Source: Gammaproteobacteria bacterium
GTDB taxonomy: Bacteria > Pseudomonadota > Gammaproteobacteria > JAADJB01
Reading direction: 5' to 3'
Length of the DNA: 62,862 bases
Assembly: GCA_013151035.1 (NCBI GenBank)
Contig: JAADJB010000018.1
Location: 1-62,862, forward strand
The notes below the pieces were generated by a model. The model had not been told where the DNA came from. It saw only the letters and a program-made list of their open reading frames with translations, and searched no databases. The position numbers were made by a program, and so were the translations under genes. Below are positions 1 to 62,862 of this stretch, one piece after another. Positions within the stretch are counted from its first letter, which is position 1; every line of letters begins with the position of its first letter.

Positions 1-760
1 AGCCAATCGCAGGGGACGTGCGGAGCAACCCAAAAATCACACCAAACCCAAAGGATACAATGCCACTGCACCCAACCAGGTCTGGAGCTGGGATATCACC
101 TATCTGGCTTCAGCGGTACGCGGAATTTTCTATTATCTTTACTTGATAGAAGATATCTTCAGTCGCAAAATTGTTGGCTGGGAAATCCATGAACGGGAAA
201 GTGCCGAGTATGCTAGCCAGCTGATCAGGAAAGCCTGTCTGACTGAGAATATCCATCAGGAAGGCCAGGTGTTGCATTCTGATAACGGCAGCCCGATGAA
301 GGGTGCAACCATGTTGGCGACATTACAGAAGCTGGGCGTGGTGCCCTCGTTTAGCCGCCCTTCGGTGAGTGATGACAATCCCTACTCAGAGAGCCTGTTT
401 CGCACATTGAAATATACGCCTGACTATCCGAATCAACCCTTTCAAAATCTGGAAGTGGCAAGGGAGTGGGTTCATGGCTTTGTACGATGGTATAACGAGC
501 AACATCGTCATAGTGCTATTCAATATGTGACACCAACTCAGCGACATGAAGGCGTAGATCAGGCCATACTGATACAGAGGAAGGCTGTTTACGAGGCTGC
601 GAAAAAGCGTAATCCTGCGCGCTGGTCAGGCGAAATCAGAAACTGGGACAGGATTGAAAATGTCTGGTTGAATCCTCCGAAAGAGATTCGGGCCGAAGAA
701 CAAAAGCTCGCCATAGCTGCATGACTATACAGGACATCTTTGTTGACAAATACCGAACAA
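1..760 (+). mobile_element. IS3-family insertion sequence, 3' portion (truncated at window start)
   Basis: Carries the C-terminal part of an IS3 orfB-type transposase. The right terminal inverted repeat was not mapped. Confidence 0.6.
2..724 (+). CDS. IS3-family transposase OrfB (integrase-core/rve domain), 5'-truncated at window edge
   Basis: The frame stays open back to nt 2 (ANRRGRAEQPKNHTKPKGYNATAPNQVWSWDITY...), upstream of the listed Met. The DDE integrase core is typical of IS3 orfB (..FSRKIVGWE..HSDNGS..YNEQRRHSAI-like). Confidence 0.85.
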   Translation, partial: ANRRGRAEQPKNHTKPKGYNATAPNQVWSWDITYLASAVRGIFYYLYLIEDIFSRKIVGWEIHERESAEYASQLIRKACLTENIHQEGQVLHSDNGSPMKGATMLATLQKLGVVPSFSRPSVSDDNPYSESLFRTLKYTPDYPNQPFQNLEVAREWVHGFVRWYNEQHRHSAIQYVTPTQRHEGVDQAILIQRKAVYEAAKKRNPARWSGEIRNWDRIENVWLNPPKEIRAEEQKLAIAA

Positions 761-1219
761 TATCTCGCAAGCTATTTCGCCCAGCCAATTGCCCCATCGA
801 CATGGTTACGAACTGTGACCAGCGGGATGCTGTTCGGAAAGAACGGCCTTAATGATGCTGTTTTGCAAGGGTCTCAAATTCATGTCTCGGTATCAATTTT
901 AGAAGTTGTGAGAAGGCAGTGTTATAATGACTCATGGCCTGGTTTCCTTTTTGTTTTACAATGACTTGTCGTGATTTCATTGTAACAAAAAAAGGGGAAA
1001 TCAGGCCTGTCTATTTACGTTCTTAACGGGACAGCAGTGGTATCGTACATAACATTGAGAAGTTAATGAATTACGGTACAATGGCTGCATAGAGGCATAC
1101 GGGTAGCATGATTGAGGTAATACAGAGCTCACACATACGTAGATAGAGTTTTTAATTTTAGTGAAAATAATAAAAGAAAATAGAGCTATGGAATCCTTGT
1201 TTTTTTATACAGCCTTGTT

Positions 1220-1660
1220 ATGCGTAAAACAATAGGAGCATTAATGTTCGATAGCTTTCCAAAAATTCGTTCTTCATTGCCGAGAGAGATCGAAGATATC
1301 TACTCATCTCACTATAAGTCAAACCGTGAAGGGGAAACGACTGCAGCGTCCTTATCACAAAAAATGGAATCATGGTTGCATAAGCAGGTCGCAAAGAATG
1401 TTACTAAGTGTCAGGGATCGGTCAAGAAAACCTTGGAACTAGGTACCGGGACCCTTAATCAATTACAGTATGAATCTACCAATAATTCGTATGACATAGT
1501 TGAGCCTTTCACTGATCTCTATAAAAGTTCACCTCTTCTCGGGAGAGTTAGAAACATCTACGCAGATATATCTGAAATACCAAGTGGTATTAATTATGAC
1601 AGGATTACTTCAGTAGCCACCCTTGAACATATTTGTAATCTACCCGAAGTGATAGCATGA
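1220..1660 (+). CDS. hypothetical protein; weak class-I SAM-methyltransferase-like motifs (ELGTGT, ATLEHI), possibly a gene fragment
   Basis: ORF in an AT-rich segment next to the IS3 fragment. The motif resemblance is the only support. Confidence 0.3.
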   Translation: MRKTIGALMFDSFPKIRSSLPREIEDIYSSHYKSNREGETTAASLSQKMESWLHKQVAKNVTKCQGSVKKTLELGTGTLNQLQYESTNNSYDIVEPFTDLYKSSPLLGRVRNIYADISEIPSGINYDRITSVATLEHICNLPEVIA

Positions 1661-1687
1661 AGTGGACTCTTATTAGCAAAAAACGGC

Positions 1688-1978
1688 ATGTTACGCGCAA
1701 GCATACCGAGTGAGGGTACATTGCTTTGGACACTAGCTTGGAAGTTGACTACTGGTTTGGAGTTCAAGCTTAGGTATGGGCTCGATTACGGACTACTGAT
1801 GAAACATGAACACGTTAATACGGCGAAGGAAGTTGAGGAGGTCCTGGTGTACTTTTTCAGTGATGTTAAGTGCAAGGTATTTGGGATGTCTAAGTCAATT
1901 TCCCTTTATCGCTACTATGAATGCAATAACCCAAGAATCGAGAGGTGCCGTGAATTCTCGGTAATATCTAACGAATAA
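1688..1978 (+). CDS. hypothetical protein
   Basis: ORF in the AT-rich segment, followed directly by a perfect 14-bp-stem hairpin. Confidence 0.25.
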   Translation: MLRASIPSEGTLLWTLAWKLTTGLEFKLRYGLDYGLLMKHEHVNTAKEVEEVLVYFFSDVKCKVFGMSKSISLYRYYECNNPRIERCREFSVISNE

Positions 1979-2016
1979 TAATAGGTCGTGAGAGCAAAGA
2001 AACCACGACCTATTAT
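1976..2016 (+). terminator. perfect 14-bp stem-loop (aataataggtcgtg...cacgacctattatt); possible terminator
   Basis: Inverted repeat read directly. There is no clean T-run, so the terminator call is weak. Confidence 0.35.
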
Positions 2017-2205
2017 TCTGGTCAAGTAATACCGGAGAAGCGGTGTTTGGTATTATTAAAGAAGTGATAGATTTTCGAGGGTTTTACCTTCGCGGGTTAA
2101 AAACGGCACAAGGCAAGTGAGGTCTGGTGTGTATGACGTGGAACCTGAAGCGGATGTATACACTGGGAGGCTGGAAAATGGCTATGGGTGTTACAGAGGG
2201 TTAAC

Positions 2206-3210
2206 ATGAAAATCATATTCTTTAGTAGTAAGCGTTATGATGAGGAATATTTTTCTTTATTGAACAAAAATTATAATCACGATATTCGATTTGTTGAGGC
2301 TAAATTAACATGCGATACGATTAATCTTATTAATGGTGAATCAGTCGTATGCGCCTTTGTTAATGATGTCCTTGATCGAAATGTCCTGTCTTTATTATCT
2401 GAATTAAATGTAAAGCTTATTGCTCTTCGCTGTGCTGGTTTTAATAATGTTGATGTCTCTGCTGCCAATGACTTGAGTATTAAAGTCGTTCGGGTGCCTG
2501 CTTACTCGCCTTCTGCTGTAGCGGAACATGCGGTTTGTCTTATGCTTTCTTTAAACAGGAAAATATACCGCTCTTATAACAGAGTGCGTGAGGGTAATTT
2601 TTCTCTGGATGGTTTGCTGGGTTTCGATTTTTCAGGCAAGACAATCGGGATAGTGGGTACGGGAAAGATAGGGTCAATAGTGGCGCGTATTATGAGTGCG
2701 ATGGGGATGAATGTTCTGGCGTATGATCCACTGCATAATCATGAATGCATTAATATGGGTGTAAACTATGTGGGTATTGAAGAACTATTTATGGCGTCGG
2801 ATGTTATTTCACTGCATTGTCCCTTAACGGCGGAAACAAAATACCTGGTGGATGAATCTGCGCTTGATAAAATGAAGACAGGGGTCATGCTGATTAATAC
2901 CAGTCGTGGTGCAATACTGGACGCTTGTGCTGTCATTGAAAAACTTAAGTCAAAAAAACTGGGTTATTTAGGGCTGGATGTTTATGAGCAGGAAAGTGAT
3001 CTGTTTTTTGAAGATCTTTCATGTGAGATTATTCAGGATGATATCTTTGAAAGATTACTTACTTTTCCTAATGTATTAATTACGGCTCATCAGGGTTTTT
3101 TTACCTCGAATGCATTGGAAAATATAGCAGATACGACATTGAATAGTATCAAGCAATTTGAGGATGGCGTTGTGTTATCGGATGATGTGTTGGTGTCTGA
3201 TTTTTGTTAG
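2206..3210 (+). CDS. ldhA: D-isomer-specific 2-hydroxyacid dehydrogenase (fermentative D-lactate dehydrogenase-like)
   Basis: MKIIFFSSKRYDEEYF start and GxGxxG NAD motif (GIVGTGKIGSIVA) match the D-LDH family. Codon usage is AT-rich relative to the neighbours. An alternative upstream start lies at 2188. Confidence 0.8.
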   Translation: MKIIFFSSKRYDEEYFSLLNKNYNHDIRFVEAKLTCDTINLINGESVVCAFVNDVLDRNVLSLLSELNVKLIALRCAGFNNVDVSAANDLSIKVVRVPAYSPSAVAEHAVCLMLSLNRKIYRSYNRVREGNFSLDGLLGFDFSGKTIGIVGTGKIGSIVARIMSAMGMNVLAYDPLHNHECINMGVNYVGIEELFMASDVISLHCPLTAETKYLVDESALDKMKTGVMLINTSRGAILDACAVIEKLKSKKLGYLGLDVYEQESDLFFEDLSCEIIQDDIFERLLTFPNVLITAHQGFFTSNALENIADTTLNSIKQFEDGVVLSDDVLVSDFC

Positions 3211-3252
3211 TATAACGATTACTCACTATTCATTATTACCCAAGGAAAAGAC

Positions 3253-5100
3253 ATGCCTGAATATCGCTCTCGAACGACCACTCATGGACGCAATATGGCG
3301 GGTGCTCGTGCCCTTTGGCGTGCGACCGGAATGAAGGATGGTGATTTTGATAAACCAATTATTGCGGTAGCCAATTCTTTTACCCAATTTGTGCCAGGGC
3401 ATGTCCATCTCAAGGATATGGGGCAGTTAGTGGCGCGTGAGATTGAGGCGGCTGGTGGTGTGGCGAAGGAATTTAATACCATTGCGGTGGATGATGGTAT
3501 CGCTATGGGGCATGGGGGGATGTTGTATTCCTTACCCTCCCGTGACCTGATTGCGGATTCGGTTGAATATATGGTGAATGCCCATTGCGCGGATGCATTG
3601 GTCTGTATCTCTAATTGTGACAAGATCACACCGGGCATGATGATGGCGGCTCTGCGCCTGAATATTCCAGTGGTCTTTGTCTCGGGTGGGCCGATGGAGG
3701 CGGGTAAGACGCGGATTAAGAATGAAGAGCGTCACCTGGATCTGGTGGATGCTATGGTGATGGCTGCGGACAAGAATGAATCGGATGAAGATGTAATGCA
3801 GGTCGAACGTTCGGCCTGTCCCACCTGTGGTTCCTGTTCGGGTATGTTTACTGCTAATTCAATGAATTGTCTGATGGAGGCACTGGGTCTGGCATTGCCG
3901 GGTAATGGCAGTGTGGTGGCAACGCATACTGAGCGTAAGCGTCTGTTCCTGGAAGCGGGTCGTATGATTGTAGCGCTGGCACGTCGTCATTATGAAGAGG
4001 ATGACTATTCCGTTCTGCCGCGTTCGATTGCCAATTTTGAGGCGTTTGAAAATGCGATGTGTCTGGATATTGCTATGGGTGGTTCGACTAATACGGTCTT
4101 ACATCTATTAGCAGGCGCACGTGAGGCGGGTGTTGACTTTACTATGGCGGATATTGATCGCCTCTCACGCAAGGTGCCGAACCTGTGTAAGGTGGCACCG
4201 GCGCATCCGATCTATCACATGGAGGATGTGCATCGTGTCGGCGGGGTGTTTGGTATTCTGGGTGAAATAGATCGTGCCGGTTTGTTGCATCGTGAGGTCG
4301 GTACCATCCATGCGAAAAATATGGGTGAAGCGCTGGCACTGTGGGATATACGCCTGACCAACGATGAAAAGCGTAAGAAATTTTATCGGGCAGCACCAGG
4401 GGGCGTACCCACCACTAAGGCGTTCTCGCAGTCGGAGTATTTTGACACCCTGGATCTGGATCGGGAGAAGGGTTGTCTACGCGACAAGGCGCATGCCTAT
4501 AGTCAGGATGGCGGGCTTGCGGTGTTGTATGGCAACCTGGCGCAGGACGGCTGTATCGTGAAGACCGCCGGTGTGGATGAAGACAATCTTTGTTTTACCG
4601 GTCCTGCACGTATCTTTGAGAGTCAGGATACGGCGGTAGAGGCTATTCTGGCGAATCAGGTCAAGGCGGGTGATGTGGTCATTATTCGCTATGAGGGGCC
4701 GCGTGGTGGGCCCGGTATGCAGGAGATGTTATATCCGACCAGCTACCTGAAGTCACAGGGTCTAGGTAAGGCTTGTGCCTTGATTACTGATGGTCGTTTC
4801 TCAGGTGGAACATCGGGTCTGTCGATTGGCCATGTCTCACCCGAGGCGGCTGAGGGTGGCAACATTGGCCTGGTGGAAGAGGGTGATTCTATCGTGATTG
4901 ATATCCCGCAGCGTAAGATCCATCTGGATATCTCTGATGCTGAGCTGGATCAGCGTCGTGTAGCTATGAATGCCAAGGGTGATGATGCCTGGCAGGCGAT
5001 AGGACGCGAACGTGTGGTCTCTGCGGCACTGCGTGCTTATGCGGCGATGACGACCTCAGCAGCTAATGGCGCGGTACGAGATGTCGATCAGCTGAAATAA
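3253..5100 (+). CDS. ilvD: dihydroxy-acid dehydratase
   Basis: 615 aa. N-terminus [27 protein letters not shown] and the CPTCGSC cluster motif are diagnostic of IlvD. Confidence 0.95.
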
Positions 5101-5181
5101 CCCCTTTTGGTCAGCTTTACTGGTAGTGAAATTATTCCCTTGAGTTCAGTGTGGCAATTTGCCGCACTTTTAGTAGTATTC

Positions 5182-5195
5182 TTGATCAGGATCAA
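5182..5195 (+). promoter_or_regulatory. FNR/DNR/NnrR-type box TTGATcaggATCAA
   Basis: Perfect TTGAT-N4-ATCAA palindrome about 165 bp upstream of the nosR start. Confidence 0.5.
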
Positions 5196-5359
5196 GGGTA
5201 GTTTACGGCTGTGAGTCTACGCTACTCCCTTAGTTTACTGGTAAATGCCTGAGGAACCTCTGATAGGATGTTAGTTGATATTAATGGACTATATGATTTT
5301 TCTGTGCAGGTGGTTTCACCAGTTATAAATACTTTTGATGTATTTGCATAGGGGTTGAT

Positions 5360-7450
5360 TTGATAAGATTTTTATCATTGATGTGTTGGTTATCAGTTCT
5401 CGCAATGAGTACTGTGCAGGCCTCGCTGGATGAATTTTTTGCGGATGCCCAGAATATATTTCCTGCGGCTAATCGATTCTCTGATTTTGAAGGTGAACCG
5501 CTGGTAGCGACTGTCTACCAGAATCAGAAGGTTCTGGGTTATCTTTTTCGTACTAAACAACTGGCACCGATCCCGGCCTATTCGGGGAAACCAATGGACA
5601 TGTTGGTCGGCATGGATACTGAAGGGGTTATTGTTGGTGTCAAGGTGCTTGAACATCATGAACCCATCTTGTTAGTCGGTATTCCCGAGAGTCGTCTCAC
5701 CGAATTTGTACAGCAATATACTGGTAAGTCTGTCAGTGATAAGGTCAAGGTTGGTGCAGGCGCACGTGAAGGCTACCAGAATATTGATGCTATCACCGGA
5801 GCCACTGTGACTGTGATGGTGATGAATGAGGCAATGATGCAATCGGCCTGGCAGGTGGCAGTGGCCAAAGGGATTGTTGAGGAAAGGCTTGAAGCACGAC
5901 AGCCTCCGGCTACAGTGCGCAAGGATGTCTTTGTGGAGCGTGACTGGACATTTTTGACAAATGATGGCTCGATTCGCTTTATGAAACTGAATCGTGGTGA
6001 TGTTGATCATGTGTTTGTCGGTACGGATGCAGAGTTTGTTGACCGTTCAGCGAATGCAGAAGAAGCAAAAGAGACCTTTATTAATCTTTATTATACTTAC
6101 CTTAATGCACCGACAGTCGGGCGCAATCTTTTGGGTGATTCGCAATATGATTGGTTGATGTCTAGCCTGAAGGAAAATGAACACCTGATTGCAATCATGG
6201 GTAATGGCCTGTATTCCTTTAAAGGGTCGGGTTATGTTCGTGGCGGAATATTTGATCGTATCCTGGTGCGCCAGAATAATCGGGAGATCAGTTTTCGTGA
6301 TCTGGATTATCATCGATTACTCGATGTATATGCCAAGGGGGTTCCCAAATTCTCTGAGATGGCAATCTTTGTCATTCGTGCAGAGCGCAGATTTGATCCT
6401 GGTACCATCTGGGAACTGGAGCTACTGGTAAAGCGTCAGACCACACCACTGGAAAGTGTGTTTTACAGTTTTTCCTCAACCTACAGTATTCCTGAGTCCT
6501 ATATTGATCGTCCACCGAGGGTGTTGATCGAGGAACCGGAAGCTATGTGGGTGCAGGTATGGCGCGAGCGTACACTACAGATTTCAGTATTAGTTGGTGG
6601 TTTGTTCCTGTTGACATTGATACTTGTCTTCCAGGATGTACTGGTAAAACATCCGTCATTGACGAATATATTACGCATCGGTTTCCAGATTTACACCCTG
6701 TTCTTTATTGGCTGGTATTTGTTGGGACAGTTATCAATCGTCAATGTGTTTACCTTTACTGGTGCGATGGCCAGTGATTTCCGCTGGGATACCTTCCTGA
6801 TTGATCCGACCATGTTTATCCTGTGGAGCTTTGTTGCTGCCTCATTATTATTCTGGGGACGTGGGGTTTATTGTGGCTGGTTGTGTCCCTTTGGTGCCTT
6901 GCAAAAACTGGTTAATGAGATTGCGGTTGCCCTACATGTTCGCCAGTTTAATCTTCCACAGTTTATCCATGACCGCTTATGGGGTATCAAATATCTGATT
7001 CTCATGGTTCTGTTTGGTATCTCATTACAGTCGCTACAGCTGGCCGAGCGTTATGCAGAGATTGAGCCCTTCAAGACAGCGGTTACCCTGCGCTTTATGC
7101 GTGAGTGGGGCTATGTGTTCTATGCTGCAGGACTGGTTTTGATTTCTGTATTTAATTGTAAATTTTATTGTAAGTATATTTGCCCACTGGGTGCAGCACT
7201 GGCTGTTCCTGCAAAGATGCGGCTGGTTGACTGGTTGCGGCGTCGTAAGGAATGTGGGTCTCCGTGTCAGACCTGTGCCAGGGAGTGTGAGATCCAGGCT
7301 ATTGATGAACGCGGTGTTATTAATCCAAACGAATGCCACTATTGCCTGGATTGTCAGGTGACTTATTGGGATAACAGGAAATGTCCACCTCTGGTGGATA
7401 AACGTAAGAAGAGAGAACGAGTAGTAGCAGTAAAAAACAAACTAAAGTAA
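5360..7450 (+). CDS. nosR: nitrous-oxide reductase expression regulator NosR (FMN-binding, polytopic membrane protein with two C-terminal 4Fe-4S ferredoxin motifs)
   Basis: Signal/TM N-terminus, periplasmic FMN-bind region (ITGATVT), multiple TM helices, CxxCxxCxxxCP motifs, and a position directly upstream of nosZ. The start is ambiguous between TTG 5360 and ATG 5381. Confidence 0.9.
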   Translation: MIRFLSLMCWLSVLAMSTVQASLDEFFADAQNIFPAANRFSDFEGEPLVATVYQNQKVLGYLFRTKQLAPIPAYSGKPMDMLVGMDTEGVIVGVKVLEHHEPILLVGIPESRLTEFVQQYTGKSVSDKVKVGAGAREGYQNIDAITGATVTVMVMNEAMMQSAWQVAVAKGIVEERLEARQPPATVRKDVFVERDWTFLTNDGSIRFMKLNRGDVDHVFVGTDAEFVDRSANAEEAKETFINLYYTYLNAPTVGRNLLGDSQYDWLMSSLKENEHLIAIMGNGLYSFKGSGYVRGGIFDRILVRQNNREISFRDLDYHRLLDVYAKGVPKFSEMAIFVIRAERRFDPGTIWELELLVKRQTTPLESVFYSFSSTYSIPESYIDRPPRVLIEEPEAMWVQVWRERTLQISVLVGGLFLLTLILVFQDVLVKHPSLTNILRIGFQIYTLFFIGWYLLGQLSIVNVFTFTGAMASDFRWDTFLIDPTMFILWSFVAASLLFWGRGVYCGWLCPFGALQKLVNEIAVALHVRQFNLPQFIHDRLWGIKYLILMVLFGISLQSLQLAERYAEIEPFKTAVTLRFMREWGYVFYAAGLVLISVFNCKFYCKYICPLGAALAVPAKMRLVDWLRRRKECGSPCQTCARECEIQAIDERGVINPNECHYCLDCQVTYWDNRKCPPLVDKRKKRERVVAVKNKLK

Positions 7451-7463
7451 ACAGGAGATAGCT

Positions 7464-9335
7464 ATGAGTGATGATAAAAGAAAAGAAGGTATAAGCCGAC
7501 GTGACTTTTTGAGTGCAACAGCGGTTGCCGGTGTTGCTGGTGCGGGGATTGGTAGTGGTTTGATTGGTATAGAAAATGCGATGGCATCTTCATCTAATCA
7601 TAGTAATGCGACTGTTGGTCTGGGTGAGCTGGATGAGTACTATGGCTTCTGGAGTGGTGGTCACTCCGGTGAGGTGCGTATTGTGGGTATTCCCTCCATG
7701 CGTGAGCTGATGCGTATCCCGGTATTTAATGTTGATAGTGCGACTGGCTGGGGTATTAGTAATGAGAGTAAAGAGATTCTTGCTGGTGGCGGCGGGCCTT
7801 ACCTGAATGGTGATGCGCATCATCCACACATGAGTATGCAAGATGGTCGTTATGATGGTAAATATGTATTTATTAATGATAAGGCCAATACCCGAGTTGC
7901 CCGTATTCGTTGCGATATTATGAAGACGGACAAGATGGTCAGTGTACCCAATGTATCGGCGATTCATGGCCTGCGCGTACAAAAGGTTCCTTATACCAAA
8001 TATGTATTTTGCAATGCTGAATTCTGTATTCCACAGCCTAATGATGGTAGGGATATCTTTGATCCAACCAAATACAGAACCATGTTTAATGCCATTGACG
8101 CAGAGACTATGGAGGTGGCATGGCAGGTGATCGTTGATGGTAACCTGGATAATACCGATGCCGATTACGATGGTAATTATGCCTGTTCAACCTGTTATAA
8201 CTCAGAGGGTGCAATTGATCTGGCGGGCACCATGCGTAACGAGCGTGACTGGGCTGTAGTATTCAATATTCCGCGTATTGAGGCAGCTATCAAGGCTGGT
8301 AAGTTTATTAACATTGGTGATTCCAAGGTGCCTGTTCTGAATGGACAGCATGGTTCTGATCTGACAGCCTATATCCCTGTGCCCAAGAGTCCACATGGTT
8401 TGAATACTTCACCTGATGGTAAGTATTTTATGGCCAATGGCAAGTTGTCACCAACAGTGTCTATAATTTCGATTGAAAAGCTGCATGACCTGTTCTCTGG
8501 CAAGATTACCGAGCCACGCGATGTGATTGTTGCTGAGCCAGAACTGGGTCTGGGACCATTACATACGGCATTTGATGGTCGTGGTAATGCCTATACAACG
8601 GTCTTTATTGATAGCCAGTTAGTGAAGTGGAATATAGAAGATGCGATTCAGGCCTATAATGGCAAAAAGGTTAATTATATTCGTCAAAAACTGGATGTGC
8701 ATTATCAGCCTGGTCATAACCATACGACTATGGGTGAGACGCGTGATGCCGATGGTAAATGGTTGATCTCTCTTTGTAAGTTTTCCAAGGATAGATTCCT
8801 TCCTGTAGGCCCATTACATCCAGAGAATGATCAATTAATCGATATCTCAGGTGACAAGATGATACTGGTTCACGATGGCCCAACCTTTGCCGAGCCACAT
8901 GACTGTATGATGGTTCATCGCAGCAAGATGCATCCTTCAACCTTGTGGGAACGTAATGATCCATTCTTTGCCAGTACAGTAGCGATGGCTAAAGCCGATG
9001 GTGTGACGCTGGAAACTGATAATAAGGTGATTCGTAATGGTAAAAATGTTCGTGTCTATATGACCTCGGTTGCCCCGAGTTTTGGTATGACTGATTTTAC
9101 TGTGAAGCAGGGTGATGAAGTGACTGTTGTGATTACCAATCTGGATCAGATCGAAGATGTGACGCATGGCTTTGTTATGGTGAATCATGGTGTCAGTATG
9201 GAGATTGGCCCACAAGCCACTGCTTCAGCCACCTTTACTGCTGATCGAGCCGGTGTGCACTGGTTCTATTGTCATTGGTTCTGTCATGCTCTTCATATGG
9301 AGATGCGTGGTCGTATGCTGGTTGAGGCATCATAA
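7464..9335 (+). CDS. nosZ: nitrous-oxide reductase, clade I (Tat-exported)
   Basis: Twin-arginine signal SRRDFLSATAVAGVAG. The C-terminal cupredoxin CuA motif reads H..CHWFCHALHMEM. Length 623 aa. Confidence 0.95.
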   Translation: MSDDKRKEGISRRDFLSATAVAGVAGAGIGSGLIGIENAMASSSNHSNATVGLGELDEYYGFWSGGHSGEVRIVGIPSMRELMRIPVFNVDSATGWGISNESKEILAGGGGPYLNGDAHHPHMSMQDGRYDGKYVFINDKANTRVARIRCDIMKTDKMVSVPNVSAIHGLRVQKVPYTKYVFCNAEFCIPQPNDGRDIFDPTKYRTMFNAIDAETMEVAWQVIVDGNLDNTDADYDGNYACSTCYNSEGAIDLAGTMRNERDWAVVFNIPRIEAAIKAGKFINIGDSKVPVLNGQHGSDLTAYIPVPKSPHGLNTSPDGKYFMANGKLSPTVSIISIEKLHDLFSGKITEPRDVIVAEPELGLGPLHTAFDGRGNAYTTVFIDSQLVKWNIEDAIQAYNGKKVNYIRQKLDVHYQPGHNHTTMGETRDADGKWLISLCKFSKDRFLPVGPLHPENDQLIDISGDKMILVHDGPTFAEPHDCMMVHRSKMHPSTLWERNDPFFASTVAMAKADGVTLETDNKVIRNGKNVRVYMTSVAPSFGMTDFTVKQGDEVTVVITNLDQIEDVTHGFVMVNHGVSMEIGPQATASATFTADRAGVHWFYCHWFCHALHMEMRGRMLVEAS

Positions 9336-9360
9336 TCCTCTGGATAGCAGTATTGTGATT

Positions 9361-9407
9361 ACACCCCCATTCTCATTTGTATGGGAGTGGGGGTGTTTGT
9401 TTTTTAA
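9361..9407 (+). terminator. rho-independent terminator after nosZ
   Basis: Hairpin cacccccattctcat/atgggagtgggggtg followed by gtttgtttttt. Confidence 0.5.
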
Positions 9408-9428
9408 TGGACCAGGGGCTGATAACAA

Positions 9429-10739
9429 ATGTTGAGCAGGTTTTTTTTAACGGGCATCTGTGGTTTGTATTCCCTGTTATTTATTGGTCTGTCCTTTGCT
9501 GCTACACATATTACTGATCCATCCGGGGAATCACTGGATGAGATTCTTCAATATGCTCAAGCTGGAGATACCATTCGTTTCAAGGCAGGTGTCTATTCTG
9601 GCGGTAGTATTATTACGCAGTCTGTACATTTGATAGGTGAGCCTGGCAGTGTGTTTGATGCACAGGGTAAAGGTAATGTATTACAAGTGCGTTCACCTGA
9701 TGTCAGTATCGAAGGATTTGAGATACGTAATTCGGGTAACAATCTGACAAAGATGGATGCAGGTATCTTTGTTGAAAAAGAGGCGGTAAATGTTGAGATA
9801 AGAAATAACCGTTTTGAAAATAATGCGTTTGGTATATGGCTGGATGGTTGCCATTATCCAAAGGTGATTAAAAATAGAATTTCAGGTAATGTGGCTATTC
9901 GTTCACAGGATCGTGGTAATGGTATTCACTTGTATGCAGTTTATTATGGTCTGATAAAAGACAATGAGGTCTGGAATACACGTGATGGAATCTATATTGA
10001 ATCCAGTCAGAATAACCGCTTAATTGGTAATTTCCTGCATGATCTTCGCTATGGGGTGCATTATATGTATTCTTATAGCAATACAGTGAGTAATAATCAT
10101 ACTTTGAATACGCGTACAGGTTACGCCTTGATGCAGTCAAAATTCCTTACAGTAACCGGGAACCGTTCCGAGAATGACGGGAACTACGGGATACTGCTTA
10201 ATTTTATTACTAAAAGCACTATTACTGATAATGTGATTATTGGTACTCGCAAGGGACGTGGCTATGCTTCGGGTGGTGCCGGTGTAACGGGTGCAGAAGG
10301 TAAGGCATTTTTTGTCTATAACTCCCATTTTAATATTATGACAAATAATCATTTGCAAGGTGCTGATATTGGTATTCATCTGACTGCAGGTTCTGAAGAT
10401 AATATAATTTATGGAAATGATTTTATTGGAAATCATGTGCAGGTAAAGTATGTGGCGACACGGACACAGGAATGGTCACAGCAGGGCAAGGGAAATTACT
10501 GGAGTGATTACCTTGGCTGGGATCTTGATGCCGATGGTATTGGTGATCGACCCTATGAACCGAATGATGCCGTTGACAAGTTATTATGGCGCTATCCACT
10601 TGCACGTATTTTATTGAATAGTCCAGCGATTGAAACATTGCGTTGGGTACAGGAACATTTTCCTGTATTACGGCCTCAGGGTGTGCGTGATAGTTATCCA
10701 CTAATGAAACCGGGTTTCCCTCAAGAGATTGATTCATGA
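9429..10739 (+). CDS. nosD: NosD, periplasmic copper-insertion accessory protein (right-handed beta-helix)
   Basis: Signal peptide and parallel beta-helix repeats (NN.F.NN..GIWL.. pattern). Position in the nos cluster supports the call. Confidence 0.9.
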   Translation: MLSRFFLTGICGLYSLLFIGLSFAATHITDPSGESLDEILQYAQAGDTIRFKAGVYSGGSIITQSVHLIGEPGSVFDAQGKGNVLQVRSPDVSIEGFEIRNSGNNLTKMDAGIFVEKEAVNVEIRNNRFENNAFGIWLDGCHYPKVIKNRISGNVAIRSQDRGNGIHLYAVYYGLIKDNEVWNTRDGIYIESSQNNRLIGNFLHDLRYGVHYMYSYSNTVSNNHTLNTRTGYALMQSKFLTVTGNRSENDGNYGILLNFITKSTITDNVIIGTRKGRGYASGGAGVTGAEGKAFFVYNSHFNIMTNNHLQGADIGIHLTAGSEDNIIYGNDFIGNHVQVKYVATRTQEWSQQGKGNYWSDYLGWDLDADGIGDRPYEPNDAVDKLLWRYPLARILLNSPAIETLRWVQEHFPVLRPQGVRDSYPLMKPGFPQEIDS

Positions 10740-11674
10740 ATACTGTTATTGAGTTAAAAAAAGCAGGCAAGCGTTATGGGGAATTTGATGCACTCCATGA
10801 TGTTTCTATTGCTATTCATCCGGGTGAGGTGGTTGGTTTGCTGGGTCACAACGGGGCTGGGAAAACGACCACAATGAAGTTGATACTGGGTTTGATCGAG
10901 CCGTCGGCAGGTAGTATCTCCGTGTTTGGTGAGGTTCCATCCTTGCGTCATGTCAATAGTCATCAGTATGAGATTGGTTTTTTACCTGAGAATGTCAGTT
11001 TTTATCAGCACCTGACGGGCAAGGAGGTGCTGCAATATTTCGCTCGTCTGAAGGGCGTGGCTGAAAAAGAGGTATTCAAACTACTGGATCGGGTGGGACT
11101 GGGTTTTGCAATCAAGCGTAAGGTCAAGAACTACTCCAAGGGTATGCGTCAGCGTCTTGGGCTAGCACAGGCATTATTGGGTAATCCACGCCTGTTGATC
11201 CTGGATGAGCCGACAGCGGGGCTTGATCCTGAGGCAACCCGTGAGTTTTATTGTCTGCTGGATGAATTGAGTGAACAAGGGGTGACTATTTTAATTTCAT
11301 CACATGTATTACCCGGTATTGAAGGCCATATTGATCAGGCCATCATACTGTCCAGTGGGCAGTTGGTGACCTGTGGTAATCTCGATGACCTGAGAAAGGA
11401 GGCGGCGCTACCGATTGTCATTAGGGCATACGGTGATTGGGATCAGTCCTGTTGGGATCATAAAATGGATGCATTTGAGACAAGGCTTGAACATATTAAT
11501 ACTCAACAGATTGAGTGTGTTGGTCCGGAAAGTGAAAAGCTGGCAATACTGAGATTGTTGATGGAGAATCCAGGGGTTAATGATATTCAGATGTTAAATC
11601 CTGGTCTTGAGAGCCTTTATGAATACTTTAATCAGGATGTAGCAGACAGGGGGCAGACATGTCTCCGATCTTGA
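10736..11674 (+). CDS. nosF: NosF, ABC transporter ATP-binding protein
   Basis: Walker A GHNGAGKTT, ABC signature YSKGMRQRLGLA, Walker B LLILDEPT. Start overlaps the nosD stop (ATGA). Confidence 0.9.
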   Translation: MNTVIELKKAGKRYGEFDALHDVSIAIHPGEVVGLLGHNGAGKTTTMKLILGLIEPSAGSISVFGEVPSLRHVNSHQYEIGFLPENVSFYQHLTGKEVLQYFARLKGVAEKEVFKLLDRVGLGFAIKRKVKNYSKGMRQRLGLAQALLGNPRLLILDEPTAGLDPEATREFYCLLDELSEQGVTILISSHVLPGIEGHIDQAIILSSGQLVTCGNLDDLRKEAALPIVIRAYGDWDQSCWDHKMDAFETRLEHINTQQIECVGPESEKLAILRLLMENPGVNDIQMLNPGLESLYEYFNQDVADRGQTCLRS

Positions 11675-12489
11675 TTGTTGCGGGTAAGGAATTTACCGAT
11701 GGCCTGCGTAATCGCTGGGTATTTGCTATTACTATTGTATTTGCTGTGCTGGCACTGGGTATCTCTTATTTTGGTTCGGCAGCCTCGGGTCTGGTAGGTT
11801 TTTCATCCCTGGCTACTTTGATCGTTAGTCTTGCCAGTCTGGCGATCTTTCTGATCCCCCTGATTGCGTTGTTGCTGGCATACGATTGTATTGTGGGTGA
11901 GAATGAACAGGGTACCTTGTTATTATTGATGACCTATCCAGTCACCGCAGCTGAATTATTACTGGGCAAGTTTATTGGTTTCGCCAGTATTCTGGCGGTT
12001 TCAACGGTATTGGGTTTTGGTGGATCAGGACTTGTTATTGCCATGTTATCTGATCAGGTTAGTGATGCGAGCCTATGGAATGCATTTGGCTTCTTTATCC
12101 TTTCGGCGACACTTCTGGGTTGGGTGTTTATTGCTCTGGCTCAATTACTCAGTGTGATGGTATCGGAGAAGTCACGGGCAGCGGGTCTTGCCTTGGTGCT
12201 CTGGTTCTGGTTTGTCCTGATATTTGATATGGTGTTACTGGGTTTATTGGTAATGGAATCCGGTAGTGGTGATGGTGAATGGTTATCCTATCTATTGTTA
12301 TTGAATCCGGCTGATATCTTTCGAATCGCTAATCTTGCCAGTTTTGAAGCCGTTCGTGAGTATACAGGTCTGGCTGTTATTGCGACCGGGCCTTTGTTTA
12401 ATCCTGCTGTATTGCTCGGCATACTGGTGGCATGGATCTGTCTGCCATTAGGACTGGCAATCACCATTTTTCAACGTAAGTCTATTTGA
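11659..12489 (+). CDS. nosY: NosY, ABC-2 family permease
   Basis: Six predicted TM helices. The gene is translationally coupled to nosF. Confidence 0.85.
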   Translation: MSPILIVAGKEFTDGLRNRWVFAITIVFAVLALGISYFGSAASGLVGFSSLATLIVSLASLAIFLIPLIALLLAYDCIVGENEQGTLLLLMTYPVTAAELLLGKFIGFASILAVSTVLGFGGSGLVIAMLSDQVSDASLWNAFGFFILSATLLGWVFIALAQLLSVMVSEKSRAAGLALVLWFWFVLIFDMVLLGLLVMESGSGDGEWLSYLLLLNPADIFRIANLASFEAVREYTGLAVIATGPLFNPAVLLGILVAWICLPLGLAITIFQRKSI

Positions 12490-12509
12490 GATTGTGCAGG
12501 GTTCATGAG

Positions 12510-13055
12510 ATGTTCAGGATAAATAGTTACATGTATTTTCGATTCTTGTGGTTTATGATTTTTTTGACAATTGCCGGCTGTGAAAATACTGAGGTAAAAG
12601 ATCAGTCACGGGGGGCAGGTATCTTCCATGACTCGGATGAGTGTCATGTCTGTGGTATGGTTATTGCCCGTTTTTCAGGGCCCAAGGCGATGGTCTATCT
12701 CAGGAAGCAGCCGGAGGCAATTCGCTTTTGTTCAACCCATGAATTATTTATCTGGTTATTGCAACCTGAATCTGCCGCTATTGTTGAAACGATTTATGTG
12801 CATGATATGGGTGGTGAAGGATGGGATGACCCTGATCACCCGGTGATGCTGGAGGCAAGAAATGCCTGGTATGTACTGGATGAAAAGAAGAGGGTTGCGA
12901 TGGGTGTGATGTTGGCCCCATTCTCCCGTGAAGAGGCAGCGCTACGTTATATCAAGGAGAATGGTGGGCGACTGCTCCGTTTTGACGAGATTGATTTGCT
13001 ATTGCTGCAATCAATAATGCCATCGCCCGTTGACTATAGTGAGCCCCAGTCCTGA
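12510..13055 (+). CDS. nosL: NosL, copper-chaperone lipoprotein
   Basis: Lipobox LTIAGC and position after nosY. The start is ambiguous among 12486 (TTG), 12510 and 12531. Confidence 0.75.
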   Translation: MFRINSYMYFRFLWFMIFLTIAGCENTEVKDQSRGAGIFHDSDECHVCGMVIARFSGPKAMVYLRKQPEAIRFCSTHELFIWLLQPESAAIVETIYVHDMGGEGWDDPDHPVMLEARNAWYVLDEKKRVAMGVMLAPFSREEAALRYIKENGGRLLRFDEIDLLLLQSIMPSPVDYSEPQS

Positions 13056-13723
13056 TGACGTCTGCGCCACTGGAAGCGGGGCAGGATTAGACCGGCAATA
13101 ATACCCAGTAATAATACCCCGGCACCGATCATAAACCAGTCTCTATCGGTGCGATCTTTGAGTGCGCTATATTCCTGTTGCAGAGTTTGTTGCTCGCGTT
13201 CAATCTTCATCAGGCGAGCCTTCAATGTTTTATTCTCATTATTGATAGCCAGTGCGCTGGATGCGGTTTTATGAATCTCTTCCAGTTGTTTGGACAGGCT
13301 ACGGTTGTTGATTAACAGTTTCTTGCTGGATTGTTCAAGGTTCTTCAGATGATCCTCGCCTTCCTGTTGTTGTTTTGCCAGTTTCTTTTTTTCATGTGAA
13401 AGCTGACCTTGTTGTTTTTTGATCTGTTCCAGCTGCGTGCGGGCAGCGGGTGTGCGCATCAGGTAACGGTTTAATACCCAGCCTTCGGTGCCACGTTTAG
13501 TTCGCATCAGACTGTAGCCAGAGCTCTTGTCCTGTTCGATAAGCTCAAGCGGGGTACCGCTTTTTAACATGCGGATGATCTTGAATTGAGATCCCTGACC
13601 ACTCCGCATAGTGATTTCCAGGCGGTCACTGACATAGCGTTCTTCAGCAAGCAGGGGGGCGCTGTTAAATATAAACAACAGGGTGAGCATCAGGGTGACT
13701 GTCTTGCTAATATTATATTTCAT
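13034..13723 (-). CDS. SH3 domain protein (YgiM/TIGR04211-like): signal peptide, SH3b, coiled-coil, C-terminal TM anchor
   Basis: The N-terminal signal peptide, Q/E/K-rich coiled-coil and C-terminal TM helix plus basic tail (RFQWRRRHQDW) match the YgiM-like layout. Confidence 0.65.
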   Translation of the reverse strand: MKYNISKTVTLMLTLLFIFNSAPLLAEERYVSDRLEITMRSGQGSQFKIIRMLKSGTPLELIEQDKSSGYSLMRTKRGTEGWVLNRYLMRTPAARTQLEQIKKQQGQLSHEKKKLAKQQQEGEDHLKNLEQSSKKLLINNRSLSKQLEEIHKTASSALAINNENKTLKARLMKIEREQQTLQQEYSALKDRTDRDWFMIGAGVLLLGIIAGLILPRFQWRRRHQDWGSL

Positions 13724-13797
13724 GGTGATAGGCTTTCAGTGATAAGGATTCTATGGTATTAATCATAAAGCAATCTATCTTCATGTGAAATTAAAAG

Positions 13798-14340
13798 ATG
13801 AAACTTAATACAGAAACAGGGCTACTTGAGTCAGTATTACAACATCGCTCGCCTAATCAGGATGAGCGTCCTCAAGGCGAAGTGATTAGTCTGCTGGTTA
13901 TTCATGGGATTAGTTTGCCACCCGGGCAATATGGAGGGGGCTGGATTGATGATCTATTTATGAATCAGCTAGATAGCTCTGCGCATCCCTATTTTTCTCA
14001 GCTAGAGGGACTTAAGGTTTCTACTCATGTATTGATCAGGCGTGATGGCGAGGTTATTCAATATGTGCCCTTTGTGGCGCGGGCATGGCATGCTGGAGTA
14101 TCGGCATTTCAAGGACGACAACATTGTAATGACTACTCCATCGGGATTGAGTTGGAGGGGCAGGATGATGAGCCCTATACGGATATACAGTATCAACAAC
14201 TCATCGAATTAAAGGATTTTTTGATGGGGCATTACCCGGCGATTCATTCTGAGCGGGTGGTGGGGCACAGTGATATTGCTCCGGGCAGGAAGAGTGATCC
14301 GGGTTCTGCCTTTGAATGGGCTCGATTAGAGCTTTTTTAG
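13798..14340 (+). CDS. ampD: 1,6-anhydro-N-acetylmuramyl-L-alanine amidase AmpD
   Basis: N-terminus ..SPNQDERP.. and amidase_2 motifs (HGISLP, AWHAG, GIELEG) are typical of AmpD. Confidence 0.9.
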   Translation: MKLNTETGLLESVLQHRSPNQDERPQGEVISLLVIHGISLPPGQYGGGWIDDLFMNQLDSSAHPYFSQLEGLKVSTHVLIRRDGEVIQYVPFVARAWHAGVSAFQGRQHCNDYSIGIELEGQDDEPYTDIQYQQLIELKDFLMGHYPAIHSERVVGHSDIAPGRKSDPGSAFEWARLELF

Positions 14341-14384
14341 GCTGAAATTGGTACAATCAGGCAGTTTTACCAACAAATCATTGG

Positions 14385-15266
14385 ATGTTTATGGCTTTAC
14401 TAACGATTATTATCGCGCTATTTATGGATCGAGTATGGGGTGGTGCGCGTCAATGGCGGGAATATCAATTACCGTTCAACCTGATAACCGAGATGTCGTG
14501 GGTGCAGTCTTTGGTTCAACGCGAGGCCGCCTTTGCCGTGGTCTTTGCTTTGTTACCGCTGTTATTGGTTGTGGCACTGTTGCAGGTTTGGTTGGATAGT
14601 TTTCTGTGGGATATTCCTGGTCTGGTATTTTCGATCTTTATTGTTCTTTATTGTATTGGCATTAATGATCTTACCGAGCTTGCTAATCAGTATCGTGATG
14701 CGATGCAGCAAGGGGATGATGACTCGGCCTACCGCGTTGCTGGTGATTTTCTGGGGGTTGATGCACCGGAAGACCTTGAAGAACGAGGTCATGTGCTGGT
14801 ATTTGCGGTGTTGGTAAAGGCGAATGTGGCAATCTTTTCGGTACTGTTCTGGTTTTTGTTGCTGGGTCCTTTGGGGGCGGTATTGGTGCGTTCTGTCCTC
14901 ATGTTAAGGCAGCAGAATCTCTGGAGTGATAATGATGCAGTGGCCACGGCCTTATATCGAATGCAGTCAATTCTGAACTGGATTCCTGCCCGTCTGTTGG
15001 CTTTTTCTTATGCCCTGTCGGGTAATTTTGATCTTGCCTTCAAGGCATGGAAGGCTGGAGGCGATCATTACACCCGCAATCTGGGTGATCTATCCGAGGA
15101 GTTATTGATTGATATCGGGGGTGGGGCATTGAGCCTTGATCCTGAAAAGACCCCCGATAGTGAATGGTCGGATCTATTGCAATCAGCGATTGATCTGGTC
15201 TGGCGTAGTCTGTTTCTATGGATTGTGGTCTTGTCGCTGGTCACGATTACGGGATGGGTGGATTAA
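14385..15266 (+). CDS. ampE: AmpE membrane protein
   Basis: Polytopic membrane protein directly downstream of ampD; MFMALLTIIIALFMDRVWG is an AmpE-like start. Confidence 0.8.
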   Translation: MFMALLTIIIALFMDRVWGGARQWREYQLPFNLITEMSWVQSLVQREAAFAVVFALLPLLLVVALLQVWLDSFLWDIPGLVFSIFIVLYCIGINDLTELANQYRDAMQQGDDDSAYRVAGDFLGVDAPEDLEERGHVLVFAVLVKANVAIFSVLFWFLLLGPLGAVLVRSVLMLRQQNLWSDNDAVATALYRMQSILNWIPARLLAFSYALSGNFDLAFKAWKAGGDHYTRNLGDLSEELLIDIGGGALSLDPEKTPDSEWSDLLQSAIDLVWRSLFLWIVVLSLVTITGWVD

Positions 15267-15288
15267 CCAATGGACAGGCAGGTGCGTT

Positions 15289-15729
15289 GTGAGTGATATT
15301 CAAATAGAAGGTTTCAGGTTGGCATTTAAAGGTAGTTTTCTGGCGATGCGTAGCTGGGATCATCTGGATGATCTATGGTCGGTAATACGTTTGCATGCCG
15401 AGGATGACTGGTATATCTATGCGGTTGGTGAACAACCGCCGGCTGAGGTCTCTAACCCTGAACAGTTGCATATCTTTATTGATGAGGTTGATATTATTCT
15501 GCGGCGTGATCATGGTGAGGAATATTGCGGTATTGTTTATGTTGATGACCCCTTGCAACCGACCTTTGTGAAAATATTTGATCCGAATAATCTTGGGGTG
15601 TCTTGCGGCTTTAGTGATAATCCACCGCTGCCCGGCTGGGTGATGTCAAAGCTTATGCCGGTTGATTTACATGCGGCAGTCGCTTTGCCAGGCAACCGCA
15701 GGCGTTGGTGGAATCGTTTATTTGGCTAG
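15289..15729 (+). CDS. hypothetical protein (start likely GTG 15289; the listed longer ORF overlaps ampE)
   Basis: ORF with coding-like composition and no recognised motif. Confidence 0.45.
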   Translation: MSDIQIEGFRLAFKGSFLAMRSWDHLDDLWSVIRLHAEDDWYIYAVGEQPPAEVSNPEQLHIFIDEVDIILRRDHGEEYCGIVYVDDPLQPTFVKIFDPNNLGVSCGFSDNPPLPGWVMSKLMPVDLHAAVALPGNRRRWWNRLFG

Positions 15730-16852
15730 CCTGGAACTCAGAATACATCATTCGCTGGATGAGATAGATGCTAGTGCCTGGAATGCTATGGTTCGGGATA
15801 ATAACCCCTTTATCCGTCATGAATTTCTTGCTGCGCTGGAGCATCATGGTTGTGTGGGTGAGGAATATGGCTGGATGCCTTGTCATGTCGCGGCTTATGA
15901 TTCAGGTCGACTGGTTGGCGCGATGCCACTGTATAAAAAGTCGAATTCCTATGGTGAGTTTGTTTTTGATGAGGCCTGGGCGGATGCCTGGCGGCAACAG
16001 GAGATGGATTATTTTCCGAAGCTGGTTAGCGCGATTCCGTATACACCGGCAACAGGACAGCGTTTGTTATCGCTTGCCGGAGAAGAAGATTGTGTTTATC
16101 TCGCCCTGCTGCAAACAGCCCAGCAGCATGCTAATGAGATACAGGCGAGTAGTCTGCATTGTCTGTTTCCACCGGTGGGTGAGCATGATTTTCTCTCAAA
16201 ATATATGCATACACGGGAGAGTTGTCAGTTTCACTGGGCGAATAAGGCCTATACTTGTTTTGATGATTTCCTTGCTGCGTTGGTGCCGAAGAAACGAAAG
16301 AATATTCGTCAGGAAAGACGCCGGGTTCGCGATCAGGGCATAAAGATACGTTTGTTGCAGGGTGATGAGGCGAGTGCCCAGGACTGGCAGGATTTTGCCT
16401 TGTTTTATAAAAAGCTATTTGATGAGAAGTGGGGAACGCCTACTTTAAATGAAGGTTTTTTTATTGAGGTGGCTCGTTTGATGCCGCAACAGACGATCCT
16501 GGTCATGGCTGATCTTGATGGTCAATGTGTGGCGGGTGCTTTGATGTATCGCAGTGACACAACTTTATATGGCAGGCATTGGGGTTGTATCGAACAGTTG
16601 GATGCCTTGCACTTTGAAGCCTGTTATTATCAGGGGATTGAGTATTGTATTAAGCAGGGGCTGCAGTCTTTTGAACCGGGTGCGGGTGGTGAGCACAAGA
16701 TGGCGCGGGGGTTTGTGCCGGTGATTACGCACTCGAACCATTGGTTGTTAAATAAGTATTTTGATGCGGCGATTAAACAGTTTGTGCAGCGGGAACGGGA
16801 GGGGGTGCGTGCTTATGTGTTGGAGCAAGAGGCACGGTCGCCTTATCGGTAG
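15671..16852 (+). CDS. GNAT-family N-acetyltransferase, FemAB-like (COG3146/DUF482 family)
   Basis: Family-typical N-terminus ..SLDEIDASAWNAM..NPFIRHEFLAALE.. and central ..MPLYKKSNSYGEFVFD... The start is ambiguous between 15671 and 15722. Confidence 0.75.
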   Translation: MRQSLCQATAGVGGIVYLASLELRIHHSLDEIDASAWNAMVRDNNPFIRHEFLAALEHHGCVGEEYGWMPCHVAAYDSGRLVGAMPLYKKSNSYGEFVFDEAWADAWRQQEMDYFPKLVSAIPYTPATGQRLLSLAGEEDCVYLALLQTAQQHANEIQASSLHCLFPPVGEHDFLSKYMHTRESCQFHWANKAYTCFDDFLAALVPKKRKNIRQERRRVRDQGIKIRLLQGDEASAQDWQDFALFYKKLFDEKWGTPTLNEGFFIEVARLMPQQTILVMADLDGQCVAGALMYRSDTTLYGRHWGCIEQLDALHFEACYYQGIEYCIKQGLQSFEPGAGGEHKMARGFVPVITHSNHWLLNKYFDAAIKQFVQREREGVRAYVLEQEARSPYR

Positions 16853-16869
16853 GGTGCGTACCACGCACC
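16852..16869. repeat. short REP-like palindrome GGGTGCGTACCACGCACC, copy 1 of 4
   Basis: Perfect palindrome. Recurs at 17097, 17875 and 19595. Confidence 0.8.
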
Positions 16870-16912
16870 AGCAAGAGGCTGTAATAATATGATATTCATC
16901 GAAAAAAATATG

Positions 16913-17056
16913 TCTGGTAAGTTCGAGACAGGGATTGCTCCTTTCTATCAGAGACACGCCGTGAAACCATCCATGGTGGCTCCATGCCCGCGTCCATGCG
17001 GGCAAGGGTCTCTGATAGAAAGGAGCAATTCCTGTCTCTTGAGTTAATGGGGCAGA
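16913..17056. repeat. nested-palindrome MITE-like element, copy A
   Basis: Outer arms ggtaagttcgagac / gtctcttgagttaa, 31-bp inner inverted repeats (gagacagggattgctcctttctatcagagac / gtctctgatagaaaggagcaattcctgtctc), and a conserved core ..gtgaaaccatcc.tggtggctccatgcccgcgtccatgcgggcaaggg. Confidence 0.8.
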
Positions 17057-17096
17057 GGTAACGCCGGATTCCCGCCTACGCGGAATGACAAGGGTA

Positions 17097-17114
17097 GGGT
17101 GCGTACCACGCACC
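17097..17114. repeat. short REP-like palindrome GGGTGCGTACCACGCACC, copy 2
   Basis: Identical to 16852-16869. Confidence 0.8.
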
Positions 17115-17134
17115 ATGAATAGTTGAGTATGAAT

Positions 17135-17740
17135 ATGAAGCCTTATGCTGAGTCTTGCGAGCAGAATAAAGATGTCATTATTGACGTTATTCGCCCTTTG
17201 TTGGCGGATGTTGGTGTAGTGCTTGAAATCGGCAGTGGTACGGGTCAGCATGCGGTGTTTTTTGCTGAGCAGATGCCGCATCTGGTGTGGCACACCAGTG
17301 ATCGGGATGATAATCATGCGGGTATTCGGCAGTGGGTTGATGCGTCTGGTTTAGCGAATGTTCGGCAAGCATTGAATCTGGATGTGGATCAGGTGGATTG
17401 GCCTGTGCTGGATTGTGATGTGGTGTTTTCGGCGAATGCGGTGCATATTATGGGCTGGTCATCGGTGGTTAATCTGTTTTCGGGTGTGGGTCGTCTTTTG
17501 TCTGCGGGTGGTTTATTGATCTTGTATGGACCCTTTAATTATCAGGGTGAGTACACCAGTGAGAGTAATCGTAGTTTTGATGTCTGGTTAAAGCAACGGG
17601 ATTCTGTGAGTGGGATTCGTGACTTTGAGGCGTTGGATCAATTAGCTAATGAACAGGGGATGTCTTTGTGTGGGGATTATGAGATGCCGGCTAATAATCG
17701 GGTACTTTGTTGGGAAATGGGAGATATACATCCGCGATAG
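17135..17740 (+). CDS. class-I SAM-dependent methyltransferase-like protein (DUF938 family)
   Basis: VLEIGSGTGQHAVFFA glycine-rich motif and a length of about 200 aa. The gene is bracketed by MITE/REP copies. Confidence 0.7.
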   Translation: MKPYAESCEQNKDVIIDVIRPLLADVGVVLEIGSGTGQHAVFFAEQMPHLVWHTSDRDDNHAGIRQWVDASGLANVRQALNLDVDQVDWPVLDCDVVFSANAVHIMGWSSVVNLFSGVGRLLSAGGLLILYGPFNYQGEYTSESNRSFDVWLKQRDSVSGIRDFEALDQLANEQGMSLCGDYEMPANNRVLCWEMGDIHPR

Positions 17741-17845
17741 GTGGGTCGCTCCTTTTTATCATAGACGCGCCGTGAAACCATCCCTGGTGGCTCCATGCCC
17801 GCGTCCATGCGGGCAAGGGTCTATGATAAAGAGGAACGACCCACC
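17739..17845. repeat. nested-palindrome MITE-like element, copy B (lacks the outer arms)
   Basis: Inverted repeat ggtgggtcgctcctttttatcatagac / gtctatgataaagaggaacgacccacc around the same conserved core as copy A. Confidence 0.8.
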
Positions 17846-17874
17846 TATCTCTAGCGGTTATAGTTTTTGAGGTG

Positions 17875-17892
17875 GGGTGCGTACCACGCACC
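17875..17892. repeat. short REP-like palindrome, copy 3
   Basis: GGGTGCGTACCACGCACC. Confidence 0.8.
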
Positions 17893-17908
17893 AATAGAGG
17901 TATGAATA

Positions 17909-18304
17909 ATGAATATAGTTATGATTGATAGTGCGCAGTTGGTGGGTGAGGCTGATTTTCCGGGGGTAAATCTGCCGAAGTTTAGCTGGTTACAATTTCT
18001 CTCGCTGGATGAAGAGGAGATTGAGGATCGTTGCTGGCGTTCGGATATTGTTATTAGTGTCAATGCGCCGATTACAGCGCAATTTATCAAGGAGACCTAT
18101 AAGCTACAATTGATTGTTGCGGCGGGGGATAGTACGAACCATATTGATAAGGTTGCGGCTAAAGAGCGTGGTGTGATTATTTGTAATGTGCCTGGCTTAA
18201 CGGGTGATGAGGCTACAAATACGCAGAAGATATGTGTGCAGGTGGTAGATAATATCAATGCCTGGTTGGAGCAAAAGGCTGTTAATGTAGTTAGCGCAGG
18301 CTGA
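17909..18304 (+). pseudogene. D-2-hydroxyacid dehydrogenase remnant: catalytic-domain N- and C-terminal segments joined in frame, NAD-binding domain missing
   Basis: 131 aa. ..IVAAGDSTNHIDKVAAKERGVIICNVPG.. matches the catalytic domain. It continues straight into a C-terminal-like segment (..NINAWLEQKAVNVV) with no GxGxxG Rossmann domain in between. Confidence 0.45.
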
Positions 18305-18944
18305 TAATCGGCCAGCCTTGTTGGTTGGCATATTCTCTTAGTATGTCATCGGGATCAACCGCTACGGGATGGCTGACTAGCTTTAATAGTGGCAGGTCGT
18401 TGTGGGAGTCGCTGTAGAAGAAACTGTCATCTAGTGTGACATCGTGTTCTGCCAGCCAGCGTTCCAGGCGTTCGACCTTACCTTGTTGAAAACAGGGGGT
18501 ATCGGTTGACTGGCCGGTATATTCTCCATCGCGTATTTCGACCTCGGTTGCCAGCAGGTGCTCTACCCCGAATATCTCGGCAATGGGGCCGGTTATAAAA
18601 CGATTGGTTGCGGTGATAATAAGGGGAGTATCCCCTTTGTTCGTGTGTGTTTTTAATAAATCGCGCGCGCCAGGCAGTATGATTGGATCAATCTTTTCAT
18701 GCAGAAATTGTTCGCGCCAGCGATGTAATTGTTCTTTGTTGTGTGTGCCTAGTGGTTTTAACTGGAATGCCAGAAACTCTTTGATATCCAGTTCACCGCG
18801 TTCATATTCGATATAAAATCGTTTGTTTTCTTTTGCAAATTCAATGGGATCAACAATATTCTGTTCAACCAGAAATTGTCCCCAGAGATAATCACTGTCA
18901 CCTGCTAACAGGGTGTTATCCAGATCGAACAGGGCAAGGGGCAT
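18291..18944 (-). CDS. HAD-IB family hydrolase (phosphoserine-phosphatase-like)
   Basis: MPLALFDLDNTLL motif I and the overall HAD-IB layout. Confidence 0.8.
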   Translation of the reverse strand: MPLALFDLDNTLLAGDSDYLWGQFLVEQNIVDPIEFAKENKRFYIEYERGELDIKEFLAFQLKPLGTHNKEQLHRWREQFLHEKIDPIILPGARDLLKTHTNKGDTPLIITATNRFITGPIAEIFGVEHLLATEVEIRDGEYTGQSTDTPCFQQGKVERLERWLAEHDVTLDDSFFYSDSHNDLPLLKLVSHPVAVDPDDILREYANQQGWPIISLR

Positions 18945-19106
18945 GGCGATTCTTCTTCAATATAACAGGGTTCAAAATGGGCATCCTACCTTGTTATGAC
19001 GCATTCGTGAACTGGAAAAGTGTAGATAAGGATAAATAGACTAGCGTTTTCGCCACCGCCTTGTATTATTAAGGTATTAGATGCACGAATTAGTGGGAAG
19101 GTTGTT

Positions 19107-19580
19107 GTGATTGATGAGGAAGGATACAGACCGAATGTAGGTATCATCCTGAGTAACGCAGAAGGTCGTGTGTTGTGGGCAAGAAGGATTGGTCAGGATG
19201 CCTGGCAGTTTCCTCAAGGTGGGATCAAGCAGGGCGAGAGTGCGGAGCAGGCGCTGTATCGAGAGCTTTTTGAAGAAGTGGGTCTGCGCCCGAAGCATGT
19301 TGAGATTATTGGATCAACCGATGGTTGGCTGCGTTATCGACTGCCGGAGCGTTATATTCGCTGGAATAGCCAGCCACTCTGTATTGGGCAGAAACAGGTC
19401 TGGTTTATGCTACGTCTAACGGGTGAGGAACAGGATATCTGTTTGACTCATGCCGATACCCCTGAGTTTGATCACTGGCGTTGGGTGGATTACTGGTACC
19501 CACTGGATGAGGTGGTCTCGTTCAAACGTGATGTCTATAAGGATGCGCTAAAGGCTCTGGAGCACCTGATTTTTGGTTGA
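19107..19580 (+). CDS. rppH: RNA pyrophosphohydrolase (Nudix)
   Basis: GTG start. (M)[14 protein letters not shown].. and the Nudix box [23 protein letters not shown]. Confidence 0.9.
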
Positions 19581-19594
19581 TTGTATATTGGGTA

Positions 19595-19612
19595 GGGTGC
19601 GTATTACGCACC
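19595..19612. repeat. short REP-like palindrome, copy 4 (variant GGGTGCGTATTACGCACC)
   Basis: Palindrome in the convergent rppH/PepSY intergenic region. Confidence 0.7.
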
Positions 19613-19639
19613 ATCACAAGGTCTGGATTTAATGGGAAG

Positions 19640-20413
19640 TTATTTTTTCTTCAAGTGTTTTTGTTTTTGTTTCCACCACAAGTAACTACCGCTCAGGCTG
19701 AGTAATATTAGCAGGATGGCGGCAATATCCATCAACCATATTCCAGCATTACCCAGTATTCTACCGCTATGCAGATCGAGTAATACACGTTCTACCGTCA
19801 GGATATGGTTCATATAATTATCTTCTATCCTTGTGCGCATCTCGTCTGAAATGGCAGCAGGACTGTTTCCTGATGGTGGTGCCAGATTATCCACTCTTTC
19901 CCAGGTAAAGTCACCGATATGTCCACGGTAGTTAACCCCTGCACTCTTGAGAATAATTCTCCCTGAATGATCGCTACCAATCGCCTCAATGTTTTCGGGT
20001 AAGCCGGAACTTTCGTCCAGTATCTCGATGAGCTCTCCCTGTAAAGTGGTGATAATAAGTTGTTGCCGAGTGGCAATAATGATTTCCTCGTCCTGCTGTA
20101 TACCACCGATTAAGGGTGCTGCATGTTGTGTGACGGGGGTTGTATCCAGATAAATATATTCACCTAATTGACTCAGGCTATGTTCCGGTAAGGCATAGGA
20201 TGGTCCCAGGGCAGGTGGATGGATATTATACCAATTGAGTAACCCGCTGGACTGGATGTAATTTTTGTTGAATTCCAGTGTTTGACTGTGATTGATCAGG
20301 ATACCCGTGATTGCCAGAATCAGGACAAGGATTGCAGCGATGCCACCGATGTGGCGATGCCACAGATAGATGGATCGGAGCTTAACCTTTAGCCCTGCTT
20401 GCTTGCGGGTCAT
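19640..20413 (-). CDS. PepSY-associated TM-helix membrane protein
   Basis: ..IYLWHRHIGGIAAILVLILAITGIL.. N-terminal helix and a second C-terminal TM helix, as in PepSY_TM proteins. Confidence 0.65.
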   Translation of the reverse strand: MTRKQAGLKVKLRSIYLWHRHIGGIAAILVLILAITGILINHSQTLEFNKNYIQSSGLLNWYNIHPPALGPSYALPEHSLSQLGEYIYLDTTPVTQHAAPLIGGIQQDEEIIIATRQQLIITTLQGELIEILDESSGLPENIEAIGSDHSGRIILKSAGVNYRGHIGDFTWERVDNLAPPSGNSPAAISDEMRTRIEDNYMNHILTVERVLLDLHSGRILGNAGIWLMDIAAILLILLSLSGSYLWWKQKQKHLKKK

Positions 20414-21039
20414 AGTTGTTTCTTTATCTCGTTACTATAATACAGAGCCAGACGTGCCATTGCAGTGACGGCACGAACAGACAGGGTGGCCCCTGAAATA
20501 CCATCAATATCTTTGGTGAGTACATGTTCTTTGGTTATCTTTGCATCAATGAATTGATCGGTAAAGAAGGCGTGGCGCACCTCCCAGCCACGACTCTCAC
20601 GGAAGATCAGTATCTTGACGCGTTCGATCTTGCCTTGATTAACCACAATGCCAGCAGTAATGGGATGATCCTTGCCTGTCGCATCAAGAATCCAGGCACT
20701 ACGTGCGCCATATTCCCAGAAGCGCACACGTAGACTTCTAGGTCGTTCTCCGAGAATTTCTTCAACGGTCTGACGACGATCTTTGGTAACCCATAGCGTA
20801 TGGGAGAGCGGGGATACCCCTGCGAACACCTCTTTGATGAAGTCTCTTGGTTTTTGATAAACCTCATCGGCCAGTGATTGACCGATGGGGGATAGTAGAC
20901 AAAGAAGCAATATGAGACCTTTGCATGATACCGGCGCGAAAGAAAAATGAGCTGAAATTTTACTGATCGAGGCAGGAAACGCAGTTAATAGCGAGCTATT
21001 GACAAATTTTCTAACGAAAAGCAGTGAGATTTCAGTCAT
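20410..21039 (-). CDS. FMN-binding domain protein (secreted)
   Basis: FMN_bind motif DGISGATLS. A signal-peptide-like segment (KGLILLLCLLSPIGQSLA) suggests the true start may be the GTG near 20928. Translationally coupled to the PepSY gene. Confidence 0.6.
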   Translation of the reverse strand: MTEISLLFVRKFVNSSLLTAFPASISKISAHFSFAPVSCKGLILLLCLLSPIGQSLADEVYQKPRDFIKEVFAGVSPLSHTLWVTKDRRQTVEEILGERPRSLRVRFWEYGARSAWILDATGKDHPITAGIVVNQGKIERVKILIFRESRGWEVRHAFFTDQFIDAKITKEHVLTKDIDGISGATLSVRAVTAMARLALYYSNEIKKQL

Positions 21040-21112
21040 TTTTACTCGTGATTGTATTGTGCAAAGGTCTCATTATACTTCGTTTCATAAGAGGGTTTAC
21101 CCTGATAATGGA

Positions 21113-22309
21113 TTAAAACTGGTAACCAAGTCCAACATTAACACCATCATACTCGTCCTTGCCGGTGGGTGTTTTTTGGTTTTGATAATCAATCTTGACG
21201 ACAACATCTTTGTGAGGCCAGTAATTGGCACCAATATCCAGCTGTTTGTAGACACTGTCGGTGCTGTCACCCGCCTGATTATCCCAGCGATTATAACGTG
21301 TAAACAGCCCCCATTGGCTATTAATCTTGTAGGAGGGCTCGATGTACCAACCGGTTTGACGGTCATAACCGCTGGTCTTGTCACTAAGATTCCAGTCAGC
21401 ATACAGTGCGCGCAGGCTATAAGGTCCACGCTGTACTACGGCATGGGTCTCCCATAGCCGTGCCTGCCCCTTGCTTGCCAGTTGACCCTGATTGTAATCA
21501 TCCTGATACATCAGGGTGCTTGCTAACTCGACACCCTTCCAGCCAGCCCATTTGATGCGACCACTGAACAGGCCTGATTTAGCCGGGGCATTGGATACAT
21601 TGGTGCGTCCACTGCGTACCGTGTTAGCAGCCGATAGATCCAGGCCGGAGGTGTAGGCCAGATCATAGCTCCAACCTGCGCCCCAGCGACCTTTGAGCAT
21701 GGCACCTGCTTCACGCCATGTGGTGGGGATGATGTTCTTTTCAATAGGGTTGCGTTCGGTACCATAGAAGGTATTGGGTTCATGGGTCTCGTTAATGATG
21801 CCAACAGGTATCAGCTGCATACCCGCACGTATTCGGGTTTCCGGACTAATATCAAACTCAAGAAAGGCCTGCTCCATCTCAACGGCACCACCTGTTGCGC
21901 CCTCAATCATGGCGTGTTCAACTTCCAGTTCGGAGAAGAAGCGAATCTTGTCGTTGAACTGATGGTTCAGGAACATAACGAAGCGATGAAGATCGACGGT
22001 GTTTTTGTTGTCGCCACCGCCCACTGCCTGGTTGGTTAGACTATTGTAATGAAGCTCACCATAACCGCCGACCTGGGTCTTGCTGACTGTGGTGGGGCTA
22101 ACGGTGCTGATCTCATCAATGATATCGGCGCTGGCCTCGACCTCGTTGCGGGTCTGGTTTAAGGAGGCCTTCAGAGTCTGAATTTCCTGTTGTTGTTGTT
22201 GAATAAGATTCCACATCTCCTCCAGGCTTGGTGTGTTGGTGGCAGCGATCGCTGTGGAGCTGATCAAGAGGCTGCCGATGAGGGCTGAAAGAGGTTTGGA
22301 TAGCTTCAT
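21113..22309 (-). CDS. outer-membrane beta-barrel porin with N-terminal coiled-coil (OprO/P-like)
   Basis: Signal peptide, Q-rich coiled-coil, alternating beta-strand pattern and a C-terminal ..GLGYQF aromatic terminus. Confidence 0.55.
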   Translation of the reverse strand: MKLSKPLSALIGSLLISSTAIAATNTPSLEEMWNLIQQQQQEIQTLKASLNQTRNEVEASADIIDEISTVSPTTVSKTQVGGYGELHYNSLTNQAVGGGDNKNTVDLHRFVMFLNHQFNDKIRFFSELEVEHAMIEGATGGAVEMEQAFLEFDISPETRIRAGMQLIPVGIINETHEPNTFYGTERNPIEKNIIPTTWREAGAMLKGRWGAGWSYDLAYTSGLDLSAANTVRSGRTNVSNAPAKSGLFSGRIKWAGWKGVELASTLMYQDDYNQGQLASKGQARLWETHAVVQRGPYSLRALYADWNLSDKTSGYDRQTGWYIEPSYKINSQWGLFTRYNRWDNQAGDSTDSVYKQLDIGANYWPHKDVVVKIDYQNQKTPTGKDEYDGVNVGLGYQF

Positions 22310-22498
22310 TTTTTATTCCATTGTTATTAATGTGGATTAAGGATGTGTGTATTCTAGTATAAAAACAATATAAACACAAATCATTCTCATTTAGATTAGG
22401 TGGCTGTTAAAATCCATATAACTTCAATGCCAGATTTTTACTCAAGAAGTGCTAAACTCCCTCTCAGTTATCATTTTATGGTTTTTAAAGAGGAAACG

Positions 22499-22885
22499 AT
22501 GGTGAGTGAATCAGTAAATACTTTTAGCAAGATAATATCGAAGGATGAACTTTCTTTAAGCGCAATGGCTGAGGGCAAGATGGCTGAACTGTTTCAGTCG
22601 GCGGATGATGACCTGGAAGCGATTCGCGTTTTTGTCTCGGGTGGAGGTTGTGGTGGCATGGGTTATGGCATGACCTTTACCGATGCTTGTTCGGAGCAGG
22701 ATCGTGTGCTTGAGATGGATGGTTTCAAGATTTATGTCGATGTGGTTGCGATGGGATTTCTGCAGGGTGTGGAGATTGATTATGTTGATCGCCCGACGGG
22801 TGCCAGTTTTGTGTTTAATAATGCCTTTGCTGTCACCGGTGGCTCGGGTTCCTGTGGTGGCTGTGGATCGTCTGGTGGTGGCTGA
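22499..22885 (+). CDS. HesB/IscA-family iron-sulfur cluster insertion protein (atypical Gly-rich C-terminus)
   Basis: ..IRVFVSGGGCGGMGYGMTF.. and C-terminal ..SCGGCGSSGGG. The start was taken at MVSES; the listed ORF start at 22400 is probably non-coding. Confidence 0.7.
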   Translation: MVSESVNTFSKIISKDELSLSAMAEGKMAELFQSADDDLEAIRVFVSGGGCGGMGYGMTFTDACSEQDRVLEMDGFKIYVDVVAMGFLQGVEIDYVDRPTGASFVFNNAFAVTGGSGSCGGCGSSGGG

Positions 22886-22960
22886 TTTTTTAAGTAAGAC
22901 CTTATTGATAATCATTCTCATTCGTGTTTTAATGAGACCTTATTCGTTAAAGGTCTCACT

Positions 22961-23200
22961 ATGTACATATGTATTTGTAACCAGGTCACAGATAAACAGA
23001 TTAATGCTGCAATTGAGGACGGGGCGAGTTCCTTGTACGATTTGCGTAAGGAACTGGGTGTCGCGAACCAATGTGGACAATGTGGACAATGTGCCAGGGG
23101 GATGTTGAAAGAACACAGAATGAAGACCAGTGTTCATGTCCCTTTTATTGAACAGGTGCCTGCCACGTTATTAGCTGGTGCAATGCTTGCCAGCGACTAA
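22961..23200 (+). CDS. bfd: bacterioferritin-associated ferredoxin (BFD-like [2Fe-2S] domain)
   Basis: MYICICNQVTD..QCGQCGQCAR four-Cys motif. Confidence 0.85.
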   Translation: MYICICNQVTDKQINAAIEDGASSLYDLRKELGVANQCGQCGQCARGMLKEHRMKTSVHVPFIEQVPATLLAGAMLASD

Positions 23201-23203
23201 TTA

Positions 23204-23683
23204 TTGAAGGAATCGATGATGCAAGGTGATCAATCTATAACAAGGCTCCTCAACCCGTTGTTGAAGAATGAGCTTACCGCTGTTAATCAGTTTTTCCTCC
23301 ATGCCCGTATGTATAAACACTGGGGTCTGGGTGGTTTGAATGAGCATACCTATAAGGCCTCTATTAAGGCGATGAAGCAGGCCGATGATTTGATTGAGCG
23401 GGTGCTCTTTCTGGAAGGTTTGCCGAACCTGCAAGATTTGGGTAAGTTACTGATCGGTGAAGATACGCAGGAAATGTTACAAAGCGATCTGGCCCTTGTT
23501 ATCCGTATGCGAAGTGAATTGGTACGGGCGATTCCTCAGTGTGAGTTAGTCGGTGATTATGTCAGCCGCGACCTATTGGAGGATATGCTGGAATACACAG
23601 AAGGATATCTGGACTGGTTGGAGACCCAATTAACCCTGATCGACAAATTGGGTATTAAAAACTATTTACAGGCAATGATGTAA
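23204..23683 (+). CDS. bfr: bacterioferritin subunit, heme-binding type (ferroxidase ligands substituted)
   Basis: Bfr fold; Met at the heme-ligand position (..IKAMKQAD..). Positions equivalent to E51, H54 and H130 read A, Q and Y. Confidence 0.85.
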   Translation: MKESMMQGDQSITRLLNPLLKNELTAVNQFFLHARMYKHWGLGGLNEHTYKASIKAMKQADDLIERVLFLEGLPNLQDLGKLLIGEDTQEMLQSDLALVIRMRSELVRAIPQCELVGDYVSRDLLEDMLEYTEGYLDWLETQLTLIDKLGIKNYLQAMM

Positions 23684-23695
23684 GGAGCAAGAACA

Positions 23696-24163
23696 ATGAA
23701 AGGTAATAACGCAATTATTGATACCCTCAACGAACTCCTTGCCGGTGAACTGACTGCGATGGATCAGTATTTTATTCATTCACGCATGTTTGATGATTGG
23801 GGCTTCTCCAAGCTGTATGAACGTATTGATCATGAGATGGATGATGAGAAGCAACATGCTGATCTGTTGATTAAACGGATCCTGTTTCTGGAAGGTAAGC
23901 CAGATCTGTCCAGTCGTAGTGCGCTTCATATTGGCGGTGATGTGCCCGAAATGCTACGCAATGACCTTGGATTGGAGCAAAGCGTAATTGCCGCCCTCAA
24001 AAAGGCGATTGCCCGTTGTGAGCAAGAGGGTGATTATCAGACGCGTGAGATCCTTGAGGTAATGCTGGCAGATACTGAGGAAGATCATACCTATTGGTTG
24101 GAGAAACAACTGGGTTTGATTGATAAAATTGGTTTGCAGAATTATTTGCAATCACAGCTGTGA
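23696..24163 (+). CDS. bfr: bacterioferritin subunit, ferroxidase type (no heme Met)
   Basis: ..DDEKQHAD.. has E and H at the ferroxidase positions and K at the Met52-equivalent. The EEDHTYW ferroxidase His is present. Confidence 0.85.
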
Positions 24164-24191
24164 GTTTTTTACTGCGCAGTGCGCATCCTAC

Positions 24192-25370
24192 CTAAACTGC
24201 TGCCTGGAAATTAATGCTACTGCATTTCTCCGCTGTTGAACGGGATAGATTGTTGGTAAAACTTATATAGGCCGGGTGTTGTTGGTGATTGTCCGCTATC
24301 TTTGAGTGACAAAAACGTACCAGCCAGGTGTATTGCTGCTGTGTACTGTCTTGTCCTGCCTTACTTATAAAAACTTCACGCACGCCGGGAATGGAAGAAA
24401 ACATCCGGCAACCCTCTGCCATTATTGTTTCAACCTGGGGCAGGTTTATACCTTCAGCCTTGTAAATCAGTATATGTTCAACCGGTGTCCACGATTGACA
24501 TCGGGTCAATACCTCGGCCGCTCGTCCTGCTGCCCCCCACAGGCGCATGCAACGTTCAACCTCGGCGGCAATAGCCTGTTTAATGTCTTTCTGCACGCGA
24601 GTGTATCCATTAGAAGACGTTTTTTTTGTGTTTTTCCTGAGTTGTTTTTCCTCCACATCCGATAAGGCAGTAAAACAGTTGATTTTGGCTACGCCGTGGC
24701 AAATCAAGCGGTGAAACTGGTCATCCGATAGACCGCTACCACCGTGTATAACCAGCGGAATACCCAGTGATTCATTAATCTGTTTCAGGCGTTGATAGTC
24801 CAGCCTGGGTTTGCCCTTCATGTGTCCATGTACGGTACCAATGGACACCGCAAGAAAATCCACCCCGGTTCGTTCTACATAGGCCTTGGCCTCTGCCACT
24901 GAGGTATAGGCAAGATCACCGGGATAGTGTTCAGCACCTTGCCCTTCAACACCGGGGATGTAACCGAGTTCACCCTCCACTGCGATGCCACAGGCATGTG
25001 CTGTATCAACCACCTGTTTAGTTGTACGGGTGTTTTCAGAAAAGTCCTGGTGAGAGAGATCGACAAGTACGCCATTACAGCCTTGATTAATGCCTCTGAC
25101 TGCGGACTCAAGGCTGGTAGCATGATCAAAATGAATGGCTACTGGCACCAGGGAGCGTTTTGCTGCGACTTCTACCGCAGGAATCAGCAGTTCAAAATCA
25201 TAATATTCAAAGTGTGATTCAGCCAGACTCAGGATCACAGGTGCGCGCGCTTGTTCTGCTGCCATCATGATGCCTTCTAAAGAATCCAGGTTGGTTACCT
25301 CAAAGGCACCTACTGCGTAACCATGTTGGTAGGCGTGTTGTAGCATATCTTTCATATCAACGACTGGCAT
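24192..25370 (-). CDS. fba: class II fructose/sedoheptulose-bisphosphate aldolase (Calvin-cycle CbbA type) fused to a C-terminal Dabb-like stress-responsive domain
   Basis: MPVVDMKDMLQHAYQHGYAVGAFEVTN.., metal ligands ..HFDHA.., ..HGGSG... About 90 extra C-terminal residues (VEHILIYKAEG..IPGV..QQYTWLVRF..HPAYISF) match the Dabb A/B-barrel pattern. Confidence 0.8.
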   Translation of the reverse strand: MPVVDMKDMLQHAYQHGYAVGAFEVTNLDSLEGIMMAAEQARAPVILSLAESHFEYYDFELLIPAVEVAAKRSLVPVAIHFDHATSLESAVRGINQGCNGVLVDLSHQDFSENTRTTKQVVDTAHACGIAVEGELGYIPGVEGQGAEHYPGDLAYTSVAEAKAYVERTGVDFLAVSIGTVHGHMKGKPRLDYQRLKQINESLGIPLVIHGGSGLSDDQFHRLICHGVAKINCFTALSDVEEKQLRKNTKKTSSNGYTRVQKDIKQAIAAEVERCMRLWGAAGRAAEVLTRCQSWTPVEHILIYKAEGINLPQVETIMAEGCRMFSSIPGVREVFISKAGQDSTQQQYTWLVRFCHSKIADNHQQHPAYISFTNNLSRSTAEKCSSINFQAAV

Positions 25371-25396
25371 CGTTTGTTCCCTCGTGATTTAATTCA

Positions 25397-27742
25397 TTAC
25401 CCGGTAAGACTGGCAAACAATAATGGCAGTTGCTCGGGTAGACGGTCGACATGTTCGATTATGGTATAGTTATTTTCACCAAAAATACGTTTCACATAAC
25501 TATCGGCATGTGGGTCCAGAGTCAGGCAGTAGGTGAGAACGCCGGTGGAATATAATTCTTCGACGGCCTTTTTGGTGTCATGGCGTAAATGCTGTGGATC
25601 CTGTTCATCAATATCGGCTGGCTCGCCATCGGTGACCAGCAGGATAAGTTTGCGTCGCTCCTGTTGCTTTAACAGGTGGTGTCCAGCATGGCGCAGCGCC
25701 GCACCCATGCGAGTGGATAAGCCTCCCGTCATGCCTGCGAGACGTGATTTAGCCTCGTCATCAAAGTGCTGATTAAAATCCTTGAAGCGATAATATTGCA
25801 CATCGTGGCGACCATCAGAGGCAAAGCCGTGTAGCGCGAAGGGATCACCAATGCCATCAATGGCAGTGGCAACCAGAGTGGCCGCTTCACGCGTTAGTTG
25901 CAGGATAGTTTTATCCGAGTCACCCACCTTTTCATTGGTGGATTCGGATAGATCGAGTAATACTACAACGGAAAGATCACGGGTTTTTAACACGTTGCGC
26001 ATGGTAATGCGTGGGTTGGGTTGTTCACCCATGCGTAGTGATATCATGGCATCTACTGCCGCATTAATATCGATCTCATCGCCGTCTTCCATACCACGTT
26101 GGCGTTGTACACCAGCCGGGGTTAGCAGGTCGATGATTTGTCGAATGCGATGTGCAATCGGTTTGTGTTCGGTGAGAATATTATCAATATCCTCCGGGTT
26201 GCCTTTAGGCAGACGACGTTCATACACTGTCGCCCAGTCCGGACGATGGAGCTGAATCTGGTAATCCCATTCCTGATAATGGAAGGGATCAGATACCGGC
26301 TCTTTGCCCCATTCAGCGTTAAAACTTTTGGCGTTATCAGTCAGGTCGTCTTCATAGAAACGCATTAAATCCGAGCAAGTCCATATCTCCTGCGCATCAT
26401 TACCAGCCAGTTCACAGTCGACTTCATGTGCCATCATCAGCGGGCTAACCTGACGGCGAACCTGGCGCTGGCTGGCCGCCATGTATTCAATTCCTGAATC
26501 CCAGTTGATATCTTCGAAGTGCCAGATAATACGATTATCATCACGATAAGGGATGCGGTAGCGTTCCAGAATACGCAAGCTGGGAACCGCTTTGCGACTA
26601 GCGAATATATTATATAACTCGACACCCATCAGCCAAGCGAAGTGGTTATCATCCTGGTTATGTTCGATACTGGCATGAAACTTTTCAACAAAGTTGTTGA
26701 GTGCTTCATCATCATTTTTTATGCTGCTATCCAGTAGTTGTAGTGCCAGATTTTCCAGCACAGGTACCGTTTCGTGTTCGACAGATTCTTTATACTCAGC
26801 CTGCATCAATGATCGCCATAGTTTTTTCAGACCGGGGAAACTATTGATAGCCTTGTATTCGATGCGTGCATCTTCCAGCAGGCCGATGAAAAACATCTGT
26901 GCCGGGCTGAGTTGTTCGGCTGACATGGAGGCACTGGTGTAGATCATGTGCGATGCCATGTGTGCGACGGTGGCACGATACAGTTCGAGACCAGCGATGT
27001 CTGCTACGTCATCGAGGGCATCGGGTACATAGAGAATGCGATCTTCGACATAGGGGCGAAAATCAGTGTAGTCAGCACCCGTTGGACGAATGAAAAAATC
27101 ACGCCCCCACAAGGCACGCAGGTAGAAGTTCAATTTGCGTTGTACTTTAACAAACAGTACGCCACGGCGTTCTTTTTCCAGCATAGCGCGGCTATCCGCT
27201 GACTCCAGGTTGAAATAGGAAGTCAGGTTATTAAAGTCGCGACGATAGGCCTGCGCACCAAAATTCGCCCAGCGCCGTAGACCGCTCAGGGTTAACTTTG
27301 ATAATAGTTCATCAATGTGGCTTAGCATGGGTCGTAAACCACGCGCAGCAGTTGACGCTAACTGATGAATCAGGGTGAGATAACCGCGTACCAGTTGGGC
27401 ATCACCGAGGCGTTTGGCTACAGTCGGCAAGCTGGAAAACATCAGGGTGATGACCTCGCCCGAGGTCATTGATGAAACCTTCATGGCAGCGGTAATGCAG
27501 TCGGGGATAATATCTTCGCCACACTCTTTGGCAACTAATGGCATTTCTTCCAGGTAGGTGATAACAAGGTCGGGGCCACGACGAAGATTACTTAGTGCAC
27601 GGGCACCGTCCATATAATCGCCTAGTCCGGCAGGTGACATGATGCGTGCAGCTTCGTGAAAAGTGCTATCAAGAATATCCCTTATCTCTGGTGCTGCCTG
27701 CTCCAGAAATTCTGCATAATCTTCAAGTTTGATAGACGACAT
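25397..27742 (-). CDS. cbbO: RuBisCO activation protein CbbO (C-terminal von Willebrand factor A domain)
   Basis: 781 aa. C-terminal VWA/MIDAS segment (VVVLLDLSESTNEK.., LVTDGEPADID). Position after cbbQ supports the call. Confidence 0.9.
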   Translation of the reverse strand: MSSIKLEDYAEFLEQAAPEIRDILDSTFHEAARIMSPAGLGDYMDGARALSNLRRGPDLVITYLEEMPLVAKECGEDIIPDCITAAMKVSSMTSGEVITLMFSSLPTVAKRLGDAQLVRGYLTLIHQLASTAARGLRPMLSHIDELLSKLTLSGLRRWANFGAQAYRRDFNNLTSYFNLESADSRAMLEKERRGVLFVKVQRKLNFYLRALWGRDFFIRPTGADYTDFRPYVEDRILYVPDALDDVADIAGLELYRATVAHMASHMIYTSASMSAEQLSPAQMFFIGLLEDARIEYKAINSFPGLKKLWRSLMQAEYKESVEHETVPVLENLALQLLDSSIKNDDEALNNFVEKFHASIEHNQDDNHFAWLMGVELYNIFASRKAVPSLRILERYRIPYRDDNRIIWHFEDINWDSGIEYMAASQRQVRRQVSPLMMAHEVDCELAGNDAQEIWTCSDLMRFYEDDLTDNAKSFNAEWGKEPVSDPFHYQEWDYQIQLHRPDWATVYERRLPKGNPEDIDNILTEHKPIAHRIRQIIDLLTPAGVQRQRGMEDGDEIDINAAVDAMISLRMGEQPNPRITMRNVLKTRDLSVVVLLDLSESTNEKVGDSDKTILQLTREAATLVATAIDGIGDPFALHGFASDGRHDVQYYRFKDFNQHFDDEAKSRLAGMTGGLSTRMGAALRHAGHHLLKQQERRKLILLVTDGEPADIDEQDPQHLRHDTKKAVEELYSTGVLTYCLTLDPHADSYVKRIFGENNYTIIEHVDRLPEQLPLLFASLTG

Positions 27743-27772
27743 AGCGGTATACCCTATTGGGTGGTTTGTTTT

Positions 27773-28588
27773 TTAGCCCAGGAAGGTCTGTACAGCAGCA
27801 TTCAGGGTGTCGCGCATATCAGGATCATCCGTTAATGGCGTTACCATGGTAATACTACAGGCGGCCTCGGCATCAACACCTTTGTTGATTAGCTGTCCAG
27901 CATAAACCAACAGACGGGTGGAGATACCTTCATCCAGACCGTGACCTTTCAGGTTACGGGCACGGTGTGCGATCTGTACCAGTTTTTCTGCAATGTCTTT
28001 GTCCACGCCAGATTCTTTGCATACAATCGCGACTTCCAGTTCGGTTTCCGGGTAATCAAAATCCAGCCCACCAAAACGTTGTTTGGTGGATTGTTTGAGA
28101 TCTTTCATTAAACTCTGATAACCGGGGTTATAAGAAATTACCAGCTGAAAATCCGGGTGCGCTTTGATCAGTTCACCTTTTTTGTCCAGCGGTAAAGAGC
28201 GGCGATGGTCGGTTAGTGGATGGATGACAACGGTGGTGTCCTGACGTGCTTCTACTACTTCGTCAAGGTAACAGATGGCACCGATACGTGCAGCCATGGT
28301 CAGTGGGCCATCCTGCCATTTGGTGCCGTCTTTATCGAGCAGAAAACGTCCCACTAAATCGGATGCGGTCATATCTTCATTACAGGCGACGGTTATCAAT
28401 GGACGTTGTAGTTTCCATGCCATGTATTCGACAAAGCGGGATTTACCACAGCCAGTGGGGCCTTTCAACATCATTGGCATACGTACATCGTAGGCGGCCT
28501 GGTAGAGTTCTATCTCTTTACCAATGGCTTCGTAGTAAGGTTCATCCTTGATGATGTACTGTTCTGGATCTACTCTTGTATCAGTCAT
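27773..28588 (-). CDS. cbbQ: RuBisCO activase CbbQ (MoxR-type AAA+ ATPase)
   Basis: Walker A GPTGCGKS. About 270 aa with high similarity to the CbbQ/NirQ/NorQ family. Confidence 0.95.
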
Positions 28589-28618
28589 AGTTGCACCTGC
28601 TTACACTTGTGTTTGAGT

Positions 28619-28931
28619 TTATTCGTCTTCGTCATTGGTTTCGCATTCGCCTGACCAGCCTGCGGCTTTTGCCTTTTGTCTGGCCAATGCATAAATTCTT
28701 TGGTGACGCTGTGCTAATGGATCGGGTAACTGGCTGACCAAACAGCCGTGCTTATCCCACTCGGTATTCACTTTTTGCAACAAAGCGTCAATCCCGGCCA
28801 GGTTCCAGCCTTCACAAGTTTCGTTTTCTTCGATGAGGCCAAACATCCAGCCATCACGGATGATCTTGCCAATACTGGTCATGCCACCATTGATTTCGTT
28901 ATCAATGCCGATATATTTATCTGGTTTGCTC
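28619..28931 (-). CDS. small hypothetical protein inside the cbbLS-QO operon
   Basis: Start taken at MSKPDKYIG. The longer listed ORF runs into MITE copy D. No recognised motif; acidic C-terminal tail. Confidence 0.45.
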
Positions 28932-28966
28932 ATGATTATTTCACCTGTGAAATTATCTGGTAAGTT

Positions 28967-29038
28967 CGAGGCATGAATCACGCTTCTCTGATAGAGAAAC
29001 GCAATCCCTGTCTCTTGAGTTAACGGGGCAGCGATTGT
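28967..29038. repeat. MITE-like element, copy D (internally deleted derivative)
   Basis: Retains the outer arms ggtaagttcgag...ctcttgagttaacggggcag. The inner region is collapsed. Confidence 0.7.
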
Positions 29039-29062
29039 GAAACTCAGGGGTGATATGTGCCG

Positions 29063-29410
29063 TTACACAGTTTTTCCACGATATATAACCATCGACGCGC
29101 CCGCTGATTGAGCGAAGTTGTCAAAACCCAGCAGACGAACGTGGTTGTCTGGATGAGCGGTATGACAAGCTTCAACCTCTTTCAGGATTGCATCAACATC
29201 GGTTTCACCAAACATGGGCAGTTTCCACATATACCAGTAATGGCCATTAGCATTCTCTGGTTCGGTGTGTTCGATGCCTGGGTTCCAGCCCTTGCTGACG
29301 ATGTATTCGATCTGCTGACGCGTCTGCTCAGCTGTCATCGGTGGCAGATATGAGAATGTTTCAAACTTGCGGCTTGAGGTATTACTCAAACTTGATTCAT
29401 AATCTTGCAT
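29063..29410 (-). CDS. cbbS: RuBisCO small subunit, form IA
   Basis: 115 aa. ..[31 protein letters not shown]... Confidence 0.95.
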
Positions 29411-29449
29411 TTTTATTGCTCCAGATAGAGTTAACTATTTTGTTGTTAG

Positions 29450-29484
29450 TCAGGTCGGGAACCTGATCCTGGTTCCCGACCTGA
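29450..29484 (-). other. perfect 14-bp-stem hairpin in the cbbL-cbbS intergenic region
   Basis: tcaggtcgggaacc tgatcctg ggttcccgacctga. Confidence 0.6.
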
Positions 29485-29495
29485 CAATTAAAAAA

Positions 29496-30914
29496 TTACT
29501 TGTGAGATACGTCCAGTTTGTCAACAGTATCAAATTCAAACTTGATCTCTTTCCATGTTTCCATTGCTGCGGCCAGTTCAGGGCTATGTTTTGCTGCTGC
29601 TGTCAGGATGTCTTTACCTTCTTTCTCAAGCTCACGTCCCGTGTTGCGTGCTTCTACACAGGCTTCAACCGCGACACGGTTAGCCGCAGCACCCGCTGCA
29701 TTACCCCAGGGGTGACCTAATGTGCCGCCACCAAACTGCAGTACGGAATCATCACCAAAGATGTTAACCAGTGCCGGCATGTGCCATACATGGATACCAC
29801 CAGAGGCAACCGGCAGTACGCCTGGCATCGCGCCCCAATCCTGGTCGAAGAAGATACCGCGTGAACGATCTTCTTTGATGAATGAATCGCGCATGAGGTC
29901 GATCCAGCCCAGTGTTGCTTCACGGTCGCCTTCTAACTTACCAACAACCGTACCTGAGTGCAGATGGTCACCACCGGACAGACGTAAGATCTTGGCTAAT
30001 ACGCGGAAGTGAATACCGTGGTGCGGGTTGCGATCGAGTACCGCATGCATAGCACGGTGAATGTGTAACAACATACCGTTGTTCTGACACCATTGTGCTA
30101 ACTGTGTATTCGCAGACCAGCCGCCGGTGATGTAATCATGCATGATGATCGGTGCGCCGATTTCTTTCGCGTATTCAGCACGTCTCATCATTTCATCAGA
30201 GGTTGCGGCAGTTACATTTAAGTAGTGACCTTTACGCTCACCGGTTTCGGCTTCGGCTTTGTGAATCGCTTCCATTACGAAATCGAAACGGGCACGCCAG
30301 CGCATGAAGGGTTGTGAGTTAACATTCTCATCATCCTTGGTGAAATCAAGACCGCCACGCAGACCTTCATAACAGGCACGACCATAGTTTTTAGCCGACA
30401 GACCCAGTTTAGGTTTAATCGTACAACCCAACATTGGACGACCATATTTATTCAGGATGTCACGTTCTAACTGGATACCCTGTGGTGGCCCATTACAAGT
30501 CATAACATAAGCGATGGGGAAACGGATATCTTCCAAACGCAGTGCGCGTAGTGCCTTAAAGCCGAATACGTTACCAACCAGAGAGGTCATTACATTAACA
30601 ACAGAGCCTTCTTCGAACAGGTCAATCGGGTAGGCGATAAAGGTGTAGAAACAGGTATCATCACCTGGCACGTCTTCAATTGCGTAAGCGCGACCTTTAT
30701 AATAATCCAGATCAGTCAGTAGATCGGTCCATACCGTAGTCCAGGTACCAGTTGATGATTCTGCTGCAACGGCAGCGGCAACTTCTTCACGAGGGACACC
30801 ATCTTGTGGTGTAACCTTAAAACAGGCCAGGATATCCGTGTCTTTCGGGGTGTAGTCCGGCATCCAGTAAGTTTCGCGGTATGCTTTTACTCCCGCGTCA
30901 TAGGTTTTAGCCAT
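29496..30914 (-). CDS. cbbL: RuBisCO large subunit, form I
   Basis: 472 aa. [23 protein letters not shown].. and active-site [11 protein letters not shown]. Confidence 0.97.
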
Positions 30915-30946
30915 TATGTTCTCCAGTGATCAATAAATGAGTTATG

Positions 30947-30962
30947 GCGCGGTAGTTACCGC
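30947..30962. promoter_or_regulatory. palindrome CGCGGTA-GT-TACCGCG in the cbbL/cbbR divergent promoter region; candidate CbbR operator
   Basis: Perfect 7-2-7 inverted repeat between the divergent starts. Confidence 0.3.
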
Positions 30963-31036
30963 GTGCTAGACATTATGCTAAAACAGGGGTATAAATAATA
31001 ATCAATAGTTTCTATTTTATATATAGGGTTTTATCT

Positions 31037-31999
31037 ATGGTGTATTCAACAGCTAAAAACCTTATTCGCCATGTATCCCTGCGCCAGATGCAGATCTTTG
31101 AGGCTGTAGTGCGTCTTAAAGGCTACACCCGTGCGGCTGAGGAGTTGCATCTATCTCAACCGACGGTATCCATGCAGGTTAAAAAACTGAGTGAGACCAT
31201 TGGCTATCCCTTGCTGGAGAAGGTGGCTAATCATCTTCATACCACGGCTGTCGGTGATGAGGTTTATGCCTCGGCCCAGAGTATCCTTGGCAGTATGGTG
31301 GCATTGGGTGAATCAACCGCTGAACTGGAAGGTGTGGTTAAAGGGCCATTGCGCATTGCGGTTATTACCACTGCCAAGTATTTTATGCCGCACTTGCTGG
31401 GGGCTTTTATTGCACAACATCCTGAGGTAAAGCCCATGTTGAAGGTAACAAATCGTTCTCGGGTGCTTGAACGTCTGAAGTCTAATGAGGATGATTTATT
31501 AATAATGGGACAGGTTCCCGTTGACCTGGCGGTAGAGGCTTACCCCTTTATTGATAATGAGTTAGTGGTTGTTGCCAGTCCTCATCACCCGCTCACACAA
31601 AAGACATCTATTTCACTTGAACAGTTGAGTGAAGAACGCTTTCTGGTGCGTGAAACGGGTTCTGGGACACGTTTAGCAATAGATCGCCTGTTTGCCGAAC
31701 AGGGTTTGAAGGTGCAGCCTTACATGGAACTGGGTAGCAGTGAAGCCATTAAACAAGCTGTTATGGCGGGTCTTGGAATATCAGTTTTATCCAGACATAA
31801 CCTGCGCCTGGAGTTGGCGGGTGAGCATATTGCGATACTGGATGTAGAAGGTTTTCCATTGTTCTATCGCTGGTATGCGGTGCACCTGAAAGGTAAAAAA
31901 TTATCGCTGGTCGCACGCACTTTTCTGGATTTCTTGTTGCAGCAGGGGAAAGATATGTTGCAACTCACTCCAGAGGGACAAATAAAAAAAATGGGTTGA
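31037..31999 (+). CDS. cbbR: LysR-family transcriptional regulator CbbR
   Basis: HTH ..LRQMQIFEAVVRLKGYTRAAEELHLSQPTVSMQVKKL... Divergent from cbbL. Confidence 0.85.
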   Translation: MVYSTAKNLIRHVSLRQMQIFEAVVRLKGYTRAAEELHLSQPTVSMQVKKLSETIGYPLLEKVANHLHTTAVGDEVYASAQSILGSMVALGESTAELEGVVKGPLRIAVITTAKYFMPHLLGAFIAQHPEVKPMLKVTNRSRVLERLKSNEDDLLIMGQVPVDLAVEAYPFIDNELVVVASPHHPLTQKTSISLEQLSEERFLVRETGSGTRLAIDRLFAEQGLKVQPYMELGSSEAIKQAVMAGLGISVLSRHNLRLELAGEHIAILDVEGFPLFYRWYAVHLKGKKLSLVARTFLDFLLQQGKDMLQLTPEGQIKKMG

Positions 32000-32116
32000 A
32001 TACTTACTATTGATCAGGGGTTCCTTAATCTTTGCTTGATGACTTTGGGTGAATATACCGGCCATTCGCCTCATGGTTTTATTGATTATGAGGTGAATAG
32101 CCGGTATATTCACCTC

Positions 32117-33226
32117 ATGAAGTACAATTGGCAACAAGATGACTGGCCTGATTTTCACTATGATATTTCCAGATTTCAGGATGTTTCATTCGTTTTTGCG
32201 GAGAAAACGGGGTATGTTAGCGGTCTTTTGAAAGGTCTGCCTGACCCCATGAAAACGGAAGCAATTATCAATCTTATGGTTTCTGAAGCGGTTAAGACTT
32301 CGGAAATTGAGGGGGAGTATCTAAATCGTTCTGAGGTGATGTCCTCTATCCGCCATAATCTGGGTCTGGATGAAGATAAAGAATCTGTTGCAGACCAACG
32401 TGCCAAAGGTGCCGCAGACCTTATGGTCGATATTCATAATGGTTTCAAGGAAACACTAACCAAAGAAAAACTCTTTGATTGGCATAAAATGTTGTTATCG
32501 GGTCAACATAGACGAATAGAAATTGGTGCGTGGCGAACCCACGAAGAACCCATGCAGGTTGTCTCTGGCCCTATTGGTAAATGGAAGGTTCATTTTGAAG
32601 CTCCGGCTTCTGAAAAAGTACCGGAAGAGATGGAGCGGTTTATAAACTGGTTCAATAGCACTGCACTGGGTGATAAAAATGAGATTAAAAATCCTGTTCT
32701 ACGCGCTGCTATTGCACATTTATATTTTGAGAGTATCCATCCCTTTGAAGATGGAAATGGACGTATAGGTAGAGCGTTATCTGAAAAAGCGCTATCACAA
32801 AATCTTGGTCGTCCTATTCTTTTAAGCCTGTCTGAAACTATAGAAAAAAATAAGAAGGCCTATTACAACGCATTGAAAACAGCGCAGCGATCAAACGAGA
32901 TAACAGAGTGGATAATTTATTTTTTAAGCACCATTATTGAAGCGCAAACCAGAGCCGAAGAAAATATAGTATTCATACTTAAGAAAACAAAATTCTTTGA
33001 TCAATTTGAAAACCAACTTAACGAACGTCAGTTAAAAGTAATTCGACGCATGTTAGAAAAGGGAATAGATGGCTTTGAAGGTGGCATGAGTACCAAAAAA
33101 TATGTGGCCATTACCGGTGCATCGAAAGCAACGGCTGCACGTGATTTGCAGTACCTGACGGAGATAGGCGTATTTAAGCAAACAGGCGGTGGTCGTAGTA
33201 CCCGGTATGAGGTTTATTTAGGGTAA
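32117..33226 (+). CDS. Fic-family protein (DUF4172 N-domain plus Fido domain)
   Basis: Fic motif HPFEDGNGRIGR. Start taken at MKYNWQQDDWPDF, the DUF4172-type N-terminus. The locus is AT-rich. Confidence 0.85.
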   Translation: MKYNWQQDDWPDFHYDISRFQDVSFVFAEKTGYVSGLLKGLPDPMKTEAIINLMVSEAVKTSEIEGEYLNRSEVMSSIRHNLGLDEDKESVADQRAKGAADLMVDIHNGFKETLTKEKLFDWHKMLLSGQHRRIEIGAWRTHEEPMQVVSGPIGKWKVHFEAPASEKVPEEMERFINWFNSTALGDKNEIKNPVLRAAIAHLYFESIHPFEDGNGRIGRALSEKALSQNLGRPILLSLSETIEKNKKAYYNALKTAQRSNEITEWIIYFLSTIIEAQTRAEENIVFILKKTKFFDQFENQLNERQLKVIRRMLEKGIDGFEGGMSTKKYVAITGASKATAARDLQYLTEIGVFKQTGGGRSTRYEVYLG

Positions 33227-33310
33227 GCTCTGATTTATGTCACACAGATGGCTTAGAAAAATTCCCGCCTGCGCGAGAATGGCGAGTTTTTTGGTGCGCG
33301 GTGCGGCACC

Positions 33311-34669
33311 CTACCGTGGTTTCTTTATCATCGCTTGAATCATAACGATCAGGAATAACAGGCCGCCGATGATTGCAATTAAACCACCCAGCCCCATCAT
33401 GGCCATACCGGCTATTTCGGGTAGTTGATCCAGGCCTTGTGCAGCACCGGCGGTCTTGCGTTGCACGCCGTAACCACCCGACCAGGCAAGCCCGAGGATA
33501 TGCATCAGTTGACCACCGCCATAGACGTAGGGTTGTATGCGCGCCAGTTTGGTATCGGGTGCGCTGAAGCCCAGTTTGGGTAATAACAGGTAGCCGAGTC
33601 CCATGAAGGCGAGGGTGATGCCTACGATAGAGCCATGATAGTGGGCGGGGATAACGACATTGATACCGTGGATCATAAAGGCGAGAACACCGCCGGTGGC
33701 AAATAACAGAACGGAGCAGATGAGGGCGTTTCTAATCGGACGCTGTGCACCGCTGGCCTTGTCTGCACGCAGTAAATAGTAAGCAATGATCAGACCAAGT
33801 GGCAGGCTGGTCAGTCCGCCCCAACGCATGAGTTCGGTGTAATTGATGCGGTGTTCCAGGCTATAGGTCTCACTGCCGAGTGAGATCGGGATGGCAATAA
33901 AGGCAGGTAGCAGACACAGTGCCAGTAATAAACGGGTTGTCTTTGGCGCGATGTTTAACGGGACTCCACTGCCTTGACTGATCCATAACCAGGCCACCAG
34001 CATCATCAGGCTGTGGGTGAATTGCAGCACATGGCCGCTTCCCCAGAACAGGTATTCAAAATAGGTTTTGCCGATCAGGTCGCTAGGCAGGGTGAGGTAT
34101 GAGTAAATGAAGATCAGTAATGCGATGAGGGTGGTCAGTGATGCACTGCGGATGCCAAATTGCAGGGCTTGAGAGGCGGTATAGGTTGTGCTACGCGGTG
34201 TCGTTGTGTGCAATAAAACGGGTATCAGTTGTAGTGCAATGCCGCTGATAAATAGACCTAGGCCAAGTAGAAACAGGGGTTGTTGCAGGATCGGGATATA
34301 GTTATTGAGTAGAGGTTGTGCTTCGCCAGTAAACGGCGCGATGATAATGGCGCTGGTACCGAGGATCGCCAGGCTTAGAGCTACCTTTTCTAATGTGGGT
34401 GCATATTGTGCCTGTTGTATACTCCATAGCAGGGCGGCAAAGGACAGGAACCAGATCAATACCGAGAGATCAACATGAACAATCAGTGCGGTATGAAAAA
34501 AATCAGTCCAGGGGATGATGTCCTGTATCCCTGGGGTACGGGAAAGCACCAGCAATAAGGAAAACAGACCCGCTGCAACCAGGGCGACCAGTCCCAGGTT
34601 AAGCCAGATAATGGGTCGTTTTTGCTGTGCCGGGGATAGCTCGGGCAGGGTATAGTCGTTTGGGTTCAT
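33311..34669 (-). CDS. polytopic membrane protein (~12 TM) with heme-copper-oxidase subunit-I-like motifs and an incomplete binuclear-site His set
   Basis: LFWGSGH (HCO helix-VI W-x3-H pattern), PAHYHGS (H-x-H as in HFHYV), and only one His where the HH pair is expected. Confidence 0.5.
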   Translation of the reverse strand: MNPNDYTLPELSPAQQKRPIIWLNLGLVALVAAGLFSLLLVLSRTPGIQDIIPWTDFFHTALIVHVDLSVLIWFLSFAALLWSIQQAQYAPTLEKVALSLAILGTSAIIIAPFTGEAQPLLNNYIPILQQPLFLLGLGLFISGIALQLIPVLLHTTTPRSTTYTASQALQFGIRSASLTTLIALLIFIYSYLTLPSDLIGKTYFEYLFWGSGHVLQFTHSLMMLVAWLWISQGSGVPLNIAPKTTRLLLALCLLPAFIAIPISLGSETYSLEHRINYTELMRWGGLTSLPLGLIIAYYLLRADKASGAQRPIRNALICSVLLFATGGVLAFMIHGINVVIPAHYHGSIVGITLAFMGLGYLLLPKLGFSAPDTKLARIQPYVYGGGQLMHILGLAWSGGYGVQRKTAGAAQGLDQLPEIAGMAMMGLGGLIAIIGGLLFLIVMIQAMIKKPR

Positions 34670-34682
34670 AGGGGTTTTTTCG

Positions 34683-34715
34683 TGTTATAAAAAAGGCCTC
34701 CGTCTGGAGGCCTCG
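34683..34715 (-). terminator. rho-independent terminator downstream of rpoH
   Basis: On the minus strand: aggcctcc agac ggaggcct followed by tttttt. Confidence 0.55.
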
Positions 34716-34717
34716 AA

Positions 34718-35587
34718 TTATATCGTAATCTGGAGCTTGAGCTTATTCATCGCGTTCTTTTCCAGTTGGCGAATACGTTCAGCGGATACCCCGAAGCGTG
34801 TTGCAAGGTCTTGCAGAGTGGTCTTTTTCTCGCCTAACCAGCGTTGCTGCAAGATGATCTGACTACGTTCATCCAGTTGTTTCATGGCGCGATAGAGCTG
34901 TTGTTTGTCTTGATCCTCGGTATCCTGAAGTTCAATCTCCAGTGCCGGATCGGTACGCTGATCCTGTAGATAACTGGCGGGGGCTGAGAATGATGCCTGT
35001 TCGTCATCCTCCTCGTTGCGTAGATCAAAGCCGATATCGGTGCCGCTAAGGCGTTTTTCCATCTCCAGTACGACTTCGGGTTTTACGCCTAGTTCCTCGG
35101 CAACGGTATTGACCTCTGCGTGACTGAACCAGCCCAGACGTTTCTTGGCAGAACGCAGGTTAAAGAATAATTTGCGTTGAGCCTTGGTGGTAGCAATCTT
35201 TACGATGCGCCAGTTCTTGAGGATAAATTCATGGATCTCGGAGCGAATCCAGTGCACGGCAAAGGATACCAGACGCACGCCAACATTGGGGTCAAAGCGT
35301 TTAACAGCCTTCATCAGACCTACGTTACCTTCTTGAATCAGGTCACCTAAGGGTAGGCCATAGCCGTTATAACCGCGCGCAATATGGATAACAAAACGTA
35401 GATGAGACAAAACCATTTTTCGCGCCGCATCAATATCGCCATGATTAAACAGGCGCCACGCCAAATCCTGTTCTTCCTCTGCACTCAGCATGTCGATACG
35501 ACTGGCTGTCTGCATATAACCACTCAGATTGCCATTGGGGATTAACATGGCAAAGTCTTGATTTTTAATGGCTAATTCATTACTCAT
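34718..35587 (-). CDS. rpoH: RNA polymerase sigma-32 (heat-shock sigma factor)
   Basis: 289 aa. ..[25 protein letters not shown].. and the RpoH box ..QRKLFFNLR... Confidence 0.95.
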
Positions 35588-35910
35588 GGCAATGGCTCAC
35601 TCCGTTTAATATCTATAATAAGTTGTATTTTAGCACTCTAACAGTATGAGTGCCAAGTGGGTATTAAGTTCCTGTTAATGTGGGAATACCTTTTCCTCTG
35701 GATTGTTGTGCCTGTTGCGCACCAAATTAGTACAATTTATATGCGGGTTTGAATTTGCTGCCTTCTTATAGTGCGGGCCTGCTAGCAGAGAGTTTCATAC
35801 CCTTTTGATTAATAAGCTTTTATGCTTATGGCATAGATTGTGCTAGAGGTTTTAAGGATAAGTAAAAAAATACATTTCTATCTTCTTGAAATCAGGGTTA
35901 AGGGTGCGTC

Positions 35911-37251
35911 ATGAGTAACAGCTTGCTACGGGGTTTTGCCTCGATTATTTTGCTAGCCATTTTTAATATTATTTTTCTTCGGGCAGTCGTTGCGGCTGAT
36001 GATGTCCCCAGACCTATTGTCCACTACCCTGAACGTGGTGTGGCGATGACAGAAAAATGGAAGGTGGTAAAGGATGGCTATAGCAATCCTAAGAAATACA
36101 TTCCGCCTATTATCGAGGGCGCAGGTAAGGATTGCGTCAAGTGTCACAAGGTGTTGACACCTGTTGCGGTGAAGGATTGGGAAGAAAGCAGGCATTATGA
36201 GAAGGGTGTCGGCTGCGAAAGCTGTCATAACGATCACAGCAACCTTATTATGCCGACCCCTGATACCTGTGGAACCTGTCATGCCTCCGAGACTATGCAG
36301 CATCGTGCAGGTAAACATTCTATCGCCTGGAGTATCAAGGTAGCATCGGGTGGTAAAGGTGGCGGTGCGGGTCGTTTCCTTGCCCAGTATGAAGAAATGA
36401 AAGAGGCCAGTTGTGGTGGTTGCCACAGTGTCGAAGATAAGTGTGATTCCTGTCATTCTCGTCACAAGTTTAATCCTAAAGAGGCACTTGAGCCGGCTGC
36501 CTGTGGCACTTGTCATATGGGGCCGGATCATGCGCAGCTGGATTATTATGAATCGTCAAAACACGGTGTCATTTTTGATATAGAAGGTAAGGGGTTTGAA
36601 GAGGGTGGTCGCGCGCCGACTTGTGTCACCTGCCACATGAAGGCCGGTAATCATGATGTCAGTCAGGGTCTGACCTTAGGTGGTGCCTCACAGGGCAAGT
36701 TTATCGGTAAGAAGGATACCGGTGCGGGATACAGCAAAAACCCTAATGGTATCTTGATGAATGAGATTACCGTAGGAACATTCAAACGTGAACGTGCCAA
36801 GATGGTCTCTATCTGTATGAACTGTCATTCACAGCGTTTTGCCGAACATAAGCTATCGGTTGCGGATGGTATCAAAATTGCCAGTGATGCTGTTGCGGGT
36901 GAGGCTATCAAAGTGATTAAATCACTTCATAGTGATGGCTTGTTGAATCCGATGCCGGAGGATAGACCAGAGAATCCATTCGTGGGTAAGAAATTGATGC
37001 TGACCGGGCATCAGCTTTATGAGCAGACATCCGGTATCGAGGCGCTGTTTTTTGAGTTGTATAAGTTTGATCTAGTCCATGCCTGGAAAGGAGCCTATCA
37101 CTTTAGCCCGGATTGGACGCACTGGTATGGTAATGCGCCAATGAAACTGAAGCTGTCCAGGATAAAGAACGAGGCAAACCAGTTGCGGCGCCTGGATAAG
37201 CTGGAAAAAGAGCTGGGTATTGAAGCAGAAAAGGTCGATTTCGGCGAGTAA
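35911..37251 (+). CDS. HAO-family octahaem cytochrome c (hydroxylamine-oxidoreductase-like, reductive type: no cross-link Tyr)
   Basis: Signal peptide and eight CxxCH motifs. Segments PTPDTCGTCH, KCDSCHSRHKF, PAACGTCHMGPDH..SKHG, APTCVTCHM and CMNCHSQRFA closely resemble Nitrosomonas HAO as recalled. Confidence 0.85.
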   Translation: MSNSLLRGFASIILLAIFNIIFLRAVVAADDVPRPIVHYPERGVAMTEKWKVVKDGYSNPKKYIPPIIEGAGKDCVKCHKVLTPVAVKDWEESRHYEKGVGCESCHNDHSNLIMPTPDTCGTCHASETMQHRAGKHSIAWSIKVASGGKGGGAGRFLAQYEEMKEASCGGCHSVEDKCDSCHSRHKFNPKEALEPAACGTCHMGPDHAQLDYYESSKHGVIFDIEGKGFEEGGRAPTCVTCHMKAGNHDVSQGLTLGGASQGKFIGKKDTGAGYSKNPNGILMNEITVGTFKRERAKMVSICMNCHSQRFAEHKLSVADGIKIASDAVAGEAIKVIKSLHSDGLLNPMPEDRPENPFVGKKLMLTGHQLYEQTSGIEALFFELYKFDLVHAWKGAYHFSPDWTHWYGNAPMKLKLSRIKNEANQLRRLDKLEKELGIEAEKVDFGE

Positions 37252-37257
37252 TTACGC

Positions 37258-37899
37258 ATGAGACTTATCGTAATGTTTTTATTCCTGTTGACCGCCAGCC
37301 TGACAGTGCAGGCTAAGGGGCTGCCGCGTGCGGAGAGTTGTGGTAGTTGCCATGTATCAAACTTTGATACCTGGGAGTCCTCTGCGCATGCTGACTCTAT
37401 TAGTCGCCAGGGCTTTCGCAGTTGTCTGGAAGACTATCTGGAAAAAGAAAGGACGAACAGTGGTGCCTATTGTTTTGACTGCCATGCGCCTGGTGAGGTG
37501 ATTAGTGGTGATGTCTTTGCGGCCACTAATGATGTCATGAAAGGTAAGTTGTATCGTGATGGTGTGACCTGTGTGGCTTGTCATAGTGTGGAGTCTATTC
37601 AAGACGGCAAGGCGATTTATGATCCGGGTGGCATTAACGGTTATCACAGTGTGAAGGATCTCAAGTCTGTTGATAGAGAGGCATTATGTTTGACTTGTCA
37701 TAGTCGCTATCAATCCACTCGCCCGGTGACGGAAGAAACGGCTCCTGGATTTTTTGAGAATCTTTATGCGGGTTTAAGTGGTGTGGTGAGCACAAAAAAC
37801 AAAACTATAACCGATCATCGCTTCGTTGAGTCGGTGGTAGAGAATGAAGGGCACTGGGAATGTAAATCGGGATCGCTGTTAGAAGAGGGACATCAATAA
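37258..37899 (+). CDS. tetrahaem cytochrome c, c554-like
   Basis: Signal peptide and four CxxCH motifs. N-terminal CGSCH..W.SSAHA resembles c554 (CSSCH..W..TAHA). About 210 aa. Confidence 0.7.
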   Translation: MRLIVMFLFLLTASLTVQAKGLPRAESCGSCHVSNFDTWESSAHADSISRQGFRSCLEDYLEKERTNSGAYCFDCHAPGEVISGDVFAATNDVMKGKLYRDGVTCVACHSVESIQDGKAIYDPGGINGYHSVKDLKSVDREALCLTCHSRYQSTRPVTEETAPGFFENLYAGLSGVVSTKNKTITDHRFVESVVENEGHWECKSGSLLEEGHQ

Positions 37900-39545
37900 T
37901 GTTACGTGGTATCTTTATACTACTGACCAGTCTGTGCTTATCAGTGGCATTCCTTACGACGGCACAAGCCGCAGGTTATGCTGCCAGTGCAAACATTGAT
38001 AGTGCCAAAAAAGAGGGCGCAGCCGACTGTAAGTCGTGTCACGAAGAAACTAAAAAACCTGAAAGATATGAGTCGGCCAGATCCTGGCTAAAGAGTCGTC
38101 ATGCGGCGGAGGGTGTAAGCTGTGTTGATTGTCATCTGAAACAGGATGTTAAGGGTCAGGACTTTTACACAGCGGTTACTACAGAGAGTCGGCAAGAGGC
38201 ACATGCCGCCATGGTGGCTGACCCTGATAATAAGGAAAACAAGGCCTACTTTATAGAGGTCTGTGGTAGTTGTCATCAAGATAGATTAACGGAATTTAAT
38301 GCCAGCGTTCATGGCGTAGCAAACAGCAAGAGTGAGACCACAGCGGTGAGTTGTGTGGATTGCCATGACCCTCATTTGGCACCCCTGGTGACCAGCAAGG
38401 CATCGAAGATCTACCGGGGTAATGATACCAATACCTGTGGTCGATGCCATAAGGATGCCCTCGGCTCCTACATGAAGACCTTCCACGGCAAGCAATTTCA
38501 TTTAGGGAATACCCTGGCTCCGACCTGTATCTATTGTCATCGAGGTCATGAAGTACCCACCGATTCCCCTGCCTCGTTTATTCATGCCGATAATATTGGT
38601 GGTCTATGTGCCGGTTGTCATGGTGATGCCATTAATGCCGGTGCCGGTGCTGATGCCCTGCTGATACAAAATTTAAGCGGTGATTCCACGCGTAAGGTGA
38701 CTCATTTCCGTGATCCGGTAACGGCCGGGCCTTTCTCGGTTGCCTCCATGATTGATTCGACCTATCTGGCGATGATTATTGGTATTGTCGGGTTTTTCAC
38801 CTTGCTTTCCACACGCGATTATATGAAAAAGACCCAGGCGGGTGCCTCCAGTAGTGAGGATGATAATAAACCGAGTGTGAAACGCTTCTCTATCTCCTGG
38901 CGTTTACAGCATTTCTTCTGGGCTTTGTCATTTATTCTTCTGGCAGCAACGGGTCTCTCGCTTAAATTCCCTGAGTCAGTGCTTTCTGAGGCAGTGGTGT
39001 GGATGTCAGGTGGTGAAGAACTGCGTTCTATTATTCACCGCATTGCCGCGATTGTCTTTATGCTGTTGGCGGCTATTCATCTATTGCCCTATCTGCTCAA
39101 GTTGAAACCACCGGGTAAGATATTCCTTAGCAAAAAAGATTTTATTGATGCCTTTTTGCACACTAGTTATCTGTTTGGCAGAGCCGATAAAATGCCGTTG
39201 ATGTACCGTTATGCCTGGTATCAGAAGGTGGAATACTGGGCGACAGTGATCGGTGGTTTCATTGTTATATCAACCGGGCTATTGATGTGGAATTTCTCTC
39301 CACTGGCAAGCTGGATTCCAGTTGAATTTGTTTTTTATGCGCAGTTGATACACGGTTGGGAGGCAATCCTGGCGGTGCTGGTCATCTTTGTGCAGCATTT
39401 CTATCATGTGTTCCTGAATCCTGATGTGTTCCCGATGGATACCTCATGGTTAACCGGCAAGACCAAGTACAAGGTGATGAAGCATGATCATCCGCTTGAA
39501 TTGATGGAGATAGAATCAAAAAAGGAGAAAGCCGATGAGGATTAA
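37899..39545 (+). CDS. heptahaem cytochrome c fused to a C-terminal FdnI/HyaC-type dihaem cytochrome b membrane domain (CbcL-like quinone-reactive subunit)
   Basis: Seven CxxCH motifs in the periplasmic part. Five TM helices follow, with RLQHFFW, AAIHLL, LIHGWEA and VQHFYH His patterns typical of Ni_hydr_CYTB/FdnI cytochrome b. Confidence 0.8.
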   Translation: MLRGIFILLTSLCLSVAFLTTAQAAGYAASANIDSAKKEGAADCKSCHEETKKPERYESARSWLKSRHAAEGVSCVDCHLKQDVKGQDFYTAVTTESRQEAHAAMVADPDNKENKAYFIEVCGSCHQDRLTEFNASVHGVANSKSETTAVSCVDCHDPHLAPLVTSKASKIYRGNDTNTCGRCHKDALGSYMKTFHGKQFHLGNTLAPTCIYCHRGHEVPTDSPASFIHADNIGGLCAGCHGDAINAGAGADALLIQNLSGDSTRKVTHFRDPVTAGPFSVASMIDSTYLAMIIGIVGFFTLLSTRDYMKKTQAGASSSEDDNKPSVKRFSISWRLQHFFWALSFILLAATGLSLKFPESVLSEAVVWMSGGEELRSIIHRIAAIVFMLLAAIHLLPYLLKLKPPGKIFLSKKDFIDAFLHTSYLFGRADKMPLMYRYAWYQKVEYWATVIGGFIVISTGLLMWNFSPLASWIPVEFVFYAQLIHGWEAILAVLVIFVQHFYHVFLNPDVFPMDTSWLTGKTKYKVMKHDHPLELMEIESKKEKADED

Positions 39546-40074
39546 TCGGTTGTCTCTATTGATGTTGGTGATGGGGCTTGCTTCGTTACTGTTGGCACCT
39601 GCTCAGGCGAGTGATGAAAGCTGTATTAGCTGCCATTTACACAGCGAATTGAGTCAGGACTTTGCTGCGCCATTACATGATATCAAAACGCTGGCCGGAT
39701 TCCATGGCTATGTATTCAAACAAAGAGGGTCTGATGCCGATTGTCAGGTCTGCCATGAATCAGGTCAGACCAAGGGCGAACTCCCATCGGCACAGGTCTG
39801 CCTGACGTGTCACACCCGAGGCAAGTCGACACAGGGTGATCCTGATACGGTCTTTCATGCCGAAGAGAATCACTGGCCGATGGAAAAGGTGTCGTGTACC
39901 ACCTGCCATAAAGGTCACGTTGCCGGTAACAGGATAATTAAATTTATGACGGGTGATGCGATCAATGCCTGTCAGCAATGTCACAAGAAAAGTTTTAAGA
40001 CAATATCCGGTTTGGATAAAAGCGGTGAGCCGGCAACAGTGAATGAACCGGACAACCGTTATGGGCAAAATTAA
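39535..40074 (+). CDS. pentahaem cytochrome c, NrfB-like
   Basis: Signal peptide and five CxxCH motifs in about 179 aa. Confidence 0.7.
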   Translation: MRINRLSLLMLVMGLASLLLAPAQASDESCISCHLHSELSQDFAAPLHDIKTLAGFHGYVFKQRGSDADCQVCHESGQTKGELPSAQVCLTCHTRGKSTQGDPDTVFHAEENHWPMEKVSCTTCHKGHVAGNRIIKFMTGDAINACQQCHKKSFKTISGLDKSGEPATVNEPDNRYGQN

Positions 40075-40092
40075 GACAAGAGGTTATTGATA

Positions 40093-41394
40093 ATGAGTGC
40101 TACTGAGAATATGGCTGTTTTTGCAGTATCGCTGGATACTGTGTGGGTGATTATTGCGGCTGTTCTGGTCTTTATGATGAATGCCGGGTTTGGCATGTTG
40201 GAGGCGGGGCTTTGTCGGGCAAAGAATACGGTGAACATCTTTGCCAAGAACATTGTTATCTTTGCCATTGCCGGTTTGAGTTTCTGGCTGGTGGGCTTTG
40301 GTTTGATGTTTGGTGATGGTAATTCACTGATGGGGATGACCGGCTGGATGTTATCCGGTGTCGATAATAGCCCGGCGGTGGGTGACTATTATTATGGTGA
40401 TTATACTTCTCTTAGTTGGGCGGCCTTACCCCTGTATGCCAAGGTTCTATTTCAACTGATGTTTGTTGCTGCCTCAGCGCATATTGTCTCCGGTGCGGTA
40501 ACCGAGCGCATCAAGTTTTTCTCATTTATTGCCTTCTCTATAGTATTGGTTGCCATTATTTATCCGGTTGTTGGTCACTGGGCATGGGGTGGTGGTTGGT
40601 TGTCTGATCTGGGTTTTATTGATTTTGCCGGTAGTTCGGTGGTGCATTCTGTTGGTGGCTGGGCGGCACTAACAGGAACGATTATTCTGGGTGCGCGGGC
40701 AGGTAAATTTACCCGTGATGGCAGGGTGTCACCTATTCCGGGGCATAACCTGGCGATGGCGGCATTGGGCATGTTCCTGTTGTGGTTCGGTTGGTTTGGT
40801 TTTAATGCGGGCAGTGCAATGACAGCATCAAGTGGCGAGCTGATTGCCACAGTGGCACTCAACACAACGCTGGCGGCGGCAGCGGGTGTAATCAGTGCCT
40901 TGATTGCTGCCGAGGTGCTTATTGGTAAACCGGATATGAGTATGATTCTTAATGGTGCATTGGGTGGCCTGGTGGCGATTACAGCGGGTTGTGCCGAGGT
41001 TAGCACCAGTGGTGCCGTCATTATCGGACTTGTCTCCGGTGTGTTGGTGGTCTACTTTATTATGTTACTCGATAGACGGCGTATTGATGATCCTGTTGGT
41101 GCGGTGCCGGTGCATCTTGTCAACGGTATCTGGGGCACATTGGCTGTTGGTTTATTTAGCCTGAGTGAAGGCTTCTTTTATACCGGGGAGTTGTCATTGT
41201 TGACGACTCAGTTGATCGGGGTTGCTGCGATTGCGGTCTTTGCCGGGGGTGGTAGTTATCTTGTCTGGCACCTGGTCAGTCTGCTTTTGGGTGGCTTGCG
41301 TGTGAGTCAGGAAGAAGAACACATTGGTCTTGATATCAGTGAGCATGGTATGGAGGCCTATCCTAGTAGTTCAGGCCCCAGGGCTCTTTATTAA
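40093..41394 (+). CDS. amt: ammonium transporter (Amt family)
   Basis: 11 TM helices. Amt motifs ..DFAGSSVVHSVGGWAAL.. and twin-His region ..GLFS.. Confidence 0.9.
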   Translation: MSATENMAVFAVSLDTVWVIIAAVLVFMMNAGFGMLEAGLCRAKNTVNIFAKNIVIFAIAGLSFWLVGFGLMFGDGNSLMGMTGWMLSGVDNSPAVGDYYYGDYTSLSWAALPLYAKVLFQLMFVAASAHIVSGAVTERIKFFSFIAFSIVLVAIIYPVVGHWAWGGGWLSDLGFIDFAGSSVVHSVGGWAALTGTIILGARAGKFTRDGRVSPIPGHNLAMAALGMFLLWFGWFGFNAGSAMTASSGELIATVALNTTLAAAAGVISALIAAEVLIGKPDMSMILNGALGGLVAITAGCAEVSTSGAVIIGLVSGVLVVYFIMLLDRRRIDDPVGAVPVHLVNGIWGTLAVGLFSLSEGFFYTGELSLLTTQLIGVAAIAVFAGGGSYLVWHLVSLLLGGLRVSQEEEHIGLDISEHGMEAYPSSSGPRALY

Positions 41395-41417
41395 GCGGAT
41401 TTGGATGGAGAATTAAA

Positions 41418-42077
41418 ATGGGCTGGTTAATATTCTTTTTTTGCTGGATCTTGTTTCTTTGGCTTTATCACCATAGTGAGAAGAATAAGCAACTTCGTGC
41501 ACAGTCAATGCAAACGGAGAAGCATGTCGATTATGGTTCGGTAAAACGTGACTTTGATGAAAGCATGAAGTCATTTAATGATAGCGAGGGCTTCAAGGCG
41601 CGTTTGGCACATATTGATCGCGCCATTGGTCATCTTGAACAAATGGAAGAGATGCTGCCGGGGAAGGATTCAGCCTCCCAGCTATCTGAATTACTGTCAT
41701 TGAAACGGGGGCTCACGCATTCCGGTATCAAGGGACGGTTTCAGGAGTCTATGCGTAAGGCGCGCGAGACCACGAGTACCATTGCCAAGGTTAATCATGC
41801 CACCTCTGCACAGGCGATCCTGAGCGAAGGACTGGATATGGGTATTGATAAAGAGTTGTTGAGCGAAGAGATCGAAGAGGCGAATGACTTTATCAACCAG
41901 TTGCAATATGACGAGTATCTCGCCAAGGCAAGCAAGGAAGAGGCAAAGGGTAATACGAAAGGTGCCATTGATCAGTATCAGGTGGCACTGTACTTCCTGA
42001 AGATGGCGCATATAGGCAGTGAAAAGCAGGATGCGCTGGTGAATGAAATCGAGAGTAAGCTACAGAGTCTTTCCTGA
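41418..42077 (+). CDS. hypothetical protein with one N-terminal TM anchor and a helical soluble domain
   Basis: MGWLIFFFCWILFLWLY hydrophobic anchor; the rest is charged and helical. Confidence 0.45.
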   Translation: MGWLIFFFCWILFLWLYHHSEKNKQLRAQSMQTEKHVDYGSVKRDFDESMKSFNDSEGFKARLAHIDRAIGHLEQMEEMLPGKDSASQLSELLSLKRGLTHSGIKGRFQESMRKARETTSTIAKVNHATSAQAILSEGLDMGIDKELLSEEIEEANDFINQLQYDEYLAKASKEEAKGNTKGAIDQYQVALYFLKMAHIGSEKQDALVNEIESKLQSLS

Positions 42078-42147
42078 TCGGGGGCCCTGGGTGATATTTT
42101 TAAATGAAAAATAAAACAACGTATTAGTAATAAAAGTGGAGACAATC

Positions 42148-43590
42148 ATGGAAACCAATGAAACACGGGGCAAAATGAATAATTTTGGTGAGACGATGAA
42201 ACAGACCGGTCTTGCAAAGCCGACAGTATTGGGTGGTTTGTTTGCTGCCCTGTTATTTGCCGGTGCAATAGGCGGGCTGCTGGAAACCAATGAAGCGGGT
42301 ACTATTACGGTCAAACAGTCTGCGATGACGGGGGCAGTGGATATTATTTCCAAGCCGGGTTTGTTTTGTCAGTGTCTTGGTTCGGTGACAAAATATCCTG
42401 AGGCGGGTACCGTCAAGTTTGCCCAGGCCGATCAAATAAAAGGGCCTAATGGCACCATGATCGAGCGACCGGGCCGGAGTAAGGAGAAAGATCCTTCCCT
42501 ATCCAGTGAGATCGAGGTACGATTTAATGATGGTGGTCTGGGCTGGATCTCGGTGATGACAATGTTTGATCTACCAGCTGATCGAAGCAAATTAAGACTT
42601 GTTCACAAGAAGTTTCGGGATTATAACAATCTGCTTGAGATGGGTGTCAAACCGACTATTGAAGAGTCTGTAGTATTAACGGCTGCCTTGATGAATTCGG
42701 GTGAGTCGTATACCACTAAACGAGCCATCTTCTCTGAATGGGCCAAGGATCAATTGACTCAGGGTACTTATATGACAGAAGAGGTTGCTCGTTCTGATCA
42801 GGGTACATTGGGTGGTGCGATGGAAAACAATGTTGTCAGGGTTAAGGTAAAGGATGGTGCAAAACTGAGAAACGAGGACCCTCTAGCACGTTACGGGATC
42901 AAGTTTAAACAGTTCCAGATTACCAATATTCGTTATGAGGCAGAGACCGAGAGTCTTATCAAGATCAAGCGTAATGCACTGCAACAGACCATCGTAGCCA
43001 GGATCGCAGCAGAGCGTGCCAAGCAGGAACGTCTGGCGGCTGAAGAGTTTGGTAAGAAGAAGGTCAAGATTGCTGAATATGAAGGCATGGTAAAGAAGAA
43101 AAAGGCCGAGGTTGCAGCGGAAGAAGAAAAGAGTGTTGCTATCATCAATGCCGAACGTAAGTTGGCAGTGGCCAAGGTAATGAAGCAGAAGGATCTGGGT
43201 GCGGCTAATAAAAAGGTTGCGCTGGCGAAACTGGAAAAGGAAAAGGCCATTATTACTGCTGATAAGGGTGTTAAGGTTGCCAAGTTAAATGTTGATGCCG
43301 CGAAGTATAATAAGCGGGCTCAAATCCTTGAGGGTGAAGGCGTGAGTGAGCAAAGACGGCTCATCTACAAGGCTGATGGCGCGCTGGAACAGAAGCTGGA
43401 TGCCTACGTGAAGGTGATGACGGTATTGTCCAAGGAACTGGGCAAGCAGAAATGGGTGCCTGATATTGTTATGAATGGTAGTGGTAATGGTGGTGCTGAT
43501 CAGGGTAATGCGGCTGCTGGGTTTATGAACCTGTGGATGATGAAGGCAGCGAAGGATCTTGATGTTGAGCTGACGGCTAAGAAGAAGTAA
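42148..43590 (+). CDS. SPFH/band-7 domain protein, flotillin-like (YqiK-like), with a long Ala/Lys/Glu-rich coiled-coil
   Basis: N-terminal membrane segment, SPFH-like core and an EA/KA-rich repeat region. Start taken at the ATG with an upstream GGAG. Confidence 0.65.
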   Translation: METNETRGKMNNFGETMKQTGLAKPTVLGGLFAALLFAGAIGGLLETNEAGTITVKQSAMTGAVDIISKPGLFCQCLGSVTKYPEAGTVKFAQADQIKGPNGTMIERPGRSKEKDPSLSSEIEVRFNDGGLGWISVMTMFDLPADRSKLRLVHKKFRDYNNLLEMGVKPTIEESVVLTAALMNSGESYTTKRAIFSEWAKDQLTQGTYMTEEVARSDQGTLGGAMENNVVRVKVKDGAKLRNEDPLARYGIKFKQFQITNIRYEAETESLIKIKRNALQQTIVARIAAERAKQERLAAEEFGKKKVKIAEYEGMVKKKKAEVAAEEEKSVAIINAERKLAVAKVMKQKDLGAANKKVALAKLEKEKAIITADKGVKVAKLNVDAAKYNKRAQILEGEGVSEQRRLIYKADGALEQKLDAYVKVMTVLSKELGKQKWVPDIVMNGSGNGGADQGNAAAGFMNLWMMKAAKDLDVELTAKKK

Positions 43591-43615
43591 TTTTCTTTAT
43601 TACTGTTGTTAGTGA

Positions 43616-43646
43616 AGATGCCCGCATAAGCGGGCATTTTTTATTT
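43616..43646 (+). terminator. rho-independent terminator
   Basis: atgcccgc ataa gcgggcat followed by tttttt. Confidence 0.65.
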
Positions 43647-43663
43647 GCTTGAGAAAATATAGG

Positions 43664-43853
43664 TCTGGTAAGTTCGAGACCGGGGCTGGCTCCTCTCTAT
43701 CAGAGACACGCCGTGAATACATCCTCGGCAATTGCTCCTGCATTGCTCTACCTACCTACATCCATGTAGGCGTGTAGGCTCCACGCCCGCGTCCATGCGG
43801 GCAAGGGTCTCTGATAGAGAGGAGTCACCCCCGGTCTCTTGAGTTAACGGAAC
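43664..43853. repeat. MITE-like element, copy C (carries an extra ~60-bp internal insert)
   Basis: Outer arms ggtaagttcgagac/gtctcttgagttaacgg, a 32-bp inner inverted repeat, and the conserved core ccacgcccgcgtccatgcgggcaagggtctctgatag. Confidence 0.8.
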
Positions 43854-43906
43854 CTGGGGACTGACCTTTCTCGTTCCCATGCTCCCGCGTGGGAATGCAT
43901 AGCAAG

Positions 43907-44869
43907 TCAACGCGGCTGTATGCGATGAAGATGCTGGGCTACAGCAATCCAGGCTCCGATCAAACCCAATAGCGTCCCCAGACCCAACAGCGCCAGTCCC
44001 CAGCTCAGACTCATGCCGGAGAGTTGAAAGGCGCTGTGATAGAGCTCAGTCAGTGCTTGTACGGGTGTACTGAGTAACCAGAAGCTGATGCCGATCATGA
44101 TCCAGGCGAGTAGTGCCCCGAGTAGACCATACCAGAGCCCGGTGTAGAGAAACGGGCGACGAATAAAGGCGTTGGTGGCACCGATCAGTTGAGTGATCTC
44201 GATCTCTTCATGGCGACTCTGAATCTCCAGGCGGATGATGTTGCCGGTGACCAGCAATACTGCAAGCCCCAACAAGCTACCAATAATAAGAATAATGCGC
44301 TCAAAAATAGCCAATATTGCCGACAGGCGTTTGACCCATTCCAGATCCAGTTGTGCCAGATCAACCTCGGGGCGTTGTTGTAGTCGTTGCAACAGGGACT
44401 GGCTTAGATAGCGATCAAGATCACCGGGTTGTAGTACCAGTACCGTGGGTAGAGGATTTTTATTCAGTTGCTGAATGAGATTGCCAAGGCCGGGGTATTG
44501 TTGAAATTCTTCCAGTGCCTGTTGTTTGGTGATAATCCTGACCTGTTCGATCTCCGGCCATGAATGAATCTCGCCAGCCAGTTTTCTAGCCTGTTGTTCG
44601 GTGACGGTTTGTTTCAGAAATAGTGAGATGCTGGTGGCACCATCCCAGTTAATCTGTGCCTGTTTCAGATTGTCGAGCAGGATCAGCATGGCACCGGGCA
44701 GGGCAAGGGTGATGGCAATAACGGCAATGGTCAATAGACTGGCGATAGGTTTTAGCCAGAGTCGACCGAGGCTGCTAATGAGTGTTTGGGCATGACGCAG
44801 TAGATAGTTGCGTAATATGTCTTTAAGGCTACGCACGGGTTTACGAGTAGAGGGCTTCTTTTTTTTCAT
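43907..44869 (-). CDS. ftsX: cell-division ABC transporter permease FtsX
   Basis: About 320 aa: N-terminal cytoplasmic segment, periplasmic loop, C-terminal 3-TM bundle. Overlaps the ftsE stop. Confidence 0.9.
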   Translation of the reverse strand: MKKKKPSTRKPVRSLKDILRNYLLRHAQTLISSLGRLWLKPIASLLTIAVIAITLALPGAMLILLDNLKQAQINWDGATSISLFLKQTVTEQQARKLAGEIHSWPEIEQVRIITKQQALEEFQQYPGLGNLIQQLNKNPLPTVLVLQPGDLDRYLSQSLLQRLQQRPEVDLAQLDLEWVKRLSAILAIFERIILIIGSLLGLAVLLVTGNIIRLEIQSRHEEIEITQLIGATNAFIRRPFLYTGLWYGLLGALLAWIMIGISFWLLSTPVQALTELYHSAFQLSGMSLSWGLALLGLGTLLGLIGAWIAVAQHLHRIQPR

Positions 44870-45540
44870 GGAATAAAGCGATCCTCAGGATGAATAAGCT
44901 GCCCCTGATCCAAGGTTAATATGTTGTGATGCATCTGTGCGATCAGGGCGAGATCGTGGGATGCGATCAGGGTCGTCACACCCACCTGGGAGAATTGTTC
45001 GAATAAACCCATGATCTCGCGCGATAGTTCAGGATCAAGATTACCGGTAGGCTCATCAGCAATCAGGATGCGGGGCTTGTGTACCACGGCACGGGCAATA
45101 CCCACTCGTTGTTGCTCACCACCCGACAGGCTGATGGGTTGTTTACGCTCCTTATCCAATAGACCCACCTTGTCCAGTGCGGCGCGTACTCGGCGTGCAA
45201 TATCCTGATGTCGGAAGCCTGCGATAATCAGGGGCAGAGCCACATTATCAAATACCGTGCGATCCATTAACAGGCGATGATTCTGAAATATGATGCCGAT
45301 CTTACGCCTTAGGTAAGGGATCTTGCGTGCAGGGATGCGACTAAGGTTATCACCATCAACAATCAATTGTCCGCGTGTGGGGCGATCGAGCAGGGCGATG
45401 AGGCGTAATAGTGTGCTTTTACCGGCACCTGAGTGGCCGGTTAGAAAACTGAGGCTACCCTTATCCAGAAACAGGTTGATCCCGCTCAGAGCCTCGGGGC
45501 CATTATTATAGCGTTTGCATATGTTGGAAAAGCGGATCAT
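44866..45540 (-). CDS. ftsE: cell-division ATP-binding protein FtsE
   Basis: Walker [19 protein letters not shown] signature, [12 protein letters not shown]. Confidence 0.95.
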
Positions 45541-46532
45541 TCCTGTTCAAAGAGTGCCTGAATGAATTCATCAGCATGAAACTCACGTAGATCCTCGATG
45601 GCTTCACCGACACCAATAAAACGAATAGGGATGCTCAGGCGTTCCGCAATAGCGAAGATGACACCACCCTTGGCAGTGCCATCCAGTTTGGTAATGGTGA
45701 TCCCGGTGAGTCCCATAGCCGCATGGAATTGAGTGGCCTGATTGATGGCATTTTGACCCGTACCCGCATCCAGCACCAACATCACCTCATGGGGTGCATT
45801 GGCATCCAGCTTCTGTAACACACGCTTGAGTTTTTTCAGTTCTTCCATCAGGTTCGATTGGGTATGTAGACGACCCGCAGTATCCGCGATCAGGATATCG
45901 ATGTTTTTAGACTGTGCCGATTGCAGGGCATCGTAGAGCACCGATGCCGAATCAGCTCCCTGATGTTGAGCCACCACCGGGATGTCATTGCGTTCGCCCC
46001 AGCTCTGTAGTTGTTCCACCGCAGCTGCCCGAAAGGTATCACCGGCAGCCAGCATCACGCTTTTACCCTGATCCTGGAAACGGCGCGCCAGCTTGCCAAT
46101 GGTGGTGGTCTTGCCAGCGCCATTAATCCCGATCATTAACAGGACAAAGGTACCATTGCTGGTGTCGATATTCAGAGGTATCGTGCAGGGTGTGAGGATC
46201 GCCTGCATATCCTCACGCAGGGCAGACATTAAGCTGTCGGCATCCTTGAGTTGTTTGCGTGCAACGCGTTGGGTCAGATCCTTGAGGATGCGCTGGGTTG
46301 CTTCAATACCAATATCCGCAACCAGTAATTGAGTCTCAAGATCCTCCAGTAGTTCATCGTCAATCTCCTTGTGACCCAGCACAAGGTTAGATATGCCCTC
46401 AACCAGCCCGCTACGGGTTTTGGATAGCCCGTCCCGCAAGCGACCAAAAAGGCCTTTTTTGGGCTTTTCTGGCTCTGTACTTGGTGTTACAGCCGTCTCT
46501 TCAGGGTCTTTTTTACGCTTGAAGCCAAACAT
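45537..46532 (-). CDS. ftsY: signal-recognition-particle receptor FtsY
   Basis: NG domain GINGAGKTTTIGKLA, DTAGR, TKLDGTAKGG. Confidence 0.9.
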   Translation of the reverse strand: MFGFKRKKDPEETAVTPSTEPEKPKKGLFGRLRDGLSKTRSGLVEGISNLVLGHKEIDDELLEDLETQLLVADIGIEATQRILKDLTQRVARKQLKDADSLMSALREDMQAILTPCTIPLNIDTSNGTFVLLMIGINGAGKTTTIGKLARRFQDQGKSVMLAAGDTFRAAAVEQLQSWGERNDIPVVAQHQGADSASVLYDALQSAQSKNIDILIADTAGRLHTQSNLMEELKKLKRVLQKLDANAPHEVMLVLDAGTGQNAINQATQFHAAMGLTGITITKLDGTAKGGVIFAIAERLSIPIRFIGVGEAIEDLREFHADEFIQALFEQE

Positions 46533-46749
46533 GGAAACTCTAACCTGTCGTTGAAGTAATGGTAGCTATGATAACAGCAAGTATCTTTATAATATATCCA
46601 CCTGCCATGCTTGTTTTTCTTTGGGCTTAACTAAGAATCAGTAAAAATAATTTGACCTGAATCTGGATTAACTTAATGTGTTAAAATAAAGCGTACAAAG
46701 GCACACTAGTATTAAGTTGAAATGTAACAAAAACAAGGGGAATCCTTAC

Positions 46750-47154
46750 ATGAATCAATACCGTTGGGTATCAATTTTTATTCTTATCTTATCTACAAAT
46801 GTATATTCATATCAATCTAAAGTTGAAATTGTAGAGCAATTTGATGATTTAAAGATGGTCGCATTTATAAGCAAAGAATATATTAATAACAGTCCTGAAT
46901 GGATTCCAGGTAAAACAGCTCTTCCTTTGACTGTTGCCGATGCTATTAAAGCGGTCAATGATTTTAACAAAGATGAAAATAAAGTAGATGTTATAAGTGA
47001 AATAGAAATAAGAAAAATACCAAAACATAAGAAACACTGGCACTATTTAATTAAAGTTGCTAACAAGGCCATGAAATTAAAATATAATATTTATGTGGTA
47101 TTAATGAGTGGTAAGGTTGTTCCAGCAATGATTCAACCACAATCTTATAAATGA
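46750..47154 (+). CDS. hypothetical secreted protein (AT-rich)
   Basis: Signal-peptide-like N-terminus. Followed by a strong terminator. Confidence 0.4.
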   Translation: MNQYRWVSIFILILSTNVYSYQSKVEIVEQFDDLKMVAFISKEYINNSPEWIPGKTALPLTVADAIKAVNDFNKDENKVDVISEIEIRKIPKHKKHWHYLIKVANKAMKLKYNIYVVLMSGKVVPAMIQPQSYK

Positions 47155-47165
47155 CCGGTTATAAA

Positions 47166-47207
47166 AAGGGGACGGAGGGATTAAATAATCCTCTGTCCCT
47201 TTTTTTT
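47166..47207 (+). terminator. rho-independent terminator
   Basis: gggacggaggg ... ccctctgtccc followed by tttttttt. Confidence 0.65.
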
Positions 47208-47226
47208 AAAACACAGGGTATTTTAA

Positions 47227-47658
47227 ATGGATTACGAGAAGCGCGAAGAAAATCGCGAAGAGATAAGAAAAGCCAACGAATGCTTGTTAATGGAGTTTGA
47301 AGCGTGGCTAAAATCATCAGGTCTGTCGGAAAAGACGATAAATAATCATGTTTCGAATATTGATTTCTACGTAAACGACTATCTGTTGTACGATGATATA
47401 ACTGAGGCAAAAGATGGTGCATCCTCTGTAAGCATGTTTCTTGGATATTGGTTCATAAAAAAGGCGATGTGGGCAAGTCGGTCAACTATTAAGGGCAACG
47501 CAACAAGTCTCAAAAAGTTTTATACCTTTATGCATGAGAAGAAGCAGATAGATAAAGAAGACCTTAGTGACTTAAAAGAAGTGATAAAAGAAGATATGTC
47601 TGAATGGTTAGCAAGCTTGGAACGCTATGATGATCCATCAGTTGAGGAAGTTTGGTGA
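47227..47658 (+). CDS. hypothetical protein resembling a tyrosine-recombinase N-terminal SAM-like (core-binding) domain; probable orphan fragment
   Basis: ..FEAWLKSSGLSEKTINNHVSNIDFYVNDYL.. resembles integrase CB domains. No catalytic domain follows. Confidence 0.35.
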   Translation: MDYEKREENREEIRKANECLLMEFEAWLKSSGLSEKTINNHVSNIDFYVNDYLLYDDITEAKDGASSVSMFLGYWFIKKAMWASRSTIKGNATSLKKFYTFMHEKKQIDKEDLSDLKEVIKEDMSEWLASLERYDDPSVEEVW

Positions 47659-47877
47659 TGTGGCGTATGACATGGGGCTGGTTACAATCATCGCAATAAT
47701 TATTGTATGAGTTTCTATGAAAGCTAAAACATTTAGGTGTTACACGTCAATCTATTATAAAAGTTTGGTTGGCGGAGCGCTTAGAAAAAATAGCGTCTAA
47801 ATAACTGGCGACTGTATGTGGTAGGGACGATGAGTTTTATAAAATTAATTAACACCAATCAGGATGTTGGAAATATG

Positions 47878-48090
47878 ATGATAAATATAGGTCGATTGAT
47901 AGTGTTTTCAGCCATTGTTTCGGGTATTGGCTGTTCCAGTGGGGAAGACAAGGTGGCTCCGGAAAAAACGGTCAGTGAACCTGTTTTTCAAGGTCAGATT
48001 CAGGCGCTTGAAAAAGCAAAAGAGCTTGAGTTGATGATTAAAAATGAAGCAGAGAAGCGTCGTCAGGCGATAAAAGAAGGTAGTAATTAA
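47878..48090 (+). CDS. small putative lipoprotein
   Basis: Signal peptide plus ..SGIGCSS lipobox-like motif. Confidence 0.35.
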   Translation: MINIGRLIVFSAIVSGIGCSSGEDKVAPEKTVSEPVFQGQIQALEKAKELELMIKNEAEKRRQAIKEGSN

Positions 48091-48198
48091 GCTTCTGGCG
48101 GTTGTGATATGCGTGTAGTGCATAGTGGTAGCAGGGAACTTCTGATTATTCGGGTGTCATTACTATTTCATGGGTATTTTTTACTAAGGTGATATTGA

Positions 48199-49542
48199 AT
48201 GCTTAAAGCGTTTGGGTGGGTGTTGTTGGTCTTGTTTGCATCGAATGTGATTGCAGAAAACAAGGTGAGTGAGTATGTGTTTGATAATGGGCTTCGTTTA
48301 ATTGTTAAGGAAGATCATCGTGCCCCGGTAATGGTATCCCAGATCTGGTACAAGGTGGGTTCCAGTTATGAACTGGATGGGCATACCGGGATATCTCATG
48401 TGCTGGAACACATGATGTTCAAGGGTACGGATAACTATGAGCCGGGTGAGTTTTCTCGCATTATTGCACGTAATGGTGGTCGTGAGAATGCCTTTACCGG
48501 GCGGGATTACACGGCTTATTTTCAGCGTATGGAAAAATCGCGTATCGAGGTCAGTTTCAAGCTGGAATCGGATCGTATGCACCGACTCAAGCTACAGGAA
48601 AAGGAGTTTGTTAAAGAGGTTCAGGTGGTGATGGAAGAACGCCGTATGCGTACTGAGGATAAGCCTAAGTCACTAACGCGTGAACACTTTAATGCTACCG
48701 CTTTTATGAATAGCTCTTATCGTAATCCGGTGATTGGCTGGCAACAGGATTTAGAGGAGATGGAGTTGGATGACCTCAGAGAATGGTATCGCTTGTGGTA
48801 TGCGCCGAATAATGCGTTGATTGTGGTGGTGGGTGATGTTGATCCTGATGCGGTATATGCGCTGGCAAAGAAATATTTTTCAGCGATTCCAGCGGTGGCT
48901 ATCAAGCCTGCCAAAAAACGTACTGAGGTTAAACAACGCGGTCTGCGTCGTATTGAGGTGCATGCCGAGGCGAAACTACCCTTTGTCATGATGGGGTACA
49001 AGGTGCCGGTATTGCGTACGGCTGAAAATACCGAAGATGCCTATGCGCTGGAGGTGCTGGCATGGATACTGGATGGTGGTGATGGCGCGCGTATGAGCCG
49101 TTCACTAGTGCGTGGGTCACAGGTGGCAGCAACGGCAGGTGCGGGTTATGACTTGTATGCGCGCCAACAGAGTTTATTAATCCTGCAAGGCGTTCCGGCC
49201 AATGGGCATACTATTAACGAACTGGAACAGGCGTTGCGTGAGCAGATTGCTCTGCTGCGTGAGCAGCCGGTAACATTAGAAGAGTTGCGGCGTGCCAAGG
49301 CACAGGTGGTGGCTGATGCGGTTTATGAAAAGGATTCGATGTTTTATCAGGCGATGCAGATTGGTATGCTGGAGGCATCCGGTTTGGACTGGCAGCAGGG
49401 TGATGATTATGTCAAACGAATACAGGCGGTCACGGTGGAACAGATTCAACAGGCAGCGCGTGATTATCTGATTGAAAATAATTTGACTATTGCGACTCTG
49501 GTGCCAGAGACGACGGCAGCTTCAACAGGAGATGTGAAATGA
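48199..49542 (+). CDS. M16-family zinc peptidase (pitrilysin family), active subunit
   Basis: Inverted zinc motif HVLEHMMFKG (HxxEH). Confidence 0.85.
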   Translation: MLKAFGWVLLVLFASNVIAENKVSEYVFDNGLRLIVKEDHRAPVMVSQIWYKVGSSYELDGHTGISHVLEHMMFKGTDNYEPGEFSRIIARNGGRENAFTGRDYTAYFQRMEKSRIEVSFKLESDRMHRLKLQEKEFVKEVQVVMEERRMRTEDKPKSLTREHFNATAFMNSSYRNPVIGWQQDLEEMELDDLREWYRLWYAPNNALIVVVGDVDPDAVYALAKKYFSAIPAVAIKPAKKRTEVKQRGLRRIEVHAEAKLPFVMMGYKVPVLRTAENTEDAYALEVLAWILDGGDGARMSRSLVRGSQVAATAGAGYDLYARQQSLLILQGVPANGHTINELEQALREQIALLREQPVTLEELRRAKAQVVADAVYEKDSMFYQAMQIGMLEASGLDWQQGDDYVKRIQAVTVEQIQQAARDYLIENNLTIATLVPETTAASTGDVK

Positions 49543-50864
49543 GACGGTTATTTTATATATCATCTTTGTTCTTTGTTTTCCTGACCAGTCAGAACCTGTA
49601 CGCACAGGATATAGATATTCAGCATTGGCAGACCAGCCAGGGTACCAGGGTCTACTTTATTGCCGCACCCGAGTTACCCATGCTGGATGTGCGGGTGGTA
49701 TTTGCTGCGGGTTCTACCCATGATGATGCCTTGCCCGGTCTGGCAGCATTGACCAATACGCTACTCGATAAGGGTGCTGACGGGATGGATGCTGACACCA
49801 TTGCACAACGTATGGACGGGCTTGGTGCCCACTTGGGTGCCGGGTCTGAACGTGATATGGCGTGGTTATCTCTGCGCACTCTAAGTCAGGCGGATTTAAT
49901 GGATGATGCCTTACAGGTTTTTGCCAGCGTATTGAGTCATGCCGATTTTAATGAATCTGATTTTAAGCGTGAACGTGAACGGACGCTGATTGGTTTGAAG
50001 ATGGAGCAGGAACGCCCTGGCGCGATTGCGAGCAGAGCCTTTTACCGCGCTATCTATAATAAGCATCCTTATGCAACATCACCTGCTGGAAACCGGGAAA
50101 GTGTCGAGGCCATTCGTCTGCAACAGGTAAAGGCCTTTTATCAACGTTATTATGTTGCGCAGAATGCGGTGGTGTCGATAGTCGGTGATGTTGACAGGGA
50201 ACAGGCAGAGGCGATTGCCAGGCGTATTACCCGTGACCTGCCCAAAGGTCACGCGGCAGCAGCATTGGCATCTGTCGCTGATCTGGAGACAGGCTCTCAG
50301 CAATATATCCATCACCCTTCGCAACAGAGCCATTTACTGATGGGGCAACCGGGCGTTTATCGGGGTGACCCGGATTATTATGCGCTCTATACCGGGAATT
50401 ATATCCTCGGTGGGGGTGGTCTGGTCTCACGCATGAGTGATGAGGTGCGTGAGAAGCGAGGTCTTGCTTATAGTGCCTACAGTTATTTCCTGCCGATGCA
50501 AAGAAAAGGGCCTTTTATGTTGGGTTTACAAACGCGTAATGATCAGGTGGGCGAAGCGTTGCAGGTGGCACGTAAGACACTAACGGACTTTGTTACAAGC
50601 GGGCCAACGGAAGATGAGGTGGAGGCAGCAATACAGCATATTACCGGTGGCTTTCCCTTGCGTATTGATAGCAATGGCAAGATGATCGGGTATCTGTCGA
50701 TGATTGGTTTTTATGGATTGCCATTGAGTTATCTGGAAGACTTTAATGGAAATATCAGTCGGCTTACTCGGGATGAGATCCATGACGCATTCCGTCGGCG
50801 TATTAATCCTGATCGTATGGTAACGATTGTGGTGGGTGGTGAAGATATATTTAAAGGTGATTAG
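49539..50864 (+). CDS. M16-family peptidase, second (non-catalytic-type) subunit
   Basis: Signal peptide and M16 fold-like sequence with no HxxEH. Translationally coupled to the upstream M16 gene. Confidence 0.8.
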   Translation: MRRLFYISSLFFVFLTSQNLYAQDIDIQHWQTSQGTRVYFIAAPELPMLDVRVVFAAGSTHDDALPGLAALTNTLLDKGADGMDADTIAQRMDGLGAHLGAGSERDMAWLSLRTLSQADLMDDALQVFASVLSHADFNESDFKRERERTLIGLKMEQERPGAIASRAFYRAIYNKHPYATSPAGNRESVEAIRLQQVKAFYQRYYVAQNAVVSIVGDVDREQAEAIARRITRDLPKGHAAAALASVADLETGSQQYIHHPSQQSHLLMGQPGVYRGDPDYYALYTGNYILGGGGLVSRMSDEVREKRGLAYSAYSYFLPMQRKGPFMLGLQTRNDQVGEALQVARKTLTDFVTSGPTEDEVEAAIQHITGGFPLRIDSNGKMIGYLSMIGFYGLPLSYLEDFNGNISRLTRDEIHDAFRRRINPDRMVTIVVGGEDIFKGD

Positions 50865-51355
50865 AGGTTCTTTGGATTAATATCGAGTTGTTGCTCACCG
50901 GTATGGGTATTAACCTGATCCCAGTCTTCGATATCAAAACCAATCTGCACCACTGAGCAAGTTGCCATGTTGTTCATTCTTCCAGAGATGAGTTTATTCG
51001 CCAGATCTTCAAGCCCTGGGTTATGCGCGACAATGGCTATATCGTTATATTGCTTATCCACTTGCTGAATAATGCTGATGAGTTTATCGGTGCTTGCGCA
51101 ATAGAGCTCATCCAGGTAATGGATAGCCTCTTTATCGGCAAGTGGATATTCACACAGTAAGTCCAGTGTTTGCATAGCTCGCCTTGCCGTGCTGCACAGG
51201 ATCATATCAAAATGAACACCCCGTTCAGACAATGCCTTGCCCATCTGCGGGCTATCCATGAGGCCGCGTTCGTTGAGGATACGGTCGTGGTCGTTTGCGC
51301 CGGGTGTGCTCCATGAGGACTTGGCATGACGGATGAGTGTGAGTGTTTTATTCAT
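50861..51355 (-). CDS. sixA: phosphohistidine phosphatase SixA (histidine-phosphatase family)
   Basis: ..LIRHAKS.. RHG-type motif and ..VAHNPG... About 164 aa. Confidence 0.75.
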   Translation of the reverse strand: MNKTLTLIRHAKSSWSTPGANDHDRILNERGLMDSPQMGKALSERGVHFDMILCSTARRAMQTLDLLCEYPLADKEAIHYLDELYCASTDKLISIIQQVDKQYNDIAIVAHNPGLEDLANKLISGRMNNMATCSVVQIGFDIEDWDQVNTHTGEQQLDINPKNL

Positions 51356-51362
51356 AGTAACC

Positions 51363-51423
51363 CCCTAATCATTATTATAACGGTTCAAATCAAATAATCC
51401 GGATAATACGGGCTTGTTTTGTC
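51363..51423. repeat. 61-bp direct repeat, left copy (island boundary / att-like site)
   Basis: Identical to 55945-56005: ccctaatcattattataacggttcaaatcaaataatccggataatacgggcttgttttgtc. Confidence 0.9.
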
Positions 51424-51660
51424 AATTATACAGGGTGACATCTGAAATGTAGGCCTCCTTAGCTAGATGGGTCATCGAAATGTTCTGTGGTGGCATCATC
51501 TTCTGTATTACCGATTCTTTATGTTCGGATGAATAACGATTCATTATTGACTCTCTAGCACCCACCACAGCTTCTATTCTAATAATCTAAGTGAGGCGAT
51601 AACTATCCTGACAGAGGGGGAATAGGCACCCTGAAGCGTTAGCATAGCCACTATTTGACA

Positions 51661-51707
51661 TTTATATCAGTTCTGATATAAACTTGATTATATCGGAATT
51701 GATATAA
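51661..51707 (+). promoter_or_regulatory. two related palindromic operator-like sites (TTATATC-N6-GATATAA) upstream of the island gene
   Basis: tttatatcagttctgatataaa (51661-51682) and ttatatcggaattgatataa (51688-51707), 20-45 bp upstream of the start codon. Confidence 0.4.
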
Positions 51708-51726
51708 ATTCTGCATCAATTCAAAA

Positions 51727-54700
51727 ATGGAAGGTAAATTAGACATTATGACTAAATCACCAAAAACTAAACGTGAGTCATTTGTAGATATTAAGGAACG
51801 TGCAGAACTAATGACAACATTACGTGAGCATGTTAAACAACGCTCTGGCACACAAGCCGAAAAAGCTGGTGATCTTGGTATTACCCAGCCTCGTTTGAAT
51901 GATTTACTCAAAGATCGAATTGATAAATTCAGCCTGGATGCGCTTGTCACACTAGCAACAAAAGCCGGGCTACGCGTTAATATGAACGTTCAGAATGTAC
52001 AAATCCAAGCAGGTCTAGGAACAATTAAGTCAAATCTTGGACCAATACTATCAATATTTGCTCCAGCGCCTAGTGAGTTGGGTAAGTTAGATGCGGCATT
52101 AGGCACCAGCGTTTTTCTTGGTTTATTGCGATGTGAAGCTATTGCGAATGGGTTAAGCTCGAAGGATGTGGTGGTATCATTAAATATCAACATAAAAGAT
52201 GGTGGGGTTGATGCAAAAGTAGATAATTCCCCTACATCCAGCTCCCTGTTATCTAAGGGTAGCACGCACTTTCAAATAAAAACGGGGCCTAGCTTCAAGC
52301 CATGGCAACCCAGTGCCTTAAAGAGAGAATTATTTGGAAAATCGACTGCTAAACCCTCTAAAAAATTATTAGGCGACGAATTAAAAAACTGCCTTGATAA
52401 AAATGGAACATATGCTCTTATTACTTTTGGCCATGATCTATTGCCAAATCAACATACAAAAATAATAAATGAACTTACTAAGTTATTTGAGGCCTGCGGT
52501 TATAAAAGTCCAAAGGTTGGGGTGTTTGGGCAAGGTCAGCTAGTCAGCGAGTTAGATAAATATCCATCTATTTGTCTTTCCTTATTTGGCTTAGACGAAG
52601 GTGGTTTTTTGTCTATTGCAGGCTGGCGTGGAAAGGCTCAAATGCAGCTACCGTTAGAGCTTGGAGATGAACAAAAAACCTTAATACAAGACATACGAAC
52701 AACCTTACAAGATGATACTGTACAGCACATCCGAATAATTGGTGAACCTGGTATTGGTAAGACTCGACTTGTTCTTGAGTCTGTTTCTACTAATGAAATA
52801 GCGCCATCAGTGATTTATGTCCCAACAGGTGAAGATTTTCAGAAAAGCAAATTATTCAATGAGCTTCTCAAATCAGAAAAGCACTATTCTGTTACCTTAG
52901 TCATAGATGATTGTGATGATCGTGACAGATCATCAATTTGGTCGGCATTGAAAGGTCATAGTGGAATCAAATTAATCACAATCGATCATGGATCAGATGA
53001 AACTCATGACAGCACCATGAAGAGTATTATTTGTCCGCAACTGCAAGAAGAGCAAATTAAAAATATTTTGCACTCTTATCTTCAAAAAAATATGGATCTA
53101 CACAATTGGGCTACTTGGTGTAGTGGATCACCTCGTGTCGCACACGCTGTTGGTGAAAATCTTAAAAGTAATCCTGAAGATATTCTCAAATCACCGGCAG
53201 ATGTACCTATTTGGGATCGTTTTATCATTGGTCATAAAGCAATGGATAGCCGTGATGCAGAGCAACACAGGCTTGTGATGCGTCATATTGCTTTGTTTCA
53301 CCGCTTCGGTTTTGAATCGCCAGTGAGTGAAGAAGGTCAATTTATTTGCAACCTCATCAAAGAGGTTGATCCAACAATGACTTGGGGCAGATTCCAAATA
53401 ATTGTACAGCACTATCGAAACAAGCGGGTATTACAGGGTCGACACACATTATTTATTGTACCTAAAGCTTTACATATTCATCTCTGGGTTGAGTTTTGGG
53501 ATAACTACGGGCGAGGATTTGAGTTTATAACCTTTTTAGAGAAAGTCCCCACCAGCATGAAACACTGGTTTTTACAGTTATTTATTTACGCTCATAAGGC
53601 CGCTCCAGCTCAAGATGTAGTAAAAAAGATTTTATCTCCAAAAGGTCCATTCTCAAATCAATCATTCATGAAATCAGAAGTTGGTCTTCGGTTTATAAAG
53701 TACTTAGCAGAAGCAGATCCTATTGCCACACTTGCATTGTTGGAAAGAACGATTAATACTTGGACATATGAGGATCTGTATAAATGGGATGCAGGTCGTC
53801 AAGACATAGTTTGGGCATTAGGAAAAATCTCTGTTTGGGATAGTCTCTTTATTCGTTCAGTAAATATATTGATTCTAATTGTATTAACGGAGAATAGTAC
53901 TTATTCAAATAATTCCAAAGGACTTCTATTAAAGCTGTTCAGCACTGGTCTAGGGTGGGCGCCTACTGAAGCAGCACCGTCGAAACGAATTCCTTTCTTA
54001 AAAGAACTGGTGAAAAGTAGCGATGTGAATAAGCGAGCATTAGGCTTAGAATTATGTCAAGAATGGCTAAAAACTCGTGGTGGTTATAGGATGATAGGTG
54101 CTGAATATCAAGGGCTGAGGCCACCAATTGAATTTTGGTATCCTACGACTTATGGAGAATTGTTTGATTATTGGCGTGAGGTATTGCGTTTTCTACACAA
54201 TGAAATGAAAGGATTTAACACTGCTGACCGAAATCAGGCTGCTAATGTTTTAGTCAACGCGGCCAGAGGGCTGATCAGAATCGATGAGATGTCGAATGAG
54301 GTGATGGATATCTTATTTGACCTTGCCAATGATGATGAGATTAACCGAAAGTTACTTACCCAATTTGTTATATGTGAGCTACAGCAAAGACATAAAAAGC
54401 CGGATAAAAAAATGCTCACTAAAATTCATAAGCTTGATAAGCTATTAACTGGTGAGTCATTGTGGGAGCGAACCAATCGATATGTTCTACATACCAATTG
54501 GGACGAGGATTATATGTTCCGCGGAGAAAAATACAAGAAATTAGACTTACCTAGCAAACGTGTACGCGAATTGGCTAAAGAGTACATGAATGATATCAAT
54601 ATCTTTTCAGAAAACTTAAACAAGTTGGTTCGGGAAAGTGGTCATAGACTGCCTGAATTAGGCGTGGAATGCGGCAAGCTTGCCACCCCTATATTTGATG

Positions 54701-55809
54701 AAGAAATCTTCTCGCATATTCAATTAAAAAGTAATGATATTAATGGCATCTTTATTGGTGGTTATTTGGCTGGCCTTCGCACACATGATGCTGTGCGCTG
54801 GGAAGAACGATTAAATTGCTTATTACACAATAAAGATCTTCGAGAAATTGCAGTAGATTGCATCATACGTTCCGGTTTCACCGAATCAATGTTGCGCTAC
54901 ATGCTTACTTTAATAAGGGAAGGAGAGCTAACATCCATTGCATTTGATAGATTTTCATTTGGGAAGCGCCTTAGTGATATTGAAGATGACTTTTTTCAAG
55001 AAATTATTATTACACTCCTGAAGTATAATGATAATACATCAGCAATTATCTGTACGCAGCTTGTTCAAAATTATTATTTTGATAAAGAATCTTCCGGTGA
55101 GTTTCCAGAGAAAATGGTATTTGATGTCCTCACAGCCACTCTTTTGACTAAAAATAAAGATCAGATGTATGAATACTATTGGAACATAATTGCTGAAGTA
55201 TTTCTTAAAAAACACCCTAATCGAAGCATTGAATTGCTCGCTAAAATTTTAACTAATATGGAAGCAATTTCACGTTATAGTCATTCGGATTACATCACAA
55301 AGGTTGCCGATAAAATTGTTGTTTTATACCCACATGAATCTTGGGAAATTGTTACTGATATATTGGCTTCAGAGATCATGAATCATTATGAAGTGATTTA
55401 CTGGCTGGGTGATACCGGATATGAAAGCAAACCAAAAAGAGGAGCCATTAGCTACATGCCTGCAGAAGAAATCATAAACTGGGTCAATGAAGATAGAGAA
55501 GAAAGATTCTGGCTAATACGAGACATTTTACCTAAAACTGTAGATCAGAATGATGGTGGTCAATTAACGCGATTGATTATCGAAGAGTTTTTCAATGATG
55601 ATAAAATGGTGGGTAGTTTGTTCATACATTTTCATATGGGAACCTGGATTGGGCATGAGAGTAACCACCTGTCTAAAATTCGTGATTCAGTTAGACAGTG
55701 GATATCGGAAGAGCCATCCATCAAAATCCAATCATGGCTAGGAAAATTCATTGATTACCTAAGCAACCACATAGAGGAGGATAAAATTAAAGAAGAAAGG
55801 GAATTTTAA
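51727..55809 (+). CDS. 1360-aa protein: N-terminal XRE-type HTH, unknown ~230-aa domain, STAND/AAA-type P-loop NTPase, ~900-aa alpha-helical repeat C-terminus
   Basis: HTH ..TQAEKAGDLGITQPRLNDLL... Walker A IIGEPGIGKTRLVLE. Walker B TLVIDDCDD. Long helical C-terminal region. An alternative start lies at 51748. Confidence 0.8.
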   Translation: MEGKLDIMTKSPKTKRESFVDIKERAELMTTLREHVKQRSGTQAEKAGDLGITQPRLNDLLKDRIDKFSLDALVTLATKAGLRVNMNVQNVQIQAGLGTIKSNLGPILSIFAPAPSELGKLDAALGTSVFLGLLRCEAIANGLSSKDVVVSLNINIKDGGVDAKVDNSPTSSSLLSKGSTHFQIKTGPSFKPWQPSALKRELFGKSTAKPSKKLLGDELKNCLDKNGTYALITFGHDLLPNQHTKIINELTKLFEACGYKSPKVGVFGQGQLVSELDKYPSICLSLFGLDEGGFLSIAGWRGKAQMQLPLELGDEQKTLIQDIRTTLQDDTVQHIRIIGEPGIGKTRLVLESVSTNEIAPSVIYVPTGEDFQKSKLFNELLKSEKHYSVTLVIDDCDDRDRSSIWSALKGHSGIKLITIDHGSDETHDSTMKSIICPQLQEEQIKNILHSYLQKNMDLHNWATWCSGSPRVAHAVGENLKSNPEDILKSPADVPIWDRFIIGHKAMDSRDAEQHRLVMRHIALFHRFGFESPVSEEGQFICNLIKEVDPTMTWGRFQIIVQHYRNKRVLQGRHTLFIVPKALHIHLWVEFWDNYGRGFEFITFLEKVPTSMKHWFLQLFIYAHKAAPAQDVVKKILSPKGPFSNQSFMKSEVGLRFIKYLAEADPIATLALLERTINTWTYEDLYKWDAGRQDIVWALGKISVWDSLFIRSVNILILIVLTENSTYSNNSKGLLLKLFSTGLGWAPTEAAPSKRIPFLKELVKSSDVNKRALGLELCQEWLKTRGGYRMIGAEYQGLRPPIEFWYPTTYGELFDYWREVLRFLHNEMKGFNTADRNQAANVLVNAARGLIRIDEMSNEVMDILFDLANDDEINRKLLTQFVICELQQRHKKPDKKMLTKIHKLDKLLTGESLWERTNRYVLHTNWDEDYMFRGEKYKKLDLPSKRVRELAKEYMNDINIFSENLNKLVRESGHRLPELGVECGKLATPIFDEEIFSHIQLKSNDINGIFIGGYLAGLRTHDAVRWEERLNCLLHNKDLREIAVDCIIRSGFTESMLRYMLTLIREGELTSIAFDRFSFGKRLSDIEDDFFQEIIITLLKYNDNTSAIICTQLVQNYYFDKESSGEFPEKMVFDVLTATLLTKNKDQMYEYYWNIIAEVFLKKHPNRSIELLAKILTNMEAISRYSHSDYITKVADKIVVLYPHESWEIVTDILASEIMNHYEVIYWLGDTGYESKPKRGAISYMPAEEIINWVNEDREERFWLIRDILPKTVDQNDGGQLTRLIIEEFFNDDKMVGSLFIHFHMGTWIGHESNHLSKIRDSVRQWISEEPSIKIQSWLGKFIDYLSNHIEEDKIKEEREF

Positions 55810-55944
55810 CTCCAATAGGAGCATAAAAAATGACATGGTCTGCTTTGAATTGATTTGAGTCATTATCGCATCTACATCCTTTAAATATCCATATCCACCT
55901 AAGATGCTATTAGAACAATAGTAATAATAGCAAACCTAGCAGTT

Positions 55945-56005
55945 CCCTAATCATTATTATAACGGTTCAAATCAAATAATCCGGATAATACGGGCTTGTT
56001 TTGTC
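55945..56005. repeat. 61-bp direct repeat, right copy (overlaps the last 13 codons and stop of cti)
   Basis: Identical to 51363-51423. Confidence 0.9.
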
Positions 56006-58298
56006 TGTATTCATCCTGAAACCAGTCGGCGAATTTCCAGAAGTCAGGATCACTGCGTCTTACCCCATAGCGACTCACAAATTTTTCATAATCGGCTGGC
56101 GTCTTGATAGAGGCACAGCGGATTGTGAATTCTTCAATCTCTGATAGCGCAACGGAAAAAAAGAAATTGGGGTATGAACCTTCCAGCCATTTGGTTACTG
56201 TGATGGTGTCTTTTTTAATATCGGCACGATCACGTTGATGTTCATCGGCAAGAAATGAGGTGACATTTTTGTAGGCCTTGTTACGAATCAGGGTATAGGC
56301 AAAATGATCCTCTGGATTATCGGTGGTTACGCGGATAAAGGCGACATCAGGGAATGCGTGCAGGCGTTCACCTTGTAGTCGTGCGATCTTTTTCATTGCG
56401 CGGTCGGCATCTTTTGTTGATGTTATGGATGATGGCTTTTTGCAGTTGATGCGCCCACAATCATTCATGCTTTTTGCCAGTGGGGCTATACGGGAGACCC
56501 TGTTTCTAATGTATTGGTATAATTCTTTTTGTGGATTTTCGGTTTGATAACCAACTACCGATTCTGTGTTTAACCATTCCTGCGGGGCAGAAAATAATGT
56601 TTCAATGCTATTGCGTTGTCCTGCATACCAGCTATCACGAATCTCTTTGCGGTGATGGACAGGGAGAAAGGCAAGGAAGTAATCTTCGCCTTCCATGCGT
56701 AGAAAATCCATATAAATTCGTGTGCTGATCAGGTGACTGAGGTTGCCAAAGACATTGAATCCGGCAACCAGTAAATAATGTATACGTTCAAACATCGGGT
56801 AATCAATGATCCATGCCGTCTCCGGGTCGTCTCCAACCAGTCCGTAGGCGACTGAACCGCTATCGAAGTGACGAAAGATGGTGAGTGTGGCATTGGGGTT
56901 TTTGCCATCGCCATCCCAGATGTAATTCATGGCATGCTCCAGTTTGTGGGTACCGATGGTCTTGAACCAGGCTTGTTTGTGTTCCATATAGCGTCTTTGC
57001 CCTTGCCAGTAATCGGTCCATATACGCAGTAGATCCAGGTTACTGTTTTCATCTTCGGGCAACTGTAGTTCATTGACCATTTTTCCGATGAATTGCTCAT
57101 TGTTGGTGATTATTGCCTGCCTGGGATCAAAAAACATAACCCAGAATTGATCCTCAATAACATCAAGCGCGATCTGCCCCCGACAAACGGGGCCTTTAAC
57201 AAAACCCTCGATGAAAAAATGTGCGTCATCCAGTAGAAAACGATAGCGTGAGTTTGCTGGCAGGTCGGAAAAGACCTTGAATGGATTGGAGGTAATACTT
57301 ATCGCGTAGGAGGGTAGTTTTGAGACGGTATAATCCTGGCTCAGGAAAAGTTCTCTGTAACGCTGCATACGTTTATCAGAAAATTCATAGACAATATGAT
57401 TCTTGGCGACAATGACAGGATGATAGCGGAGTAAGCGATAATAGAAGGGGGCATTACCTGGGTCGTCATAGGGACGTAAGGTCGGGATCTCATTAATGGG
57501 TTCTCCCGTGGGTGTGCTGGATCGTACCAGTTGATAAAACTCCCGTTGAGGGGATAGGGCAAAGTGAATATGGGCATGAAACAGGTGTTCATAGAGATAA
57601 CGGCTGACCAGTTGTTGTTTATTGGAGGTCTGATTCAGAAACGCTTCCCATTGTTTGATCTGTGGTACAACGGTAGCGGAGGGGGTTGGCGCTTCTGGTG
57701 TCGGGGCCCCTTGTGCAATCCAGGCGGTTAGCGTTTTATATTCTGTGTCAGACAGGTTTGGCATGGCATAGGGCATGCCCCACAGGGGGTGTTGTTGTGA
57801 ATAGTCCTCGATGGTTTCAAGTGTTGGGCAGGTTTGTTCTCGATCAAGTCCCAACGTGAAGCTATCCGGTAGTTTTTCCTCACGCGGTTGTGGGTGTTGT
57901 TGTTTTAGTCGTAACAGGTGATACATGACCGAGTTTTTTAGATTGTCTTCGGCATTTTGTGAGCCTTCGTTAAGTATTGAAGAAAATCCGAGTGAACGCC
58001 ATTCAGCGCTATTTTTTGCATCAATGAACAAGCGTGTCGCCGGTATCGAATTGATGCGCTCAGGGTTATAGATGCGTTCTTCACTGGCACCACGCCGTAG
58101 ACCTTCGCTGGAGGATAACTTAAGCTGACAGGGGGCATCATAGCAACCATGACAGACGATACAACGTCGTTCCAGTATCGGACTGACTTGCTTATCAAAT
58201 GAAACCGAGTGATCCAGTAGCGCTGAGGATGAGTTCAATTCAACGCTCATGGGTGCAACGGGTGGCCCCAGTGATTGATGAATAAGGAATCCAGACAA
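55947..58298 (-). CDS. cti: fatty-acid cis/trans isomerase (periplasmic haem-c protein)
   Basis: ..RCIVCHGCYDAPCQLKL.. CxxCH haem motif characteristic of Cti. About 780 aa. The true start and signal peptide probably lie upstream of the listed TTG. Confidence 0.85.
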   Translation of the reverse strand: MSGFLIHQSLGPPVAPMSVELNSSSALLDHSVSFDKQVSPILERRCIVCHGCYDAPCQLKLSSSEGLRRGASEERIYNPERINSIPATRLFIDAKNSAEWRSLGFSSILNEGSQNAEDNLKNSVMYHLLRLKQQHPQPREEKLPDSFTLGLDREQTCPTLETIEDYSQQHPLWGMPYAMPNLSDTEYKTLTAWIAQGAPTPEAPTPSATVVPQIKQWEAFLNQTSNKQQLVSRYLYEHLFHAHIHFALSPQREFYQLVRSSTPTGEPINEIPTLRPYDDPGNAPFYYRLLRYHPVIVAKNHIVYEFSDKRMQRYRELFLSQDYTVSKLPSYAISITSNPFKVFSDLPANSRYRFLLDDAHFFIEGFVKGPVCRGQIALDVIEDQFWVMFFDPRQAIITNNEQFIGKMVNELQLPEDENSNLDLLRIWTDYWQGQRRYMEHKQAWFKTIGTHKLEHAMNYIWDGDGKNPNATLTIFRHFDSGSVAYGLVGDDPETAWIIDYPMFERIHYLLVAGFNVFGNLSHLISTRIYMDFLRMEGEDYFLAFLPVHHRKEIRDSWYAGQRNSIETLFSAPQEWLNTESVVGYQTENPQKELYQYIRNRVSRIAPLAKSMNDCGRINCKKPSSITSTKDADRAMKKIARLQGERLHAFPDVAFIRVTTDNPEDHFAYTLIRNKAYKNVTSFLADEHQRDRADIKKDTITVTKWLEGSYPNFFFSVALSEIEEFTIRCASIKTPADYEKFVSRYGVRRSDPDFWKFADWFQDEYRQNKPVLSGLFDLNRYNND

Positions 58299-58617
58299 CA
58301 GGGTTATAAATATAATGATCAGTATTTGTTTAAGCTTTATGATGATCTCGCTTTAATCGTTTTATGTTGTCATGGTTCGTATAGGGAGTATAACCCACTC
58401 ATTCATCGCATGAAAATAGCCATGAAATTACCCTTGCACCAGAATGAGTGATATAAGGGTGTTCTAATGTAATAGCGCACCCGGCTTGTGCATACATCTT
58501 ATTTTTAAGGTATTAAAACCTTATTTATATTATTGTATTCAATATGTTGCGATATTGGCACAGGCATTGCATGAGGTTGGGTATATCGTGAAGACTTGAG
58601 TTTACAGGAACAAGAAG

Positions 58618-60093
58618 ATGTCGATTGATACAAGCAGGCTAAATCTATTCTCATTTAATGGCAAGATGCGCATCCTGCACCTGAGCTGGATGGCCTTTTT
58701 TATCAGTTTTTTTGTCTGGTTTAATCATGCCCCTTTATTAGCAATGATGCGTGACTCAATGGGGCTGACCACGCAGCAGATCAAGACCTTGCTGATATTA
58801 AATGTGGCATTGACTATCCCTGCCCGAATTATTATTGGCATGCTGGTTGATGCCTTTGGCCCCCGCAGTATCTTTTCCATGTTGTTGTTTGTTTCCAGTT
58901 TTCTCTGTTTTGGTTTTGCTATGGCGGAGGATTATGAGCAATTGGCCTTGATGCGATTCCTGCTAGGTTTTGTGGGTGCTGGTTTTGTTATCGGCACACG
59001 CATGATCGGCGAATGGTTTCCAGCAAAACAGATTGGTCTGGCGCAGGGCATTTATGGTGGTTGGGGTAATTTCGGTTCGGCGGGTGCTGCGGTGCTATTG
59101 CCGACAGTGGCATTGATGTTTGGTGGTGATGATGGCTGGCGTTGGGCGGTCGGTAGCACGGGTGTGGTCGCATTAATTTACTCTGCGGTTTATTTCTTTA
59201 GTGTCAGCGATACGCCAAAGGGATCAACCTACTTCAAGCCAAAGAAAAATGGTGCGTTGGAGATTACCTCAAGGTTTGATTTCTTTTTATACCTGGTGAT
59301 GAATATACCGTTATATGCTGCACTGGCGGTACTCACCTGGAAGTTAAGTCCTGGTAATCTGGCGATGTTAAGTGAAGGTGTGACAACGATAATCTACGTT
59401 ATTCTGGTGAGTTTATATGTCTTTCAGACTATCCGTATCTACCAGATTAACAAGCATGTCTTTACTGAGCAGGTGCCTGAAATTGAACGTTATAAATTCA
59501 AGCAAGTTGCGGTGTTGAATTTATCCTATATGGTGACCTTCGGTTCTGAGCTTGCGGTGGTTTCTATTCTGCCTTTGTTCTTTATGGATACCTTTAACCT
59601 GTCTGCTGTGCAGGCCGGGCTGGTTGCCTCGGTTTTTGCCGGACTGAATCTGATTATGCGTCCTGCTGGCGGATGGTTTAGTGATCGCTTTGGTCGTAAG
59701 ATAACGCTAACTATTCTCATGGCTGGAGTGGGTGTAGGCTATTATCTACTGAGCCTGATAACCAGTGAATGGAGTCTGTCACTGGCGATTAGCGCTGTTG
59801 TCTTCTGTTCATTATTTGTTAATGCGGGCAATGGGGCGGTTTATGCCATTATCCCTTTGGTCAAGCGTCGTTTAACCGGGCAGATCTCCGGTATGACAGG
59901 CGCCTACGGTAATGTGGGTGCCGTTACCTTCCTGACGGTGTTGTCATTTGTTGCAACCGATGTGTTTTTTATGGTGATCGCGGTCTTTGCTATAGTGGTT
60001 TTTCTATTGATTGCATTCTTGCTGGAAGATCCGAAAGAGCAGATGGCAGAGATTATGCCGGATGGTACTGTGCAGATGATTGAGGTTGATTAG
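58618..60093 (+). CDS. narK: nitrate/nitrite transporter (MFS, NNP family)
   Basis: 12 TM helices. NNP signatures GGWGNFGSAGA and FVNAGNGAVYA. Confidence 0.85.
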   Translation: MSIDTSRLNLFSFNGKMRILHLSWMAFFISFFVWFNHAPLLAMMRDSMGLTTQQIKTLLILNVALTIPARIIIGMLVDAFGPRSIFSMLLFVSSFLCFGFAMAEDYEQLALMRFLLGFVGAGFVIGTRMIGEWFPAKQIGLAQGIYGGWGNFGSAGAAVLLPTVALMFGGDDGWRWAVGSTGVVALIYSAVYFFSVSDTPKGSTYFKPKKNGALEITSRFDFFLYLVMNIPLYAALAVLTWKLSPGNLAMLSEGVTTIIYVILVSLYVFQTIRIYQINKHVFTEQVPEIERYKFKQVAVLNLSYMVTFGSELAVVSILPLFFMDTFNLSAVQAGLVASVFAGLNLIMRPAGGWFSDRFGRKITLTILMAGVGVGYYLLSLITSEWSLSLAISAVVFCSLFVNAGNGAVYAIIPLVKRRLTGQISGMTGAYGNVGAVTFLTVLSFVATDVFFMVIAVFAIVVFLLIAFLLEDPKEQMAEIMPDGTVQMIEVD

Positions 60094-60116
60094 GTTGCTT
60101 AGTATATAATCAAGCA

Positions 60117-61817
60117 ATGACTCCATCATTAGAAATCATAAATGGCCATTACAGTGTTGCCGGGATAAAACCGCAAAATGAGGATTCCTGTGGTGTATTG
60201 GTGCCTGATGAGCCCTTGTTAACGACCAAGGGTATTGCGGTGGTTGTTGCTGACGGGATGAGTGCCAGTGATAATGGCAAGCAGGCATCCGAGACCTGTG
60301 TTAAGAGCTTTTTGAGTGATTACTTCAGTACGCCGGAGACCTGGTCGGTTAAGAACTCTGGTCAGAAGATCCTTGCCGCGCTCAATCGCTGGCTGCATGG
60401 ACAAGGGCAACGTGAATATCAAAGTCATAAGGGGATGGTGACTACCCTGAGTGTTTTGATTTTCAAGTCCAACACGGCTTATATCTTTCATGTGGGTGAT
60501 ACCCGTATCTATCGTTTACGCAATAATGAGCTGGAGCAACTCACCCAGGATCATCGTTTTTTTGTAAGTGATGAAAAGACCTATCTATCGCGTGCATTGG
60601 GTATTGATCTGCGGGTTGATATTGACTACAAAACCTTGTCGCTTGAAACCGGTGATGTCTTTATTCAGTTGACAGATGGTGTGTATGAATTTATTGCCGA
60701 TAGCATGATTAAGTCGATTCTGCAGGATTATCAGCATAAACCCGAGATTGCCGCCAGGGAGATTGTTGAAGAGGCATTGCTCAATAAGAGTGATGATAAT
60801 CTGACCTGCCAGATTATCGAGGTAACGCATTTACCTAGCGAAAATGAAAATGAGTTTTATGAAAAGTTGACCGAGCTTCCATTTCCGCCCCCACTGGAAC
60901 CCGGTTTGATACTGGATGGTTACAAAGTGTTACGCCATCTGTTTTCAAACAAACGTACTGAGGTTTATCTGGTTGAGGATAGCGATACCGGTGACAAGGT
61001 GGTGTTGAAGGCACCCTCGGTGAATTATCTGGATGATCCGGAATATATCAATCAGTTCTTGCATGAGGAATGGGCTGGAAGAAGAATTAATAACCCTCAT
61101 GTGCTGCGGGTGTTGGAGATTAAACGCAGACGTACCGCGCTGTACTATATTACCGAATACATTGAAGGGTGTTCATTGCGTCAGTGGCTGGATGATAATG
61201 CGCGACCCTCTTTGAGTCAGGTGCGCGCCTTTATTGAACAGATTGCGCGTGGGCTGCGTAGCTTTCATCGCCTGGAAATGATTCACCAGGATTTGAAACC
61301 GGAAAATATACTCATTGATGAGCATGACACCTTAAAGATTATTGATTTTGGTTCCACCAAGATTGCTGGTATTGAAGAGATTATGCTGCCTATCGAAGTG
61401 AATAATATCCTGGGCACGATTAATTATACGGCGCCTGAATATCATGTGGGTAATCCAGGAAGCAATCGTTCCGATATTTATTCATTAGGAATCATTGCCT
61501 ATGAGATGTTGACCGGGCATTTGCCCTACGGCAAGGAGATGACGGCGCGTAATATCAAGCGTGTGAATTATATTTCTATTAAGCATTTTAATCCGGAGAT
61601 ACCTATCTGGGTCGATAAGGCGATTGAAAAAGCTGTGCTTATTAATCCGGATAATCGTTTTTCTCTCTTATCTGAATTTGTTTATGCGCTAAATCATGCC
61701 GATTCATCGCTGGTGAAGAAAGATTATGTCCCTCTTATAAAGCGTAATCCGGTGCGTACCTGGCAGATGATCAGTGCTATTCTTTTGGTGATTAACATCT
61801 TGTTAATGGTTTATTGA
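60117..61817 (+). CDS. PP2C-type phosphatase fused to a Hanks-type Ser/Thr protein kinase, C-terminal TM helix
   Basis: N-terminal PP2C motifs (..NEDSCGV.., VVADGMSAS). Kinase motifs HQDLKPENILI and DFGS. C-terminal hydrophobic helix. Confidence 0.85.
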   Translation: MTPSLEIINGHYSVAGIKPQNEDSCGVLVPDEPLLTTKGIAVVVADGMSASDNGKQASETCVKSFLSDYFSTPETWSVKNSGQKILAALNRWLHGQGQREYQSHKGMVTTLSVLIFKSNTAYIFHVGDTRIYRLRNNELEQLTQDHRFFVSDEKTYLSRALGIDLRVDIDYKTLSLETGDVFIQLTDGVYEFIADSMIKSILQDYQHKPEIAAREIVEEALLNKSDDNLTCQIIEVTHLPSENENEFYEKLTELPFPPPLEPGLILDGYKVLRHLFSNKRTEVYLVEDSDTGDKVVLKAPSVNYLDDPEYINQFLHEEWAGRRINNPHVLRVLEIKRRRTALYYITEYIEGCSLRQWLDDNARPSLSQVRAFIEQIARGLRSFHRLEMIHQDLKPENILIDEHDTLKIIDFGSTKIAGIEEIMLPIEVNNILGTINYTAPEYHVGNPGSNRSDIYSLGIIAYEMLTGHLPYGKEMTARNIKRVNYISIKHFNPEIPIWVDKAIEKAVLINPDNRFSLLSEFVYALNHADSSLVKKDYVPLIKRNPVRTWQMISAILLVINILLMVY

Positions 61818-62101
61818 TTGCCGTGTAAGAATATTCTTACAAAATAATCAGAATTATACTAATTACATTCTCCTTGTCTTTGTCTATTATTACTCACGCT
61901 TAGTTATGTTGTGGAAATGCCTTGAAGGGTTGAAAGGACTCCTTAGATATGGAAATACCCTTTAGCAATGGAGTCTGCCAAGGCATTTTTACAATTTTTT
62001 ATTTTTTTCTTTAACGGATTAAAGAGATAAGCCAGGGATAGTTTCTACAAGGATAGTAATCACATGGATTGTGATACATGGATGTTAAAAGGATAAATAC
62101 A

Positions 62102-62737
62102 ATGAAGCAGTGGATGCGAGTATGTGGATGTACGGCTACCTTACTAGTCGGTTTTTCAGTTTCACCCGTTCGGGCGAATATTCTAATATCAGAGTTATTT
62201 TATGATGCTGTTGGCTCGGATTCGGGGCGTGTCTTTGTTGAACTCTATGGTTCACCAGGGATGTCTTTGGATGATCTCTATCTTGAGGCGATTAATGGCA
62301 GTAATGGGTCGAGTTACCTTAATGTTGAATTGAGCGGGGTGATTCCAGCGGATGGTGTCTTTGTTATCGCTGATAATATGAGTGGTGGGGGTACACAGGT
62401 CGCCAATGCGGATCTGATAGCCTCTATTGATCTGCAAAATGGCCCGGATTCATTGCTGTTAAGGGATTCATCGCAGATATGGGATGCCATTGGTTACGGT
62501 GATTTCAGCTCGGCACAGTTTTTTGGTGAGAACCTGCCTGCACCCGATACGATGGCGGGTCAAAGTCTGGTGCGTGATATCTATCTGACCGATAGTCAGG
62601 ATAATAGTCTGGATTTCAGTCTTTCATCGATCCCGACTCCAGGTGAGGTGCCGTTGCTTGCTACACCGATTCCTCCGGCTTTGGGTCTGTTCCTGGCCGG
62701 ACTGGGTTTGTTGGCAGGAAACAGGCGATATAATTGA
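62102..62737 (+). CDS. lamin-tail-domain protein with a PEP-CTERM-like C-terminal sorting signal
   Basis: LTD-like ..ILISELFYDAVGSDSGRVFVELYG..GVFVIAD... C-terminus ..PIPPALGLFLAGLGLLAGNRRYN. Start taken at MKQWMRV..., which has a signal peptide. Confidence 0.6.
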   Translation: MKQWMRVCGCTATLLVGFSVSPVRANILISELFYDAVGSDSGRVFVELYGSPGMSLDDLYLEAINGSNGSSYLNVELSGVIPADGVFVIADNMSGGGTQVANADLIASIDLQNGPDSLLLRDSSQIWDAIGYGDFSSAQFFGENLPAPDTMAGQSLVRDIYLTDSQDNSLDFSLSSIPTPGEVPLLATPIPPALGLFLAGLGLLAGNRRYN

Positions 62738-62862
62738 GGAAGTTATTGAATTTCACTCAGCAGTAGGGGACCGACGTTTGTCAAGATAGTTGTCCAATTT
62801 TCTATGCTGCTTTATCTTTAATTTCGGTGTCCTCCAGGCTCTGGTTTTCCGGGTTCAGCCAG

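Follow-up and report, generated by a model that had tools for sequence, protein, structure and literature searches.

We found that the gene under study encodes a haem-copper oxidase (HCO) subunit I paralog that keeps the ligands of both haems and has apparently lost the CuB/FeB metal site, and that it belongs to a large, unnamed family encoded for the most part beside genes of oxidases, eNOR, or haem A biogenesis. Most likely the protein is not itself a terminal oxidase or an NO reductase. Our leading reading, in which we place roughly even confidence, is that of a copper-free HCO paralog with two haems, one that would handle or use farnesylated haem when oxidases and eNOR are made, by a mechanism that we infer below. 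The window is the whole 62.8-kb stretch of DNA that was analyzed, and the gene lies in it as follows.

33311..34669, minus strand: gene of the predicted CuB-less HCO subunit I paralog, 452 aa, 12 transmembrane helices

The 452-aa open reading frame was confirmed and the gene is intact. The AF2 model (pLDDT 85.7, pTM 0.88) has the 12 transmembrane helices of the HCO subunit I fold, in agreement with the size and topology given in a sequence-only reading of this DNA, which had also proposed homology to HCO subunit I and called for a profile search. That search supports the homology: in a Pfam scan, PF00115 matched with 46.5 bits (curated gathering score 34.8, E 3e-12), and residues 23–426 of the protein aligned with positions 7–430 of the 436 in the model. 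The NCBIfam scan assigned the window protein to no family, its exact sequence matched no contig in a look-up, and neither phmmer with the protein nor hmmsearch with the family profile matched an HCO chain among the PDB sequences. The relationship to HCOs was detectable solely via Pfam, profile–profile, and fold comparison, and in the fold comparison the structural matches to cNOR and qNOR were no better than those to oxidases.

Conservation was counted over 194 close members and 141 divergent members of the family, and the following sites were located by alignment and conservation.

34475..34477, minus strand: codon of H65, helix II axial ligand of the low-spin haem, by alignment
33635..33643, minus strand: helix X H343-Y-H345, aligned with the HFH of eNOR-type and aa3-type subunit I
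33455..33460, minus strand: R404-K405, counterpart by alignment of the haem-propionate-binding Arg-Arg pair
34022..34045, minus strand: helix VI W209-G-S-G-H213-V-L-Q216, by alignment and conservation
33500..33502, minus strand: codon of H390, a family-specific conserved His in helix XI at about the depth of the haems

H65 corresponds in the alignment to H73, the haem-ligand His of eNOR-type subunit I, and to the same ligand of the aa3 type, and it is conserved in 193/194 close and 140/141 divergent members. In helix X, where PAHYHGS had been read correctly as an H-x-H haem-ligand pair, the alignment makes H343 the proximal ligand of the high-spin haem and H345 the second ligand of the low-spin haem; both are present in all 194 close members, and in 139 and 138 of the 141 divergent members, respectively. 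The bis-His pair of the low-spin haem (H65, H345) and the proximal His of the high-spin haem (H343) are essentially invariant. R404-K405 aligns with the RR of eNOR-type (R452/R453) and aa3-type subunit I (194/194 close members). The helix VI motif W-x3-H, recognized earlier in LFWGSGH, matches WWGFGH in eNOR-type and FWFFGH in aa3-type proteins; W209, H213, and Q216 are each found in 194/194 close members and in 141, 141, and 140 of the 141 divergent members. H213 is the sole retained histidine of the CuB/FeB type, and Q216, at H+3, aligns with the invariant Gln of eNOR-type proteins. At H+4 there is indeed neither Tyr nor Glu, as had been noticed: the residue is F217, a Phe in 100% of the family members sampled; oxidases carry Tyr there, and eNOR Gln. 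H390 lies in helix XI (residues 373–397 in the AF2 model) and is kept in 193/194 close and 114/141 divergent members; neither eNOR-type nor aa3-type subunit I has an equivalent.

The three CuB/FeB histidines are conserved in all HCO families except gNOR (Murali et al., PMC11214002). In the window protein only the helix VI histidine, H213, is present, and the relevant codons downstream of it are these.

33881..33886, minus strand: codons of I262-S263, the position of the canonical HCO helix VII His-His pair
33851..33853, minus strand: codon of H273 in the SLEHR motif, not a conserved ligand

Both hhalign and MAFFT put H284/H285 of eNOR-type proteins at I262/S263. The family consensus at this position is I-Y, the Ser of the window protein is rare (3/194 close members), and His-His occurs in no member, whether among the 194 close or the 141 divergent sequences. 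The sequence-only reading had placed a single His, that of SLEHR, where the pair is expected, but H273 is out of register: it falls 10–11 residues past the place of the pair, where helix VIII begins (hhalign, AF2 model), and it occurs in 172/194 close members and in 37/141 divergent members, in which F (40) and Y (33) are similarly common. The ligand set is therefore more incomplete than had been thought, since none of the two helix VII histidines is left rather than one. The redox-active Tyr of A/B/C oxidases is also missing, its place being taken by F217; in the C family this Tyr has moved to helix VII, where position 263 is Ser in the window protein and Tyr in only 49% of the divergent members. 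Alignment with eNOR-type paralogs further indicates that K-channel-type residues are largely lost: T301, Y303, Y306, and H315, polar residues of helix VIII that do not vary among eNOR-type proteins, are mostly replaced, and T278 is kept. The H-N-T-x-Y loop ahead of helix X is deleted.

The family is large, with thousands of sequences that fall into about 780 clusters at 50% identity. Its closest characterized relatives are eNOR-type subunit I proteins (25–27% identity, hhalign E 1.3e-26), and within it the window protein is nearest to a clade with the gene order rpoH-[gene]-ctaB...aa3. To judge from these alignments, the family consists of HCO subunit I paralogs descended from the B-family/eNOR branch, with the CuB/FeB site lost; gone with it, by the same comparison, are the helix VII His pair, the Tyr/Gln residue, most K-channel residues, the Mg/Ca loop, and the extra C-terminal helices. 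Inspection by eye had shown no fit to the A/B/C oxidase or cNOR/qNOR signatures, which holds, and the signatures of eNOR, sNOR, and gNOR fail too. The definition of eNOR is Gln at the cross-link Tyr position (H+4), three His, and an adjacent CuA subunit II (PMC8756737); the window protein has F217 at H+4, its Gln at H+3, no His-His, and no subunit II in the window. The three His and helix VI Glu of cNOR/qNOR/nNOR are likewise lacking (no His-His, no Glu at H+4), as is the combination of Asn at the Tyr position with three His of sNOR/bNOR (Phe, no His-His). In gNOR one His is replaced by Asp; here both helix VII positions are non-ligating and there is no Asp. The 'orf1' of the norSY-senC-orf1 type of sNOR cluster was considered and rejected as a match, being CbaD-like with ~6 transmembrane helices and not of the HCO fold (PMC3475470). 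Among the options that the sequence-only reading had offered, an NO-reductase-like protein with a binuclear site fails, because the whole family is without the diagnostic H+4 residue and has just one of the three FeB/CuB histidines, and a non-catalytic, or at least non-CuB, HCO homolog fits best. We found no homology to known assembly factors (Surf1, CtaA, CtaB, Cox11, Caa3_CtaG, Sco, PCuAC, CtaM), only PF00115 matches, and a subunit-I-like protein is not among the oxidase assembly factors listed in a review (PMC9145763). A literature search found no described CuB-less subunit I paralog, and one preprint that mentions a 'scaffold protein'.

The protein had been called an orphan, which is right for the window and wrong for the family. 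Oxidase, eNOR, or haem A biogenesis genes lie within 10 kb in 66/79 loci, and 12 of the 13 exceptions are short contigs. Either ctaA or ctaB is present in 58/79 loci, with a median gap of 233 bp, and the neighbors were confirmed as haem O synthase (TIGR01473, 328 bits > 210), CtaA, SURF1, Cox11, Sco, and COX2/3. A cytb-2x[4Fe-4S]-FlpD neighbor occurs in 27 loci and an adjacent hemerythrin in 19. Furthermore, family members sit inside eNOR operons, among ctaB, sco, and cytochrome b/Fe-S genes (L018, L028, L065, L078, L082, and others); the HCO neighbors in those loci are eNOR-type (GH-SSQ-Q), and the window protein is 46–57% identical to their family copies. Fusions were also observed. P0231 joins the HCO-like protein to a haem O synthase (TIGR01473, 250 bits > 210), and its gene lies in an operon downstream of a 509-aa COX1; P0124 joins a cytochrome b to the HCO-like protein; and in five proteins TPR domains that weakly resemble CcmH/CycH follow at the C-terminus. 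Divergent members (~35% identity) are mostly in uninformative contexts, and the TPR-fused or divergent P0138, P0210, and P0256 are on short contigs or in uninformative surroundings.

On our leading reading, the protein would bind two haems, probably farnesylated haem o/a, with no metal beside the high-spin haem as far as the ligand pattern predicts. The haem o/a would be supplied by CtaB and CtaA, the enzymes that the family is encoded beside or fused to, and the protein would have an accessory role for haem-A-containing HCOs, its candidate partners being aa3 oxidase and eNOR. It might act as a subunit-I-shaped acceptor or scaffold that holds haem o/a or passes it on in assembly, or as a copper-free redox module that works alongside the haem O/A synthases. 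Several observations sit uneasily with the reading as a whole. The complete low-spin to high-spin haem relay is strictly retained, which suits an enzyme of electron transfer better than a passive chaperone, and the cytochrome b fusion and the 27 cytb-2x[4Fe-4S]-FlpD loci lean the same way. Linkage to ctaA/ctaB could merely mirror a cofactor requirement (cf. cyoE in the cyo operon).

Possible, and to us rather doubtful, is that the protein is a stand-alone, copper-free, haem-only redox enzyme, in which electrons would pass from quinol through cytochrome b (the fused or neighboring cytb-FeS protein) to the low-spin and then the high-spin haem, and a distal pocket formed by H213 and Q216 would bind or reduce a small molecule (O2, NO, peroxide, or similar); ctaA/ctaB linkage would then reflect nothing beyond the need for a haem o/a cofactor. 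The invariance of both haem sites, of the propionate R/K pair, and of W209-x3-H213-x2-Q216 suits such an enzyme, as do the match of Q216 to the eNOR-type Gln at H+3, the cytochrome b fusion and cytb-Fer4-FlpD neighbors, the adjacent hemerythrins, and the strong selection on orphan copies. Set against these are the predicted lack of a second metal and of a redox-active Tyr at H+4, the loss of most K-channel-type residues, and the absence of a dedicated electron-entry subunit II; the TPR and haem O synthase fusions and the placement of the gene at the biogenesis end of aa3 operons fit assembly better.

We also entertain, as an unlikely conjecture, that the family provides haem A synthesis with a partner so far missing, one for redox or gas handling: a copper-free two-haem scaffold fed by cytochrome b-[4Fe-4S]-FlpD that would give electrons and activated oxygen to the O2-dependent CtaA, or would generate or scavenge O2 from NO like NO dismutase. 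If this were true, eNOR and aa3 could be provided with haem a/As in denitrifying conditions that are close to anoxic. Compatible with it are the frequent hemerythrin, ctaA, and cytb-FeS adjacency and the question, raised in a preprint on Ferrigenium, of how O2 reaches CtaA in denitrifiers that use eNOR.

A divergent NO reductase or oxidase that holds its second metal on relocated ligands, H213 together with H273, H219, E205, or Y263, seems very unlikely. Within the close clade the candidates are well conserved (H273 89%, H219 88%, E205 96%, Y263 95%), E205 lying eight residues N-terminal of H213, toward the P side; the family is paralogous to eNOR, the window organism is a denitrifier with nosRZDF, and the case of gNOR shows that HCOs can accommodate an exchanged ligand (PMC11214002). 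Over the family as a whole, however, no set of ligands for a second metal is conserved: of the 141 divergent members, 26% have H273, 26% have H219, and only 49% have Y263, against at least 98% for the haem ligands. Position 263 in helix VII is Ser in the window protein itself, and no partner subunit II or NorC is present.

The surroundings of the gene in the window are as had been described: it sits between a Fic gene and rpoH, with no subunit II or cupredoxin gene adjacent.

32036-33226, plus strand: Fic gene, neighbor
34718..35587, minus strand: rpoH (sigma-32; TIGR02392, 398 bits), the only conserved neighbor retained in the window
34693..34714, minus strand: intrinsic-terminator-like hairpin (9-bp stem, 6 GC pairs, T-run) in the 48 bp that separate rpoH from the gene
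33261..33280, minus strand: terminator-like hairpin 3′ of the gene

The absence of a subunit II or cupredoxin gene extends over the entire 62.8 kb, in which we also found no ctaA, ctaB, SURF1, or Sco gene; the sole cupredoxin matches fall inside nosZ. We hold it most improbable that the protein is a haem-based membrane sensor or regulator (e.g., of O2, NO, or haem status), perhaps tied to the upstream rpoH. The His/Gln-type distal pocket would suit a sensor, one divergent member sits among sensor kinases and a haem oxygenase, and rpoH is immediately upstream on the same strand in 8/10 rpoH-containing loci. The same arrangement is found in the 93%-identical relative L085, which lacks the 34693..34714 hairpin and in which the rpoH stop abuts the start codon (TAAATG). 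The core family has no output domain, however, and only one gammaproteobacterial clade has rpoH next to the gene, its aa3/ctaB cluster simply adjoining ftsYEX-rpoH. Because of this restriction and of the strong predicted terminator between the two genes in the window, we gave less weight to co-transcription with rpoH as a functional link.

The window copy is under strong purifying selection (dN/dS 0.06, dS 0.62) and matches 103 of the 104 columns that are at least 95% conserved in the family. It is a copy separated from the oxidase/haem cluster by rearrangement and still functional, and strong purifying selection in such orphan contexts (the window, L059, and the divergent member L090) indicates that the protein does not need an adjacent oxidase cluster to function, a point that counts against our leading reading. 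An NnrS-like protein, as had been suggested earlier, or a decaying oxidase remnant, for which the lost catalytic ligands and the oxidase neighbors lost from the window might speak, is refuted by selection and by the profile results and keeps almost no probability, given the full length of the protein, the selection and column conservation just described, the absence of any PF05940 match at E ≤ 1 with PF00115 the only family returned by the Pfam scan, the number of family clusters, and the detection of an apparently equivalent protein in a proteome.

HCO classification schemes take six histidines as the signature of the superfamily. According to Murali et al. 2024, no family before gNOR had so much as a single histidine of the active site replaced (PMC11214002). 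Automatic annotation of members of the present family as terminal oxidases would overstate the aerobic or NO-reducing capacity of genomes, that of the window among others. Furthermore, tight linkage and fusion to haem O synthase, and linkage to haem A synthase, Surf1/Cox11/Sco, and eNOR operons, make the family a concrete candidate for two poorly understood roles: delivering farnesylated haem into subunit I and serving bacterial haem A synthase as its redox partner.

Among known systems, eNOR subunit I (Hemp and Gennis 2008; PMC11214002) is the nearest. The two have in common the 12-TM core, both haem ligand sets, the helix VI W-x3-H, Gln at H+3, M281, and the propionate-binding Arg, and eNOR subunit I and a family member are often co-encoded in one operon with ctaB, ctaA, and Sco. 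In contrast to eNOR subunit I, the window protein has no His-His pair, Phe instead of Gln at H+4, few of the K-channel-type polar residues, no loop before helix X, no extra C-terminal helices, and no CuA subunit II partner. The haem at both sites of eNOR is a modified haem a, and many eNOR operons contain ctaA (PMC11214002). Subunit I of Thermus thermophilus ba3 (B family; PDB 1ehk, 3s8f), unlike the window protein, has three CuB histidines, the cross-linked Tyr237, a K-channel analogue, and subunits II/IIa.

The Ferrigenium preprint (2026) describes an eNOR operon gene, called "eNOR scaffold protein of unknown function" (COX1-like, K02274; IMG gene 2878407321), which follows eNOR II/I, haem o synthase, Sco1, and cytochrome b/Fe-S genes and precedes a cytb-FlpD gene; it is reported there to be common in eNOR operons, transcribed, and detected in a proteome. 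It is placed between cytochrome b/Fe-S genes, as are family members in L078, L065, and L082, and on synteny and KO annotation our family appears to be equivalent to it. A homologue search from the betaproteobacterial L078 returned generically named Burkholderiales proteins only, with no named Ferrigenium entry. The preprint gives no ligand analysis or function for the scaffold protein and does not mention the aa3/ctaB cluster association, and the window copy, unlike the Ferrigenium gene, lies outside any eNOR operon.

Surf1/Shy1, encoded in the same aa3 biogenesis clusters as the family, offers a possible functional analogy; on one proposal, Surf1 briefly takes up haem a at a stage between CtaA and subunit I (Hederstedt 2022, PMC9145763). 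It shows no homology to the window protein, having 2 TM helices and a periplasmic domain, and since the two co-occur in 19 loci they do not replace each other. Finally, gNOR and NOD are earlier examples of HCO scaffolds that have exchanged a histidine of the CuB/FeB site (PMC11214002): in gNOR one His has become Asp, with the metal site and subunit II kept, whereas in the window family both helix VII histidines have given way to non-ligating residues.

The focal open reading frame matches PF00115 (COX1) in Pfam (46.5 bits vs. a curated threshold of 34.8, E = 3e-12), the alignment spanning nearly the entire domain; neither NnrS nor any further Pfam family was matched at E <= 1, and an NCBIfam search matched zero families.

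33311..34669, (-) strand: focal ORF, encoding 452 aa

The sequence-only reading had offered an NO reductase-like, an NnrS-like, or a non-catalytic haem-copper oxidase (HCO) protein, and had suggested these two profiles as a check; this interpretation is supported in part: homology to HCO subunit I stood, but an NnrS-like protein is contradicted by the profile result. Three comparisons (MAFFT, profile-profile, and a larger merged alignment) set the window protein and other family members against canonical subunit I sequences encoded near homologs (aa3-type and the 570–600-aa B-like type, i.e., eNOR-type subunit I); the ligand register agrees across all three.

Residues of the window protein, their counterparts in canonical subunit I, and their conservation in 194 close members and 141 divergent representatives (32–52% identity)
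H65: aligns with the low-spin haem's ligand on helix II; 193/194 close, 140/141 divergent
W209-x3-H213: aligns with the helix VI motif bearing the first CuB/FeB histidine; H213 in 194/194 and 141/141
Q216: 194/194 and 140/141
H219: 170/194 and 37/141
I262 / S263: occupy the site of the helix VII His-His pair; Tyr at 263 in 184/194 and 69/141, Ser in the window protein as in 3/194
H273: 172/194 and 37/141
H343 / H345: on helix X, proximal ligand for the high-spin haem / second one for the low-spin haem; 194/194 and 139/141 / 194/194 and 138/141
R404-K405: counterpart of the haem-propionate-binding Arg-Arg pair; R404 in 194/194 and 136/141, K405 in 194/194 and 137/141

Because I262 and S263 align at the His-His site, the pair is absent from the window protein. 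The incomplete metal-ligand set noticed earlier was thus confirmed, bar one correction of register: the single histidine assigned to the His-His site, H273 (SLEHR), lies 10–11 residues past it, at the start of helix VIII. F217 stands at H213+4, where oxidases carry the cross-link Tyr. Residue 263 (codon at 33881–33883) corresponds to the CuB pair's second His; Ser stands there in the window protein and in its nearest relatives, Tyr in 95% of the close clade. The conservation pattern supports a ligand map lacking the His-His pair, which is present at the canonical position in 0 of the 194 close and 141 divergent members. The family retains the two haem pockets along with a single distal His/Gln pair, and no set of residues that could bind a second metal is conserved in it; a relocated metal site is contradicted by the poor conservation of H273 and H219 in divergent members. 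At the level of sequence, the identity of the window protein as an HCO subunit I paralog with two haem sites and without a copper/iron-B site is firmly established.

The window protein matches over 6,500 database clusters (90% identity), and a family profile run exhaustively against 1.84 billion representatives (50% identity) returned 780 matches at E <= 1e-30. Most members belong to the Gammaproteobacteria (Thiothrix, Woeseiaceae, Chromatiales, Pseudomonadales, Lysobacterales) or Burkholderiales, and a few come from other lineages. The match of the family profile to B-like paralogs (99.7%, E = 1.3e-26, 27% identity) was far stronger than its match to subunit I of the aa3 type (78.7%, E = 1.7e-5, 18% identity). 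In B-like paralogs, which have a 182-aa CuA subunit II, the motif reads GH-S-S-Q-Q and Gln takes the place of the Tyr, a diagnostic of eNOR (PMC8756737); unlike the family, they keep the His-His pair. By this profile match and this Gln, the focal family is an offshoot of the eNOR/B-family branch that lacks CuB/FeB. Compared with the B-like paralogs it has lost most of the invariant polar residues of helix VIII (K-channel region), a loop of 8 residues ahead of helix X, the W-D following the Arg pair, and the extra C-terminal helices. It is a variant inside a known superfamily; its members are widespread and mis-annotated, and as a group they are essentially uncharacterised.

Genomic context was sampled in 80 reference-genome loci plus four from exact look-up, with our own ORF calls, all-against-all clustering, and cluster identities checked by Pfam and NCBIfam. 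At least one oxidase or biogenesis gene lies within 10 kb in 66 of the 79 loci having a family member, and 12 of the other 13 are contigs with little flank; ctaA or ctaB is present in 58/79 (median gap 233 bp), and a second COX1 of canonical length in 49/79. Two architectures recurred: in one, the family gene and ctaB are convergent, at the end of an aa3 operon that holds the biogenesis genes; in the other, the family gene lies within or next to an eNOR-type cluster.

aa3 operon order: COX2-COX1-Cox11-COX3-SURF1-TM-thioredoxin-(CtaA)-CtaB
Recurrent eNOR-type operon: 182-aa CuA subunit II, eNOR I (GHSSQQ), (CtaB), TM-anchored Sco, cytochrome b-2x[4Fe-4S]-FlpD fusion, 171-aa unknown protein, hemerythrin, CtaA (one or two)

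Fusions reinforce the link to oxidase and haem biogenesis genes: representative P0231 joins the HCO-like domain to a haem O synthase (above the NCBI equivalog cutoff), its gene directly following that of a 509-aa COX1 in an operon; P0124 has a cytochrome b domain N-terminal to the HCO-like domain; and five representatives have C-terminal TPR domains weakly similar to the CcmH/CycH haem-handling TPR. Genetic coupling of the family to haem O/A synthesis and haem-A-dependent HCOs is firmly established.

The eNOR-type operon recurs in Woeseiaceae and other Gammaproteobacteria (loci L018, L028, L035, L038, L047, L048, L055, L058, L061, L065, L071, L082, and others). Its 171-aa protein matched no Pfam or NCBIfam family, and its cytochrome b-FeS-FlpD and hemerythrin genes adjoin the gene for O2-dependent haem A synthase. 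Thiothrix-type loci (L001, 6985–8004 and 10553–11332; L037; L054) have two copies of a DUF2189 membrane protein gene, one overlapping the HCO-like gene start by 4 nt and the other in ctaA's place within the aa3 biogenesis cluster. In L089 (437–3716), the 3′ end of the gene for divergent member P0210 overlaps a DsbD-type thiol-disulfide transporter gene, a possible further link to cofactor or copper-site maturation.

The window gene had been described as an orphan, and the whole window (62,862 nt) indeed has no ctaA, ctaB, cox, SURF1, Cox11, or Sco gene, but this does not hold for the family at large.

Other features of the window
5360–11674, probably to ~13000, (+): nitrous-oxide reductase cluster: nosR-like (FMN_bind + Fer4_5), nosZ (nos_propeller repeats), nosD, nosF-type (ABC ATPase)
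32036–33226, (+): Fic/DUF4172 gene, G+C 0.39–0.41 vs. 0.46–0.54 in the flanks
35911–41394, (+): cluster inserted between rpoH and ftsX: HAO/HDH-like multihaem cytochrome (446 aa, PF13447; hydrazine-dehydrogenase model 137 bits, cutoff 900), c554-like, multihaem-cytochrome b561 fusion (548 aa), multihaem protein, Amt ammonium transporter
51727–55809, (+): 1360-aa ORF, N-terminal HTH_37 its only recognisable domain
60117–61817, (+): PP2C phosphatase-Ser/Thr kinase fusion

Upstream of the focal gene lies rpoH, with ftsX-ftsE-ftsY farther upstream beyond the inserted multihaem-cytochrome/Amt cluster; downstream lie Fic, cbbR, and a RuBisCO/CbbQ/CbbO cluster. The low-G+C Fic gene occupies the exact site of ctaB in relatives, so the oxidase cluster may have been displaced by an insertion or rearrangement. 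A rough neighbour-joining tree places the window protein among members from ftsYEX-rpoH-[gene]-ctaB...aa3 loci, and a local rearrangement thus accounts for its orphan state. There is no sign of decay in the gene: comparison with a 93%-identical homolog gives dS = 0.62, dN = 0.037, and dN/dS = 0.06, and the protein fits 103 of the 104 columns at least 95% conserved in the family, which contradicts a pseudogene. In the 93%-identical relative at L085 (560–640), the rpoH stop abuts the HCO-like start codon (TAAATG), whereas in the window a 48-bp spacer (34669–34718) bearing a strong terminator-like hairpin has been inserted, so that expression coupling to rpoH differs between these close relatives; another such hairpin lies 3′ of the focal gene. 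Judged by the nos cluster together with form I RuBisCO, the organism is an autotrophic denitrifier.

We infer that the family protein binds farnesylated haem and serves haem O/A synthesis and haem-A-dependent HCOs, the mechanism being hypothetical: it might accept or scaffold haem in the shape of a subunit I, or work without copper as redox partner of the haem synthases. The chief alternative is a redox enzyme that stands alone, uses haem only, and receives electrons from cytochrome b; ctaA/ctaB linkage would then reflect cofactor need only. This alternative is favoured by a two-haem relay that is intact, by the fusion to cytochrome b, and by selection acting in orphan contexts. The accessory role is favoured by the apparent lack of a second metal and of a proton channel, by the missing Tyr, by fusions to TPR domains and to CtaB, and by a position among assembly genes.

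According to Murali et al. 2024 (PMC11214002), who define the HCO families, gNOR is the first with any active-site histidine replaced, and eNOR has modified haem a in both sites, with ctaA in many of its operons. No factor resembling subunit I is named in a review of the proteins that assemble oxidases (Hederstedt 2022, PMC9145763), which describes the insertion of cofactors into subunit I as poorly understood. Our literature search found no account of the family beyond one apparently equivalent gene in a 2026 Ferrigenium preprint, the "eNOR scaffold protein of unknown function" of an eNOR operon whose gene make-up is there termed very common. According to its supplement, this gene (IMG 2878407321; hypothetical protein, KEGG K02274, COX subunit I) has transcripts under autotrophic conditions, and its product was detected in the proteome. 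By position and annotation, it matches the family copies in loci such as L078, L065, and L082.

Follow-up and report, generated by a model that had tools for sequence, protein, structure and literature searches.

We analysed a 62,862-nucleotide stretch of gammaproteobacterial DNA (the window), in which seven intact plus-strand genes, extending from 35,911 to 43,590, separate the minus-strand genes rpoH and ftsX. The genes of this block, its control elements and its flanks are the following:

34718-35587, minus strand: rpoH, left flank
35718-35734, plus strand: NtrC-type enhancer box 1, CGCACCAAATTAGTACA, 11 of 14 specified consensus positions
35759-35775, plus strand: NtrC-type enhancer box 2, degenerate here, TGCCTTCTTATAGTGCG, 8 of 14 positions
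35829-35844, plus strand: sigma-54 -24/-12 promoter-like element, TGGCATAGATTGTGCT, 66 nt 5' of the hao ATG
35911-37251, plus strand: octahaem HAO-family protein of the reductive (His) type with a Sec signal peptide (446 aa, 8 CxxCH, PF13447 E=1.9e-32)
37258-37899, plus strand: periplasmic tetrahaem cytochrome c (213 aa, 4 CxxCH)
37899-39545, plus strand: heptahaem cytochrome c fused to an FdnI/HyaC-type dihaem cytochrome b (548 aa, 7 CxxCH, C-terminal PF01292)
39535-40074, plus strand: pentahaem cytochrome c with a signal peptide or anchor (179 aa, 5 CxxCH)
40087-41394, plus strand: Amt-family ammonium transporter (PF00909 E=4e-118)
41418-42077, plus strand: membrane-anchored protein specific to this module, 219 aa, with an N-terminal TM helix and an MIT-like helical domain
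42136-43590, plus strand: SPFH-type membrane protein of prohibitin/HflK/flotillin fold (484 aa, PF01145), its C-terminal part a long coiled coil
43614-43641, plus strand: rho-independent terminator ending the operon (12-bp stem, 6 GC pairs, T tail)
43662-43860, no strand assigned: MITE-like repeat with 32-nt terminal inverted arms, adjoining the block outside the conserved unit
43907-46532, minus strand: ftsX-ftsE-ftsY, right flank

The preliminary description of this DNA had noted that the block splits a unit that is usually contiguous. This holds in distant relatives, where rpoH lies on the same strand about 100 to 1,750 nt 3' of ftsX at 25 of 33 loci. Because ftsX is directly followed by rpoH there, the position of the block in the window is derived. 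The terminator and the MITE copy reported at the right edge are also present: the former is the sole strong terminator of the seven-gene block, and the latter has paired inverted arms (43,676-43,707 and 43,807-43,838) that are 94% complementary over 32 nt each. A second, shorter MITE-like copy lies at approximately 16.9-17.05 kb of the window. On the other side, rpoH still has a sigma-70-like promoter (35,627-35,656). In base composition, the block (GC 0.46-0.50) is no different from its flanks.

No fewer than 10 other contigs, from Gammaproteobacteria, including Acidiferrobacteraceae, and from Deltaproteobacteria/Thermodesulfobacteriota, carry the seven genes in unchanged order, with HAO identities of 68-90%. 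The order is complete in the loci that we labelled L001, L002, L004, L007, L011, L014, L119/L120, L121 and L122, while in L123 it matches as far as the contig extends, since this contig begins within the block and is thus devoid of hao. Alignment to L001, L007 and L014 shows colinearity along 7.7-7.8 kb, and homology ends at the borders of the block. Flanks differ at every instance and none of them is near ftsX or rpoH; because the relatives carry the block elsewhere, its position in the window is not common to all of them. Both the signal peptides and the haem counts (8/4/7/5) have been conserved, no internal stops occur, and dN/dS relative to L001 ranges from 0.03 to 0.14 in six of the seven genes, the tetrahaem gene having no dS estimate. 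Strong purifying selection acts on all seven genes. These observations support a discrete unit that occupies a derived site. Our literature search returned no published description of the seven-gene operon, in agreement with the earlier statement that no such system was known. Of the 120 best HAO matches, most lack an organism name; the few that are annotated include none with a named epsilonproteobacterial source.

From hao to the SPFH gene, the intergenic distances are 6, -1, -11, 12, 23 and 58 nt. This close spacing, together with the presence of one terminator, indicates a single transcript. The preliminary count of 24 c-haems is correct (8+4+7+5 CxxCH motifs), and that of two b-haems fits the invariant histidines in the transmembrane helices of the cytochrome b domain (H338, H380/H394, H485, H500). 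Its assignment to the FdnI/HyaC type also stands (PF01292, 56 bits, cutoff 30; E=5e-6 with the FdnI structure 1kqf_C). This domain, which is joined to the heptahaem part by a linker transmembrane helix, is the predicted quinol/quinone site. FdnI reduces quinone in formate dehydrogenase-N, so the domain by itself leaves the direction of the electrons unfixed. Two of the preliminary labels had to be abandoned: the tetrahaem protein is not c554-like (15.9 bits with the Nitrosomonas c554 model, cutoff 400) and the pentahaem protein is not NrfB-like (17-21 bits, cutoffs 166-184). NrfH was likewise rejected as an identity for the electron-input cytochromes (25-28 bits, cutoff 134).

His404 of the window HAO (DWTHWYG) aligns with the cross-linking Tyr467 of NeHAO (GWTYTEG) and with the corresponding tyrosine of KsHDH (ATYSDG). 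Both His404 and Trp405 are invariant in a 25-sequence alignment (A1); in a larger set His404 is unchanged in the 30 homologues, and hence in all 31 family sequences, while Trp405 is kept in all but P0054. The Asp-His pair of the active-site motif CHMGPDH is also invariant. Since the invariant histidine replaces the tyrosine of oxidative HAOs, the enzyme is of the reductive type and, with no Tyr-haem cross-link, should act reductively. According to PMC12758564, histidine is the ancestral residue at this site and represents the reductive state, and the anammox enzyme HAOr (kustc0458), which also has no cross-link, reduces nitrite (PMC8042395). HAOr converts nitrite to NO (PMC8042395) and forms NO in vivo, so the enzyme type does not guarantee ammonium as the product. 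A reductive HAO fits the sequence.

In enhancer box 1, scored against the NtrC consensus TGCACCAnnnTGGTGCA (PMC8743547), the GCACCA...CAATT columns do not vary between the window and the aligned loci L001, L006, L007 and L008. Box 2 is near-consensus in the same column of the relatives (L008, TGCACCCTCATGGTGCG; L006, TGCACCCTCATAGTGCA; L007/L119, TGCATCTTTATGGTGCA), and NtrC boxes in L006, L007 and L008 score 12 of 14. The two boxes are 60-110 nt upstream of the sigma-54-like element, which has GTGCT instead of TTGCA at -12 and belongs to a motif with a background of 15 matches per 2 x 62.8 kb in the window. It occurs at the aligned position also in L001, L006, L007/L119, L008 and L121; the delta-type loci L002, L003 and L122 bear near-perfect sigma-54 elements too, and TGGCA-N6-TGC is common to gamma- and delta-type loci. 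No well-matched FNR-type box was found, nor was NorR- or NsrR-type control. The conserved promoter and boxes point to induction of the operon under nitrogen limitation, and hence to assimilation rather than respiration. The quinol-driven reductive reading given at first therefore stands in part: it fits the HAO (His404), but the promoter favours assimilation where respiration had been left open. On the same contig, a NarK nitrate/nitrite transporter gene is preceded by a second, perfect sigma-54 promoter and a GCGCACC-type box. This hints at cytoplasmic nitrate/nitrite assimilation; for nitrite assimilation the module would then be dispensable.

The adjacency of amt to the cytochrome genes is not incidental, as they are co-conserved across two phyla. 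The encoded protein passes the general Amt transporter model (TIGR00836, 412 bits, cutoff 343); no glnK is adjacent to amt in the block. The MIT-like protein has merely 27 known homologues and the SPFH protein, whose start is 4 codons downstream in the NCBI call, matches PF01145 with 31.8 bits (cutoff 23.6). These two proteins are module-specific components and not loose extras.

Taken together, these data suggest one operon through which quinol drives the reduction of nitrite, NO or hydroxylamine in the periplasm and Amt imports the product, a reading to which we give a probability of about 0.5. Under nitrogen scarcity, NtrC would activate the sigma-54 promoter and the seven genes would be transcribed. 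Quinol would be oxidised at the FdnI-type domain of the fusion, whose seven c-haems, together with the pentahaem and tetrahaem cytochromes, would relay the electrons to the periplasmic HAO. The latter would reduce nitrite, possibly NO or hydroxylamine, to ammonium or hydroxylamine, and the co-transcribed Amt would import the product so that it can be assimilated. As for the MIT-like and SPFH proteins, their role is probably to scaffold the part of the assembly that lies in the membrane, or to gate it. Such an operon suggests an undescribed route from nitrite or hydroxylamine to usable ammonium outside the cytoplasm.

The contig also carries nosRZD and further nos genes. The source organism is a denitrifier-type autotroph, expected to make NO in the periplasm. 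In an alternative that we consider unlikely, the module is respiratory and HAO is a terminal nitrite reductase, either DNRA-like or feeding NO into Nos-ended denitrification, with Amt travelling along for convenience or disposing of or recapturing the product. Besides the nos genes and the NO-forming activity of HAOr, the length of the chain (24 haems) and its dedicated quinol dehydrogenase are typical features of respiration, and in L005 (GCA_020724035.1) HAO of 56% identity adjoins a Rieske/cytochrome b complex, a context of the respiratory type. However, judging from its promoter, which has no well-matched FNR-type box, the operon should respond to nitrogen limitation and not to anaerobiosis or N-oxides, and if ammonium played no part it would be difficult to see why Amt and the two membrane proteins are strictly co-conserved with the cytochromes in different phyla.

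We find it rather improbable that the module primarily detoxifies or scavenges hydroxylamine or NO, in which case these reactive compounds would be turned into ammonium in the periplasm and assimilation would be incidental. It would suit the NO generated by a denitrifier-type autotroph, and in vitro both HAOr and epsilon-Hao have higher reduction rates with NO and hydroxylamine than with nitrite (PMC8042395), but the boxes match NtrC, and neither NorR- nor NsrR-type control was found. This explanation largely overlaps with the assimilatory one, from which it differs mainly in the physiological substrate.

Among solved structures, the Amt protein matches 8qj3/8qpf and 6eu6 best (E ~1e-76 to 1e-71) and AmtB less closely (1e-54). 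We take the former to be sensor-type proteins; if so, Amt could sense ammonium and, with the MIT-like and SPFH proteins, switch the cytochrome chain in response to ammonium outside the cell instead of serving as an uptake route. We doubt this strongly: the protein has no fused signalling domain, passes the transporter model and, in alignments to these structures, retains the pore-region His/Phe/Trp motifs VVHSVGGW, VPVHLVNG and LWFGWFGFNAGS, presumably the AmtB twin-His and Phe gate.

Very improbable, finally, is a HURM-like module oxidising hydroxylamine, hydrazine or other reduced nitrogen and reducing quinone through the FdnI-type cytochrome b, as FdnI does in Fdn-N, in a redox loop like that of HAO-c554-cM552, because, although the order of HAO, small tetrahaem and membrane quinone-reactive cytochrome mirrors haoA-cycA-cycB, the cross-linking tyrosine is replaced, a rough NJ tree separates the window HAO from the NeHAO/HOX/HDH group, this HAO reaches only 137 bits with the HDH model (cutoff 900), nitrogen-limitation control contradicts reduced nitrogen as a fuel, and amo or hzs are linked to the block in no locus.

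By analogy, the assimilatory module resembles a hard-wired version of the reverse-HURM of Nautilia profundicola/Campylobacterota (Campbell 2009, PMC2628731; Hanson 2013, PMC3701875), where HAO is proposed to be combined with inward transport of the product by AmtB-type proteins (step C of the model; PMC3701875). Both have a periplasmic octahaem HAO with no cross-linking tyrosine (epsilon-Hao biochemistry as cited in PMC8042395), and in both quinol electrons are proposed to drive nitrite reduction tied to nitrogen assimilation. However, in reverse-HURM CycB, a tetrahaem protein of the NapC/NrfH type, is the quinol dehydrogenase, and its gene, hao and amtB are not linked to one another, whereas here the input module consists of the heptahaem-FdnI fusion with the pentahaem and tetrahaem cytochromes, and all components are in one operon with Amt and two extra membrane proteins.

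HAOr (Kustc0458/0457; PDB 6h5l) shares the HAO fold with no Tyr cross-link, the CHMGPDH motif, a similar C-terminal motif (SWWWGQAPM, compared to THWYGNAPM) and the reductive type, acting on nitrite, NO and hydroxylamine. The similarity is just ~143 bits, the key column has Trp instead of His and HAOr groups with other solved HAOs, apart from the window clade, in the NJ tree. It is sited in the anammoxosome with no Amt linkage, and its partner is a dihaem cytochrome c rather than three multihaem proteins. The HAO-c554-cM552 system of ammonia oxidisers (haoA-haoB-cycA-cycB) has the octahaem, tetrahaem and membrane quinone-reactive cytochrome in the same succession, but the block has neither cross-linking tyrosine, c554 nor haoB, its membrane partner is a cytochrome b fusion instead of cM552, and the predicted electron flow is opposite.

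The next-closest HAO clade (56-60% identity), that of the Rieske/cytochrome b-attached enzymes (such as those of the anammox R/b complexes and L005), is likewise connected to a complex that oxidises quinol in the membrane. In L005 this complex is bc-type, the HAO protein carries a fused monohaem cytochrome c, and there are no Amt, MIT-like or SPFH genes. The fusion protein is built like CbcL of Geobacter, where a multihaem c domain with nine c-haems, compared to seven here, is fused to a HydC/FdnI dihaem b. The likeness is architectural: an N-terminal periplasmic multihaem c part precedes a cytochrome b of the FdnI/HyaC type, which has four helices and conserved His ligands. The context changes from extracellular electron transfer to an N-cycle enzyme and Amt.

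Seven plus-strand open reading frames lie between rpoH and the ftsX-ftsE-ftsY cluster, as the preliminary description had it, and ORF calls delimit the block and its flanks as follows.

34718-35587, minus strand: rpoH, left flank
35911-43590, plus strand: the seven-gene block
43907-46532, minus strand: ftsX-ftsE-ftsY, right flank

In order, the genes encode an HAO-family cytochrome (446 aa), a tetrahaem cytochrome (213 aa), a heptahaem/cytochrome b fusion (548 aa), a pentahaem cytochrome (179 aa), an Amt transporter, a 219-aa MIT-like protein and an SPFH protein (484 aa). The four cytochromes carry 8, 4, 7 and 5 CxxCH motifs, which gives the 24 c-haem motifs counted before, and no NCBIfam model puts a name on any of them. 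Gaps between neighbouring genes measure 6, -1, -11, 12, 23 and 58 nt, and the terminator reported at the right edge is the sole strong one in the block (43614-43641, 3' of gene 7). Judged from the sequence, the seven genes are laid out as one operon.

The gene order is constant wherever the block occurs. It recurs in the comparison loci L001, L002, L004, L007, L011, L014, L119/L120, L121 and L122, and in L123, which begins inside the block, so that its gene order can be read from the heptahaem gene on. The hosts are Gammaproteobacteria/Acidiferrobacteraceae/Chromatiales and Deltaproteobacteria/Thermodesulfobacteriota MAGs sourced from vent sediments and groundwater. Across these instances the HAO proteins share 68-90% identity and the flanking genes differ in each; haem counts and signal peptides are kept, and internal stops are absent. 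Compared with L001, dN/dS is 0.03-0.14 for six genes, with dS saturated, and no dS could be estimated for the tetrahaem gene. That the genes stay together across phyla while their surroundings vary speaks for a functional link among all seven, and also for a horizontal spread of the block. The loci of HAO homologues with 56-60% identity contain none of the last three block genes (Amt, 219-aa protein, SPFH protein), and the HAO has different partners there. One of them, the 56%-identical homologue in L005 (GCA_020724035.1, DYHS01000007.1), carries a fused monohaem cytochrome c and has a Rieske/cytochrome b complex as its partner. Rieske/cytochrome b-type genes lie immediately upstream of its gene, and the opposite strand holds multihaem genes and a separate FdnI-type cytochrome b; the arrangement resembles the anammox R/b-HAO, yet lies outside anammox bacteria. 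One groundwater site yielded both L003/L010 and L004, and their HAO proteins are identical. L003/L010 lacks the 219-aa gene, and its amt and SPFH gene are not called intact, though tblastn matches both regions; this version may be a decaying module copy or an assembly variant.

The position of the block in the window appears to be derived. A metagenome scan with FtsX returned 33 loci with distant relatives (all FtsX homologues at most 50% identical), and in 25 of them rpoH follows ftsX on the same strand at a distance of about 100-1750 nt, which bears out the claim that the two are usually contiguous; at least two of the 33, with at least 8 kb of downstream sequence, are without rpoH. This adjacency suggests that a contiguous ftsYEX-rpoH is ancestral for this part of Proteobacteria, and hence that the 8.3-kb gap in the window is derived. 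Window positions 35897-43579 are colinear with L001 at 76.7% nucleotide identity across 7.8 kb, with L007 (Acidiferrobacteraceae HyVt-429) at 75% and with L014 at 72%. In these three comparisons no homology extends beyond the block edges, and in none of the block-carrying loci, these three included, is there an rpoH or ftsX within 10 kb of the block. The block is a discrete unit. A sigma-70-like promoter of rpoH is retained in the approximately 130 bp between rpoH and the block.

We rejected the hallmarks of a mobile element for the block, as its base composition does not deviate from the rest, no integrase or transposase genes were found at its edges and no repeat is common to both edges. The MITE copy described at the right edge is present as a MITE-like inverted repeat, and a second copy lies elsewhere in the window.

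43662-43860: MITE-like element, block-edge copy, with arms at 43676-43707 and 43807-43838
about 16905-17050: MITE-like element, second copy

Both copies have terminal inverted repeats GTCTGGTAAGTTCGAGAC...GTCTCTTGAGTTAA, and the block-edge copy has about 46 nt of additional internal sequence. With the element at one edge only and a copy elsewhere, the MITE is not evidence that the block moved with it. Just past ftsY, positions 46600-48100 have a low GC content (0.33-0.40, versus about 0.50 in the flanks) and hold small ORFs, one of which (47227-47658) contains only the N-terminal SAM-like domain of a phage integrase; the region looks like a mobile-element remnant adjoining the fts cluster. At the left contig end there is a truncated integrase-core (rve) ORF (143-724).

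The first gene product belongs to the HAO family, with eight CxxCH motifs and a PF13447 score of 113 bits (E=1.9e-32), above the Pfam gathering cutoff of 21.9. Its closest solved structures are KsHOX (4n4j) and the close homologue 6t5e, followed by HAOr/Kustc0458, KsHDH and NeHAO, with PDB matches spanning E=1e-48 to 1e-34. The distal Asp-His pair (CHxGxDH after the sixth haem motif, here CHMGPDH), known to be catalytic, is present: D206 and H207 do not vary across 25 homologues and align with GIDH of KsHOX, GPDH of Kustc0458 and GVDH of NeHAO. Given this invariance, the HAO looks catalytically competent. The C-terminal Tyr of oxidative, P460-type HAO/HOX/HDH, which forms a cross-link with the catalytic haem of the adjacent subunit, is absent from the window HAO, which has an invariant His404 in that column. 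In HMMER and MAFFT alignments, Tyr467 of NeHAO (GWTYTEG) and the Tyr of KsHDH (ATYSDG) align to His404 (DWTHWYGNAPM), Kustc0458 has Trp there (SWWWGQAPM), and the KsHOX alignment is ambiguous in the cross-link loop. His404-Trp405 is invariant in a 25-sequence HAO alignment that extends to about 40% identity; in a second set of 31 HAO-family sequences His404 is kept in all and Trp405 in all but P0054. Two residues past His404, Tyr406 is replaced by Phe or His in several homologues. With the hydrazine dehydrogenase model NF052343, whose cutoff is 900, the window HAO scores 137 bits.

On these residues, we assign the window HAO to the reductive type. The cross-link-free Kustc0458/7 complex reduces nitrite, NO and hydroxylamine and does not oxidise hydroxylamine (Ferousi et al., PMC8042395), and according to an evolutionary study from 2025, His at the key cross-link site represents the reductive ancestral state (PMC12758564). 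In a rough NJ tree, which is midpoint-rooted, unbootstrapped, built without epsilon-Hao and thus indicative only, the four solved HAO types cluster outside a large His-type radiation that holds the window HAO as well as homologues from Methanoperedens, Nitrospirota, Thermoleophilia and Desulfuromonadales.

Electrons would enter through the heptahaem fusion, which is composed of a signal peptide, seven c-haem motifs, a linker TM helix and a four-helix domain, an architecture like that of CbcL. Its C-terminal third is an FdnI/HyaC-type cytochrome b (PF01292, 56.2 bits versus a cutoff of 30.1), and the four-helix domain matches FdnI (1kqf_C, E=5e-6). The His ligands expected in TM1, TM2 and, as a pair, in TM4 correspond to the invariant H338, H380/H394, H485 and H500, a set compatible with a pair of b haems and a quinone site. 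Since the formate dehydrogenase gamma equivalog scores below cutoff (54.5 versus 115.85), gene 3 is not an Fdn subunit. The names first given to two other cytochromes, c554-like for the tetrahaem and NrfB-like for the pentahaem, were dropped on curated model scores and PDB sequence matches. The tetrahaem scores 15.9 bits with the Nitrosomonas c554 model NF043010 (cutoff 400), has no c554 chain among its PDB matches and matches PF13435, a generic multihaem model, at 40.7 bits; the pentahaem scores 21.5 bits with NF008659 (versus 184), 17.7 with TIGR03146 (versus 166.6) and 21.6 with PF22678 (versus 27). A NapC/NrfH/cM552-type tetrahaem quinol dehydrogenase partner was not found among the block proteins (25.3 and 28.4 bits versus 134 for NrfH TIGR03153, and 20.8 versus a cutoff of 310 for NapC/NirT), and the FdnI-type cytochrome b fusion is there instead. 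From quinol to periplasm, the haem chain plausibly needs no further component. Our proposal for the direction of electron flow rests on the HAO type and not on the cytochrome b domain.

The fifth gene product is an Amt protein by Pfam (E=4e-118) that passes the general model TIGR00836 (412 bits versus 343.3) and falls short of the AmtB equivalog (210 bits versus 657). Its pore-region motifs VVHSVGGW, VPVHLVNG and LWFGWFGFNAGS, which we take to be the twin-His and Phe gate of AmtB, are kept in alignments to 8qj3 and 6eu6. The nearest solved structures, ahead of AmtB, are 8qj3/8qpf and 6eu6, presumably sensor-type Amt proteins, so the block Amt may have a sensing role; no glnK adjoins block amt.

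The last two proteins are largely specific to the module. Among 5.8 billion proteins the 219-aa protein has 27 homologues, all at least 53% identical, and each genomic context that we looked at was the seven-gene block. The positive-inside pattern of this MIT-like protein puts its domain in the cytoplasm. Gene 7, annotated as TolA, has a weak SPFH Pfam match and encodes an SPFH alpha/beta domain with a long coiled-coil helix C-terminal to it; its topology is ambiguous from sequence, and a periplasmic SPFH cage around the HAO is speculation. The module-specific SPFH clade holds together at 53% identity or more, and the next relatives (35-38%) are found in the phage-like contigs L124 and L125. 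There they lie in phage-like regions of 174-283 kb contigs, near HNH endonuclease, dNMP kinase and NAD-synthesis genes, with no Amt or cytochrome neighbours and no functional lead. A defence-system reading of the last two genes was discarded, as PADLOC gave noise only.

Upstream of hao we identified a sigma-54 element and, 60-110 nt upstream of it, two boxes like the NtrC consensus TGCACCAnnnTGGTGCA (taken from PMC8743547).

35718-35734: NtrC-type box 1, CGCACCAAATTAGTACA, 11 of 14 consensus positions
35759-35775: NtrC-type box 2, TGCCTTCTTATAGTGCG, degenerate, 8 of 14 consensus positions
35829-35844: sigma-54 -24/-12 element, TGGCATAGATTGTGCT, 66 nt before the hao ATG

The sequence motifs of an NtrC-activated sigma-54 promoter are thus present, with -24 GG, -12 GC, 10-nt spacing and upstream boxes. 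As the sigma-54 pattern has a background of about 1 per 8 kb per strand in the window, a lone match is weak evidence, and the weight of this reading lies on positional conservation and not on the single window match. The element occurs at the aligned position in L001, L006, L007/L119, L008 and L121, and NtrC-type boxes are found in L008 (TGCACCCTCATGGTGCG), L006 (TGCACCCTCATAGTGCA) and L007 (TGCATCTTTATGGTGCA and TGCACCAGGCTGGCTCA). In a five-way upstream alignment (58% mean identity), the invariant columns concentrate on the sigma-54 element and the NtrC-type boxes. From such a promoter layout one would expect the operon to be induced when nitrogen is limiting, and an assimilatory role is favoured over a respiratory one. 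FNR boxes upstream of hao gave poor matches only.

Near-perfect sigma-54 elements lie farther upstream in L002, L003 and L122, which are delta-type operons (Deltaproteobacteria/Thermodesulfobacteriota versions); in this type the element is 200-400 nt upstream of hao. The delta-type hao leaders (L003 1-226, L004 1-130, L011 about 9550-10000) contain a strong terminator-like hairpin, ACGCCTTATTCCC...GGGAATAAGGCGTTTTTTTT, which suggests an attenuator or a novel riboswitch; Rfam returned no riboswitch or leader RNA at gathering score in the window, L002, L003, L011 and L122. The window contig also holds a NarK-family nitrate/nitrite MFS transporter gene (58618-60093; TIGR00886, 334 bits versus a cutoff of 312), after which comes a PP2C phosphatase/Ser-Thr kinase fusion (60117-61817). 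Upstream of NarK there is a perfect sigma-54 element (TGGCACAGGCATTGCA, 58556-58571) with a GCGCACCCGGCTTGTGCA box, a parallel to the hao promoter on the same contig; NtrC-like boxes lie at about 58434 and 58475-58492. This locus is a candidate second member of a nitrogen-limitation regulon.

Reductive HAO-type enzymes are widespread in genomes, and their physiological roles are mostly guesses. To our knowledge, reverse-HURM is the sole pathway model tying a reductive HAO to nitrogen assimilation; its basis is expression correlations and genes that are not linked, and what the Amt-type transporter does in it is a proposal. We favour a mechanism in which nitrogen limitation would switch the operon on via NtrC and sigma-54, quinol electrons would pass via the b haems and 16 c haems to an HAO trimer that would reduce nitrite, NO or hydroxylamine in the periplasm, and Amt would bring in the product, be it NH4+, NH2OH or NO. 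We give this nitrogen-limitation-induced, quinol-driven reduction a probability of about one half.

The block is not the same system as the HAO-c554-cM552 module of AOB, nor as the anammox HAOr/dihaem complex. It comes closer to reverse-HURM as proposed for Nautilia, where a Tyr-less HAO and a NapC/NrfH-type CycB, encoded by unlinked genes, reduce nitrite and AmtB-type transporters were proposed to carry the product inward (PMC2628731, PMC3701875). An HAO without the cross-link Tyr is common to the block and to reverse-HURM/epsilon-Hao. The reverse-HURM-type reading offered in the preliminary description is kept as a likeness in the proposed way of working and falls as regards composition, since the NrfH-type partner is absent. 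Full-text literature searches found no paper on the arrangement, in agreement with the view that it had not been described.

We consider it a long shot that the seven proteins form a dedicated membrane metabolon, constituting a horizontally mobile, nitrogen-starvation-induced and previously unrecognised route of periplasmic N-oxide assimilation with direct product hand-over. In such a metabolon, the cytochrome b fusion and a specialised Amt would sit inside an SPFH ring with the MIT-like protein as its partner, and the HAO product would pass straight to Amt with no escape into the periplasm; the species handed over would possibly be hydroxylamine, and not ammonium as the reverse-HURM model proposed.

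The operon genetically links a reductive HAO, a full quinol-to-periplasm haem wire, an Amt and a nitrogen-starvation-type promoter, and this four-part linkage is found in two distant bacterial lineages. The coupling of HAO and Amt is therefore directly testable with a compact 7.7-kb construct. The operon also represents a bacterial case of SPFH and MIT-like proteins dedicated to a transporter/redox complex. If the favoured mechanism is true, sulfur-oxidising and groundwater/vent bacteria would assimilate periplasmic nitrite, NO or hydroxylamine through a route that current annotation pipelines overlook, with the cytochromes unnamed in NCBIfam and the SPFH protein labelled TolA, and the inference of nitrogen retention versus nitrogen loss from metagenomes would be affected.

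The window, which spans an entire MAG contig of 62,862 bp (locus tags GXP22_), carries genes for the RuBisCO large subunit, CbbQ, a CbbO-like protein and CbbR, as well as nosR, nosZ, nosD and further nos genes, and the host looks like an autotrophic denitrifier. Directly adjoining rpoH, a minus-strand gene (33311-34669) encodes a 452-aa polytopic membrane protein with a weak match to PF00115 (haem-copper oxidase subunit I, E=3e-12) and no NCBIfam match. The gene stands alone, with no other oxidase subunits near it, and may encode an unusual NOR/oxidase-like protein.

What the first reader, a model, noticed from the sequence alone, without database searches (positions are those of the whole stretch)
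35911..37251. HAO-like octahaem lacks the haem-P460 cross-linking tyrosine (His in its place)
The protein aligns well to Nitrosomonas HAO around the haem-binding motifs. Near the C-terminus, ours reads SPDWTHWYGNAPM against HAO ..GGWTYTEGWGPM as I recall it. That puts His where the Tyr forms the covalent cross-link to the catalytic haem.

Loss of this Tyr is the hallmark of the reductive HAO-like enzymes (epsilonproteobacterial Hao, some anammox paralogs). This therefore predicts a reductase (nitrite, NO or hydroxylamine) rather than a hydroxylamine oxidase.
Basis: partly seen in the sequence, partly recalled or inferred. Interest (0 to 1): 0.65.

Follow-up and report, generated by a model that had tools for sequence, protein, structure and literature searches.

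The report
Tyrosine-less HAO-type octahaem reductase operon
This gene encodes a hydroxylamine-oxidoreductase-type octahaem cytochrome that lacks the haem-cross-linking tyrosine of the ammonia-oxidiser enzymes, so it most likely reduces nitrite or hydroxylamine; such proteins are already known to be widespread, but its fixed operon with an ammonium transporter appears undescribed.

Summary
ORF 35911-37251 (+) encodes a 446-aa periplasmic protein with eight CxxCH motifs and a confident HAO fold (pLDDT 91; TM 0.66-0.73 to solved HAO/HDH structures). No tyrosine sits at the cross-link position in any multi-sequence or profile alignment.

"His in its place" is only one of three defensible placements. 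The loop (S399-PDWTHWYGNAPM-411) is one residue shorter than in cross-linked enzymes. The tyrosine therefore falls on H404 (MAFFT, HMMER), on W405 (upstream-anchored), or in a gap between them (hhalign).

Y406, two residues on, pairs with the cross-link Tyr only in pairwise alignments to the anammox HOX. It is Phe, Leu or His in 43 of 120 close homologues, so it is not a conserved cross-linker. H404 is invariant.

In a rough tree the protein lies outside the clade holding all cross-linked enzymes.

The gene heads a seven-gene operon: c554-like tetrahaem, heptahaem fused to an FdnI-like cytochrome b, pentahaem, Amt, a membrane protein and an SPFH protein. The order is kept in homologues down to 69-72% identity.

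Best reading: a quinol-fed "reverse-HURM"-like nitrite/hydroxylamine reductase feeding Amt. The reductive direction is inferred, not shown.

It is a new member of a known kind; interest is moderate.

The parts
35911..37251 (+). HAO-family octahaem cytochrome c (446 aa) with an N-terminal signal-peptide-like helix (residues 3-27) and no cross-link tyrosine
   Evidence: AF2 model with MSA has pLDDT 91. Foldseek against PDB gives TM 0.66-0.73 to 4N4J, 6T5E, 6H5L, 6HIF and 1FGJ. NCBI names it 'hypothetical protein' NOX08696.1.
36412..36426 (+). Fourth CxxCH motif (C168-GGC-H172), by homology the catalytic five-coordinate haem 4
   Evidence: Invariant in 90/90 aligned homologues. Position matches the haem-4 motif of NeHAO and Kustc0458 in the alignments.
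36526..36531 (+). D206-H207, equivalent to the distal-pocket Asp267-His268 of NeHAO; the local motif CHMGPDH is identical to Kustc0458
   Evidence: Alignments. D and H are each present in 88 of 90 homologues.
37105..37143 (+). Loop S399-PDWTHWYGNAPM-411 that corresponds to the cross-link loop. H404 is codon 37120-37122, W405 is 37123-37125 and Y406 is 37126-37128.
   Evidence: translation. H404 is invariant in 120/120; W405 in 118/120; Y406 is Y77/F38/L4/H1.
37258..37899 (+). Tetrahaem cytochrome c (213 aa) with a cytochrome c554-family match; probable electron shuttle
   Evidence: Four CxxCH motifs. Pfam PF13435 E = 4.8e-10. Conserved next to the hao-like gene in L001, L002, L007, L010, L012 and L013.
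37899..39545 (+). Heptahaem c domain fused to a membrane dihaem cytochrome b of the FdnI / Ni_hydr_CYTB type (548 aa); probable quinol/quinone-interacting module
   Evidence: Seven CxxCH motifs. PF01292 E = 5e-15 and TIGR01583 E = 1.4e-14. PDB 1KQF chain C (FdnI) E = 5e-6 over residues 334-545.
39535..40074 (+). Pentahaem cytochrome c (179 aa), c3/NrfB-like
   Evidence: Five CxxCH motifs. Pfam PF14537 E = 1.5e-9.
40087..41394 (+). Amt-family ammonium transporter (435 aa), 12 nt downstream of the pentahaem gene
   Evidence: PF00909 E = 4e-118; TIGR00836 scores 412 bits against a cut-off of 343. Same position in L002, L007, L011 and L013.
41418..42077 (+). 219-aa predicted membrane protein of unknown function, conserved in the operon
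42136..43590 (+). SPFH/Band-7 family protein (484 aa), last gene of the operon
   Evidence: PF01145 E = 1.9e-7. Conserved in L002, L007, L013, and probably L011.
43614..43641 (+). Terminator-like hairpin (12-bp stem, 6 G-C pairs, T-run) closing the seven-gene unit
   Evidence: It has the longest, most G+C-rich stem of the terminator-like sites reported between 35911 and 43600.

Best explanation
The gene encodes a periplasmic, probably trimeric, HAO-type octahaem cytochrome. Its catalytic haem 4 is an ordinary c-haem, not a tyrosine-cross-linked P460.

It is the terminal enzyme of a seven-gene module. The FdnI-like dihaem cytochrome b fused to seven c-haems exchanges electrons with the quinone pool. 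The pentahaem and the c554-like tetrahaem relay them. The octahaem uses them to reduce nitrite, and/or NO or hydroxylamine, to ammonium or hydroxylamine. The co-transcribed Amt channel takes up the product.

This is a gammaproteobacterial counterpart of the 'reverse-HURM' scheme.

Shown: the fold, eight haem motifs, a conserved Asp-His pocket, the absence of a cross-link Tyr, operon composition and its conservation.

Inferred: trimer formation, direction of electron flow, substrate and product, and the role of Amt.
For: No Tyr at the cross-link position in HMMER (NeHAO, HDH), MAFFT or hhalign alignments. Y406 is replaced by Phe, Leu or His in 43 of 120 close homologues, including a 77%-identical one. 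In the distance tree every T-Y protein clusters with NeHAO, HOX and HDH, and the query lies elsewhere.

The catalytic haem-4 motif and D206-H207 are conserved. The HAO fold is modelled with pLDDT 91.

Characterised Tyr-less HAOs are reductases with negligible hydroxylamine oxidation (PMC8042395).

The operon genes are separated by -11 to +58 nt, with a strong terminator only after the last gene. The same gene order, including amt, occurs in homologues of 69-89% identity from other metagenomes.

Amt was proposed and found up-regulated as part of the reverse-HURM pathway in Nautilia (PMC3701875). The window also carries nosRZDFYL and a NarK-type MFS transporter, so the organism handles N-oxides. 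A 49%-identical homologue in a Methanoperedens-type contig lies beside an HPP-family gene; from my own knowledge, not tested here, that is a nitrite-transporter family.
Against: To my knowledge no enzyme of this H-W-[Y/F]-G clade has been characterised. The characterised HAOr belongs to the other clade, and epsilon-Hao could not be placed.

The FdnI-type cytochrome b and a c554-like partner are equally compatible with electrons flowing from the enzyme to quinone, as in nitrifier HURM.

Homologues of 58-60% identity have no cytochrome partners or amt, and one sits beside katG and a Fur-like gene. The operon role may therefore be specific to this subclade.

Sulfur substrates have been proposed for non-clade-III HAOs (PMC9213671). 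No hcp, nap or nir gene lies next to the operon.
Confidence: 0.55

Rival explanations
1. It is an NO-forming nitrite reductase feeding denitrification, like Kuenenia HAOr. In this organism it would substitute for NirS/NirK upstream of NOR and NosZ. Amt would be incidental.
For: Kustc0458/7 reduces nitrite to NO and shares the local motif CHMGPDH and the loop length with the query (PMC8042395). The window encodes a complete nosRZDFYL cluster with an FNR-type box, and no nirS or nirK.
Against: The query is not in the Kustc0458 clade. Only 63 kb of the genome is visible, so the absence of nirS/nirK is unknown. The conserved amt in the operon argues for an ammonium or hydroxylamine product.
Confidence: 0.15
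2. It detoxifies hydroxylamine, NO or nitrite (nitrosative stress defence) rather than serving respiration or assimilation.
For: In a 58%-identical homologue the gene stands alone beside katG and a Fur-family regulator. HAO-family enzymes are catalytically versatile in vitro (PMC8042395). A detoxification role was also suggested for the Beggiatoaceae orange octahaem (PMC6449678).
Against: A dedicated 16-haem, quinone-coupled transfer chain and a transporter in one operon is a heavy investment for detoxification.
Confidence: 0.12
3. It acts on sulfur compounds (sulfite, tetrathionate or polysulfide), in either direction, within the sulfur metabolism of a chemolithoautotroph.
For: HAO-family proteins outside the nitrifier/anammox clade were hypothesised to reduce sulfur species (PMC9213671). 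Relatives such as MccA and OTR handle sulfur compounds. The window belongs to a RuBisCO-bearing gammaproteobacterium whose nearest MAG matches are labelled Acidiferrobacteraceae and Chromatiales.
Against: No sulfur-metabolism gene is in the operon, whereas an ammonium transporter is. The Asp-His pocket typical of N-oxide-handling HAOs is conserved.
Confidence: 0.08
4. It is an oxidative P460-type HAO after all, cross-linked through Y406, feeding electrons from hydroxylamine or hydrazine oxidation into the quinone pool as in nitrifier HURM.
For: HMMER pairwise alignments to KsHOX and BfHOX pair Y406 with the cross-link Tyr. A c554-like partner and a quinone module resemble the nitrifier hao-cycA-cycB arrangement.
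Against: Y406 is at His397+9 and Gly407-1. Cross-link tyrosines are at His+8, and at Gly-3 wherever that Gly is present. MAFFT and hhalign pair Y406 with NeHAO E469. Y406 is Phe, Leu or His in 43 of 120 homologues, including a 77%-identical one. The protein lies outside the clade containing all T-Y proteins. No amo or hzs genes are in the window.
Confidence: 0.04

Closest known systems
Kuenenia stuttgartiensis HAOr (Kustc0458, PDB 6H5L), a nitrite-reducing HAO without the Tyr cross-link
   Same: Octahaem HAO fold (E = 2e-40; Foldseek TM 0.66). Identical CHMGPDH pocket motif. Same loop length, with an ungapped match DVSWWWGQAPM / DWTHWYGNAPM and no cross-link Tyr.
   Different: About 28% identity, and a different clade in my tree. 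Trp rather than His at the His+7 position. Its partner is a dihaem cytochrome (Kustc0457), not the 4-, 7+b- and 5-haem chain found here. There is no amt linkage, and it is anammoxosome-located.
Epsilonproteobacterial Hao (epsilon-Hao) and the reverse-HURM pathway of Nautilia profundicola
   Same: A Tyr-less HAO proposed or shown to reduce nitrite and hydroxylamine. It is fed from the quinol pool, and Amt transporters are implicated in handling the product (PMC3701875, PMC8042395).
   Different: The epsilon-Hao partner is a NapC/NrfH-type tetrahaem cytochrome encoded elsewhere in the Nautilia genome. Here it is an FdnI-like cytochrome b fusion plus two small multihaem proteins. In Nautilia hao, cycB and amtB carry unrelated locus tags, so they are not one operon (PMC3701875); here everything is in one operon. 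I could not obtain epsilon-Hao sequences, so relatedness was not tested. The literature describes a Trp at the Tyr position (PMC8940962).
Nitrosomonas europaea HAO / anammox HOX and HDH (P460 enzymes)
   Same: Same fold and haem arrangement (TM 0.67-0.73). Conserved Asp-His pocket. A c554-family partner gene lies next to hao.
   Different: They carry the cross-link Tyr (T-Y at His+7/+8) and, apart from the NeHAO-like representative P0185, a loop one residue longer. They form a separate clade and work oxidatively.
Geobacter CbcL-type inner-membrane cytochromes (multihaem c domain fused to an FdnI/HydC-like dihaem b); comparison from my own knowledge
   Same: Same domain logic as the 548-aa protein: a periplasmic multihaem c domain plus a four-helix cytochrome b.
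   Different: Seven rather than nine c-haems. Homology to CbcL itself was not tested. CbcL serves extracellular electron transfer, not an HAO-type enzyme.

Membership tests
HAO/HDH octahaem cytochrome c family (Pfam PF13447 fold) | Eight CxxCH haem motifs in the family's order and spacing | tested here: met
   Eight motifs. All Cys and His of the motifs are invariant or nearly so in 90 homologues. PF13447 E = 1.9e-32.
HAO/HDH octahaem cytochrome c family (Pfam PF13447 fold) | HAO three-dimensional fold, including the C-terminal helices | tested here: met
   AF2 pLDDT 91 and pTM 0.86. The top ten Foldseek PDB hits are all HAO, HOX, HDH or HAOr with TM 0.66-0.73; NrfA/ONR score TM about 0.2.
HAO/HDH octahaem cytochrome c family (Pfam PF13447 fold) | Distal Asp-His pair at the catalytic haem 4 | tested here: met
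   D206-H207 align with NeHAO D267-H268. Present in 88 of 90 homologues.
HAO/HDH octahaem cytochrome c family (Pfam PF13447 fold) | Homotrimeric quaternary structure | not testable with these tools
   Only monomer prediction is available, and coordinates are not returned.
Oxidative P460-type HAO/HOX/HDH (Klotz clade III) | Tyrosine that cross-links to haem 4 of the neighbouring subunit (T-Y at conserved His+7/+8; three residues before the conserved Gly in NeHAO, HOX and HDH) | tested here: not met
   The query has H404-W405 at His+7/+8 and a loop one residue shorter. MAFFT pairs Tyr with H404. hhalign places Tyr in a gap. Y406 is variable.
Oxidative P460-type HAO/HOX/HDH (Klotz clade III) | Phylogenetic placement with NeHAO, HOX and HDH | tested here: not met
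   In the neighbour-joining tree of 113 family members, the query sits in a separate H-W-[Y/F]-G clade. The tree is rough: distance method, no bootstrap.
Oxidative P460-type HAO/HOX/HDH (Klotz clade III) | 460-475 nm absorption of the reduced enzyme | not testable with these tools
   Needs purified protein.
Reductive, cross-link-free HAOs (epsilon-Hao, Kuenenia HAOr) | HAO fold without the cross-link Tyr | tested here: met
Reductive, cross-link-free HAOs (epsilon-Hao, Kuenenia HAOr) | Nitrite, NO or hydroxylamine reductase activity with negligible hydroxylamine oxidation | not testable with these tools
   Enzymology is required. Precedent is in PMC8042395.
Reductive, cross-link-free HAOs (epsilon-Hao, Kuenenia HAOr) | Close sequence relationship to a characterised member | tested here: inconclusive
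   Kustc0458 is about 28% identical and in another clade. Epsilon-Hao sequences could not be retrieved, and names in two cluster look-ups showed no Campylobacterota.
Reverse-HURM module (Nautilia model) | Tyr-less HAO plus a quinol-oxidising cytochrome partner | tested here: met
   The partner here is an FdnI-like cytochrome b / heptahaem fusion instead of NapC/NrfH-type cM552. It is functionally analogous, not homologous.
Reverse-HURM module (Nautilia model) | Amt-type transporter associated with the module | tested here: met
   amt is 12 nt downstream in the same operon, and this is conserved in L002, L007, L011 and L013.
Reverse-HURM module (Nautilia model) | Cytoplasmic hydroxylamine reductase (Hcp/Har) and a periplasmic nitrate reductase in the genome | not tested
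   Not present in the 63-kb window. The rest of the genome is not available.
NrfA / octahaem nitrite reductase (ONR) | CxxCK motif giving a Lys-ligated catalytic haem | tested here: not met
   The translated sequence printed contains no CxxCK (read by eye), and all eight motifs found there are CxxCH. Foldseek TM to NrfA/ONR is about 0.2.

The most novel reading that the evidence does not exclude
The invariant His404-Trp405 pair sits in a loop one residue shorter than the P460 cross-link loop. It may be a functional replacement rather than a mere loss of the tyrosine: a histidine delivered from the neighbouring subunit into or beside the catalytic pocket, serving as proton donor or anion binder for N-oxide reduction. 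That would define a mechanistically distinct, widespread and uncharacterised class of HAO-type reductases. In this subclade the class is hard-wired in one operon with its own quinone-coupled 16-haem wire and an Amt channel, forming a complete periplasmic nitrite-to-ammonium (or hydroxylamine) capture module.
Probability: 0.2. Interest if true: 0.6.

Novelty: new member of a known kind. Interest (0 to 1): 0.35.

Why it matters
Gene catalogues routinely label such genes 'hydroxylamine dehydrogenase' or, as here at NCBI, 'hypothetical protein'. Neither tells a modeller which way nitrogen flows. Showing that this protein lacks the cross-link places it on the reductive side (nitrite or hydroxylamine to ammonium or NO) in a CO2-fixing, N2O-reducing gammaproteobacterium related to MAGs labelled as sulfur-oxidiser families. 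That affects whether nitrogen is retained or lost at vents and in groundwater.

The conserved operon offers a compact, clonable test system for the long-discussed reverse-HURM idea. It holds enzyme, electron wire and transporter together. It would also allow a test of what an invariant His-Trp at the cross-link site does.

Tried and rejected
1. Single-sequence AlphaFold gave pLDDT 33 and was unusable. It was repeated with a 90-sequence alignment.

2. The tools return no coordinates or residue-level structural alignments, so the H404 / W405 / gap question could not be settled structurally.

3. As a proxy I used a preprint's numbering (10.64898/2026.07.28.741245): W782 minus haem-4 His499 equals 283. 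I mapped this onto representative P0210, where H548 to the first Trp of SWWWG is 283. That favours the column of H404. It assumes P0210 and the preprint's protein have no indel in that stretch.

4. Dietl 2019 and Haase 2017 are not held in the library. The alignment figure in the PMC8940962 supplement is an image.

5. A search for 'Tyr451 / kustc1061' gave nothing useful. The identity of the KsHOX cross-link Tyr therefore rests on the T-Y homology with NeHAO Y467 and HDH Y462.

6. I asked whether the window is Beggiatoaceae and the protein the 'orange octahaem' BOGUAY_0691. There are no TAACTGA repeats, BOGUAY_0691 is 512 aa with a different N-terminus, and the nearest MAGs are Acidiferrobacteraceae or Chromatiales-like. 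Rejected.

7. I tested for a conserved link between the hao-like gene and the nearby COX1-like ORF. No homologue occurs in any related locus, and there is only a marginal match to a COX1 fragment beside the Methanoperedens-type homologue. Rejected.

8. I looked for an FNR-type box upstream of the hao-like gene and found none.

9. Literature searches for this operon in sulfur-oxidising Gammaproteobacteria found no description.
Full report
**What is there**

The coordinates 35911-37251 (+) are exactly one ORF of 446 aa. It has eight CxxCH motifs, at C75, C102, C120, C168, C178, C198, C238 and C302, and a hydrophobic N-terminal leader.

It matches Pfam PF13447 (E = 1.9e-32). Among solved structures it matches only HAO-family proteins:
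- anammox HOX 6T5E and 4N4J, E about 1e-48
- the Tyr-less Kustc0458 (6H5L), E = 2e-40
- HDH 6HIF, E = 4e-37
- N. europaea HAO 4FAS and 1FGJ, E about 1e-34

An AlphaFold2 model built on 90 homologues is confident (pLDDT 91, pTM 0.86). Its ten best Foldseek hits in the PDB are all HAO, HOX, HDH or HAOr (TM 0.66-0.73). NrfA and ONR score about 0.2.

The sequence is identical in length and cluster to NCBI protein NOX08696.1, a 'hypothetical protein' on a 62,862-bp contig of a MAG labelled Gammaproteobacteria bacterium. The nearest genome hits are MAGs labelled Acidiferrobacteraceae, Chromatiales and Gammaproteobacteria.

**The cross-link residue**

Nucleotides 37105-37143 encode SPDWTHWYGNAPM, residues 399-411.

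In the HMMER alignment to NeHAO the query DWTHWYGNAPM pairs without gaps with GWTYTEGWGPM. Counting along the chain, the Tyr is residue 467, the cross-linking residue, and it faces H404. HDH 'ATYSDG' (Y462) also faces H404.

Two complications appeared. First, in the pairwise alignments to KsHOX and BfHOX, HMMER paired Y406 with the Tyr of 'QTYGNG', at the cost of two indels. Second, the loop differs in length. From the invariant His (H397) to the invariant Gly (G407) there are 10 residues in the query family and in Kustc0458. There are 11 in NeHAO, KsHOX/BfHOX and KsHDH; the one exception among Tyr-bearing sequences is the NeHAO-like representative P0185, which has the shorter loop and no Gly at that spot. 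Every cross-linked protein has T-Y at His+7/+8.

I resolved what can be resolved:

1. A MAFFT L-INS-i alignment of the C-terminal domains of 226 family members plus the PDB sequences puts the Tyr of NeHAO, KsHOX, BfHOX, KsHDH and their representatives P0251 and P0187 in the column of H404.
2. An hhalign profile-profile comparison of 134 query-clade sequences against the seven Tyr-bearing ones places NeHAO Y467 in a one-residue gap between H404 and W405.
3. An ungapped alignment from the upstream anchor puts the Tyr on W405. So does the NeHAO-like sequence P0185 (HQNPNGFTYISWA), which has the short loop. [quoted passage not shown]
4. A 2026 preprint reports, from a trimer model superposed on 1FGJ and 6T5E, that in a Kustc0458-type protein W782 occupies the Tyr position, with haem-4 His499. 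In representative P0210 the same 283-residue spacing leads to the first Trp of SWWWG, which is the column of H404. This assumes no indel between the two proteins.

None of these multi-sequence or profile analyses puts Y406 at the cross-link site. There it pairs with NeHAO E469 or T468.

Independently, Y406 is not conserved. Among the 120 closest homologues it is Y in 77, F in 38, L in 4 and H in 1, and the 77%-identical P0002 has Phe. H404 is invariant (120/120) and W405 nearly so (118/120).

The protein therefore has no cross-link tyrosine. Whether His or Trp stands 'in its place' cannot be decided from sequence.

**Other active-site features**

The fourth haem motif, the catalytic haem in HAOs, is invariant. 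So is the local CHMGPDH motif, which is identical to Kustc0458 and contains the equivalents of NeHAO Asp267-His268; D206 and H207 are present in 88 of 90 homologues.

Seven candidate distal histidines are conserved in most or all aligned family members: H95, H109, H136, H185, H218, H248 and H397. They account for the seven bis-His haems, so H404 is an additional invariant histidine. That suggests a role of its own, but this is inference.

**Place in the family**

The library of 1.84 billion representatives holds 865 relatives at E <= 1e-3.

In a neighbour-joining tree of 113 of them plus the PDB sequences, all T-Y proteins fall into one clade. That clade also holds Kustc0458-type proteins and some Tyr-less anammox paralogues. 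The query lies in a separate large clade characterised by P-D-[YW]-x-H-W-[Y/F]-G. The tree is a distance tree without support values.

Named members of the query's clade come from Methanoperedens and from MAGs labelled Chloroflexota, Nitrospirae, Deltaproteobacteria, Acidobacteria and Clostridiales.

This matches the published picture. HAO-family proteins occur in 65 phyla, and those with a demonstrated role in aerobic or anaerobic ammonium oxidation sit in one clade. Campylobacterota HAOs form a lineage in clade II, and the rest are of unknown function (PMC9213671). Tyr-less hao genes can be the most abundant nitrogen-cycle genes in a community (PMC8940962). A Tyr-less HAO as such is therefore not new.

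**Surroundings**

The gene is followed, at distances of -11 to +58 nt, by six more genes:
- a tetrahaem cytochrome with a c554-family match
- a 548-aa fusion of a heptahaem domain with an FdnI-type dihaem cytochrome b (PDB 1KQF chain C, E = 5e-6)
- a pentahaem cytochrome
- an Amt ammonium transporter (TIGR00836, 412 bits)
- a 219-aa membrane protein
- an SPFH/Band-7 protein

A strong terminator-like hairpin occurs only after the last gene.

The same order, including amt, is found in 83-90%-identical gammaproteobacterial MAGs. It is also found in 69-72%-identical homologues from groundwater and another metagenome (L011 and L013). One variant lacks amt (L010).

Homologues of 58-60% identity have none of these partners, and one sits beside katG and a Fur-like gene. 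A 49%-identical Methanoperedens-type homologue is followed by CBS and HPP-family genes. The HPP family contains nitrite transporters; that statement is from my own knowledge.

Elsewhere the window carries nosRZDFYL preceded by an FNR-type box, form I RuBisCO with cbbQO, bacterioferritins and a NarK-like MFS transporter. The host is therefore an autotroph that respires N-oxides.

**How it most likely works**

By analogy with the characterised Tyr-less enzymes (PMC8042395) and with the reverse-HURM proposal (PMC3701875), I read the operon as a quinol-fed periplasmic reductase. Electrons pass from the quinone pool through the cytochrome b / heptahaem fusion and the small cytochromes to the octahaem. 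The octahaem reduces nitrite, and/or NO or hydroxylamine. The ammonium or hydroxylamine formed is taken up by the co-encoded Amt.

The fold, the missing Tyr, the conserved pocket and the operon are shown. Trimer formation, direction, substrate, product and the Amt role are inferred. I put this at about 0.55.

Rivals are:
- an NO-forming nitrite reductase for denitrification (0.15)
- a detoxification enzyme (0.12)
- a sulfur-compound enzyme (0.08)
- a P460 enzyme cross-linked through Y406 (0.04)

**Verdict**

The refinement is that the His/Trp assignment is alignment-dependent, and that a nearby, non-conserved Tyr explains why some pairwise alignments look contradictory.

The protein is a new member of a known kind. 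The conserved hao-cytochrome-amt operon and the invariant His-Trp pair are the parts worth an experiment.

Noticed in passing
window 33311-34669 (-): A 452-aa membrane protein with only a weak COX1 (haem-copper oxidase subunit I) match (46 bits). It has no NCBIfam or PDB sequence match. By eye it has an H-x-H helix-X-like motif but 'EH' where the CuB 'HH' pair would be expected. It lies downstream of an rpoH-like sigma factor gene. It is not found next to hao-like genes in related loci.
   Followed up: partly
window 5182-13055 (+): A complete nitrous-oxide reductase cluster in nosRZDFYL order; NosR and NosZ have Pfam matches, the other four are named from position and size. It is preceded by a perfect FNR/DNR-type palindrome, TTGATCAGGATCAA, at 5182-5195, about 165 nt upstream of nosR.
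   Followed up: partly
window 41418-43590 (+); L002, L007, L011, L013: A 219-aa membrane protein of unknown function and a 484-aa SPFH/Band-7 protein are always co-located after amt at the end of the hao-like operon. Their role in a cytochrome/transporter module is unexplained.
   Followed up: partly
L014 6001-9182 and L015 (Methanoperedens-type contigs): A 49%-identical HAO-like gene is followed by CBS-domain and HPP-family genes. On the opposite strand there is a 138-aa COX1-like fragment and a DUF1858 protein. This is a different but also N-oxide-flavoured neighbourhood.
   Followed up: no
L005 424-4228: In a Syntrophorhabdales MAG the 58%-identical HAO-like gene stands alone, directly downstream of a katG-like catalase-peroxidase gene and a small Fur-family gene (both recognised by eye from their N-terminal sequences). 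This hints at a stress-defence role in that lineage.
   Followed up: no
window 46000-48000 and 52000-56000: Two stretches with G+C of 0.37-0.39 against about 0.47 elsewhere. The second holds a 1360-aa protein with an N-terminal HTH and a weak AAA match. They may be horizontally acquired islands.
   Followed up: no
window 32036-33226 (+): A Fic/DOC-family protein with DUF4172 and a C-terminal regulator-like domain, lying between the cbbR-like LysR gene and the COX1-like ORF.
   Followed up: no
window 35807-35835 (+): The intergenic region upstream of the hao-like gene contains a short inverted repeat, ATAAGC-N6-GCTTAT, preceded by a TTGAT half-site. No full FNR box is present. It may be a regulator site.
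   Followed up: no
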